Assembly (NCBI GenBank): GCA_000388065.2
Contig: KB932209.1
Length of the DNA: 54,585 nucleotides
Reading direction: 5' to 3' (one strand)
DNA from: Fonticula alba ATCC 38817
Taxonomy: Eukaryota; Protista; Nucleariida
Shown: positions 1-54,585 of the stretch, piece by piece
How the letters are laid out: each line of letters opens with the position of its first letter
How positions within the stretch are numbered: the first letter of the stretch is position 1
Made by a program: the position numbers and the translations under genes
The notes under the pieces: model-generated
The model's input: the letters and a program-made list of their open reading frames with translations, nothing else
The model's database searches: none
Told to the model about the DNA's origin: nothing

Positions 1-1
1 C

Positions 2-644
2 ATCGCCCACCGGGACATCAAATCCGGCAATGTCTTTGTGAGTCGCAATGCCGATGGCAGCTGGCGGGCCGCTCTCGGGGACTTGGGCGCCTCGCGGAGC
101 CTGAGCACCGACCGGTCCTCGGCCCTTGTGGTCGACGTGCCCGAGCTCAATGCCATGACAGCGCGATATGCCGCGCCCGAGGTGCTGGCCGCCTTCCAGC
201 GCCGGCGCCCGCTGGACACCGAGCTCTACCTTCCGGCGGACATCTACTCGGCGGCGGTGCTGCTGTGGGAGTGCCTCCACCGCCGGGTCCCGTGGCAGGG
301 TGCGTGCTTTTTTTTTCCCCTCCTGCGCGTGTGCCTGTGTGCCGGGGCGCTTGTGTATATCTGCCCGACTGCTCCCCACCATGCGTGTCTCCGCCCCCGG
401 GGATCATGCTCCGCCGAACACTGACCGAGAGCGCCCCACCGCAGGCCAGGGCTTTGAGGAGATCACCGCGCAGGTGCTGGCCGGGGGCCGGCCCAGCGCG
501 GCCGGCCGTGGGGGGGTCGGGCCCGAGTCGCACTTTGAGGACCTGCTGCAGCTGGCCTGGGACTCGAACGCGCACGCCCGGCCGCTGGCCGCCTCCCTCC
601 GGCAGAAGGCCACCATGGCCCGCCTTGCGACTCATGGCCCTTGA
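2..644 (+). CDS. C-terminal part of a TKL-like Ser/Thr protein kinase (5' truncated by window edge); exons <1..299 and 445..644
   Basis: The frame from nt 2 reads IAHRDIKSGNVFVS...AALGDLG...LNAMTARYAAPE...PADIYSAAVLLWEC...VPWQG (subdomains VIb-IX). A phase-1 intron 300..444 (gtgcgt...ctgac...gcag) joins it to QGFEEITAQVLAGGRP...LAWDSNAHARP (X-XI), stop at 644. Clear paralog of the kinase domain at 15.8-17.0 kb, with the same intron position after W-Q-G. Confidence 0.9.
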
Positions 645-1456
645 CCGAATGTTGGGCTGAACCCGTCGCACGTGCGATGTCCACACACGGACAGATGCCG
701 CCTGCCCAGACACCGCGGTTGTGAGAAGTCCCAGCCCATGTGCCATCCACACTGTCCCAGCGCCCTTCCACCATGTCGAAGACTCAGCCATGTCCAGCTT
801 GCCGCCGTGATCCTGGACCTGCATGTCCCTACTCTTGCCTCTCCGGATCCGGATGGAGCGACCCCTTCGTGTGTATTTTTCTTCGGATCAGGCGGAATGC
901 ACAGCAACCATCGCGGGATCTTCCGGGAGAGCGGCTGAAAGTACACCCAGAGGGACGCCAGCAGGGCAGTCCCCTTCCGCTACTTTCCGGCACATCTGTG
1001 AGTTTGGCAGCCTGTGTATCAGTCATGCCTTCGAGGCCGGGCTAGGGGGGGGGGAGAATGTGCCTCAACCAGGAAGGTATCCGGTAGCTAGGGCTTCCAG
1101 GCCACCCCGATAGTGTGGGGTGGCGATTGGACTATGGGGAGTGTTGTTTCTTCTTTTCGCTGGGGTTTTTTTTGGCGGGGGGGGGGGGGGTTTCTCGGAG
1201 TCAATGCCTTTGCTTGGCCGCTCCCAAGGGCCGATTCGCCCGACGCAGACATCCACCATGCAAAGGCTTGGAATCCTGGCGGAGGTGGAGGGGCGGGGAG
1301 GGCGAAAGTGGGGACATTTCTGGCCCTCGGTTGGGCCATGCGAATCCCGAGGCCGCGGATCGGATGCCGCAAGGCAGCAAGGCAGCGGCAAGGCCCCGGC
1401 CACGGGGCCAAGAGAAACGCAGTACACCAAAAGCAAGGCGCCCGAGGATCAGACGT

Positions 1457-3043
1457 TTACCGGAGCGAAGAGAAAAGGTAATCCGGAAGGGAAAGCCCAA
1501 AGAGAGGAGCCAGGCAGGTGTCGCCAACCGAGCTGTCGTCCACAACCTCGGGGAAGTCGGCGAAGAAAATGGAACTCCGGTAAGCAGCACTGATGGCTTC
1601 GAAGGCGTCCACCATATCCGGGCGGGCAGCCAGGCGGAGGGCGGCCCAGAAGTCATCCGGACTCACCGGGACTCCAAGCAGAGCAAGAGCCATGGCCATC
1701 TGCCGAGCCAGGATGACCATCGACCCTTCATGAGGCAGAACCGGCAGCAGGTAGAACATGATTTCCCGAGCCGAGGGCGGCGACGGGGGAAGGCAGGCAA
1801 TGAGGCAGGCAGCCAGGTCCCGTGAAAGGAGTGCTCCCGGGATGTCGCCAGCCGGCAGGAGGGACAGGAAGCCGCTTCGGGAAAGCGGCCGGCGAAGTTT
1901 CAGCGACAGGGCATAGCGGATGGCCAAGTAGAGGGACATGATGCAGGGGGGAAGGGGCGGGTCTTCGCGGAGGAGGCGGATCTCCGGCCGCGGGAAGACG
2001 CCGGCGATGAAATCCATCCGGAGGATGTGCCGGACCGTGTCCGGGGTCAGGTCGAAGACCGGGCCGAGGGCCTGGTTGGGAGGCACCCCTTCCGGAAGCG
2101 ACACCCCGGGGATGCCGCCCACGCGTCGGGCCCAGCTCAGTGCGGATCGCGGCTGCGAGCTCGGGCCTGGCGCTGGCGGCACCTGTGACCGGGCTGGCGG
2201 GTCGCCATACTCCGAGGAGTACAAGGGGCTCGCGTGGTGCCGGGGGTGGTAATACGAAGGGGGCCGGGCCTCGGCCGGGGAGGTGCCCGCCGGGGCGGAG
2301 GAGGAGAAGGAGTCCTCCATGAGCGGGGTGGCCACGGTGGTGTCGCCGGCCTGTGGAGGCTGCCTGGAGGGCTCCTCATCGACCGCCATGCCGGCATCAG
2401 GCTCAGAGCAAGCATGGGGAAGGGCGCTGGCAGGCTGGCTGGACATGGCCTGCAGTCCGCCCTGCAGGCATTGGAACTGCTGGAGGAGGGACCGCTGCCC
2501 GGCCGCAAGCTCTCGAGCCATGACCTCGAACAGCGGCCCGACCGGCATCGATGAACGGGCGCCCTCGGGCCCAGGCCGAAGGGCCATGTCTAACAGGCTG
2601 CGAGCGATCCGACACACGGAAACCCCACGCGAGAGGGACCCCCGGCGCTCGGAGTCTCGGCAGATGGCCAGGGCCCGATCAAAGGGGGAGCCCCCACTGG
2701 AGGCGGCAGTGTCGAGGGCATGGAGATCTTCGAGGTAGGCGGCGGCCAGGTGGTCCCAGGCAGTGCCAAGGGACTCGGCCTCTGCCGGGCTGAGTTCCAC
2801 CATCGGGTTGACCAGCGTTTCCAACACCTCGCCCACCATCTCGCACGAGTCGGATGCGAGCAGCGGAGCCATCCGCTCCTTGACCGGATCCAGAGCGAAT
2901 GAATTCCCGCCGAAGGTGACCAGTTTGAGATAGGCCACCAAAAATCGCCTTGCCTCGGGGGCCAGATTCTCGGGGCGATGAGTAAAGATTCTCATGACAA
3001 AGGTGGTTGATGTGTCTGAGGCTGCGGCAGCGGAGGAGTCCAT
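1457..3043 (-). CDS. Hypothetical protein, 528 aa, intronless; orphan two-domain family, copy 1
   Basis: Uninterrupted ORF from ATG 3043 (aaaATGG context) to stop 1457. The longer ORF call to 3433 only reads through a microsatellite and an N gap. Aligns by eye in both N- and C-terminal domains with the 4219..6486 protein. Confidence 0.8.
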   Translation of the reverse strand: MDSSAAAASDTSTTFVMRIFTHRPENLAPEARRFLVAYLKLVTFGGNSFALDPVKERMAPLLASDSCEMVGEVLETLVNPMVELSPAEAESLGTAWDHLAAAYLEDLHALDTAASSGGSPFDRALAICRDSERRGSLSRGVSVCRIARSLLDMALRPGPEGARSSMPVGPLFEVMARELAAGQRSLLQQFQCLQGGLQAMSSQPASALPHACSEPDAGMAVDEEPSRQPPQAGDTTVATPLMEDSFSSSAPAGTSPAEARPPSYYHPRHHASPLYSSEYGDPPARSQVPPAPGPSSQPRSALSWARRVGGIPGVSLPEGVPPNQALGPVFDLTPDTVRHILRMDFIAGVFPRPEIRLLREDPPLPPCIMSLYLAIRYALSLKLRRPLSRSGFLSLLPAGDIPGALLSRDLAACLIACLPPSPPSAREIMFYLLPVLPHEGSMVILARQMAMALALLGVPVSPDDFWAALRLAARPDMVDAFEAISAAYRSSIFFADFPEVVDDSSVGDTCLAPLFGLSLPDYLFSSLR

Positions 3044-3070
3044 TTTCCCTGTTGAGTCGGAGATATGGTG

Positions 3071-3080
3071 NNNNNNNNNN
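3071..3080. other. Assembly gap (10 N)
   Basis: Run of n adjacent to a GA microsatellite. Confidence 0.99.
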
Positions 3081-3225
3081 GAAAGAGAGAGAGAGAGAAA
3101 GAAAGAAAGAGAGAGAGAGAGAGAAAGAAAGAGAGAGAGAGAGAGAAAGAAAGAAAGAGAGAGAGAGAGAGAAAGAAAGAGAGAGAGAGAGAAAGAAAGA
3201 AAGAGAGAGAGAGAAAGAAAGAAAG

Positions 3226-3268
<43 letters not shown>
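3081..3268 (+). repeat. Compound (GA)n/(GAAA)n microsatellite, i.e. a pyrimidine tract on the coding strand upstream of copy 1
   Basis: Directly visible, ~188 nt. Confidence 0.97.
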
Positions 3269-3271
<3 letters not shown>

Positions 3272-4218
3272 GAAGGAGAAAGGAGGGAGAGGGTGAAGAA
3301 AAAACAAGAGGAAGAAAGGGAGCCAATGATCGGGCACAAGGAGGACGGTCATTGATCGGGGAGTCTCAGCGCGGCGAGAAGTTCCACACGCCGACCGGTC
3401 CTCGAAACAGGGTTCGGAAGGCCCAAGTGCCAATTCCCCCGTGTGACCGTTGTCTCACCGGCGTTCCGGCCTCGGGGTCACGGGCCGGCGGCCGGTGGTG
3501 GAGGCGCGACGGAGGGCAAATTCCCCCCCCCCCCCCCCCCCAGCAAGCCATCCAGGTGCCACTGCAAGAGGCGCCTTGTTATGGACACGGCTCGGAACAG
3601 TTTCGCCAAGCATTTTTTATGTTTTTTTTTAGGTGGTATTTTTGACAAACAAGCAGTCTTTTGGTACCGGCCTCCCTCGTTCGGGGTGGCGCCATTGACG
3701 GGACCGGCGTCTGCCAGGGCCGCGGGGGGACAAACAACATCCGGCGACTGTCCCCCGGGCGTCCCTCTCCCGCCCCCCGCCCAGGCCTGGGAGCGGGACG
3801 TGCGGCGAAGGCGCGCGGGCTTCGGCCAGCACGCGCCCATGTCACCCGGGTGAAGAGGACCCAAGTCTCCACACCCGGCAGGGTGGGGAGCATATGGGCA
3901 GCCCGCCAGCGTGGGGATGCATCGCGATCCGGGCGGTGCCGATGGCCCGGCCCCGGGCCCGGCCCCCGAAGTGCCTCGCCTGCATTCTATCTCTGTCTAT
4001 TCTTTGGGCGGGCGCCGGCTGGCTGCCCGCGGGCGCCGGCACTTGAGAGGGGCCTCCGGTTGCCGGCAATATGCTGGCGGCCCGGGCCCAGGCGGAGGAC
4101 CGGGCAAGCGGGCTCCCTGCGTGCACGTCTTGCCCCACTTGCAGCCCTCCTCTCTGCCTCTCTCTCTCTCTCTGCCTCTCTCACACACGCACACCGAGGC
4201 TCCTCATGCGGCCCTGCC

Positions 4219-6486
4219 CTAGAGGTCGGCCTCATTGTCCTGGTAGGCGGCGATGGGGAAGTCAAAGGGACAGGGGACCCCGGTGTGGCCGACCACGGTG
4301 TCCGCGGTGTTGAGGGTGAAGTCCGCGTGGAAGATGGTGCTCCACAGCCGGCCCGAGGTCTGGTCAAATGCTCGGCCCATGGCCGGGCGGCAGCCCAGCC
4401 GGAGGGTGCCCCAAAAGTCCTCCGGATCCACCTGGATCCCCAGCAGAGCCAGGGCCAGGGCCATTTGCCGGGCCAGGGCCACGGCCGACGCGCCATGCTG
4501 CAGGACCGGCAGCAGCAGCAGCATCACGTCCCGGGCCGAGAGCGGCGCCGCCGCGGCCAGTGCCCCCACCAGGCAGGCTGGCAGATCGTCCGTCGTCCGG
4601 AGCTCGGGGATGTCCCCCACCGGCAGGAGGGCCAGCAGGTCCTGGCGCGAGAGCGGCTGCCGGAGCAGCTGCGACAGGGCATGGCGGATGGCCAGCTGCA
4701 GGACCATGGCCGAGTTGGGCATGGTGGCCGCGCGGTCGAGGAAGCGCACCTCCGGCCCGGTGTGCAGGGAGTCGGCCACGAAGCCCAGCCGGAGGATCTG
4801 CCGGACGGTGTCCGGGGCCAGGTCGAAAACCGGGGCGATGGCTTGCTCCGGCGGCACCCAGTCCGGGAATGCGGCGCCGGGCACGCGAGACACCCGGTCG
4901 GCCCAGTCGGCGGCTGGCCCGGCTCGAGGGGGGCTCACCCGCGGCCGGGCCACCTGGCGCGGGAGGAAGTGGCGCGGGTGGTGGTAGGGCGGGGGCACCG
5001 CGCCGGGCGGGACGGCCCGGCGCCCGGGGCCATGCTCCTCCGCCGGCCGGCAGGCATTGGACAGGGGCCGGTTGTGGTCCCGCGCGCGGGGGGCCGGGTC
5101 GGGGGCCCCGGGCAGGGCGCTGTCGGCCGGGTGGCTGGGCCTTCGTCGGGGGTCGGCCCCCAGCGGCCCGACCGAGCTGTCGGAGATGGTCCGCCGAGGC
5201 CGGGCCGCGAGGATGGTCTGCCTGGCGGTGGCGGTCAGGGTGGCATCCACCAGGGGCGATGAGCCGCTCGGCGCGGCCCAGCGCCCGGCGGGCGACCCCT
5301 CGCCGGCCAGAAGGTCCGGCAGCCCCGGGGCCGAGGGGTCCGACGTCGGCCCGAGGGACAGGCCCCCGAGGGCGTCGACCACCCGCGGACTGAGGGGCGG
5401 CGGGTGCGGCAGGGGCGACTGCATGGCCGGCTGGGGGGGCGTCCCATGGCGCGGGGGCTGCTGCGGCCCGGGCCACAGCCCGGCCCCGCCGGGCGATCCG
5501 CCCAGTAGGGGGGTGGCGGCGTGCGAGGGGCTGGCGATGGAGGGCGGCAGCAGCGGGGTCATGTGCGCGGTCGGCGGCAGGGCGCCCTCCGGCGTGAGGC
5601 CCGACAGCGGCGGCGGCATGGCGACCGGCGGGCTGGCGGCCGAGGGGTCGGCCGACACATTGAAAAGCCCCGGGATGGGGCCCGGGCTGGCGGGCGGGCC
5701 GCCGGCCGGGGCCTTTTGCGGGCACATGGCCATGCTGGCGCTGGCCGAGTCGGCCAGCGACGCCACCAGGAGAGCCTGGTTGGTGGCGGCGGTGGCGGCG
5801 GAGATGGCCGCCGCGGCCGCGGCCCGGATGTGGCCCACCGTCTCCCGGACCCCCTGCCAAGTGCCGGCGCCGGCCGTGTGGACGCTTTGCCAGTGGCAAA
5901 GGACATCCAGCTCCGGCTGCAGGGCCTTGACCCAGCGAAGCAGCGGGTCTTGCATGGCCGCCAGCTGCTGGTGGAGGATGTCAAAGAGGAGCCCGGCCAG
6001 CGGCGGAGGGCAGGCCGCCCCCTCGGCCGGCAGGTATACCACACTCAGCAGGTCGTGCATGAGCCGGCTATGGGCATGGTCGAGGAGCAGGCGGCTGCGA
6101 TGGTCGACATCCTGGCACAGGAGCGCCACGCGCTTCAGCTGGCTCGGGGCCCACGCCGCCCGGGCCTCGAGCAGTTCCAGATCCTGGCCGAAGGAGGCCG
6201 CCAGCCGGTCCCACGCATGGAGGATGGCCATCTCCGTGCCCCGGGCCGGGGGGGCACTCGTCGGGCTGGCCAGGGCCACGAGCACGGCTCGCATGGCCCC
6301 CGGAGAAGGGACGAGCCCGCGGAAGTGCTGTCGGACCGCCAGCAGGACGCCGGTGTTCCCCGGGGCATTGGCCATTTGAAGGAAGGTGGCCAGGAAGTGC
6401 CGGCACTCGGGGCTCTCGGTGCCGGGACCCAGGCCGAAGTCCTCCAGCCGAAGGACCCCCGGTGGGTCGACCCTCGGATGGGCCAT
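4219..6486 (-). CDS. Hypothetical protein, 755 aa, intronless; orphan two-domain family, copy 2
   Basis: ATG 6486 (MAHPRVDPPG) to stop 4219. The C-terminal ~220 aa align closely with copy 1 (e.g. PVFDLxPDTVRxILR, LAIRxALS, LLPxGDIP, LARQMAxALALLG, DFWxxLRL, SxIFxADF). The N-terminal domains share PExRxFL...GN and AWDxLAA..xDL. Confidence 0.85.
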   Translation of the reverse strand: MAHPRVDPPGVLRLEDFGLGPGTESPECRHFLATFLQMANAPGNTGVLLAVRQHFRGLVPSPGAMRAVLVALASPTSAPPARGTEMAILHAWDRLAASFGQDLELLEARAAWAPSQLKRVALLCQDVDHRSRLLLDHAHSRLMHDLLSVVYLPAEGAACPPPLAGLLFDILHQQLAAMQDPLLRWVKALQPELDVLCHWQSVHTAGAGTWQGVRETVGHIRAAAAAAISAATAATNQALLVASLADSASASMAMCPQKAPAGGPPASPGPIPGLFNVSADPSAASPPVAMPPPLSGLTPEGALPPTAHMTPLLPPSIASPSHAATPLLGGSPGGAGLWPGPQQPPRHGTPPQPAMQSPLPHPPPLSPRVVDALGGLSLGPTSDPSAPGLPDLLAGEGSPAGRWAAPSGSSPLVDATLTATARQTILAARPRRTISDSSVGPLGADPRRRPSHPADSALPGAPDPAPRARDHNRPLSNACRPAEEHGPGRRAVPPGAVPPPYHHPRHFLPRQVARPRVSPPRAGPAADWADRVSRVPGAAFPDWVPPEQAIAPVFDLAPDTVRQILRLGFVADSLHTGPEVRFLDRAATMPNSAMVLQLAIRHALSQLLRQPLSRQDLLALLPVGDIPELRTTDDLPACLVGALAAAAPLSARDVMLLLLPVLQHGASAVALARQMALALALLGIQVDPEDFWGTLRLGCRPAMGRAFDQTSGRLWSTIFHADFTLNTADTVVGHTGVPCPFDFPIAAYQDNEADL

Positions 6487-6497
6487 TCCGCTTGATG

Positions 6498-6499
<2 letters not shown>

Positions 6500-6528
<29 letters not shown>
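6500..6528 (+). repeat. G29 homopolymer (C29 on the coding strand, just upstream of the copy 2 start codon)
   Basis: Directly visible. Confidence 0.95.
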
Positions 6529-6529
<1 letters not shown>

Positions 6530-8909
6530 GGGCGGGGGTAGGGACGTGCGGTGGGGGGGGGGACTCGGGTCAAAGGCGGGCAGGGGAGCAGGAGAGCAGG
6601 GGAGCGGGGGAGGGGGGGGGACATGCTGGCCCCCCTGGCGCTGGGCCAGTCCGCTTGGGCGGCCTTTATCCCCAAGGAGGAGCATCCCGGCGGATGGGGG
6701 CAGGGTGGGATGCGTGCGTGCGTGCGTGCGTGCGCGCGTGTGCGTATAGGAGGGGGGGGGAGCACCGGGCGCCGGCGTGTGGCATTCGCCGCGTGCCCGG
6801 CAGCCGGCCGCGGCCGCCCTCCCGCGCAGCAGCGGCTCTGCTCGGACGCCGCGCCCTGTCTCCCGCCCGGGCTGGCGGGCCGTCTTCCCCGGAAGCCACC
6901 CGGGCCCAGACGACAGGGGCCGGATTGCCACTGGTCATGGCCCGGCGGGGGGAGGGGGCCTCGCACCTTCGGTCTCACTCGGCATCCGGCGATCGGAGGG
7001 GGGCATGCTGCGGCGCGGGCGCAAAGAGGAAAAGCCCACCCCGGTGGCCGCCGGTGTGCCCCCGGGACCGACAACGTCCCATGGGCGCCGGCAACTGTCT
7101 GTCTCAGTTGGTGCGAGTCATGCTCGACCGGCCGTCGGGCCGAGATATTGCCCCCGGGAAGGTAGTCAGCCGCCGGGCACAACGGCCCAGCGCCCAGAGC
7201 AACCTCACCCTGCGCATGGCCCACGCATGCGGCAGGAGCACCCGCCCTGGCTGCCTGTGGGGCAAAATGACAAGCAACATAGCCATAATTGGGCCCCGAG
7301 AGCCGGCCAGGTCTCACATGCACTTCAATGCCCGCAGCCAGGGACACCTGCGGGAGTTGTGCGCATCGGGCTCCCGGCCGAAGGGCGGCACGGCCGGCCA
7401 GGCCTCTCGAGGAGGGGACATGCCCTGGTGCCCCCCCCCCCCCCCCGGGTCACGGAATGTGATGCCCAGCCGAAAGGAGTGGGGCCGGTCGATTTGAGAC
7501 CCTTCTGCACCCGGGCCTGCGGAGCGAGGAGAGGGCCCGACAAGTCGAGGCATGCATGCGCGTGTTGGTCGAGGGAAAGGAAGATCCTTTTCCTTTCGGC
7601 CGAGCACGCGTCAGAAATGTCTCCACGTAGGGCGACGCAACTTCGGCCATGGGCCCCCTGTTGGGCTCGCGCACAAAAGGGGAGAGGCCCACGCGCGATG
7701 GGGCCTAGCCCACAGTCGGGCAAATCATGTGGACCCCGACGAGTGGCCATGCGATCCCCATATGCAGACGATCGATCGAGCAACACGCGAGGTGCCAGGG
7801 CACACGTGCTAGAGCATGGGAAGGCGATGTGCTCTAGAATGGCATTCGCCGTGGGAGGATTGCGGGGTAGGCCGGCGGGCAGGTGGTGGCCACCGCGAAC
7901 GAGCGGTGCTCGTGCTCCACCAAGGAAGAGGTTTCACGAACGGGGGACCAGCCCAGTCGCAAGGTTCGCACCTCCGCCTCTTGGCCGAGCCCCAGGGTCG
8001 AAGGCGGACCCTCCCGAGGGGCCTCTCAAAAGCCAGGACCCTGACAGTTGTGTGCATGTGCGCTGGGGAGCATGCAAGAGCAGTCAAGGCGACGGGCACA
8101 CAGACTGACACACACACAGACACATCGCAGACACACACGCACCTGTGTGCCCAGGCCTCCCCGAGAGCCCCTTTCCAACAGCCACCGCGGAGGTCTTTCC
8201 ATTGTCGCCGGACGCCAACTCGCCTCCGCCAGCCGGGCTGCTGTCCCGCCTGGTGGCGGATCTCGCGGGCGCCTGTACCGGGCGCGGCTCACCTGACTCG
8301 GGGCAAACCCGTGAGAGCGCTGCCTCCGGTAACCCAAGCACGGAGTTACCCCTGGCGTTCCGCCATCAAGTCCCAATGCATCAATGAACATGGTCTCGAC
8401 CACGGCCGGCCCCCGTGGCCGGTGGGCCTCCCGCGCCTGACCTCCGACCGTCGAGCACGCAAGCCTCCTGGATTCACGCCCGGCTCCAGCCTCGAAGGGA
8501 CGAGCATACATGAATCACTCCAGGCTTAATGCCCCGTGGCAAGGGGCGGCTGCCCCGGGTCGGGGCCAATCTGGTCCAGAGGCGTCCAGGCGATGGGCCG
8601 GCTTTTGCAGGATGCCACATGTCGCGGAGCTGACGCGCGCCGGCAGGGTGAAACATTGTCGCAAGGCGGCGGGCGTGCCTCCAGCCGTGTGGGGCAAACG
8701 ACCATGCCTCTTCAGGCACCCCTGCTGAGTGGGAGGCGTGGCGGCGTGATGCCCGGGACAACCCTCCCACCCCTCCTCCCCCGCCCTTTCGGGACACCAG
8801 CCCTCTCGGCCTTTTGTCTTTCTCCCTCCCTCCCTCGCTCCCTCCCTGGCTGCCTCTTCGCCACGTGGAAAGTCCCTTCTTTCGCCGTCCTCTCGCTTCG
8901 TCGGTCTAC

Positions 8910-8910
<1 letters not shown>

Positions 8911-8948
<38 letters not shown>
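8911..8948 (+). repeat. C38 homopolymer ending 7 nt upstream of the receptor-kinase ATG
   Basis: Directly visible. Confidence 0.95.
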
Positions 8949-8950
<2 letters not shown>

Positions 8951-8955
8951 TGCCC

Positions 8956-11823
8956 ATGGCCTTTCCTCGCTGGCCTGCCGCATGGGCGGGCCCCCTTCAG
9001 GTGCTCCTGCTGGCCATCCTGATCCTGGCCATGCCAGCCGGCGCAACTGTGGGGCCCGACATTCACCTCCAACAAACGGCAACGGCCCATTCCACCCCTG
9101 CCGCCGTGTCCTATTGGGTTTTCGATCGCGCCTCCCGAGAAACCTCCCTTGTCCATGAGATCTCCGCTTTGGGCTTCAGCTCGTCCTTCCTGAGGCGGCA
9201 GCTGAGCCTGGACATTTGGCCTGACACTCGAATTGGCGGGTACTTCGGCAATTTTGCCTGGATGGGTATCTCCCCGGTGAACCCCCCGGACCCGGAGACC
9301 CTGGTCACCCAGGTCTACTCCTCCTCCTCCGGGGCCTTCTCGCTCTTGGGGGAAAGCGCCTCCGGCCTGCATCTACTTTCCTCCTCGGGGCCCCGTTCGG
9401 TTGCGGGCCCCGGGATCAGGGCCCTGGTGGTGCATGCCATCGACCGGGAGTCCGCCTCGGTCTTGGCCCAGGATGACACAAAGGTGTTCGTGGCTCACTT
9501 TGCCTCGAGCGTGACCTTCATGCTCCTGGAGCCGACCATCTATACCCAGACCCCCGAAGCCCAGGGGGCCCTCTTCACGGCCGGCATCTCCCAGTGGACC
9601 TACTTCCACTTCAAGGATCAAATCTATTTCCTGGATCACCAGTCCCTCAGCGGGGCCGTGGCCTGGCCCATGCTCTCGGCCTCGGCGGTGGCCCTCTGCA
9701 TGACTCGCATCGAGACGCCTGGCGCCCTCAAGCAAGACCTGGTCATCCTCCGCGCAGATCGAATGCTGCAGGTCCTGCCGGATGTCAGCGGTGTGCTCTT
9801 TGGCAATTCCTGGTCCAGTGCCATCCCGGCGGATATGAACATCCAGGGCGGCCACTTCCTGAACCTGAGCCCGGGTGATGCGCCGGTTGATGCCCTTGAC
9901 AAACGGCTGTTCTATGTCAACCCCCAGGCCAAGCAGCTGTGGCTGATTGACACGGCCGTCCGGCCGGTGGTCTTCCATCGTCTCCGCCCGCCGGGCGGCT
10001 TTTCCGCCTGGACCCAGCTGCGACTGCTGCGGCTGTCGCTGGACGATTCGGCCCCCGAGCCCTCGGTTCAGCTGGCCACCGATGCCTTCCTCTACTACAT
10101 GCCGGAGGACTTCCGATGCGGCCAGGACGCCTCCATCCGATGCAGCACGGACGCCCAGCCGGTCCCCGGCAATGGCTGGACCTGTGCACCCGGGCGCCAC
10201 CTCTCCCCCTTCCATCCGTCCGGCGAGATGTGTGCCGGTTGCGCGGCCGGCTTTTCGGGCTTCGAGTCGCCCGCGGCCGGGCCCGGTGCGCGCCCCCTCC
10301 CCCTCGACGTCGGGGCATGCTGCTTTTCTTGGCCTTTCCTTTGGAAATCCCCCCCCCCCCCGCCTCCCGCCCCCTGCCTTCCCCGCAGGATCGCTTTCAT
10401 CCCCGATGCCCTCTAATCCCCGAGTTGCTGCCTCCGCCCAATGCCGCCGGCCCTTCCCCTCCTCCTAGTCACTTGCGCTCGCTGCCCGGACAACTGCAAC
10501 TCCTGCTCCCGAGACATGTGCCACACCTGCTCCAACGGCTTCCTGCTCCAGGTGCACCCGTCCTCCGGGATCGGGTCCTGTGTCAAGACTTGCTCCCCGG
10601 GCTTCATGGCAAACGACGGCATCTGCACCTCGGTGTCCGGGCGCTCGGCATACATGGCCCCGGCCAGCTCGACCGACGTCCAGGTGTCCAACGAGCCGTC
10701 CCCCTTCACGGTCGTGGCCCGGACGGCCTTCTTCGCGGAAAGCCCCCTCCATTTGATCGAGGTTCGCCAGCCGGCCGACCCGGATGCCGGGACCTCCGAC
10801 GTGATGCCCACCGGCTGGGCCCTGGGCTTCCGGTCTTCCGGACAGGCGGCCTCCCTGCTGGACGTTCGGGATCCGGCCAGCTCGCCGACCATCCTGCCGG
10901 TCCTGCACGGGCCGCTTGCCAGCGCCAGCGTGTCCTCCTATGTGGAGCTCGGGCCCTTCCTCCGGGGGGATACCATTGTGCTGTTTGGAATCTACTGCGA
11001 CTCCCAAAGGGGGCTGCTATATGTCGAGGCGTTCTGCACACCGGACCCCGGGCAGGACCGGTGCAGGGTGACATTCGGCCCCGAGACGTCGATCGCCACG
11101 CCGGTGTGCTCGAGCATCCGCCAAATCGGCCCGCGAGCGGCTGTGACAACCTTTTCCAACCTCACCTTCATGCTTGCCGTCACCTCGGAACAGCGGCTGG
11201 AGATGAGGAACATCCAAAACAGCGATGCCCCCCCTGCGCTGGTGTCGCTCTTCCCCTCGGCCCCGAGGCTTCAAGATTGGCTGCTCATGGTGGATCGAAT
11301 CAACGGCTTGGTTTCCCTGCAGCCGGTGGATCTCCTGCTGGCCGGCGACATTCGCTCGACCCATCCCCTCGATCGAGCGGTCGACACCAACGCCGCCAAG
11401 CGCGTGCCCCTAAGCCTGCCCACCGGCCGGCCGCAAGCCCCGACGGAGGCTGTCCTGTCTGCGGTGGAGCCCTCCGGGACGGGGGGCTTCCTGTGGCGTG
11501 CGCAGGTCCCCCCGCAGATGGGTGCCGCCCAGGAGCGCACCATCCGCGCGTCGACCGTCCTTCAAAGCCTGGGCCAGCTGCCGGGCGACCCGGGACCGGC
11601 GTACCTCCTTCGAACGGTGTCCTTGAGTGGGGTGCCCGGCCATCCGAGTGCCCTGCTGCTTTTGACCGGGGAGTTTGTCGGCCTGGCGCCCTTGGCCTGT
11701 GTCGGGCCCGTGGAGGCTCCCTGCTGGCTGCAGCCGGCTGTCTTTGCCCCCCTACACCGGCCTTTGACGCTGGAGCAGCTGCGCCAGGCGGTCCTGGTGC
11801 CGAGCCTGCCGGCCGAGCCGCCG

Positions 11824-11882
<59 letters not shown>

Positions 11883-14800
11883 ACTCCCCCGCCTCACCCA
11901 GTCCCTGAATGTCCTCCTGCCGAATTCGGACCCATCGTCCCTGACCCGGGTGGAGTTTTGGGCGATTGACTGCCCGGCGGGCTTTTTCCCCCCCAATTGC
12001 GACCCGTGTGACGAGGCGTGCGACGGCTGCTTCGGGCCGGGCCCGTTCAATTGCGTGGCCTGCCGGTTCTCCCTGCTCGAGACTCCGGAGACATGCCTGG
12101 CCGCCTGCCCGGCCGGCCGCCTGGCCAATGTGGCGACCCGCACCTGCGACTGCCATGCGGATTGCGCCACATGCGGGCCTGACGGCTCGGGCCGGGAGGG
12201 GCACATTTGCCTGACCTGCCCCCCGGGCCTCGGGCTGCCGGAGGATGACCCGGCCCCCGAGAGCTGCCTCCCTTGCTCTGCCACCTGCGCGGAGTGCTAC
12301 CTGGCCGGGCGGCCGGACATGTGTGCCTACTGCCACCCTGGGGACTTCATGTACAATGGGACCTGCTTGCCGGCGTGCCCCGCTTGGACGTGGCTCTTCC
12401 CGCCGGCGAACGAGTGTCGGGACTGCCCGCCCGGGTGCGATGCATGCACCGGGCCGGCGCACTGCACGACCTGCATCGACGGCTGGCACATGGGCCCGAG
12501 CGACCTTTGCGAGCCGTGTCACCAGTCGTGTGCCACCTGCTCGGATGCCGGCACATGCGACACCTGCCCGCCGGGGTGGGTCTTCCAGTCGACCGAGCCG
12601 GCCGTGCCGTCGCCCTGTGTGGACACCTGCCCGGCCGGGGAGTTTGCCGACAGCGGCACTGGTCGGTGCGCCGCGTGCCATGGCACCTGCTCCGAGTGCA
12701 TCACGTCCGCCCTGCAGTGCACGGCCTGTGCCCCGGCACACTATGGGCTCGGTGGGGCACCCTCCCCCGGGGCTCCTCGTGCTTGCTCTCGCTGCGAGGC
12801 CAGCTGCTCCGGCTGCACGGACATCGCCGCCTGCACCTCCTGCAATGAGGGCTTCTTCCTGGACGCCGGCGCCTGTGCGCCCTCCTGCCCGGTGGGCACC
12901 TGGCCCGACCCCGGTGCCCGGGTGTGTCGGCCTTGCCCGGCCACCTGCACAGCCTGCACCGGGGCCACCATCTGCACGGCCTGCCCGACCGGCCGCTTCC
13001 TTGGAGCGGACAATGCCTGCCACCCGTGCCATGCCTCGTGCGGCAGCTGCTCGGATCCCGGCTCCTGCGATGTGTGCCAGCCCGGCCAGGTGTTCCTCTC
13101 CGCCTTGGCCGACATTCCCTCGCTGTGTGCTGCCTCCTGTCCGACTGGGCAATTCCCCGACTTCGGCCTGGGCCGATGCGCGGCCTGCGCCCCGTCTTGC
13201 GTGGCGTGCGCCGGCCCGGCCGACCAATGCACGGCCTGTGCCCCGAGCCACTTCGGCCAGGGCGGCGCCGCCTCGCCGGAAGCCCCTCGCAACTGTGCCC
13301 CCTGTGCTGCTGGCTGCCTGGCGTGCTCCAATGCGGAAGTCTGCGCCGCCTGCCAGCCGGGGCTCCTCCTGCATGACGGCGTGTGCGTCGGGGCCTGCCC
13401 GCTGGGCAGCTGGGCCGACATGCCGGGGGCCAAGTGCCACGCCTGCCCCGACGGCTGCACCTCCTGCATCAGTGCCTCGGAGTGCGGCGGCTGCCAGGCG
13501 GACTGGTATCTCGCCCCGGGTGGCCTGTGTGCCCAGTGCCATGTGTCCTGCGATGGGTGCTCGGCGGCCGGAGGCTGCGACGCATGTCGGCCAGGGCTGC
13601 ACTTCCTCGAGTCCGATGAGCTGGCCGCATCTCTGTGTGGCAGCACCTGCCCGCCCGGGGAGTTGATCCGGGCCGATGGGGCCCGCTGCGAAGCGTGCCA
13701 TGCCTCCTGTGCCCTGTGCTCCGGGGCTCCGGGGCAGTGCGAGGTGTGTGCACCGGGGTTTGTCATGCTCCAGCCCGGCACATGTGGCCCCTGTCCGGAG
13801 GCCTGCGACTCGTGCACGGCCAGTGGCTTCTGCCTTTCCTGCGAGGATGGCGCCTTCCTGAGCCAGGACGGCCGGTGCCTGGCCCAGTGCACGGCCGGCC
13901 TATTCGGGGAGGCTGCCTCCGGCACGTGCCAGCCATGTGCCCCGGAGTGCATCGAGTGCAGGGGGCCCACCAGTGCCGAATGCACCGCCTGCTCGGCCGG
14001 GCTGGACGCCCTGCCTGGCGGCCAGGCCGACTTGCTTGCTTGCAGGTCGGCCTGCCCGGAGGGCCTGTACCGCGCCGCCGGGTCGGTCGAGTGTGCCCCC
14101 TGCGATGGGTCCTGCGCGTCTTGCAACGGCCCGACCGACCACGACTGCTGGCTGTGCACGGCCAATGGCCAGGTGGTGCAGGATGGCGAGTGCCTGCAGG
14201 AGTGCGCCCCGGGGTACACGCCGGTGGGCGGCCGGTGCCTGCCCTGCCATCCCTCGTGTGACGAGTGTACCGGCACTCGGAGCACCGAGTGCATCAACTC
14301 CTGCCCATCCGGGCTCCGGGCCCTGCCGGCCGGGGCCACGCCGATGCGCTGCGTTTCCGGCTGCCCGGTGGGCTTTTCCACCGGGCCGGATGGCTGCTCC
14401 CGGTGCACTTCACACTGCAGCAGCTGCCCCGGCTCGGCCGACACATGCACCCTGTGCGAACGCGGGTGGCTGCTGCAGACGCCGGAGTGTGTGTCCTCCT
14501 GCTCGGCCGGCCACTGGCCGCAGGGCGGCCTCTGCACCACTTGCAGCTCAATGTGCGCCACGTGCTACGGCCCGGCGGCCGAGCATTGTCTCACCTGCGG
14601 GCCGGAGGCTCCGCACCTGGTGAACGGCCGCTGCCTGGCCGCATGCCCCGCGCGGACCTTCCAATCCGGGCAGACGTGCCTTCCTTGCCATGGGTCTTGC
14701 GAGTCGTGTACCGATGGCGGGGCCCAATCCTGCACCAAGTGCCCGAGCGAGCGCGCCCTGTCCGATGGCTATTGTCTGGGAGAGTGCCCGCTCGGCGAGC

Positions 14801-17044
14801 ATGCCGCGGACGAGGGCCCGGCCGGCCGGGTGTGTCGGCCTTGCGCCGGCTCCTGCCGGTCCTGCGTCGGCCCCGGCGCGGACCAATGCCTTGCCTGCTT
14901 GCCGGGGCTGCTGCTCGAGGGCGGACGCTGCGTGGCGTCCTGCTCGGCCGGCCATCTTACCTGCTCAGCGACCACCACGTGCGATCCCTGTCCCGGGGGT
15001 TGTGCCGCCTGCCAGGCGCTGGGCGCCTCATGCTCGCCCGGCTGCACCGGCTGCGCCGGTGGCCTGTATTTGTCGCACAAGGACGGCATGTGCGTCGAGG
15101 CCTGCCCGGCGGGGGAATTCCTGCCAGCCGACACCTCCTCCTGTGGGCTCTGCCATGGATCTTGCCAGACGTGCTTCGGTGCGGAGACCAGCTGCACTTC
15201 GTGCCCGGACGGGGCGCCTTGGCTGCACACCCAAAACCACGTCTGTGTCTCCGCCTGCCCGGGGGTCGGCTTCGTCGGGGCAAGCTTCCCCGGCTCGACG
15301 CCCGGGCAGGTGTGCCTGCCGTGCCCGGCCGGGTGCGAGTCCTGCTCGGCCGACCGGTTGGACCGGCCGTGCGCCATCTCCCCGGACGGGTCGCTGGCCT
15401 GTCCGGCGGTTGCCACCTGCACCGGGTGTGCCTCGCATCTGCTCCTGCATGGGGCCCAGTGCGTGGGGACATGTCCTTCGGAGGGCTTTTTCGAGGACTG
15501 GGCTGCGCGGCCTCCCTCCTGTGTGGCTTGCCACCCGGATTGCGCCGCATGCACCGGCCCGGGGCCGGAGCAGTGTCAGCGGGGCTCTTCGCGCCGGGGC
15601 GCCGGCCTGGCCCTGGGCCTGGGCCTGGGCTTGGGCCTGCTCCTGCTGCTGCTCCTGCTGATCTTCCTCTTCATCGCCCTCCGGCGCCACCGGGCCAAGG
15701 ATGCCCGGCTGAAGGAGCTCCCGGTCGAGCTGGACGAAAATGCCACGGTCATGAATACCATGATGGAGCTTTCGCTGCCGGGCTTCCTCCTGGTCAACTT
15801 GGACATGGAGTTCATGGTTCTCCCCGTGGACATGCTTGGGGCCGGGAGCCAGGCCAGTGTCACCGCGGCCAAGCCCATTGGCAGTGGTACATTCGAGCGG
15901 CTGGGCTGCAGCGACGTGGTGGCCATCAAGCGCATCAAGGGTATGGGCTTTTCTCTTTCTTTTTTTTATTTTCCCGCCTTCTTTTCCCCCTGCCCGGCCT
16001 GTTTGTGCTCCTTCGCGACGTGGCTAATCCCCCCGCCCGTGCGCCCGGCCTTTCATCAGCGGAACTCGATGCGCCCACACTGATGGCCCTCTTCCAAAAT
16101 GAGGTGGCCATCATGTGGCTGCTGCGCGATTGCCCGAACATTGTGCGTCTAATTGGCTACAGCGAGAGCCCGCTGGCCATCGTCATGGAGCGTTTCCAAA
16201 CCAGCCTCGAGACGCTCCTCCAGTCCGAGGTCCCCTTGCGGCCGGCGGTCCTGATGGACATCGTCATCCAGTGGGGTGCGTGATGATCATGATGAAGAAG
16301 AGGCCTCTTTGCTCCGGCACATGTCGCCCGACTGACCAGGGCCCATGGTGCCCTCTTTCCCCCCCCCCCCCTGCATGCAGCCACCGGCTTGGAGGCCATG
16401 CACGGCCATGGCGTGGCCCACCGCGACTTGAAGCCGGGTAATGTGTTCGTCAGCCAGACGGCCGATTCTTGGCGCGCGGTCCTCGGCGACATGGGCACCG
16501 CCTGCGATTTGAACAGCAACCGGTCTTCGGTGTTGATGGGCTCGCCGCAGGCTCTCAATGCGATGACCGCGCGCTACGCGGGTCCTGAGGTTCATGCCGC
16601 CTTCGCACGCAACTGCCCCATGGACCTGGCGCTTCTCCTACCGGCCGATGTCTTCTCGGCGGGGGTCATGCTCTGGTCGTGCCTGACTCGCGCTACCCCC
16701 TGGCAAGGTGCATCCCCTTCCGGGCATAAAGACGCCGGCTGCTTTCCAATGCGCCTGTTTTGCCCCGCTCCCTCCTCGACTCTCTCTCTCACACACACAT
16801 TCACGAACACCCACACATGACGCCTCCAGATAAAAGCATTCAGCAGGTCAACGCCCTCGTTAGAGAGGGGACCCTCCTGGATTTGAAGGCCATTCCAACC
16901 GACACGCCTGCCCTTGAGCCCCTTGCTGAGCTTTTGCGGAGTGCCTGGACGGCTGAGCCAGTGGCTCGGCCTTCGGCTGCGGTCTTCCGCCAGACCGTTG
17001 CCCATATTGCTCAGCCCCTGGTCACACGCGTCGAAGCAGACTAG
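8956..17044 (+). CDS. Single-pass receptor Ser/Thr (TKL-like) kinase with furin-like Cys-rich ectodomain, ~2,519 aa; exons 8956..10285, 10469..15940, 16060..16275, 16381..16707, 16830..17044
   Basis: Signal peptide MAFPRWPAAWAGPLQVLLLAILILAMPAGA; 27 CxxxCxxC furin/VSP-like cores; TM helix GLALGLGLGLGLLLLLLLLIFLFIAL (~15604..15681) followed by RRHRAK. Kinase motifs: GAGSQA loop, VAIK, QNE, HRDLKPGN, DMG, TARYAGPE, DVFSAGVMLW, ARPS. All four introns are GT-AG and phase 1, and the summed exon length (7,560 nt) is divisible by 3. Confidence 0.92.
11824..11883 (+). repeat. (GCC)19GCA trinucleotide repeat encoding Ala20 in the receptor ectodomain
   Basis: Directly visible, in frame. Confidence 0.95.
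11971..15576 (+). repeat. Protein-level tandem array of 26 furin-like (FU / growth-factor-receptor Cys-rich) modules
   Basis: 26 CxxxCxxC cores counted from CDEACDGC to CHPDCAAC, spaced as in PCSK5/VSP-type repeats. Confidence 0.9.
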
Positions 17045-19509
17045 CGGTCCATCCCCCGCCCCCGCTCCCGGCAAGCGGGGAGAACGAAGTCGCTTCCGGC
17101 GTCGACCACGCCGAGGCATCCGACATTGCCCGCCCCCTCCGCGGACAGTTGGCAGTTGGATCATCAAGCCCATCGCGGGACATCAGCGCCTTTGCACGTG
17201 CCCCGTGTTATGGCAATAGACATTTAGCTTTTTGCTGGCCATCCAGGACGCGCTATGCGGTTTTTGCCGAGGGGGGATGCAAAGACGTGTTTCGCATTGC
17301 CCGGGCCTGGAGACGGCTGCACGATTGTGCGCTCGGCGAGATCGACAGGGGAGGAGATCGCCAGGAGTCGGCGAGGCAAAAACACCGCAACATCCATCCC
17401 CCCAGCGGCCATCTGCTCCCCGTCCACAGTGCCTCGGAGGGCGGGGCAAGGGCGCATACCGGCGCAAAGGCTGGAGTCTGTGCTCTCGGCCGACCTTGAG
17501 GAGGGGGAACCCGGGCGCCGGACAGATCGACCAGGCCTCAAGTGTTGAATGGACCGAGCTAGGGCGCCTGGAACAGCAGGGGAGGGCGCAACAGGGGCCG
17601 GGCTCGACCGGGGATGCTTGGAGATGCCCCGCAGGAAAGAAAAAAGCAATCCGCCCCGATGTGCGCCCAGCACCCCGAATGCAGGGCGCTCAGGCTGTGG
17701 CCGCACCCTGCCTTTGGGGGGCTCCTCCCGGCTGGAGCCACTCGAATGGCCCGCCTTTTTTCAGTTGCGCATCTTGCCTCGTCGATCTTTCACCCGAACC
17801 CTCTGCCATGCCTTTTCTCGCTCCCATGTGTGGGCATTATGTCTCCCCTGAGCAGGTCATAACCTGGAGCCCGCTGCTGAACACAGTATAAAGAGCTTCC
17901 GTGGGCTGGCTGTTCCGCACCGGCGGGATATGCCCATTTGTGCAGCCACGTTCGAAAGCAGCCCCTCCTGCCATTCCGCGCGGCACATCGTAGGGCAGGG
18001 GACGGAGGGAGGGCGGGACAATCCGAGCTCCTGTCTCGGAGAGTGTATGCCACACGAGCACGATTCCGGGGCATCGGCAGGGCAGACGTCGGCCACATCG
18101 AGTGACAGCCGGCCGGCGCCAGTATGATGGGGGCCTCCGGCCGGACACCGGAGATGAGCCTTCGGGCGCCTTTTCGGAGATCCCGCATCCGGGTGGAAAA
18201 CACGCCGGGGGGTCGGCTGACATTGGTCCCGCCACCAAACCTTGTCCCGGGGATTTTTCCGCGACCCCTGCCGATGGATCGACCCAAGCCCAGAGACAAC
18301 CCACGGGCGGGCCACGACCGCTACCAGGCTGGCTCACGGTGGCACGCCGGAAAGTGGCTCCCCCGGGTCCAGGGCACCCGGCTTAGGCGGTCGCCACTTG
18401 TGGCTTCGCTTCCGGGCACCAAGTCCCGAGCAATGGGGGGCCTGTGTCCGGGCCATGCGAACAAAGGCGGCGATCTCCGGCCAGCGTGCCAAGGGAGGGC
18501 GAAGCGACAAACGCAATGCCGATAACGGCCATGTCATCCCGGGGATATGGTCGCGTCTTCGGGCCGCTTGCCTTGCACATGCTCACCCCGCTGCCTGGCT
18601 CGCTGCTGCTGTCGGGCCGTCTTCACTCTGGGACGCGCCTCCACACGGGACCATGCCATGGGGAGGTCCGCTGATCTACCTCCTCCGCAAGAGAGGACCG
18701 TGCATTTGTCGATCCCCATCGGGGTGGCTCCTCGTGGCCCCCGGCCCTTCCGCTCTTCCCGTGCGTTCCCCCTTTCCAGGGGGTCCCAACCAGCGGGAGC
18801 TCCTGTCCTTGCCTTGCCTCCAGGTGGCCGCACCCCGAAGGAGGCCCATCCTTCCTGCGGAGCCGGTGATGCTTCCATTGCCCTGCGTTTGCCCGTCCTC
18901 CCCTTCCTTGGAGCGGGGCGACTTCGTCCCTGGTGTACACCATCGGCGGGGTGCAACTCGCCAGCTTTCTTTTTTCTCCCTCCTGCTGCTGCTCGGTACC
19001 CGCATGGTGTCGCACCTCGGGATGGAAGGCTGCTGCTGCCAAGGTCGACCACCGGTCCATGGGAATTCCCTGCCAGGCCCGAAGCACTTTCAGGATCCTC
19101 GTCGGCGATTGGGGAAAAAAAAGACGCTCATACAACACATGAGACAAAAGGATGGCCAAGAGAGGGGGGGGGCATCACGGCCCCAAAGGAAAGAGGGCCC
19201 TCGGGGTCTGCCATGGCAAGGGGAAGACCAAGCCCCCCCCCCCCCCCCCCGGGCGCAGTGAGATTCAGACACCCGAATCGCGGGGCTCCCCCACCAAGAG
19301 AGAGCGGCATCCCGCCGCCTCCCTCGTCCACCAGGGGGGGGGGGGGTGAAACACAGGTTTGAAAAGGGAAAAAGCCCAAAATCACAGGCACACACACACA
19401 CACATGGGAAAGAGAGGGACGACACAAAGGGTATATTTCGAAACGGGAAAAAAGGGTCGATGATGATGGGAGGGAGCCAACTGCAACACACGCAGGACCA
19501 CCGTCACAT

Positions 19510-19587
<78 letters not shown>
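19510..19587 (+). repeat. G78 homopolymer in the convergent intergenic region
   Basis: Directly visible; length may be inflated by assembly. Confidence 0.9.
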
Positions 19588-19588
<1 letters not shown>

Positions 19589-20476
19589 GAAACACCCACG
19601 AAAAAGCCCGGATCGTGGGTGGGGGGCGGGGGTGGGGGATGACCTTTGGGGAGGTGGGGCCAGCTGGGGGGAGAGGGACGACGGAGCACCTGGCAGGCCC
19701 CACACACTCTCACCGCCCGAACCGGGGGGCGGCCGGACCGGAGAATAGGTGGCTGGGGCCATCGTCGGCAGGGGGGTTCGGGGGATAGCCGTGTCTTGTC
19801 CTGTCCTGTGGCACCCCTGCGCGGGCAGGCCCATGCTCCCCCCGCCTCTGGGACAGAGGGGGCGCAAACATGGGACGGGAGCCGCCTGCACTCCCATGGC
19901 CGGGACGCGGCGGCAAGCTTGAGACAGAGGAAGAAAGAGACAGCCGGCCGTATGGCAGCGGGTAGACGTGCGGGGGGGGGGGGGCGGGGGGCCCGACCTA
20001 TGCCACAAGGTGTGGCCGGGCGTCGTGCGGCCGGGAGGCCGATCGCGATCGAATTTCATATGAGCTTCCCACATTCGTGCTGCCTCCCCCCTCCCCCCTC
20101 CCCCCCTTGTGGCTTGCCCATCCGCCGATCAGCCTTTGGGGCCCTTGTCGTATGGACCGCCGCGGCGCGGCCTGAGGCGCGGCGAACCGGCTGCTGGCTG
20201 CTCGGCGCGAGCCGGACACATGCATATGGCGCCGCGTGGGTGGCGGGGTCGCCCTTTCAGCCTCCGCCATGCTTGCACTCCCCCCCCCGGGTCCCGGACA
20301 TGTGCGTGTCCGGCACGACGCCCGCGGGTAACGGGTCTGGCCAGGGCGGCGCGGGGCGGTCCCCAAAAAAGAGCCGAGAGGAGGGCAACTGCCCCGCCGT
20401 CAGCTGGGCCCCGGAGCAGACACACATGTACTCCCCGGCCGGCGTGGTGCGCGTGCGGGTGTGCACCCCCCCCCCC

Positions 20477-20496
20477 NNNNNNNNNNNNNNNNNNNN
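20477..20496. other. Assembly gap (20 N)
   Basis: Run of n after a poly-C tract. Confidence 0.99.
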
Positions 20497-20587
20497 GGCA
20501 CCCCCGCACGGGGTCTCACAAACACCCGTGCGTATATGGGGGGGGGGGGGGGGCCCAGCCGGCCGCGCCCCACGCGGCGGCAACCGC

Positions 20588-23500
20588 TTACGAGCGCGGC
20601 GGCAGGCAGTGGGAGATGTGCGCGCCGAGGCCCGGGGCCGACACGAAGATGGCCAGACGGCTCATCTCCTTGATGGACATGGTGCTGACCGAGGCATAGT
20701 CGAAACGGCCACGCAGGTCGGTGTAGCCGTCCTTGACGAACTTGGCCTTGCCGCCCTCGCCGCCGGAGGCCGGCATGGCGTACACCTTGCAGTAGGCCCC
20801 GCGCAGGGCACGGCCGGTGACCTGGTTGGTGGCCAGGAGCTGGCCATAGTTGGCCGACAGCTGGACCGCCACCACAGAGCTGGAGTAGAAGGCCGTCTCG
20901 GTGGGCAGAGAGGCCACACGCTGGAGCAGCGGCGCCGTCGAAGCCGGCTCATACATGGCCGCCACCTCGATGACAAAGTTGCTGGACCGGTAGCGCTCGG
21001 CCAGCGGCAGGACCGAGGTGTTGACCACGGCCAGCGAGGCGGCGCCACCATCCAGGCGAAGGATCTCCTCGTGGGCCGGCATGACAAACTGCGCGGCGAA
21101 GGTGTCGCTGCTGCCGGCGTCCGACGGGCCGCGGGAGCGCTTGGTCGGGCGCGAGTTGTCGGACTCGCCGCCTGGGGACCCGCCGCTGCCGCCGGAGCCC
21201 TGCCCCGACAGCTCGGCCGCGAAGGGCTCCTGGCTGAACATCAACTCGGTGTTGATGGGGAAGTAGCGAACCCGGACGGCCTTCAAGCCGCGATGGGTCA
21301 CACGCAGCGAGTAGCTGTCCACGACCAGCGTAAAGGAGAACACCGGCTGGGCGTCCACCACGGCGGTCATGCGCTTGTTGCGCGCATCGGCCCCCGAGTG
21401 CGAGGTCTCCGTATGCACCACCGCCGGGGCATCCGACGGCTGGCCCTCGCCACCATCGGCCACCGCCACCGCCGGGGCGCCCTCCTGCTTGGTGGAGGAA
21501 GCCGCCGGGCTGGCGGCGGAGGCCAGCTGCTGGTCGCGCTCCACCTCGTCCAGATACTGGCTGATGTCGGCGAAGTGCTTCTGCCAGCCGAGGGCCGGGC
21601 AGTCGGCATGCTTGTTGGCCAGCTGCCGGGCCAGCGGGAAGGTCAGGGCACGAGTGCCATCCGAGTCGCCCTCGGAAATGGGCGACAGCAAATCCAGGTA
21701 CGCCACCAGGTAGTCCAGCTGGATGCTGTTGCCCGGGGCCTCCGGCCGGTAAGTGGGCACAATGAACCGGGTGAGCACATCACGCGCGGCCTCAATGCGA
21801 TCCTGCAGGATCGGGTAGCAGCAGGCCACCAGCCACTCGTCCACCGTCGGCCGGCGGTTCAGCGCCGCCAGGTAGCTGATGAACCGGTGGTAGTGCCCGC
21901 GGAAGCTGTCATTCAGGATGTTGATGTGCTTGGCGCCGAAGTGCTTGCCGGTGGTGGCGCCGGTCGGGGCCGACTGGGCCACGGCCACGGCCAGCGAGGC
22001 GACAGCATCGGCCGCCGTGGCCACCGGCGCCGCCGGCCCATCGCGGTCCGAGCCGAACTGATGGCTGCGCGGGTTGACCAGCGGCGAGTAGTCATACACA
22101 TCGACACTGAAGCCCGGCATGTCCACCATCGGCCGGTGGCGGAGGATGGGCGTCTCCAGGGTCACCAGACGCAGGCTGTTGACCAGACGCCGGTTGATGT
22201 GCGACTGCTCGAGCAGATCGCGCACACACTGCACCAGGAAGGCCGGCTGCCCGGCGGCCCGGCCGGCGGCCCCGGCACCGGGGTTGGCCTTCCAGGCCGC
22301 CTGCAAGTGCGTCAGGGCAAAGCGCCAGACATTGGCATCGAAGTGCCCGGCATCGCGCAGGGCCGCGACAAAGTCACGGAAGAAGTTGATATCCTGCCCC
22401 AGGCGCCAGAACACCAGACCCATGTTCAGCTGGTTCACGCGGACATCCTCCCGGCGAAGGTGCGCCAGGATCTCCTCGGCCGGGGTGTTGGCATCCGAGC
22501 AGAGGGTGGCCCAGGAGGCCGGGGCCGCCGCGGCCCCGGTGGCCGAGGACCCGGCCGCCGTGGTGGCCAGGGCAGCACGGCGGGCATTGCGCTCCTGCAG
22601 GCTGTCCACGACATCCAGGATGCGCGGCTCGGCCGGGGCCACACCCAGCAGCTGCGGCACCGAGGACGACGTCGACAGGGACACATGCGCCGGGTAGACG
22701 GCGAAGCGCCCGGCCCGGGGGAAGTAGAAGGTGAACTCCGTCCGGTGAGCCTGATACGGGTACAGGGTAATCGGCAGGTTGGAGATCAGCGAAGAAATGG
22801 GCATCGACCCGTCCGGCAGCTCGATGTACGGGTTGACCACCACCGAGGCGGAAGTCATGTTGATCATGATGACGAAGCACCGATAGATGCGGCCGACAAT
22901 GAAGGGCCCGGTCTCGGTGCGATCCATGGACAGGCCATTCGGCAGGCGGATGGTGCTGTCGGTCGGGTCGATGAAGCGCTGCACCATGAAGATGGGCGAG
23001 GCGCCGCCGGCAGCCGTGGCGGAGGTGGTGCCGCCGGTGGACGCCGAGGTGGCCCCGGCCATCGTCGCATCGGCCGCCGGCGACCGGCCCGTCTCCACCA
23101 GGTCCAGGTGGAAGGCAATCACCGGGCTGGAGGAGGAGATGTGCGTCAGAGCACCCTCGACGGCGATGTTGACCGGGGTGGCGGCGGCGGTGGCGGCGGT
23201 GGCAGAGCCGCTCGGCAGCGCCGCGCCCAGGGGCAGATCCAGCGCGAAGAGCACCAGCAGCAGCTCATTCACATTGCCCGTGGCAAAGAGGAAGTTCCCC
23301 GAGAGGAAGCCCTCCAGGCGGCCATGGCGAGCGTAATCCGCCCAGAAGATCCCCGGGCCGATGAGCGACTCCGAGTAGCCGGAGCCACAGGCGAAGTACT
23401 CACTCTCGCCATACTGCCGGGTGACATCCAGCGACTCGTAGCTCGGGTCCTGGTCGACCTCCATCTGGTCGCTGAGGGCGGCCATCTCATCGTAAGAGGG

Positions 23501-26500
23501 CATGGCATTGGCGAAGGCCCCGCCACGCGTGGCGGCCATGGACTTCTTGGCCATGCGCAGCGGAGCCGCGGCCATGCTCATCAGCCCGGCGGACTTGACG
23601 CTGCGCGACCGGGTCGGCATGCTGCTCATCTCGGCATCCACGGACATCAGCGACATCGGGGCCGCCATGCGAGCCATCATCAGCTGCGGCTGAGGGGGCC
23701 CGGCCATGCAGGCCACCGGCGGTGGGGGCGCCGCGCCAGGGGCAGGGCACCGGGCGGCGGGCGGCGGCGGCGGCGGGCCACCGGCCGCCATAAACCCACC
23801 CCCGAAGCCCATCAGCATATCGCCACGGCCGGAGGAAGACCGAGACACGGCAAAGGGATTGCCCGCCGAGTCGTCATCCTCATCCTCATCCAGGTTCAGC
23901 TCCTCGGCGTCGCTGTCCCCATCGTCGGAAGACACCTCCTCGAAGGAGTCGGAGTCGGTGGACTTGTCCGAGTCACTGGCATCACTGTCAGCCTCATCGT
24001 CCTTGGACGCGGCGTCGGACTTCTTGGTGTCGAGCTCACTGCTCCCGAGAAGCTCCTGCAGCAGATCATCAATGTCATCCGAGCTGTCGAGGACCATCTT
24101 GTGGTGCTCGGTCCACTGGGTCGGGTCGGCGGTCTCCGGGGCCAGAAGCTCCACCCGGCGAAGGGCCGCCAGGCGCTGCTCCGGGGTCACCTGGTGCCCG
24201 GGAGACTCGGCGAAGCCCAGCAGCAGCAGCTCAAACACATTCAGCGACTGCATGGCCACCGGGCTGGTGTAGAATTCCAGCGACTCATCCAGCAGCCAGC
24301 GATCGATGAAGGTGTGCCGGACCTTGGCCACCAGCAGCGGGCGCACATGCTCCTCGAAGAAGACACGATCCCGGCGCCAGATGAAGAGATGCAACTCGTG
24401 CGAGGCATGCTTCGACAGCCAGTGGCGCTTCTGCGCGGTGGTCAGCGCCGGCCAGGCAAGCATGCGCGTCAGCAGGCCGTCCGCCGCCGGGGGAAGGTTC
24501 GACCGGGACTGCCGCAGCAGCGACACCACCGAATCCAGCGTCGACAGCAGCCGATAGCTGGACAGGGCCGAAGTGGACACCTGGATGGCCGGCGCGGCCG
24601 GGGTCAACAGCGACACCTTGCGATCGATGACAAAGTCCCCGAGGGCCGGGGCCAGGTGGGCCTCGGCCTCCTGGCCCGGGGCCACCGGAGCCCGGGGGAT
24701 GGACGAGAAGAAGCGCACATCGCGCGAGAAGAGGTACCCGGTGGCCGGGGTGGCGGGCAGGCCGCCGGCCACGGCCGAGGGGACCCCCCCGGCCGCCGGC
24801 CGCGGCCCCTGCTGGAGGGCCACACGCAGGGAGGCCGTGGACTCGGTGTCGGCCGCCAGGACCTCGGCCACGGTCCACGGACAGGCGCCATTGGACACCG
24901 GCGGCAGCGGGATCACCAGGCGCCCGGACCGCAGGCACGGCCGCAAATTGGTCAGGGTCACGGCCACCGGGGCCAGGAAGTCACAAGCCGGCGCCAGGTG
25001 CGACGGGCTGATCAGGTTGGTGACCGGGTGCGCATGGCGCCCGGCAAACCCGAGCGACAGGAAGTCCCCGGTGTTGGCATTGTCCCCATGGAGCAGGCGC
25101 ACATCGTCCGCCACACGGGCCGCCTTCTCCCGGAGCTGGCGGCCCACGCCAACCACATCCTCGCGATAGGCGGACGAATCGCGGACCTCATCCTTCTTGG
25201 TGGAGGTCTCCTTCAGGGGGACCGGATTGACCAGGGCATGGGGCTTGCGCAGCATGCTGCCCGGGGCCGGGCTCGAGCCGAGCTTCTGCCGGGACATGAC
25301 ATACACGGTCTCATCACCGAGGGACCGGTTGCTGGCGAAGGAGCCGGTCGGCTTGAAGCTCGGCTGGTCGCTCGAGTGGGTCGGCACCGCCGGCAGGGTG
25401 GTCGACAGCTCGGTGGAGGCATGCTCGCTGGCCAGCTGCGAGAAGACCACATGCACCCGGGTGGCAGGGGTGACATTGCCCAGGTGCAGCTGCATGGACT
25501 GGCCATCGGGCATCAGCTCGCACTGGCGGACAACCAGGTCACGCGGGGCGCGGCGATGGAAGAGCAAGTCATTCTCCAGGACCAGGTGCGAGTCGAGCCA
25601 GTGCTGGCTGCTGACCGGGGTGCCGGTGGTGCTGACCGTGCCGGCGGCACTGGCCGGGGCGCCGCCGACCGTCAGGCGGCGCTGGGCCACCAGCACCGGC
25701 CGGGCCAGCTGGCCATCCACAAACAGCTGGTACCGACCCGGGGGCAGGCCACGCGCATCGATGGTCGCATGCATGGGCCGGCTGAGCAGGGCCGCCGAGG
25801 AGGGCAGCCCCACACGCACGGCCTTCGACCAGTTGACCAGGGGCAGGGCCCTGTGCGAGAGGCTCGTGGAGAAGAGGCTGACCATGGGCGTGTGCAGGGG
25901 CTGGCTGGTGCCGGCAAAGCCGATGGGAATGTCCACCACCTCGTCCGGAGCCACAACCACCGTGTTGGAGGAGGTGGACCACATGCGGTTCTCCTGGGCA
26001 GCCGGCAGGGCGAACGTGCGGCTGATGTAACCATCGACCCAGGAACAACGGGCATGGACCTCCACCGTCAGAACACCGGCCAGCGGGCCAAGGGCCACGG
26101 TGCCCGCCTCGTCGGTCACCAGGGTCATGGCCACCCGGAAGGAGGACCCATGGGACACGCCATGGGCGCTGCCCTGGCCATCGCCATGATGCCGGCCGCG
26201 GTGGAACGGCTGGAGGTCGGCCCGGTACCGGCACCAGGTGGTCGTCAGCCAGAGGCTCAGGGTGACATTGGGCAGGGCCTCGCCGGCCGGGCCGAGCACG
26301 GCCAGCCGATAGCCGGACGCCACGTGGGGCAGCGGCGCGGCCGCGCTCCACTGCAGGTCATCACCGCCATCGGAGACGTCGGCATCCGAGAGACTGCCAG
26401 AGGCATTGGCGCTGCCCAGCGACGGGCTGGCCACCGAGGAGACCGACGCCACCGAGGCCACCGAGGCCGAGCCGGCCGAGGAGGCCGAACCACCGAGCGA

Positions 26501-27633
26501 GGTCTTCAGCTTGCCCAGGGCATTGGTCAGGATGTTGGTGGGGTTGACAATGGACCGGCGCGCGGGGTGATCCGCGCGCGGGGTCGGAGCCGGGGCATCG
26601 CCCGAAGAGCTGCACAGCGTCGGCATGTCGGATGTCTTGGCAAAGACATCGGCCGCCGGGGCCAGCTGGCTCGGGGGCAGGAGGAAGAAGTCGATCGGGG
26701 CCTGCTGCGACAGGCTGGAAGACACCTCGATGCTCTGGGAGGCCGCCAGGCGGATGGGCTCCTCGGAGCCGACAGCGCACAGGGCGCGGAGCTCCACCAC
26801 CAGGCGCACGTCCACGGAGATGAGATTCGGCGGGACGCGGAACTGGCGAACCAGGTCGGCGGTGGAGGACAGCCGCACGCGAGAGTATTGCGTGGTGATG
26901 CGGTTGCCATCGGCCGTCTGGGCGCAGATGACCAGACGACCGAGGACCAGCGGCCCGGCGGAGGCAGCCACCCCGGGAACCGGGGCCCGGAAGAAGTCCA
27001 GCGGGACCGGGACCTGGCACCCGCCGACGCGCACCACCGGCCGGACTACCAAGCTGGCCATGGTGTGCGGCATGAGGGACTCGCGCGGCAGCAAACAGGC
27101 GATGGACAGCTCGTAGTTCTCGGCCAGCCGAGTGAAGGAGCTGGCAGCCACCTGGAAGTGGTCGCCCCGCTGGAGCAGCGGCAGCTCCGACGCGATGACC
27201 GGGCGCTCCCGGCTGTCGGGCCAGGACGAGGGGATGTTGGCATCGAGCCCATCACCCCCGCGCCGAGCGCCGCTGCCACCGCCTCCGTGGGATTCGGAAT
27301 GAGCCAGGGCCTGCGAGTGGGACCCATCGCGACCGAAGGGGATGAGAATGTCACCGGAGGAGGCCGCCCGATAGGTGACCCCGGCGAACTTCACCGACAC
27401 CGGGGCCTCGCGCGTGGGCTTGACAATGGCCCCGTCGCTGTCGAGCAGGCACAGGAGATGGCCCTTGGGGACCAGCTTCTCCATGAGCGTCAGCGACTCG
27501 ATGCGGATGTGCGCGCGGCTGCTGGTACCGCGGCCGATGAACTCAATGATCTGAGATTCGCGCGTGCGTGGGGGTGTGAGGGGCGTGAGGAAACGACGGA
27601 AGGAGGGAGTTAGAAAACAGGCATCCCCATGGG

Positions 27634-27667
<34 letters not shown>

Positions 27668-29711
27668 AGCCAAGGAGCGACAGGGGAATCGGCCACGCAC
27701 ATACTCGCCCGGCTGCGTCAGCTGCGGGAAGGAGTAGGTCAGAAGCTGGCGACGGACGGGCGGCACGGCCTCGTAGGAGTGCGTCTCCTCGTGGGCGAAG
27801 CCATCCAGACCATCCAGATTCAGGTCGGTGGGGTTGGGAGCGCGGCCGTGCTTGTTGAAGTACGCCTCGATGTTCAGGCGGAAGGCCTTGATCCGGAGGA
27901 GGGGGATATTCTTCACGTGCAGGCTCAGGGACACCGGCTGGCCAGCGCGGAAGAAGGAGCGATTGGCCGCCGAGGCGAAGGTCAGCTCGGAGCTCTCGAC
28001 CAGGGACCGGTACTCGTAATCCGGCAGCGAGGCAATCCACTTGGCCTCATTGGCCGGAGTGGCGGGGAGGGCCACAGTACCGCCATTCTGCAGCATGATC
28101 CGCGCAAAGAGCGGATGGATGTCGGACGGCGTGAAGGAGGAGGTGATGGTGTCGGTCATGCCCTTCTGCAGGAAGTAGCTCTCGAAGTAGGCCTCCACCA
28201 TTCCGGGCAGGTCGGCCACCGGGGGCACTGCCCCATCATTGTCCGACACAAGGAACTGGTAGTTGGGCTCCTTGATGGTGATGCCGGACATGAAGCGGCG
28301 CAGGGAATACGGATGGAGGGTCCAGTAGCGCTCGAAGTTGGCCAGATCCAGCTTGACCGGGCCGGTCTGCCCGGCGGCCATGGCCTCGCGCGTGCGCAGC
28401 GTGCGATCCACATCCAGGAAGGCCTCCATCCAGCGGGACATGAAGGACGCCGGCAAGGAGCTCTTCTGCACCCACTTCATGTGGGTCTTCAGATACTCGT
28501 GCAGGTTCTCCTCGGTGGGGGCGCGCGAGTAGGCTGACTCGAGGTAGCGGCGATGGAGGACTGCATAGGCGAGTTGGGGGCGAGAGGGAGAGAGAGGGAG
28601 AGAGGGGGGGGGAGAGGACATGTTAGCAGGAGGACACGCAAATGCACGTTGACAGCCAGATAGGGGCAAGGCGTATGACGGGGAGAAGGAGCGTTGTGCA
28701 GGCATGTGTGTGTGTGTGTGTGTGTGCTAGGAGGCAGGCACTTACGGATGGGGTACAGGCGAAGATTGGAGGCCTTGTTGGAGGACACCTTGGAGATGAT
28801 GTACTCGATGCTGCTGGTGGGCAGAAGCTCGACGCGATCGCTGAAGTCCATGCCGGAGCTGGCGGCACGAACGATGAGCTTCGGCAGGCGCGGGTCAACG
28901 GGCGACAGAGCATGGATGAAGTTGGCCAAGTTGTCGCTCTTGACGGTGTCCGGGTTGACGAGGGCCAGTGCCTGGGGGCTGAGGGAGGTGTAGTCATAGC
29001 CTGGATACGCGACGAAGGGCCACAGAAAAAAGCGACAGAGGGCGAGAGATGGCCGGAGACAGAGACAGCGAGGGAAGGGGAGGGGGGGGGGGGGGGGGAG
29101 ATCAGAAGGGGGCCCCAAAAGGAGCGAGGAGCAACGGGCAACGGGGGAGCCACCCGATCGCCAAACAAGCTGTGCGCACCATTCTCCGACAGGAGGGCCT
29201 CGACGGTCTTCACCGGGTCGATGATGTTGTTGTTCAGCAGGGTCGGGTGGGCGCTCGCGCCGGCAGCGGCACTGCTCTTCTCGGAGAAGGGCACCGGCTG
29301 GGCCGACACATCGGGGATGTTGAAGAACTTCTGCAGGAACTGCAGAAATTGCTTCTGGAAGTCGGCCACCGCCTCCGAGGAGAAGGTCGGCCCGACGCCA
29401 TTGACCAGGAGCGAAGAGCCGAGGCGCAGCTTGAAGATGGAATCAAGCAGCTGGCTGTGCTCGTGCGATCCATTGCGCGAGAACTTCTCCAGTTCCGCAC
29501 TGATGGCCGGCAGATCCAGCGGCTGGGACACATCCTGGAGCTTGTACAGCAGCGTCAGGAAGGTCTTCACCCGCGGAGAGCTGAAGGTGGTCTCCTGCAG
29601 GAAGGCCTCGCGGTTATCGGCGAAGGCGAAAGCCTCCAGCTGCATCAGGTCATCCTTGCTGGAGAAGAAGCCCGCCTGGCTCTCGCTGTCGACGATCTGA
29701 CGGATGGTCAT
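20588..29711 (-). CDS. Giant ~2,869-aa protein, macroglobulin (MG)-domain-like, no signal peptide; exons 29711..29180, 29000..28746, 28560..27701, 27550..20588
   Basis: Introns 29001..29179 (gtgcgc/ccag), 28561..28745 (gtaagt/gcag) and 27551..27700 (gtgcgt/tcag) are phase-consistent, total 8,610 nt. Motifs: N-terminal LEAFAFADNREAFL; PVSLSLHVKNIPLLRIKAF...DLNLDGL...EY/IIEFIGRGTSSRA; C-terminal AYCKVYA...FVKDGYTDLRGRFDYASVST...LAIFV. From memory these match a family of ~2,000-aa proteins of myxobacteria/planctomycetes and scattered protists (Dictyostelium AbpF-like). The family assignment is recall, not a database result. Confidence 0.85.
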
Positions 29712-30002
29712 GGCAGTGGAGGCGACGTGCGCGGAGGGGGGAGGAAGAGGAGGGGGAGGGGGAGGAAGGGAGGGGGAGGGAAAGGGGGGAGGGCGGCGGA
29801 TGCCTTTTTGTTTGGCTGGGGTTTTCTTTGTCTTGTTTGTGTGTTTTTTGTCGAGGAACGGGGCAAAGGTGTCAGGGAGGAGGTCCGAAGGGGGAAGAAA
29901 GAAGTGGGAGAAAGTGTTCTTGGTGGGAAGACTCGGCGTCTGGGGGGCGGCACCTGAATGGCTTAAATACATCTGGCCAGGGTGCCCCATTCTGCTGGGC
30001 GG

Positions 30003-30043
<41 letters not shown>

Positions 30044-30061
30044 CTGGAGTTCAGACGTGTG
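30044..30061 (+). other. Illumina TruSeq adapter fragment (CTGGAGTTCAGACGTGTG) embedded between poly-G runs; assembly contamination
   Basis: Exact 18-nt match to an internal part of GTGACTGGAGTTCAGACGTGTGCTCTTCCGATCT, preceded by G38 (30006..30043). Confidence 0.9.
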
Positions 30062-32373
30062 GGGGGGGGCGGGGGGGGCGGAGGGGCGAGCGCTTTGGGC
30101 GAGGGGCAGTGTGCCGCCCAGCCACACAGCTCGACACCGGGACCGGAGATGTCCAGACTCTCGCGCATGAGCCCCTGTCTTTGGCAAGTGTGTCCGCCCT
30201 CGGGGTGGGCATGTTGGGGTTCGGCGGCCCGACGAGGCCGAGGACGGCTGCCCTGCACCCTCGCAAGATGCATGGTACCAGGAAGCGGGTCGGGGGGCGG
30301 GCGTGCGGGCTACTCGAGCCAGCTGGGCTTTCCCAGCGAAGGAGATTCATCTGGGCCCCTGGCGCATGTCGGCTGCCGGCGGGCGCTCCTGCCCTCGCAC
30401 CCACTTGACCGGAGGGCGTGCGGGGAGCGCCGATAGAACTATCCCCCTAGGGTCGCACGCCACCAGGAGCAGCCCCGTACCAGTTGCTCGGTCGCTCGGT
30501 CGCTCGGTCGTTCGGTCCGGGAAAACGGCCTGGGAGCCAAGCGGCCGGACCTTCGCCACCAAGATCGACCCGCCTGCCGTCCCCCCCCGGCCCGGCAGGC
30601 CTGACAGACCCCCGGCTCCGGGTGCCCCGTGCTGGCAAGAAAGAGACCGACAAACACGCAGCATCCACCGGCAAAGTGCGGGCAGGCGTTCGAACCATCC
30701 CCCAGCGAGCGGTTTATATTTTGGAATCCGGAAACTGAAACCTTTTTAAATGGAAAATACTTTGGCCGAACATTATTTCCTGCGGATGATCGGGGATGAT
30801 TCCCGGCCGGGGCCTCGCTTTCTTCCCCTCCCCTGGTGAACTGTCCGTCTAGTGGCTAGTAGCGTCCCCGTGCTTGGATACGCGCGCGCGCGTATGTGCC
30901 CCGCCCAAGCACGGGGGCCTCGTTCAGCAGGCTGTCGCCCCTCCGGGGGGCCCTCTCGGGCTTGTGTGCCGGTGCCCCCATGTCCCCCAGCCTGTGGGAG
31001 ATGCCCATCGTCCCTCCAAACCCCGGGCGAGAGGGGAGCTCCTGAGGAGCAACCGACCTGGGGGAGGGCCGGCCGGGCTCGGCGGGCGCGCCGGCTGGGG
31101 GGCTGGGAAAATATCGTGAGCGCCCGTCCCCTCTGCCCCCTGGTGAAGGTGGATGCGTCACCACCCCCGCAACATGAGCCCCTCTGCTGGAGCGACGGAC
31201 TTCCCGCACGGGCGGCCCAGGCCCGAGGGAGCCCATGGCTTGCTGGGGTCCGCACCCGGGCTGGTGCCATTTCCCAGGGTCCCCCGCGTACCGGCCGGCT
31301 CGATGAGGACCGGCGGAGCAGGCCGCCGGAAGGTGATGTAACCTGCCCCGCCCCCCCGCACCCAAGCATCTTTCTCTAGACTGCCGAAGGCACGCTGTTC
31401 GCCAAGGCACGGGCCTTTTTTTTTTTTCCCGCGCCCAGACCCTGGAGGTGGATATGGTTCGGAGGGCGCGACTGTTGCCGATGTACATTGCCCCGCGGGG
31501 GAGCGGGCTGCTCGGTCTTCCCACCCCTTTTTCTCCGGGTGAGGCCCCTTTGCAGGCAGGCCGGGCCCGATGTTCCAGCGGGTTTGGGCATGCTGACTGC
31601 CCCAGCCCGCAGGGGGAGGGAGGGGGGCGGGGGGATGGAGCCGCCACCGTCACAGCTGGGCCTGGACAAGAGGGCGGCCCCTGGAGCGGGACCGCCGTCC
31701 GGTCTGCGGGCTGTGTTGCCGTCTATTTTTTGTTATCGACAAACACTTTCGAAATCTGACGAGAGCGCCCTCTGGCCGGAGTCCCTGTCGGCGTACGGGC
31801 CGGCTGGCAGGCAGGGATGGGGCCCTATTTATTTACAATTTGTCCCGCTCCCTGCGCCTGGGCCCGGGAGTTTGCCGCGTCGGCGCCCATCGGGGCCCCT
31901 GTTCCATCGTACCCGGAGAGGCTCTCGGCCACCTCGCCCGCCTGATTGGGCTGGCCAAATGCGGAAGGCGGTCCCGGCGCCTGAACACGGCCAAGTACGC
32001 CTTTGAGGTCGCGAATCGAGTTACATCGAGTTTAGGCCGTGTCTCGTGAACAGGGCGGGGATCTGGTTCTCGAGATTGACGGATCGAGTGTGCAGATGCG
32101 TGGCAGAGATGCCTCTGTCCGCCCCCCTGCCAGGGCGCAGGTATGACCTTGTTGAGGGCATTCACGCTCTCGTTGTCTTGGAGTTACGCCCCGGGAGAGA
32201 GTGCTGTGCCACTTGGCCTGCACATGCTTGCATATCCAAATATATATATATGTGTGTGTGCGTGTAAAAATGTGTCTGTTTCTTGTGGTGGCACGCGTAG
32301 CCCGCTAAATCAAGTCTATTTCATGAGTTGAGGGAGAATACTCAAGATCCCGTCAACATGCATTCTCCATAGC

Positions 32374-32783
32374 TCACCAGGGGACGCCAAAGCTACTCCC
32401 GAGGAGGAGGGGGGGAGGGGCGGAGTGGAGGACATCCCATCCATGGAGCCGCCCCAGGAAACACCCCCGGGAAAGGGCGAGAGGTCGCGTGTCAGTGCAC
32501 TTGGTCGCAACAGAACGGGGGGCGACGCGAAATGGGGTAAGGCGTGTAGGCAAAGGCGAATGCGCGGGAGGGCGATCATACGTGGCGGTAACTGAAGGGA
32601 GGACACCATCTGGATGGGCGGCCTGCTGGGCGAGTGCTTGTGGACCAAGGTCCTGCAAGTCCGCCGGGAGGTTGTATGAGTGGACTGCCCCGCCGAAAGG
32701 CGACGATGCGGCCAGGTGCAGTGTCGTGCCCAGATTGCTGGTGAGCATGATGCCCAAGAAGAGCAAGACAATAGCAGCAATGG

Positions 32784-32828
<45 letters not shown>

Positions 32829-32836
32829 GTGTGCGT

Positions 32837-32882
<46 letters not shown>

Positions 32883-35499
32883 GTGTGCATCCACGGGAAG
32901 GGAATGAGGATGGGGTCGAAGGTAAGGAATCAGGGAGGAGCAGAAGAAAGCGGAATACTCAGGGTGCCCGCCCACATCTGCCCCAAGAGCAAGAAACGAC
33001 AAACGGCGCACGTTTCCACCAACGCCAGGACACAGGGCCCGGTGTCATAGCCGACCGGGCGCCGAAGGACCACCGATGCTCGGGTACTGGTCAATGCATC
33101 GCGAAAGTACAGCGGCACCAGAGACCCGGACACCGAGGAGGTGGATGAGACAATCGAACGCCAAAGGCCAGACCCATCCGGGGCCGGCGCATTGTGATAC
33201 AGCAGCGGATGGTCACCAAGCAGGGGGACATCCTCATCGCGGCTGGTGTACGTGAGAGACCCCGGGGCGCTGGCCGAGGAGCAAACCCCGGCCTGGGCAT
33301 GCCCCGTGGTGTCAAGGGACAATGCCCCCCCGGCTGAGGGGGTGTGATGATGGCGCGGGATGACCACCATGTCCTCGGCCGGCTCGAGCAGACTGAAATC
33401 CTCCTCGTCGAGGGTCATCTCCACAAAGTCCGCAAGGTCATCCTCCTCCTCCTCTTCCCCCTCCTCTTCGTCGCCAGCACGGCCGTAGGGGGCCGCCGCC
33501 GCCGCGGCCGCCGCCGCACGCGACCGAGCGTCGCCGGCCAATTTGGCCCCCGGCCGAGGAGCACCCGCCTCTTGCTTCTTCTTGGGCCCCTGACCATCCA
33601 TCCCCGGAGGCGGATGGGCATCGGGCGCAGGGGGGGTGGCCGCGCGGCCGGACACCCGGCCGGCATCGGAGTGGGGTTCCGCACGCCCAGCCCTGGCCGC
33701 CTGGCCGGCGCCCACGGAGCCGGTGAACTCCGACAGCGGCGGCAGGCGCCAGATATGCACACTGGCACTGTCAGCCGAAGCGGCCGCCAGCCAGCGAAGC
33801 GCCCGTGCCGGGTGTCCAGCCGCCGGCGCCGTACCAAAGGCCAGAGAGCACAGCCGCGCCGGGCGACTTCCTCGGCGGAGTTGCGCCACCAGCCGCGGAC
33901 GCAATGACCGAAGGTCCACGCCCGACTGGGCAGAAGCCCCGGCGCCGGGGTCGAGCCTGGCCCCGGAGTGGGGTGGCCGTGCCAGATACGAAGCGGGCGG
34001 CAGGTCGAACACCCGGATGAGGGTGCCCTTCTCGGAGGCGGTGGCCATACGTCGGCCGCAGGGGCTGATGGCCACAACCCGCGTTGGGGTATTCCGATGT
34101 GGCCGCAGGGTATACGGCACGGCCATGATGCTGGACTGCAGGCTGAGGGCGGCCGCGGTGGTGGCGGCGGCGGCGGCGGCGGCATTTTGGGCCGGCGATG
34201 TCGAAGGGATGGGAGAGGTGGCGCGGCTGTTGCGCGGCCGGTCGCCCGGCGGGGGGCTGCTCATGAGCCGCGGCCCGCCGAGAGCCGCTGCCACTGTTGT
34301 ATCCACAAAGCAGAGGGCCACATAGAGCGGTGCACAGGGGTACACCAGTCGGGGATACCGGCCTCCACGGGAGGCCAACGCCACAGGAGCTGCGCATGTG
34401 CAGGATGCATGCGAGTGCGTGCGCGGCACATGGTTCACATGCGCAGGTGCATTGGATGTCCATGCTAAGCGGTCAGAAGTGTGCATATGTGTAGAGGATG
34501 CACCAAAAGAAAAGGTATGGGGGGGGGGAGGGGAGGGGGAGAGAGGAGAAAGAGAGAGAGAGAAGGAGGGAGGACAGCAAGGTGACAGCAGGGGCACGAA
34601 GAGAAGACGCCAAGGTGGCATAGCATACCGCCATCCGACACTGGGGTCATGGCCGTCACGACGAAGCAATTCTGCCGGAGATCGAAAACATGGACGCCAT
34701 CCTCGACGGTGATGGCCAGCAGAGGGGGCGTCGCTTCGGCCGGGTCCAGGCCCGATTGGTCGGGCGAGGAGAAGACCAGCGACCGAACGGTGGAATTCAT
34801 GGGAATATCCGCGAGCGGGGGGGAATTGGGCCTCTGGGGGGGGGGGGGGGGGTGGGGGGGGGGATGTCAGTGGAGGTGGGAAATCCCACGCCAAGGAGCC
34901 AGCCAGGAAAGTCCGCGCGCACACTCAAGTCCAAGATGAGCACGCGTCGGGGGGAGGAGGTGTAGCTGAAGGAGGCCACAGAGCAGGCTGGCAGGCCACT
35001 TTGCTCGGCTACATCTGTGGCGGCGTCGGGGTCGGCGGCGCCGGCCACCGCAACCACAGGTGACCCGGACCCGCGCATGGCCGCGACAGCCACCCCGCCG
35101 ATGACGCCTGCATGTGTATGTGTATGTGTGTGTGTGTGTGCGTGTGTGTGTATGTGCACGCGTTTGGACCGGGGGAAGGGGGCTGTTGTGAGCGGGACAC
35201 AGAAGGGGCAATGTTGGATCGAAGCACACGGAAAAAAAAAGGGCGCATGTGCCAAGGCGAGGCGGGCTCGGCCACATGAACGCACGAACGAAGGACAGGG
35301 GACGGAGTGGGTGTGATTGATATACTGCCAGACCCTTGGAAAAGCCGACCACAAGGCATCTTTTGTGCAGGCAGCAAATGGCACCCGGCGGTCTTATGGT
35401 GAGTGTGGACAGGGGGAGGCCGGAGGCCAGGGCCGGAAACAGAATGGAATGTGAAGCTGCCCAAGGGCACACGCACTGAGTGTCATCGCTAAAGGACAT
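32374..35499 (-). CDS. PROPPIN, WIPI3/WIPI4 (WDR45B/WDR45, yeast Hsv2)-like WD40 phosphoinositide-binding protein, ~767 aa; tentative exons 35499..35477, 35359..35286, 35107..34923, 34833..34629, 34464..33012, 32737..32374
   Basis: Spliced N-terminus MSFSDDTQ|CLVVGFSKGLAVYQSHPL resembles the PROPPIN blade-1 FNQDxxC...G...GFRVY..DPL. Also SSPRRVLILDL, H...VAISPCGRRMATASEKGTLIRVF, QLRRGS (LRRG lipid-binding motif typical of WIPI3/4), SADSASVHIW and LVPLYF. All five junction phases are consistent. The start may extend to the in-frame ATG at 35601; the last exon is least certain. Confidence 0.85.
32789..32887 (+). repeat. (TG)n/(TGCG)n microsatellite in the last predicted PROPPIN intron
   Basis: Directly visible. 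Confidence 0.95.
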
Positions 35500-35916
35500 G
35501 GCCAGCGGGAAGCCCTGGCTCAAGACACCAGGAGGACGACCAACGCCGAGGACGGCCCTCCCCGGCTCGGCCTGGGGATGCCGGGCGGGCAGCGTGCTCA
35601 TGATTGAGGCAGACGGGAATTAACAGGCGCAGAGGGGGAAAACAGGGGGGGGGGGGGGAGGAGAAAAGGGGCCGGAGAAGGGTGGGGCCCGTGACCGGGC
35701 GATCAGAAATTAGCCCGCCCTTGAATCTGCTTTTACCCCCGGGGTGATGCCCTCGGGGAAGCGGGGGGCGGGGGGGTGGTGTAGACGTCCGGGGAGAATG
35801 TGCAACGATCGAGCCCCTGCAAGAAAAGGGCTGAGGATCGCGCCCGGGGAGGATGGAATCTCGATCACCACTCCCCGGGACGTTAGGTGGCGGGTGGGAT
35901 GCGGGGGGGGGGGGTG

Positions 35917-35963
35917 NNNNNNNNNNNNNNNNNNNNNNNNNNNNNNNNNNNNNNNNNNNNNNN
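35917..35963. other. Assembly gap (47 N)
   Basis: Run of n between G and C tracts. Confidence 0.99.
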
Positions 35964-36357
35964 CCCCCCGGCCCCCCCCCGGGCAGCCTATTTGGTCCGA
36001 GAGTCCTCCACGGCACTTGGGGGATGATTTTCCAGACGAAACTGTGGATCACGCGCCGGCCAGAGGGAATCACCATATGGGCAAAAATTACGCGGGGATT
36101 TACGCGGTAGATGCCGTGTTTTGATTCGATCAAAAAGGACAAGGCAAAAAGCAGGCAACCTTGAGAGGGGGCATGTTCTGATCGGTCTGTGTGTGGTCTA
36201 TTTGGTCCGGGCGGGGGAACGTCTCGCTCGGAGTGTGCGAGACGTGGGAGGCCGCGCCCACCCGACTGCGCTTGCTATCCTCCTCTGGCCTGTGGCCTTC
36301 GCGCGCTGCTCTTTTCCCCCCGCCTTGTTTCGGAGCCGTACAGGGGCCTGCGCCAGT

Positions 36358-39300
36358 TCACAAGGGCAGAGGGTGGGCCGCGCAAAGGGCCGCTATCCGC
36401 CGGGTGCGATGGAAAATGTCGTCCAATCGTTCGCGGCCTGCGGTCTGCACCGGGGCCGGGGGCGACGGCGGCGGGCCCGGCGGCGGAGGCGGCGAGGAGG
36501 CCGATGCCCGACGGCCCAAACTGGCGGCATGCTGCCCCGGCAAGACAAGTCCACAGTCAATGCATAGAGACGTGCCGGCCGGATGGGGGACGGCAGCTGC
36601 AGCATGGAGTGCCTGTGCGGTGGCGACCGCCCGCTGGCGCCAGTGGTGCGGCGAGTGGCATATGCAATAGCCAATCCCGGCGATGGACTGGAGAAAGGCA
36701 CTGCCCACCGGGTGCATGAGATTGGCATGGATCTGTTCGGTGGCCGATGGAGGGCAGTAGGACGAATCGAAGGCCAGGCCGCCGGGAACCGGGGGCGGCG
36801 TGCCAGGCCCATGGGTGTGCATGTGGTGATACGAGAGGTGGTGGTGATGGTGGTGATGCATGTGGTACGCGGCCGAGCCATATCGGCCGACTGAGGCCAA
36901 GGACGAATTGCCGGCTCCCGGATGCGCGGTTGCCCCGACCAGGGCCGAATAAAACCGAATGAATCCGGCGGTGGTGGACGAGAGGTCTGCATCGCGCAGC
37001 GGCCGGAGCAGCTCACCCCGATGGGGAAGCACTCGCCGCAGGGCGGCTAGCATGTGATCGGCCGTGGTGTAGGGCGACCCTTGGAGGAAGGCCAGGGTGC
37101 TGGTTGTTGCCGGGGCCCGGTCGGAAGGAAGGAGGGAAGGAGGGAAGAGGAGCACATGTCAGTGGGGAGCTGCGGTGGTGCATCCGCACGTCCGGGCAAC
37201 CGCCTGGCCGGCGTGGATTTTGACGCCGGCCTGGGCATCGGGTGCCTCAAGCCTGGCCGGCTTGATCGTGCACATGCGTACCGGGCCACGGCGATGGCCG
37301 CCTCCACGGCATCCGGACCCGGAGCGAAGCGCCACATGGCATCATCGCGTAGGGCCGCCACAATGCCTCGCGCGAAGGAGAGGAGCTTCTCATCGACCGG
37401 TGTACAATGGACACCCCAAGAAAGACGCACGAGATCCTGCAGACACAGACACACATACACACATACACACAGACACACACACACGCACGCCATAAGATGG
37501 GGAGAAAACAGGCGGTCAGAAGGCACGCCATGCACTTGACGACGAGGGGCCGTGCGCGAGGATGCATGTGCAGATGGGGGTGCCGCGCGTGGGAGGCCGA
37601 TGACGCACCCGACATGAGAGGGCCGGCCTGCCGTCCGAGGGTGGGGGCCGGGATGCCCGGCCGGGCGAGAGTGCCGCCGCCGCCGCCGGGTGCAGGCTCC
37701 CGGACTGGGTCATAAGGTGCTCACTGATCAGTGGGAAATGGTACTGCCAGCCGGGCGACCCGGGAGGGGGGTTGTAATTGGGCCAGGTCAGCCAACGGGA
37801 GCGGCGAGTGGCCCCAAGCGGTTGGGGGAGCAGGTCACGCGCACCAATTGACCCGGGGGCCGAGTCGGGTCGGGGGGAGTCTGCCGGGCAGCCCCGGGCC
37901 CCGAGTGGCCAAGCGAGGGGAAGACCGGTAAAAAGGATGGCTGTAAGTCAAGCCAGCGGGTGGGACAGGCAGCCGGACGGCGTCCCCCGCCGGTGGAAGC
38001 AAAGTATTCGGCCATTTCGCTCATCGGCGCCGGGGCCAAGGCCGAGCACTCCCGGCGCCGGTCATATCGCCGAGGGAGGGCCACGGCCCCGGCGCCGCCG
38101 AAGCCCGAGTCATCATCCCACCAGTCCCCGGGGGTGGTGGCCGGGGAGTCGGGCGGAGAGGCCGGCTGCTCCGGGCCACTGGTGCAGCTACCAGCACTGC
38201 CAAGCCGCGACCCGGACCCCTCGTCCTCCTGAGGGGCGAGGTCCTCCTCGGCCGTCAGCGGGAGGGGGTCCACCAGCACAAAGAGGGTGAAGACATTTTC
38301 CGGCCCCGAGAGCGGGGCCCGGCAGGCGGGCTGGCACCGAGGGCAGGGATCTGCCGCGCGAGGGGCCACCAATGGCCGCAGGGCGGCCAGGATATCCTGC
38401 TGCAGAGCCGCCGGCAGGTCGGCCGCGCGCTCGACAAGGACCACCCGCACCGGGGGCGCGCACCGGCCATCAGCACATCGGCCAGGCACATGGCAGCCGC
38501 AGCCGGCCCGAAGGAAAAGCGGCACGCCCCGGGTGTCAAGCCCGCGTGCCGGGACCGGCATGCGCGTGGCCAAGTCCAGCATGATGGGTAGGACGCGCTC
38601 GCAGTCGGGATGGGCCTTGGGCGGCACGGGCGGCGGGGCATTCAGCGCGAAGCCTGTGGCATTGCTGGAGGTCAGGGGCAGGGTGGCCGCGGCGGCGGAG
38701 GATTGCTCCGCGGCCAGGGCCGCCGCTCGGTCGGTATCCAAGCGGAAGATCGGGCGCCCAGCCGGCCCGGGGGTCAGTCCCAGGCGCAGTGCCAGCACCT
38801 CCGGGTCGAAGGCCTCCGAGAAGCCCTTGGCCCCGTCGCACGCCAGCAGCCGGGCCAAGGTGGACGAGCTCTGGACGATGTCCTCGGTGGGCCACGCGGT
38901 CCGTGGCTCCAAAGCGGGCGCCTGCGCCTCATTGGGTGCCATGCAGTGGTCCAGGGTCGGAGACAGGCGCGCAAAGGAGAAGCCCAGTGTCTCGGTGGCC
39001 ACCTGCCATCGTGAGGAAGTCGGCGTCAGAGGGGAGGGGGGAGGGGGGCCCGGAGTAGAGTCAGCCCCAAGGCAAGCGATCCGAAGGGAAGGGGGCAAGA
39101 AGGGCCCGAAAAAAAAAAGAAGAAGACCCAACTGAGCCGGCCTGCCATACCTGCTGGACGAGCTGGGCAAAGGAGCCGGCGTTGGCCGCTGGGATGTGGT
39201 AGAGAAGTGCTGCCGCGCCGGTCGCGGCCAGTGACGCTGGCAGAGTGCGGTTGACGTCCGACCCGCCGGTCGATCCGCCAACCCAGCGGCCGCCATTCTC

Positions 39301-39459
39301 CGCGAGGCAGCACGCCGGGGGGAGAGTGGTCTGGCCGATGCCTCCGCAGAGGAGACCAATGAGCAGATCGAGCGCGATTGCGGCGGTCAGCGGCTCGTCG
39401 GTCGACGCGGCCAGGCGCCCGACGTCCGGCCGAAGGGCGCCGAGGCCATCAAGCCACAT
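36358..39459 (-). CDS. Multi-exon hypothetical protein, 5' end unresolved; tentative exons (>=39459)..39151, 39002..37845, 37436..37190, 37079..36358
   Basis: Phase-compatible junctions cag|gtatgg..cag|gtg, ttg|gtgcgc..cag|gat and c|gtgcgg..aag|gg join protein-like segments (PEVLALRLGL, VRVVLVERAADLP, ENVFTLFVLVDPL, DEKLLSFARGIVAAL, DHMLAALRRVLP). No family recognised. Extra small exons or upstream exons at 39.5-40.9 kb are possible. Confidence 0.55.
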
Positions 39460-40250
39460 GTGTGCGCGTGCGCTGAAGTGGGTTTGTGCCTGGGCGGATG
39501 CGAAGCCAAGGGATGGAGCCGGGGGTCGGGGCAGGGGTGCTGGCGATCGCGGGTGGGAGCGAGCGGGAGGCGCGAGAGGGGACAGGAGGAAATGGCAATT
39601 CTTGCCCAGATCGCAAGGAGGGCTGCTGCGGAAAAAGCGTCCCCAGCACCGGTCTGCCCGCCGCCCCCGCCGCCGCCGCCCCCCCCCCCCCCCCTGCCGG
39701 CCAGTCGCGGGAACGAGGGCGGAATGCATGCATGAGATGCCGACGATCGGGGCGCCCCATCGGTAGCATGATCACGCGGACCGAGCATCGGGGCCTGTGG
39801 CGCGCGTGAAAACTCCGCTATTAGGTCACCGGGGCCGGCCGGGGGGGTTTCTTGAGTGGGGGGGGGGGGGGGGGGGGGGGCGCCCGGGTGCCCCACCCCC
39901 GGGGGGGGAGCCGGGGGGGGGAGGGGCCCCTTTGTGGGGGGGGGGGGCCGGGGGCCGGGGGCCGGGGGCCACTTGCCAGGGCACCGGGCGCGGGCGGACA
40001 TCATCAGTGCGTGTGTACCGGGGAGAGAGAAAAGGAAAGAGGTCGCGAACGGGCAGCTGTGTGCTTGTGCCTGGCTGAGCATCGGCCGGCCTTCGAAAGG
40101 GGCAAGTTGCATGCGCCTGCAGGGCCAGTTGCCTGATGTGTTCGGTTTCCCCGTGGGTTTGGAGGTGTGTGTGAGCTGTGTCGGGGAGCAACTGCACGCC
40201 CACATGCGTACATGTGTGTTGTGTGGTCGTGTGTGTGGGGGAGGGGGGGG

Positions 40251-40410
40251 NNNNNNNNNNNNNNNNNNNNNNNNNNNNNNNNNNNNNNNNNNNNNNNNNN
40301 NNNNNNNNNNNNNNNNNNNNNNNNNNNNNNNNNNNNNNNNNNNNNNNNNNNNNNNNNNNNNNNNNNNNNNNNNNNNNNNNNNNNNNNNNNNNNNNNNNNN
40401 NNNNNNNNNN
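40251..40410. other. Assembly gap (160 N)
   Basis: Run of n between poly-G and (TG)n. Confidence 0.99.
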
Positions 40411-41592
40411 TGTGTGTGTGTGTGTGTGTGTGTGACACATATGGCTCTCCGCCGGTTCGAGGCGTGTGCATGTTTTTGCGGGCATGGGGGGTGGTGCAGG
40501 CATGCGCCGGGCCCGAGCGGCGTGCATAAGAAGTGGCAGTCGGGGGACACCGGCCCCTCCTCAGGGCGCCGCAGCTGGACCGCGTCGCCGCCGGCGGTGG
40601 CGTGCTCTGTGTCGCGGCTGGTCCGGCCGCCAGGGTCTCGCGCACGGCATCCCTGCCCAGCTTGCCAGGTGTGTGTGTGGGAAGGAGCAGGTGCCGCCGC
40701 CGCCGTCGGCCGGGCCGCCGGGCCCACTCTGGCCCGCCTGCCCCCATCGAGGCTCGCCTGGCTTTTGTCGAGTGAACCGGGGGCGGGAGAGGAGGGGGTT
40801 CTGACAGTGGTTTGCATCCGAGCCGCGGCTCTGCGCTCCGGGACACGCTCCGGCCGGAGAGCCCACGAGCCCGGGGCAGGGGGCGTCTTTCCGGGCAGGG
40901 GGCGGGGGGCGGCGGCCAATGGGGGCTTCCTCGGCTCGGGCAGGGCTAATTCTGTGGGCCCGCGCGCACGCGCGCACACATGCGCACAGGACAGAGCGAG
41001 CACTGCCAGCCCCGGCGGGGTGGGGAGGCGGGGGGGGGGGGGGGGGGGGGGGGGGGCTCCCTGCTAGCCGGGGGCGGCTCCACCATCTGTCCGGCGGGTG
41101 ATGGGCCGGTTGGTTCTCTGGGTCAGATCGGTCGACGTATTATCTCCCCCGCCTGTTCTTTCAAGGGGGCCGCCGTCGGCCGCCATGGTGCTCGTGTGCA
41201 TGTGTGCGTGTGCGTGTGCGTGTGCGTGTGCGGGTGGGCCGCCATCCCGATGCTCGCGCGAGCCCGGGTGAAAGCGCACATCCGCCCCATCCCGTATGCC
41301 GCCCTGCCCGCGCCCGGGCGCCTTCCGCCGAGGCCCCAGCCCCCTCGAAGGGCCACCCCGCCGGCCTGGTCTGGCCCTGTCCGCTCGGACACCCCCCCCC
41401 CTCCCGCATTTCGGCATCTGGCTGAGGCCCTCCTCTCCTCCTCTCCTCCCCCCCCCCCTCCTCCTTCCCCCTGCCTCTGCCCTCGCTCTGCCCTCCGGCT
41501 TATCCCCTCTCCCGCGCACCATCTCCATATCTCGCGACCTGCCTGTGTCTTCATATCGCCCCCCCCCCCCCCCCCCCCCGTGCCCCGGCCTC

Positions 41593-42043
41593 NNNNNNNN
41601 NNNNNNNNNNNNNNNNNNNNNNNNNNNNNNNNNNNNNNNNNNNNNNNNNNNNNNNNNNNNNNNNNNNNNNNNNNNNNNNNNNNNNNNNNNNNNNNNNNNN
41701 NNNNNNNNNNNNNNNNNNNNNNNNNNNNNNNNNNNNNNNNNNNNNNNNNNNNNNNNNNNNNNNNNNNNNNNNNNNNNNNNNNNNNNNNNNNNNNNNNNNN
41801 NNNNNNNNNNNNNNNNNNNNNNNNNNNNNNNNNNNNNNNNNNNNNNNNNNNNNNNNNNNNNNNNNNNNNNNNNNNNNNNNNNNNNNNNNNNNNNNNNNNN
41901 NNNNNNNNNNNNNNNNNNNNNNNNNNNNNNNNNNNNNNNNNNNNNNNNNNNNNNNNNNNNNNNNNNNNNNNNNNNNNNNNNNNNNNNNNNNNNNNNNNNN
42001 NNNNNNNNNNNNNNNNNNNNNNNNNNNNNNNNNNNNNNNNNNN
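41593..42043. other. Assembly gap (451 N); may hide the true start of the PI4K gene
   Basis: Run of n. Confidence 0.99.
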
Positions 42044-42045
42044 CG

Positions 42046-45000
42046 ATGCACGAGGGGTCCGATTACATCGAGTATACGGAAAACACCCCGCTCGTGTCGG
42101 CTCCCAAGTCCGGTGGTGCCGTCCCGCGTGGATCTACCCGCCGCGGAGCAACTCCCTCGGCCGAGCGCCTGGATGAGCAGCGGGCGCCCGCCCGTTCGAC
42201 GCGCCTGCGCGAGCCGAAGTGCAACTGGACGCCGGCTGCCGACAGCGCCGACGCCGACACCGACGCCGATGCCCCCCCGAGCCAGCATCACCACCACCAT
42301 GAGTGCCCCCGGCACTCGGCCGCCGCGCAGGCCCGCGGTGGCATCATGTACGAGAAGGAGTGGGAGTATGAGGAACGTGTGCTCTTCCGATCTGACGCGC
42401 CTGCGCGAGCCGAAGTGCAACTGGACGCCGGCTGCCGACAGCGCCGACGCCGACACCGACGCCGATGCCCCCCCGAGCCAGCATCACCACCACCATGAGT
42501 GCCCCCGGCACTCGGCCGCCGCGCAGGCCCGCGGTGGCATCATGTACGAGAAGGAGTGGGAGTATGAGGACGCCCCATTCGACGGCCGGGCCCTGGCTGG
42601 CGAGACTCAGATCCCCAAAGACCAGCTCCCTCCCCTGGTACGCGCTTGACCTCGTGTGCATGGGCGCGCGGGAGCACACCGCTCTTCTTCTCTGCCATTG
42701 GCCGAGTGCTGATGAGCCCCTCCTCCCCTTGGCGCGCGCACCCTCTTTCTCTCTCTCCCTCCCTCCCTCCCTCCCTTCCTCCCTCTCCGTCTGGCCTCCT
42801 TACTCTCTGCCCCGTCCTGTGTCGCCCAGATCGGAAGAGCGTCGTGTAGGGTCGTGTGCATGGGCGCGCGGGAGCACACCGCTCTTCTTCTCTGCCATTG
42901 GCCGAGTGCTGATGAGCCCCTCCTCCCCTTGGCGCGCGCACCCTCTTTCTCTCTCTCCCTCCCTCCCTCCCTCCCTTCCTCCCTCTCCGTCTGGCCTCCT
43001 TACTCTCTGCCCCGTCCTGTGTCGCCCGTGCTTGCAGAAGCTCAACCCCGATCGGCCCCTGTCGGACGAGGAGTTTGACATGGTCGTGTCGGAGATCCGA
43101 TATGCCATTGCACGTGGCGTCTACCCGGAGCGCATTGTCCAGGGCTCCTCTGGGTCCTACTTCTGCCGGGACCGCTTCGGCAATGTGATCGCCGTCTTCA
43201 AGCCCCGCGACGAGGAGCCCTACGGCGCGCAGAATCCCAAGTGGGCCAAGTGGCTCCAGCGCAAGGTCCTCCCCTGCTGTTTTGGGCGGAGCTGGTACGT
43301 GGCGCCCCTTCCCCCTCCCCCCCCCTATTCATCTGCCTGTCCGGGGATTTGCCATGGGGCTGACCTCCTCTCTGCTTGCGTCGCTCCCGCTCCCCTCCCC
43401 GCCCCCCCCCCCCTCCCCCGACCGCTGTACGCACTTGTCCCGATGTGCCCATCGAAAGCCTCATTCCGAATGTCGGCTACATTTCCGAGGCCGCGGCTTC
43501 GGCCGTCGACCGGCACCTGGGTCTGGGCATTGTGCCCCGGACGCGAGTGGTCCGCCTGGCCTCGCCGACCTTCCATTACAGTGCCTACACGCGGGCTGTG
43601 GCGTCGGCCGCGGCGTCGGCATCGGCCGCGGCATCGGCTGCCACGGGCAATACCCCGCCCGATGCGGCTGGCCGGCCGCATGCCAGCACCGGTGCCGGGC
43701 GCCTGCCCCGGAAGATCGGCTCGCTGCAGGTGTTCATGCCGGGCTTTGCTGATGCGCAGTTTGTCCTGGGCAAGCTGCCCAATCCCCATGGCGCGGATGA
43801 CAATATGACGCTGGTTCCGGCGCCCGTGCCGAGCGGCGCCTCCGGGCCGGTGACCACGTCGGCCCCGGAGGGGCTTGCCGCCGGTGCCAATGGCGCCGGC
43901 TCATCCGGCACCGGGACCTCCACCGAGAGCACCTGCTCCCCGAGCTGCCCGGTCCATGGGTCTTGCCTGTCGGAGGAGCCCTGCACCGGGATCTCCCTGC
44001 GGGCGGTTCGTCTGCAGTTCCAGCTGCTCTTCGAGCGTCTGGTCATTCTGGACTACCTGATTCGAAACACCGGTGCGTGGCTCTCCCCTTTCGGCGCCTG
44101 GCCAATGGTCTTCCCTCCCCCCCCCCACCCGGCCCCCCGCCCTCGCCCATCTGTCTGCCATGCTGTGCGGTGCCCTGGCATGCTGGTCTGACGCTCCCCG
44201 GCCCCCGTGTGAACGCGCTTGCCCTCTGGCGCGTGCCTCAGATCGTGGCAATGACAACTGGCTCATCCGCTACAAGCCGCAGGAGATCAAGCTTGACCAG
44301 TGCCCATACAAGAAGAAGTATTGCCCCTCGATGGCCATCATCAGCGAGCCCTGGATGCAGTCGATGTCCTCTCTGGAGAACCTGCCGGCAAAGCAATCCA
44401 CCGAGGCCATCCGGCTGTCGATCAATGTACGTGCGCTTGCTTGGGCCGTGTGTGTGTGTGTGTTTGTCGGCTCCTCCTCGTCCGGCTGTGCATTCTGCCT
44501 GTGTCTTTCCCGTGTCTCTTTCATTCGCGCCGAGCGGCACGCGCATGCACTCGCGCTCGCGCTCGCGCTCCCCCACGCTCACACACCCTCCTCACGCACA
44601 CTTGCACGCACACCCCTACCTCCAGGATCCCGAGAACCCCAATGACCACTGGGAGCCGGTGGACGCGCCGCCAGGGGTCTCGCCCGAAACCATCACCGAT
44701 ACCCAGGCCTTCCGGACGGTTATCGAGCATGTGAACCGGATTTCGGCCCCCGTGGAAACGGCCCCAGGGATGGTGCAGCAGCCGGTCATCGGGTCCCGGC
44801 CGCCGGTGGCCCCACTATCGACTCTGGGGTCGCTCTCCAGCTCGGCACGCTTCCGCCTCGGCCGCTCGGCCCTGCAGACGCCCTACCTGTCGATTGCGGC
44901 CATTGACAATGGCCTGGCCTTCCCCTGGACGCACCCGGAGAACTGGCGCACCTACCCCTTCGGCTGGACCTCCACGCCCCATGCGCATGTGCCCTTCTCC

Positions 45001-45539
45001 GAGCCCACCCGCCTGCAGTTTGTCCCGCTGCTGGCTGATGAGACCTTCATGAATCAGCTGGTCGAGGAGCTGCGCGCCATTTCCCGCCTCGAGGGGGTGG
45101 CTTACAGCGAGTCGGCCTTCGCCGGGCAGATGGCTGTCCTCCGTGGCCAGGCGGCCAACCTCGTCAAGGCCCTGCTCAATGGATATACCCCGCTGGAGCT
45201 GACCCAGGTGCGCAGCCTCGCGCGTTTGCCATTGCACATGAGCCGATGGCATCGAGCCGACATCCGGGGGCCTGCCCCCCTCGCCTCCCTTTTTTTTTTT
45301 TCCCCCATTCGCACCTTGCTTCCTGCTGCCCGCCGTTTGACGGTCCGGGGTCCTCCCACTCACCTTCCCACCCACCCGCGCTTCTTGCTGCCCGGTCCCC
45401 ATGTGTGTCCTGTGTCCCTTTTGGATGTTTTCCCCCTCAGATGCCGCCGCTGCTCATCCAGCAGAGCGATGTCAAGCCCGGCGTCGTGCGCCGATACCTG
45501 TCCGAGCCCGCCCGTGCGCCCACCTTCTCCACTTGGTAA
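42046..45539 (+). CDS. PI4K2: Phosphatidylinositol 4-kinase type II (PI4K2A/B, yeast Lsb6-like), ~710 aa after removing the 196-nt artefact; exons 42046..42637 (minus artefact), 43038..43294, 43459..44072, 44242..44426, 44626..45207, 45441..45539
   Basis: [119 protein letters not shown] and C-terminal PTFSTW are all characteristic of type II PI4Ks. Five GT-AG introns are phase-consistent. Confidence 0.95.
42198..42570 (+). repeat. Artefactual exact 177-bp tandem duplication (42198..42374 / 42394..42570) separated by Illumina adapter ACGTGTGCTCTTCCGATCT (42375..42393)
   Basis: The spacer is the 19-nt 3' end of the TruSeq read-2 primer/adapter and the copies appear identical. Removing 196 nt restores the PI4K frame (EWEYE-DAPFDGR). 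Confidence 0.95.
42652..43027 (+). repeat. Artefactual exact 176-bp tandem duplication (42652..42827 / 42852..43027) separated by Illumina adapter AGATCGGAAGAGCGTCGTGTAGGG (42828..42851)
   Basis: The spacer is a 24-nt exact match to the TruSeq universal adapter read-through. It lies in PI4K intron 1 (42638..43037), which shrinks to 200 nt once corrected. Confidence 0.95.
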
Positions 45540-46372
45540 AGCACCTCCCCTCCTGCGCCACCGAGGCAGGAGGGCGGCAGGGCACGGGCCAGGGGCCTGC
45601 AGCATTCGCAGGTCCAGGCGTACAGCGCCTCCCTCCTCCATCCAAGTGTTCCCTCCCCCTCCCTCGCCCCTCTCTGTCGCTCTCTTCCCTCCCTCCGTTT
45701 GCAATACCCCACATCCCGAACACGTGTCTCAATGTCATCTATATTGGGTCGATTTGTGCCCTCCTCTGGTGCCGGCAGCCAGAGGGCTCCTGTTTTCACC
45801 CCTTCACCACCCCCCTCCCTTTCTCTCCCCCCCCTCCCAATAGATCCCCCCCTTTTTTTGCTGTCCACTGGCCTCATTGTGCTCGGTCCTCATTGGTGCG
45901 CCCTCAGCCACCATAAGAAGGCCCCCCCAGCATACGTAGATAGGGCCACGCCACATGTCGATTGGAGTATGTGGAATCTATGGTCGTGTATATTCAGAGG
46001 GGGGGGGGTGTGGCATGGGGAGAGGGCTGGGGCCTCTCCCTCATGCGCGGGGCAAAATGGTTCCAGGATGTTCACAAGGACAGGGGAAGGGGGAAAAGGG
46101 AGGCACACGTATCGACAACAAGAGTGACGCCGATGGCGGTGGCAAGCGGGGGAACCAGCACTCCACGACAAGAGTACCAGGCAGGAGGGAGCAGGGGATG
46201 AAGGGGGATGGGGATGGGAATGGGGGGGGGGGGGGAGAGGAAAACTATGACGCCAGGACACACGCGCATGTGCGTGTGCGAGCAAGCCCCAAGAGGAAAG
46301 GACGCGTTCATCGGAGTAGTATGCCATGGCCATGGGGAGGGGGGGGGGGGGAGGAGAGGGAGGCATGCGCCC

Positions 46373-49300
46373 TTAGGAAGACTCGGTGATCGTCGTAGGC
46401 ATGGCCAGAGCACGGCTCTTGGCCATCGACAGGAAGAGGGGATTCGTCACGCTGGTGAACACCTCGCCATCATCATCGTCATCATCATCCATGCCGGGAT
46501 GAACCAGGTGCGTGTGGTTCTCCTCGTCGTCATCATCCTCGCCAGCATGATAGGCAGGGTGCAGGCCGTGGCCCCGCTGGCCGGGATGGCGGTAGTCCGG
46601 CTGCCGGGGGCCGGCATCGGTGTCGGAGGCGCCATACTCCTCATCATCCTCATCCTCATCCTCATCTTGGGAGTAGGAGTACGAATAGTCCGAGGCGTCC
46701 GAGGCGCCCGAGTGGTCGGAGTCGCCGGAGTCGCGGGCCGCCTTGCGGGCCGCCATCAGGGCCGTGACCGCGGCCGCGGCCGACACCGCATCCATGGTCT
46801 TCGGGTCGATGTGGCCCTTGAGCACTGCATCAGCCAGCTGGTCCGGGTTGGGCTGGCCACCGCTGCCCGGGCCGCCAGCCTGCTGGATGGAGGCCCGGGG
46901 CCCGGTGGAGCTATGGAAGCTCGAGGACGAGGTCGGCGCCAGGCCGCTGAGCCCGTAGGGGTTGGTCGGCAGGAAGGCCGACAGGGGCGGCGCAAGGCTG
47001 CTCCGGCGCACGGCCAGCATGACGTCCGTCGGATTGACGGCACCGCCAGAGCCCCCAGGACCGGAGGTGCCCATGGTGCTGGCCGGGGCAAAGCTGGACC
47101 CCGGACCGCCGGTCGGGCCGCCAAAGCCCAGCCCACCGGGGCGCATGGCCATCGGCCGAGCGCCCGGGGCCCCGAAGGAGGACGGCCCATGGAGGACATG
47201 CGTGGCGACACTGGCCCGGCGGTAGGCGGCCAGGCTGTCTGGAGCACTTGGCGCCCGACGGCCATCGGCCGAATTCAGGAAGGCCGTCAGCCGGGGATTC
47301 ACCACGGACACGGTCTCGGGCGAGGAAACCAGCGAGTCGGCCCCGAGGTCCTTCAAGTTCCGCGGGATGCTGACCCGCTCCACCGGGCCGAGCGCTGACA
47401 GGCCGGGCCCGGCCCCGGGGATGGCACTGGCGATGGAAGCCGTCGGTGCCATCGACCCGCGGCGAATGTGCTCGATGACCGCGGAGAAGGGCGCGGCCGG
47501 GGCGGCGCCCCCGGCCACGGCATGGCCAGACGGGCCCCCAGCCCCGGCGGCCAGCCCGGCAGCATCGCCAGCCGGGCCGGGCTCCGACTTGGAAAGGGTG
47601 CGCATGATTTCCGGTGCCAGGGACATCCGCCGGGAGGTGGCGATGCTGGAGGTGCTGCTGCCCAGCAGGGAGGTGGTCGTCGAAGAGGCCGGGCTCGGGA
47701 AGAGGGCGGGCGAGCGACCCGTATTGTGAACCCCGAAGGACTGGGCATCGGCGTCGGTGGAGGACCGGGTGCCGGCCGGGCCGTCGCTGGATGCACCCAC
47801 GGCGTCATCTTCATCCTCATCAGTGGAGGCATTGGGGCCGTGCTCGGCCACCGAGGTGAACCGGTCTTCAAACGGCACGGAGGGCACACGGGGGTCAGTA
47901 ACGGGCGTCGATGCAGGGGGCCAGGGTATGTGGCCGGAGCACCGCGGTCGGTGTGCGTATTTGCCCGCGAAATGGGAAGGGGGGGAGATGAAGGAAAGGA
48001 AGAAAGAGAGGCAAACAGGGAGAGAGGGAGAGAGAGAGGCAAACAGGGAGAGAGGGAGTGAGATGCCAAGACGTACAGGGCTCCTCCGAGGTGGGAGACG
48101 GCCGCGTTGACGACCCACCGGAGTCGGACTCGTCATCGGGCGAGGCGGGAGCCGTGTTGTCATCGCCAACGGTGGTGTCGGCAGACGGGAAGAGCAGGAC
48201 CGACGTGGACATGGGCCGCTGACCGGACACCATGTTCGGCCGGGCAATGATGTTGGTGTCGAGCTCCACGCGGGCGGCCGGGCTAGACCCGGTGGCCGGG
48301 GCGCCGGTGGCCGGGCCAGCCTCCACGGCAACGTCGGGAGTCAAATCGGTCTCGACAGGGATCGCGGCCGCAGCTGCCGCCATGTCGCGGCGCATCTGCA
48401 TCCGAGCCAGAAGCATGGCCTTCTTGCAGGAGGCAAACAGGCGCCTCTGCTCGCAGGCCTCCACGCGGTCTGTCGGGGTAGGAGGTGTGAGTCAGGATGG
48501 AGGAGGGGGGATGGCAAGAGAAAAAGACCGGCCAGGGGGAGGGGGGGTCCCATGGTGGGGCCTGAAAATCGGGGCAACAGAAAGAACAACAACAACAACA
48601 ACAACAACAGCAAGAGCAAAAGCAGCATGCGGCACGTACCGGCAACCTCCCGGTCCCGACTCACCAGGATCCGCATGCGCAATGGCAGCGGCATGGGCGA
48701 GTGCGAGCCGGGGGAGCCAGCCGCATCGGCCGACAGGTTGGTCGGGCTATTTTGCTGGAGAGCCGTGCGCCGGGCCTGCATGTAGGCATCGCGGATCAGG
48801 TGCGTCAGCCGGGCCGAGTAGCCGGGCAGGGCGTCGGCCGCCTGCACCACCGACTGGGCATTGGACCAGCCGGGCTGGTGGGCCCGATCCAGGTACTGGG
48901 CCAGCAAGGGCTGGGGGTCCACCTTCAGCAGGTAGGCCATCCCGGTGCCGATGGTGGCCTGCTGGTAGAGCAGGGTCCGGGCCGCGATGACAACCGGAGC
49001 CTGGGTGCCGGCCGGGGTGCCGACACGCGTCGGAGGGGCCGCCGCCATCGGGCCACTGCTAGCCGACCGGTTGAATGCCCCGCCAGCACGCGAGGGCCCG
49101 GGCACACTGCCGGTCGCCGTGCCGGAGGTGAAGGACGACTTGCGCGGGGTGCCCGGCGAGCCGGGGATCGACTGGAGGCTCGGCGAGGAGAGGTCACCCA
49201 CATGCGGCGAGGAGCCCGGGCCGAAGCTGCCCGTGCGCGGGGATCCAATCATGCTGGCTGGGCCCGGAGCCGAGCCAACCTGCGGGCTCGTCGCGGCACT

Positions 49301-52300
49301 GGCACCGGAGCCACTGCCAGATGCCCCGGGACCGGGGATGGTCCCGGCTCCGGAGGGAATGGCCAGCGCGTCGCTGCTGCGCGAGCCTCGGCGCAGGGAA
49401 AAGGCGAAGAGCCCATTGCCGGAGCCAGTGGCATCATGGCCGGCGGAGGATGGAGACCCGGGGACCTGGGGCACCGGCGTCGGGGCCGTGCCGGTGACGG
49501 CCGTCGAGGAGGCAGGCGAGAAGAGATCCACCAGGGACGACCGCCGGGAGCTACTTCGAGAGGAAGACCCGGCATTGGGATCCGGGGTGGGGCCGGAAAT
49601 GGAGGAAGCACGGCCAGCGGCCCCGGCGGTGGATTGCTTGCGGCCGGCCCCATCAGCCGCATGCGAGGCGGAGGACGAAGAGGAGGAGGAGGCCGAGGAG
49701 GAAGAGGAGAAGAATCCGAAGAACCCCTTGGAGGAGGGCGGACTGCTGGGCGTAGAGCCGGCACTGGTGCCGGCCGTATGGCCATGGAGCCCGGGCGAGT
49801 CGCCGGGGCTAGAGCCATGGGGGTCATGCGCGTGGATCGAGGGCGAGGAGGAGGCCGAGGTGATGGACGTCACGGCCGGCATCGGCGGCGAGTGGTGGGA
49901 CTGATGGGCATGATGCCCGGCAGGCGGGTCATCGGGGCCGCCATGCAGGGCCGACAGGTCGAACTGCACCGGGGTCGGGGCAAAGTGCGTCGAGTGGCGG
50001 CGCGTTCGGTTGAGGCTCGGCGAACCCGGGCCCTCGTCGGCCACAGCCTGGTGTACCGACACCACGGAGCCCCGGCGGGAGCTCGCATCGAAGACCGCCT
50101 CATCGTCATCGGTCATGAGCAGGGCATCGGAGGAGAAGAGCCGCGAGGCGGCCTCATGCTCATACAGGAGGGCGCCATCGCGAATGACCTGCGAATCCAA
50201 CAACGGCGGAGACCACCAGATGGCCGCCAGCGCCGCGCGATATGTCACCAGCATGCCGGCCGGCAGGCTCTGGTTCTGCTCGGTCGGCAGGCGCGGGCCA
50301 GTTAGACCGAGCTGAATCAGCGCCGGGGGGAAGGAATCCAACGCATCGGGGGCCGGGGTCGGGGCAATGAGGCCGGACCCGGACTCGGACCCGGACCCGG
50401 ACCGGGACCCGGGACCCGGGACCCGGGCCGAGGCCGAGCGTGGCCGGCCCATCGGAGCCGGGCTGTCCGGCGTCCGATCGCTGGGATATTCCGCACTGGC
50501 CAGGAGGTCGGTCCCGGTGGCCATGGCCGCCAGTGTGGCATCCCCGGCGAAGATTTGCGAAAGGGCCGCCACGCCGCGCTGCTGGCTCTCAGTCGCGAGC
50601 GAGGAATACACCTGGAAGAAGGGCACCCGGGCCAGGGACCCGAGCGAGGGAACGGCCGGGTCCGTGGCCAGGGGATCCGCCGGCCGGCCGGCCGCGGCGG
50701 CCACCTCGGGGAAGGGCGATCCGGCGGCCAGGATGCTTGGACGACGGGATCCCGAAGGGCCTGCCGCGTGGGGATTGTGAGACGCACGGATCGACGCATA
50801 GGAGGAAGACCGCCGATGGGCGTTGTGCTGGGGCTGATGATGATGATGATGCTGCTGGTGATGAGGATGATGGGCGGAGGCCACGCTGGAGGAGGAGTCG
50901 CGTCGCTGGTGGTGCTGGTGGTAATGGCCCTGGTGGGTGGAGCTGGTGGAGGATGACCGGTCGCGGGTGCCGGTCATGCTGGACACCGAGCCCCGGTGAT
51001 GGATGTTGGCCGAGCGCGGGTGGGCCAGAACCGGGGCGAAGCTGTGCAAATCGCCGACGGTCGTCGGATTGGCCGACACAAAGAACTCCACCATGAGCTT
51101 GCCACGGCACAGCCCCGGGACCGGGGCCGGGGGCGGGGCCGCCGGGAAGCCGCGCCCGCAATTTTGGAATCCAAAGCTATACACCCCATACAGGTGGAGA
51201 TAGTCATCCGGGCAGTGGGGGCCATCGTGCTGCGGGAAGCCGAAGGATGGGTCGAAGCCGAAGGACGGCTGCCGGGGGAGGGTCTGCCCGGAGGCCGAAC
51301 GCTCGGATGACCCGGCCGCCATCATGCCACCAGACCCCATGGACGAGCCGGAAGAGGCAGACAGGGAAGCCGGCATGTCGGCCAGCGAGGGGGAGCTGCC
51401 ATGCTCGGGGCCGGACGCCCCGCCGGTGGACCGCAGGTTGGCCGGCAGAACCGGCGAGGAGGCAGCCCGGTGGAAGCCAGGGGCCGTGCTCAGGTGCGCG
51501 CCGCCAGGACGCGCACCCTTGCGCCCGGAGGTGGCCCCCCCGGCGCCAGCGGGCCCGGTGTGCAGGGCGCCGGACGAGAGGGACGAGTGGATGGGCCCAT
51601 CGGCCGGGGCGACGGCCGACATGTACACCGACGGGTGAGGCGACAACTCGTCATAGACGAAGTTCGTCGGGAGGTTCGACTGCGAGTGGTGATGGTCCAC
51701 ATGTGAAAGGGGCGACGGGCCGGATGGCCCGGGCGGCATGGCCTGGATGCGGGGACTCCCGGTGTAGGGGCCGACACCGGTGGGGGTATTCGGCCCGGTG
51801 CCGGGTTTCCCGGGCGTTGGGCTATGCTTGAAGACATTCTTCAGGCGCGACACGACCGAGGGCTTCCGGTGAATGCGCCCATCGGATGGGGATCCGACCG
51901 ATCCGCCCGGCGAGCTGGTGGCGCTGGTGGGGGTCCCTCCATGGCGGGTCGGCCCGGTGGCCCCCTGGCCATGGTGGTGGTAGTGGTGGTGGTGGTGGTG
52001 AGACCCGGGGATGTCGGCCGACATGGATGCCAGGTGCCCGCCCGGGCCCGGGGCCGCTGGCGGAGTGGCCGGGGCCCCGGTCGCGAGCGAGGTGCTGGAG
52101 AGGGACATCTGCAGGCGATAGGGCTGGAGGGTGCCGCCGGGCACCGGGGATGGCCCCAGGGCGAAGGAGGACATCGGGGTGGTGGGATAGTAGGACAGTG
52201 GCCCGAGGGAGGAGGCCGACGGGGCGCGGGACATGAGCGACGTCGTGGCCACCGACACGTCGGACAGCTGCGAATAGAGGGACAGCTGCGAGGACACCGA

Positions 52301-54332
52301 GGCCGAGGCCCAGCCAGCTGCCTGGCTTTGGGACAGATGCGGCTGGAAGCCGGCCTGCGGCGAAGGGTGAAGCCCGCCAGGGCCCGATGCGGCGCCGGGG
52401 CCGGCGGAGGATGTGCGCGGCGCGCCCCGGCCACCATCCAGCTGCGAGCAGGAGCTCGACAAGCTGTCCATGTGCATGGAGGCCGGCCGCGGGGCGGCCA
52501 TGCTGTCGATGCTGTGGAACAGGTGCGACGAGACCCCCGGGATGAGGGGCCCCTGGGAAAGGGGGCGCGAGCGCGGGTGCGGGGGTAGCGAATCGCGCGA
52601 CCCATCGGACTCGCGCCCGGTCAGGCGCTCGGGCGGGAGCTCCTCCGTGAGGGAGACCGAGTCGCGCGAATCGGTGGCCGTGGCCAGCGGCCGCCGGAGG
52701 GGAATCACCACCTCATCCTCATCGAAGGCGTCCTCCTCATCGGAGAGGTCTTCATCCGAGCTGAAGGAGGAGCTGGAGGCGCTGGCGGAATCCGACTCCA
52801 GGGAGGAATCCGAATCCGAGCCCGGCCCTTCCTGCTCCGGCTCGGGGGCATCCTCATCGGGAGCACCGGCGGGCACATGGGCCCCGGCACGCGGGGAGGC
52901 CAGGGGCGCGGCGGCCCCGCGTGGCGAGGGGCTTGACAGCCCCGAGCGAGGAGCGGGCACCGCGCGCGGGGACAGGCCGCCCCCGGTGGAGGGCTGGCGT
53001 TCTGGACGTTTGGGCGACGCCGCGCCCGGGCCCAGGTGCACCGGGGTCGGGGGCAGGGACACGCGCGGATTGAGGAGACCCGAGCCGGCGGTGGGGATTG
53101 GCGGCCGGCCGATGGCCGACGGCGGGGTTCCACTCACCGGGGACGAGCAATTGGACAGGCTCTGGGAGGTGGACCGCGAGAGGGAGGGCATCGGGATGGG
53201 CCGAGCCGAAGACCGGTAGGACATCGTCCGGCTGGGCGTCGAACCGCCGCCTGGCGACATGGCCAGCGAGTTGGACGACGGCGAGGGGGAGATGCCAAAC
53301 TGCATGCCGGCGCCGCTGAGGGTGAAGGAGCCGGCCGAGGAGGAAAAGTCCCCCCGGTGCCAGGAGGTACTGCGGGCCAGGGAAGGCGAGGCCGAGGGGT
53401 ACGGCGAGGAGAGCGGCGAGGCCAGGGGCGAGGCGACCTGCCGGACCCGAATGTTTGACACGAAGCCCGTCTCACCGGGATCGCCGATGGAGTTGGTGGA
53501 TGAATAGTGCGCCTGCTTGGACAGGGTCGAGGGGGGATCTAGGAGGGGAAGGCCGGAGTCGAGAGCAGGGCGGGCGGTGATGGCCGATCACCGCCGGGCC
53601 CGCTGAGCCTCAGCCCGGAGCGCGAGGATCGGGATGCCGCTGCCGGGCCTCCTCCGCGCCTGCCGCGCCCCGGCCAGGGAGGACGCCACCCCCCCCCCGG
53701 GTGCGGGGGTGACGGGGAGGGGCAGGGGGCACGAGGGCGAGAGGCGATATCAGTGGCGGCGGGAGGAAGGGCAGAAGGTGCGGAACGGGCATCAAAAGCC
53801 GAGGGGCGGGGGGGGGGGGGATGGGGTGTCCCGTACCGGCCGAGGAGCGGCGCGACCCTGCGGGCGGATGGGGAAGGCCGTCGCTCCCGTGCGACTGTTC
53901 GGCCGCCGGGCCGGAGGAGTGTGTGGATGCCGGCGCCCCGCAGGAGGCCCCATTGGCCGAGGGTGCCGTGCTGCCGCCATTCGAGAGGAAGGTCATGTCG
54001 AGTTGGAGGTTGGCCGCGGGCGAGCCCAGGGCCGGGGCGGCCGGCGAGGCCACGGGCGAGGCAGGCCCACTGGCGCCGGTCGCGGGCCCGGGCCCAGGTG
54101 CCAAGGGAGTCGAGGCATCGCGGAGGGAGGCCACCGGGGCGGCGGGCTGCGTGCCGGCCAGGCGGCGCCGCTCGGCGAGCGTCAGTCGATGGTGCGAGCC
54201 GTGCGGGCTGCCGGGCGACGCGGCCGAGGGCGAGTCAGCCGACAAGGAGGAGGAGGAGGAGGACAGGGGTCCGATGTCGCCGGGAGGCGGGGGCGCCCTG
54301 CCGGCGGGGGCGCTTGGCGACGGGAGTGTCAT
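46373..54332 (-). CDS. Large (~2,426 aa) Ser/Pro/Gly-rich, mostly disordered protein of unknown function; exons 54332..53837, 53538..48640, 48469..48077, 47865..46373
   Basis: Three phase-1 introns (gtacgg..ctag 53539..53836; gtacgt..acag 48470..48639; gtacgt..gaag 47866..48076) join four long ORF pieces into 7,281 nt, divisible by 3. Islands of globular-looking sequence lie between low-complexity tracts. No family recognised. Confidence 0.8.
48585..48608 (+). repeat. (AAC)n microsatellite in an intron of the 46373..54332 gene
   Basis: Directly visible. Confidence 0.9.
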
Positions 54333-54585
54333 GCTGCTGCCCTCGCTCGGTCTCTAGTGTGGGGTCTGGCCAGGTGTGCGCTCTGTGTGTCAGTGGCCAG
54401 GAAGTCGCGGGGATGTGGGGAGGGGGGGGGGGCGAAGGAGATGCCAGCAAGATACCAACAAAAGGCGGGTCCAGGCGTCGGGAGGCGCGGGCGCCCAGTA
54501 CCCAAGCGGACAGGTGCCAAGGCGCAGAAAGGGAGGGGGAGGAAGAGGGGAGGGGAAGGGGTGAAAGGAGGAAGGAGGAGAGAAA

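Follow-up and report, generated by a model that had tools for sequence, protein, structure and literature searches.

H696_05095, a large gene of Fonticula alba, encodes what is by its sequence a new CAGE-family protein and not an undescribed system. The initial annotation had put the locus forward as a candidate for such a system; the family has since proved to be already named and solved by cryo-EM, the alpha-2-macroglobulin (A2M) resemblance of two domains included (McCafferty et al., bioRxiv Sept 2025; PMC12485934). Its type members are Tetrahymena thermophila CAGE1/2/3 (I7MLD7, I7M9Z0, and I7MGF4) and Dictyostelium discoideum AbpF (DDB_G0291229, XP_635154.1), and cryo-EM of AbpF and CAGE1 revealed a homotetramer of ~1 MDa forming a hollow shell of 22 x 16 x 12 nm (PMC12485934). 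CAGE proteins have 15 domains, alpha and beta in constant order, without Pfam domains; the authors term the fold and organization novel, and they find signal peptides in bacterial but not eukaryotic members and no family members in animals (PMC12485934). The best overall explanation, which we hold to be very probable, is that H696_05095 is the Fonticula copy of this family, and that four subunits by homology most likely build a hollow shell.

Within the window (the whole stretch of 54,585 nucleotides that was analysed), the gene occupies 29711..20588 on the minus strand in four exons. Their spliced translation is identical to the NCBI protein H696_05095 (2,869 aa; tblastn mapping), so that the span and strand of the initial annotation (20588-29711, minus) were right; its description of the gene as largely single-exon is fair because 81% of the coding sequence falls in exon 4, and the three peptide motifs it quoted are all present in the translation. 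The three introns (179, 185, and 150 nt) are all GT..AG. The gene model reads:

29180..29711, minus strand: exon 1, residues 1-177 with 1 additional nt
29001..29179, minus strand: intron 1, 179 nt, GTGCGC...CCAG, poly-C tract
28746..29000, minus strand: exon 2, residues 178-262, codons split at both ends
28561..28745, minus strand: intron 2, 185 nt, GTAAGT...GCAG, (CA)n and C/T-rich tracts
27701..28560, minus strand: exon 3, residues 263-549, end of the predicted N-terminal helical region and first predicted beta-sandwich (VSLSLHVKNIPLLRIKAF, LNLDGL)
27551..27700, minus strand: intron 3, 150 nt, GTGCGT...TCAG, (CT)n tract
20588..27550, minus strand: exon 4, residues 550-2869 plus stop

The stop codon lies at 20588-20590, and there is no assembly gap within 20588..29711, the closest N run being at 20477-20496. 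Intron 3 is stop-free and in frame and is read through in the raw minus-strand ORF (20588..28705; 2,705 codons); its 50 codons are missing from H696_05095. A plus-strand ORF at 19646..27613 (2,655 codons) was rejected as coding because every homology match lies on the minus strand; this opposite-strand frame is a by-product of the 68-69% G+C.

Homology to the family extends over the full length of the protein. With a profile of 82 homologs, each about 2,100-2,300 aa long, hhalign gave a single colinear alignment that joins profile positions 45-2123 to residues 25-2867 (E=5e-154), BLASTP alignment blocks were likewise colinear and full-length, and a 14-sequence alignment contains 68 invariant columns spread over the whole length. 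The conserved N-terminal motif LEAFAFADNRE, encoded in exon 1, begins at residue 25. Two homologs connect the Fonticula protein to CAGE: OAQ30988.1 of Linnemannia (phmmer E=4e-52) and WP_269036566.1 of Nannocystis, the latter found by profile search. Because Table S2 in PMC12485934 lists both as BLASTP matches of XP_635154.1 (1e-109 and 5e-122, respectively), we assign H696_05095 to the family, and the kinship with AbpF and with planctomycete and myxobacterial proteins of ~2,100 aa, suggested in the initial annotation, is borne out through these shared homologs. The link is a transitive one: AbpF and CAGE1 themselves are not among our homology-search matches, no Dictyostelium or ciliate protein occurs in the 12 matches of the 14-sequence alignment or in the 23 of a C-terminal alignment free of low-complexity sequence, and no Fonticula accession stands among the AbpF matches down to E of ~6e-76 in Table S2. 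A search for CAGE coordinates in the PDB yielded no sequence match to H696_05095 or the family profile and no high-TM structural match.

No Pfam or NCBIfam domain matches H696_05095. AlphaFold2 (AF2) models of moderate confidence (mean pLDDT 62-69), made from thinned alignments, cover residues 445-1530 and 1915-2869; MAFFT had placed the last ~60 residues of the first segment at C-terminal columns, and this tail of the model was disregarded. The following regions can be delimited:

27983..29711 (introns 1 and 2 included), minus strand: N-terminal region, residues 1-455, profile columns from position 45
24818..27982 (intron 3 included), minus strand: about eight predicted macroglobulin (MG)-like beta-sandwich domains, residues 456 to ~1460, AF2 model pTM 0.62
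24098..24610, minus strand: putative middle helical domain, residues ~1530-1700, motif KHASHELHLFIWRRD...FIDRWLLDE
23423..24097, minus strand: central disordered linker, residues 1701-1925, from composition
22607..22993, minus strand: predicted beta domain with FTFYFPRAGRFAVYPAHV, residues 2069-2197, strands in the AF2 model at segment positions 155-283, pLDDT 75-94
21512..22600, minus strand: two predicted helical domains, residues 2200-2562, helices in the AF2 model at segment positions 286-430 and 481-648
20606..21343, minus strand: predicted C-terminal beta-sandwich domains, residues 2619-2864, strands in the AF2 model at segment positions 705-950
20696..20734, minus strand: KDGYTDLRGRFDY, the family's most conserved motif, residues 2822-2834

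The order of alpha and beta elements in the models (beta-array, then beta, alpha, alpha, and beta) agrees with the map in PMC12485934. From the family alignment and this map, residues 1-455 are predicted to be helical and to match the all-helical CAGE1 domains 1-2, and the putative middle helical domain, called helical from the alignment, would correspond by position to CAGE1 domain 11; its invariant columns are H1600, E1601, P1620, K1625, and D1632. The two helical domains that follow the linker contain the peptides YPILQDRIEAA and LDYLVAYL and the invariant residues R2467 and A2471, and within KDGYTDLRGRFDY K2822, D2823, G2824, Y2825, T2826, G2830, F2832, and Y2834 are invariant across 14 diverse members. 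The repeated beta-sandwich segments that had been noticed from sequence appear as arrays in the models, broken up by Fonticula-specific disordered inserts, for example residues 816-928. H696_05095 exceeds the length range of the family because at least 473 of its residues lie in lineage-specific, Ala/Ser/Gly/Pro-rich low-complexity insertions; these ~470 added residues are surface or loop insertions typical for this GC-rich genome. The reported absence of a signal peptide also held: a hydrophobicity scan (a heuristic, not SignalP) found no hydrophobic N-terminal segment in H696_05095 (maximum Kyte-Doolittle mean 0.19), versus signal-like N-termini with means of 2-3 in the bacterial, but not the eukaryotic, full-length matches. 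About one-fifth of the bacterial representatives among the matches listed lack the export signal.

The central disordered segment of the initial annotation corresponds to a low-complexity linker of 225 aa (residues 1701-1925), in which an acidic Ser/Asp stretch precedes one rich in Met/Ala/Pro and clusters of basic residues. Linker length ranges from 75 to 404 aa across the family, with Met at 3.7% versus 1.2% elsewhere, and the conservation of this disordered, charged, Met/Ala/Pro-rich composition from bacteria to eukaryotes is a new observation. Also new are the tandem paralog arrays and the absence of conserved neighbors in bacteria, where the family genes are solitary or arranged in such arrays, without partner genes: the neighborhood comparison that had been proposed revealed no conserved partners at six loci (Planctomycetota, Verrucomicrobiota, and Nannocystis), the one shared neighbor being DUF1501, at two of the six. 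DUF1501 genes are common in the phyla of these bacteria.

On the precedent of the published orthologs, H696_05095 most likely forms a tetrameric cage. In the cytosol, four copies would form a D2-symmetric, hollow shell of about 1.2 MDa, its wall made up of the N-terminal helical region, the MG-like beta-sandwich array, the further helical domains, and the C-terminal beta-sandwiches. Because domain searches detected no enzymatic, nucleotide-binding, or ATPase domain in H696_05095, we tentatively consider it possible that the cage is a container, holdase, or trap for proteins; its mode would be energy-independent, since most bacterial members carry export signals and would act in the periplasm, without ATP. 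The conserved Met/Ala/Pro-rich linker is a candidate for binding clients or serving as bait. Cargo density was not seen in CAGE cryo-EM, and the partners suggested by cross-links and in earlier work are many and unrelated (PMC12485934). The protease-trap, defence, or scaffold function suggested in the initial annotation is not supported, either by the present analysis or by the literature.

Might the protein instead truly belong to the A2M/complement (TEP) superfamily as an extremely divergent member without a thioester, and be an intracellular protease trap in which cleavage of the linker as bait closes a tetrameric cage like that of human A2M? With the beta-array model as query, 49 of the top 50 PDB matches in Foldseek are TEP-superfamily structures (E 1.9e-13 to 7.5e-9, the leading ones within 1e-9; probability 1.00), including C5, C4b, CD109, A2ML1, TEP1, Salmonella and E. 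coli A2M, and human A2M; the C-terminal half (E=3e-6) matches the C3b alpha' chain, frog A2M, and E. coli A2M, the coarse order (beta-array, flexible central segment, beta, helical, beta) is alike, and A2M is the top structural match of CAGE1 domains 4 and 6 (PMC12485934). The modelled beta-sandwich array of H696_05095 thus seems to resemble MG domain arrays more closely than it does anything else among PDB structures. We nevertheless judge TEP membership unlikely. Pfam MG/A2M/TED models (A2M_N, A2M, bMG, and TED) match neither H696_05095 (E<=1) nor 14 diverse members (E<=10), the family profile has 0 matches among PDB sequences at E<=10, and hhalign of the family against E. coli YfhM returns a probability of 1.4%. 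TM-scores of the segment models against macroglobulin and complement structures are 0.09-0.22 (target-normalized, 0.41 over 258 columns for the C-terminal half against 4zjg), and therefore the domain arrangement is not common to CAGE and A2M; repeated Ig-like domains can moreover inflate Foldseek E-values through summed scores. Of the A2M-like cage initially proposed, the cage is known from the solved members and the predicted array may be MG-like, whereas A2M membership is not supported. A motif scan (C[GA]E[QN]) found no CGEQ-like thioester anywhere in H696_05095, in line with the lack of GCGEQ noted before. Some bona fide TEP members likewise have no thioester motif. A helical N-terminus of 450 aa and a middle helical domain, both missing in A2M, also speak against membership, as do the novelty that the CAGE authors ascribe to the fold and organization (PMC12485934) and the fact that protease dependence is not known for the family. 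That CAGE proteins form an ancient thioester-less sister branch of A2M and complement, with the linker as a lumen-facing functional equivalent of the bait or client-binding region, seems to us doubtful; if true, macroglobulin-type caging would exist both in the cytosol of eukaryotes and in the periplasm of bacteria of the Planctomycetes-Verrucomicrobia-Chlamydiae (PVC) superphylum. Nor does a mainly cytoskeletal or centrosomal scaffold, binding actin as the name AbpF implies, appear at all probable in place of a container: AbpF was named after reported actin binding and is listed as a Dictyostelium centrosome-associated protein, and a Tetrahymena CAGE-actin cross-link was observed (PMC12485934), but most members are bacterial and, because they carry export signals, would be placed where actin is absent, a Pfam search detected no actin-binding domain in H696_05095, and cryo-EM shows the particle to be a closed, soluble shell (PMC12485934).

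The distribution of the CAGE family is patchy among bacteria and protists, as had been supposed: homologs of H696_05095 were found in planctomycetes (Gemmataceae), Verrucomicrobia, and Nannocystis, in the protists Aduncisulcus and Reticulomyxa, and in fungi (Mortierellaceae and Mycotypha). The family comprises 3,985 cluster representatives (E<=1e-3) among 1.84 billion proteins, the best 150 of which are almost all bacterial or unnamed, and at least 579 loci in GTDB species genomes, mostly of the PVC superphylum. The best single-sequence matches are to the Gemmataceae (E=1e-89), ahead of the Mortierellaceae (5e-55), and the corrected distances to the former (1.45-1.5) lie below those to fungi (1.8-1.9), which would favor a recent acquisition of the Fonticula gene from a PVC-group bacterium over inheritance within eukaryotes. 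This is very improbable given the three spliceosomal introns, the host-like G+C, and the missing bacterial signal peptide; bacterial top matches are likewise found for AbpF in Table S2 (PMC12485934), which fits slow-evolving bacterial sequences. In a neighbor-joining tree (687 columns, 100 bootstraps), H696_05095 is placed on the eukaryotic side, paired with the metamonad Aduncisulcus (60% bootstrap) and outside every bacterial subclade, although eukaryote monophyly receives 12% support and the relationship between eukaryotes and bacteria is poorly resolved.

The CAGE family is a recently recognized megadalton assembly whose members in bacteria and protists number in the thousands. With the copy in F. 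alba, which belongs to a lineage sister to fungi, one more Amorphea lineage joins the family, which is compatible with an old origin in eukaryotes as well as with repeated transfer. Functional work could be guided by the macroglobulin and complement structure matches, the linker composition, and the partnerless bacterial genes.

Compared with known systems, the family shares with A2M, complement, and other TEP proteins a large multidomain architecture around an MG-like beta-sandwich array (predicted in H696_05095), a flexible central segment, and exported bacterial versions; human A2M, like the solved CAGE members, forms a cage of four subunits. It differs in having no detectable sequence homology to them, no thioester motif, TM-scores of 0.1-0.2, additional N-terminal and middle helical domains, and a cytosolic eukaryotic protein, and it is not known to undergo protease-triggered closure. 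Vaults, group I/II chaperonins, and encapsulins are, by analogy, likewise soluble, symmetric, megadalton hollow homo-oligomers of bacteria and eukaryotes (PMC12485934), with no sequence or fold relationship found; CAGE has no ATPase domain and uses four very large subunits instead of many small ones. From the CAGE type members themselves, H696_05095 differs in length (2,869 aa versus 1,890-2,418 aa), and assembly was seen in those members and is predicted for the Fonticula protein. It shares with them the lack of Pfam domains, the order in which helical and beta domains follow each other, the conserved motifs at the N-terminus (E.FALA.DR) and the C-terminus (KDGYTDLRGRFDY), eukaryotic copies without a signal peptide, and a patchy distribution confined to microbes.

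The top database match of the long minus-strand open reading frame (ORF) is the NCBI protein H696_05095 of Fonticula alba (KCV68167.1 / XP_009497221.1; 2,869 aa), which tblastn maps to the minus strand of the window as three blocks. An exhaustive splice-junction test gave the following exon boundaries, shown with the disordered linker as delimited by composition:

29711-29180, minus strand, exon 1 of H696_05095
29000-28746, minus strand, exon 2
28560-27701, minus strand, exon 3
27550-20588, minus strand, exon 4
23423-24097, disordered linker of H696_05095 (residues 1701-1925)

The three introns (179, 185, and 150 nt) all have GT..AG boundaries, and the four joined exons translate to a sequence identical to the database protein, so that the coordinates, size, exon structure, and motifs described in the initial annotation were correct. 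Because intron 3 keeps the frame and contains no stop codon, the raw minus-strand ORF runs through it. It should be noted that the G+C content across the window is 64-76%; an antisense ORF of 2,655 codons (19646-27613, plus strand) was rejected as a gene and is regarded as an effect of base composition (the coding sequence has 68-69% G+C), because all homologs match the minus strand. No assembly gap lies within the gene, and one run of N lies 92 nt past its stop codon. Elsewhere, the window contains:

3071-3080, 20477-20496, 35917-35963, 40251-40410, and 41593-42043, runs of N (assembly gaps)
10441-16083, plus strand, ORF of 1,880 codons matching Pfam Furin-like_2 (E=4e-22) through Furin-like cysteine-rich repeats, its product probably being a large protein that is secreted or at the cell surface
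42198-42570 and 42652-43027, two perfect (100%) tandem duplications, ~196-200 bp, beside an assembly gap, which may reflect either a recent duplication event or errors in assembly
19510-19587, 30006-30043, and 8911-8948, among others, long runs of G or C (up to 78 nt) together with (AG)n and (GT)n microsatellites in intergenic and intronic sequence

Nine other long ORFs of the window gave no Pfam matches.

H696_05095 itself has no Pfam or NCBIfam domains and found no match in a PDB sequence search. A single-sequence search recovered 67 homologs, nearly all of 2,050-2,300 aa and likewise without Pfam domains, from the Gemmataceae and other Planctomycetota, the Verrucomicrobiota (Prosthecobacter), the Mortierellaceae, Mycotypha, and the metamonad Aduncisulcus; homologs in Nannocystis and the foraminifer Reticulomyxa were gained in further searches. 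The Fonticula protein exceeds these relatives in length by 500-700 residues, with at least 473 residues in 16 insertions of at least 15 aa each, in which Ala, Ser, Gly, and Pro are abundant. BLASTP blocks follow the same order along both chains, and in an alignment of 14 sequences 68 columns are invariant and distributed over the whole chain, the strongest conserved block being the C-terminal KDGYTD..G.F.Y. A profile of 82 family sequences aligned to H696_05095 with hhalign in one alignment (E=5e-154, 26% identity, 2,058 aligned columns), joining residues 25-2867 of 2,869 to profile positions 45-2123 of 2,126. Judged from these alignments, the similarity extends colinearly over the full length.

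The family is large. Among 1.84 billion proteins, a C-terminal profile matched 3,985 cluster representatives (E<=1e-3), 1,517 of them at the stricter E<=1e-30. When one genome was scanned for each bacterial and archaeal species, at least 579 loci with homologs were detected, mostly from the Planctomycetota (Pirellulaceae, Phycisphaerae, Kuenenia, Candidatus Uabimicrobium amorphum) together with the Verrucomicrobiota (Chthoniobacter), Lentisphaerota, Kiritimatiellia, Myxococcales, and Desulfobacteraceae. Carriers include the anammox bacterium Kuenenia, Chthoniobacter flavus, Victivallis, Akkermansia-labelled MAGs, and Candidatus Uabimicrobium amorphum (NZ_AP019860.1:6850692-6854770), a planctomycete reported to engulf prey.

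A family including the Dictyostelium protein AbpF has been described by McCafferty et al. ("The CAGE complex", bioRxiv, 22 September 2025; PMC12485934), who found a hollow particle of 22 x 16 x 12 nm in Tetrahymena cilia to be a homotetramer of the 2,216-aa CAGE1 and solved the ortholog AbpF at 3.58 A. Of the 3,521 homologs catalogued there, bacteria, chiefly of the Planctomycetes-Verrucomicrobia-Chlamydiae (PVC) superphylum, account for more than two-thirds, and the others belong to ciliates, oomycetes, some green algae, choanoflagellates, Mucor, Mortierella, and dictyostelids, with none in animals or flowering plants; members have no Pfam domains and 15 structural domains, and signal peptides are found in bacterial but not in eukaryotic members (PMC12485934). 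Two homologs found with H696_05095 have exactly the sequences of OAQ30988.1 (2,297 aa, from Linnemannia elongata) and WP_269036566.1 (from Nannocystis punicea), which are listed in Table S2 of that study as BLASTP matches of AbpF at 1e-109 and 5e-122, respectively; the Fonticula accession was not found among the Table S2 matches down to E ~6e-76, ahead of a further 1,602 rows. The link through these two proteins is transitive and strong, and by sequence we assign H696_05095 to the CAGE family as a new member. As this known, functionally unexplained family has already been reported (PMC12485934), the gene does not represent the undescribed system for which the initial annotation had thought it the best candidate.

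A recent acquisition of the gene from bacteria, as its highest-scoring, bacterial matches might suggest, appears unlikely: the gene has three spliceosomal introns and a host-like composition, and the protein lacks a signal peptide. In a neighbor-joining tree H696_05095 is nested in no bacterial group and pairs with Aduncisulcus (60% bootstrap) near other eukaryotes, but monophyly of the eukaryotes received 12% support only. The top matches of AbpF, among those listed in Table S2 (PMC12485934), are likewise bacterial, and the pattern in both proteins fits slowly evolving bacterial sequences.

Nearly all bacterial members carry a hydrophobic signal-like N-terminus immediately ahead of the conserved EIGF.E.FALA.DR motif, and the proteins of Fonticula, the Mortierellaceae, Mycotypha, and Aduncisulcus begin at or near this motif. 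In H696_05095 a signal-like hydrophobic stretch is absent from the N-terminus, the first 22 residues being hydrophilic. The signal-like N-terminus is also missing in about one-fifth of the best full-length representatives; bacterial homologs starting at the motif as in eukaryotes are P0074 (Nannocystis punicea), P0179 (from a Spirochaetales MAG), and ~20 more representatives, and these may be cytoplasmic. Some bacterial loci hold tandem paralog arrays:

L001:10001-22881, pair in one planctomycete, 57-62% identity
L004:3425-23205, triplet in another planctomycete, 84-85% identity
L037/L038, pair ~3 kb apart on Chthoniobacter sp. scaffold JAXDQW010000030.1

Paralogs apart, six bacterial loci had no conserved gene neighbors.

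All members share a central linker, 75-404 aa long, that follows the middle helical domain and precedes the T.EWAENNYY motif; this linker is not discussed in the CAGE preprint (PMC12485934). Its sequence is not alignable, and its composition is conserved across bacteria and eukaryotes: Met makes up 3.7% versus 1.2% elsewhere (an enrichment of twofold or more in 58 of 74 members) and Ala+Gly+Pro 33% versus 20%, bulky hydrophobics are depleted, and acidic and basic clusters occur. The linker is an insertion hot spot. Two bacterial proteins, P0077 (residues ~1300-1650) and P0079, have folded-looking insertions at this position with weak TPR and Secretin_N-like Pfam matches, and the Mortierella protein P0065 has nucleoporin-FG-like repeats there.

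AlphaFold2 models were made for residues 445-1530 (pTM 0.62, mean pLDDT 62) and 1915-2869 (pTM 0.47, mean pLDDT 69). The former is predicted to fold into ~8 beta-sandwich domains, with disordered loops specific to Fonticula lying between them, and the latter a beta domain, two helical domains, and C-terminal beta-sandwiches. Searched with Foldseek against a PDB copy without a CAGE entry, the beta-array gave 111 matches at E<=1e-3, and 49 of the best 50 belong to the complement/A2M/TEP superfamily (C5 at 1.9e-13, C4b, CD109, A2ML1, TEP1, Salmonella and E. coli A2M, human A2M), the other being a cytokine-receptor FN3 array. The C-terminal half matched the C3b alpha' chain (2.9e-6), frog A2M, and E. 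coli A2M, with a target-normalised TM-score of 0.41 over 258 columns for the MG0-NIE-MG1 fragment 4zjg; whole-model TM-scores against the PDB matches were 0.09-0.22.

The macroglobulin-like character proposed initially, the observations being confirmed and their interpretation supported in part only, is a fair description of an apparent resemblance in fold and of the cage formed by solved members, but does not hold as family membership: Pfam MG, A2M, and TED models had zero matches in 14 diverse members even at E<=10, the family profile found nothing among PDB sequences at E<=10, and hhalign against E. coli YfhM, as a yardstick, gave 1.4% probability. By these sequence comparisons H696_05095 does not belong to the macroglobulin family, and we consider it decidedly unlikely to be a true macroglobulin-type protease trap; a role as a cytoskeletal scaffold seems less likely still. 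By analogy with the solved orthologs, four chains would form a hollow cytosolic shell. That CAGE is an energy-independent container, holdase, or trap is a tentative reading, suggested by the export of most bacterial members to a compartment lacking ATP and by the absence of any detectable ATPase or catalytic domain; the Met-rich disordered linker, with its conserved composition, could then bind clients or act as bait.

Compared with known systems, H696_05095 differs from the A2M/TEP superfamily in having no thioester-like C[GA]E[QN] motif and, as far as the models indicate, in overall architecture, sharing the domain type and the arrangement of at most two to three neighboring domains. A2M is the top Foldseek match of CAGE domains 4 and 6 (PMC12485934). 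A very remote common origin of the two families appears unlikely. The model of residues 1915-2869 has the same domain order as CAGE1 domains 12-15 (PMC12485934).
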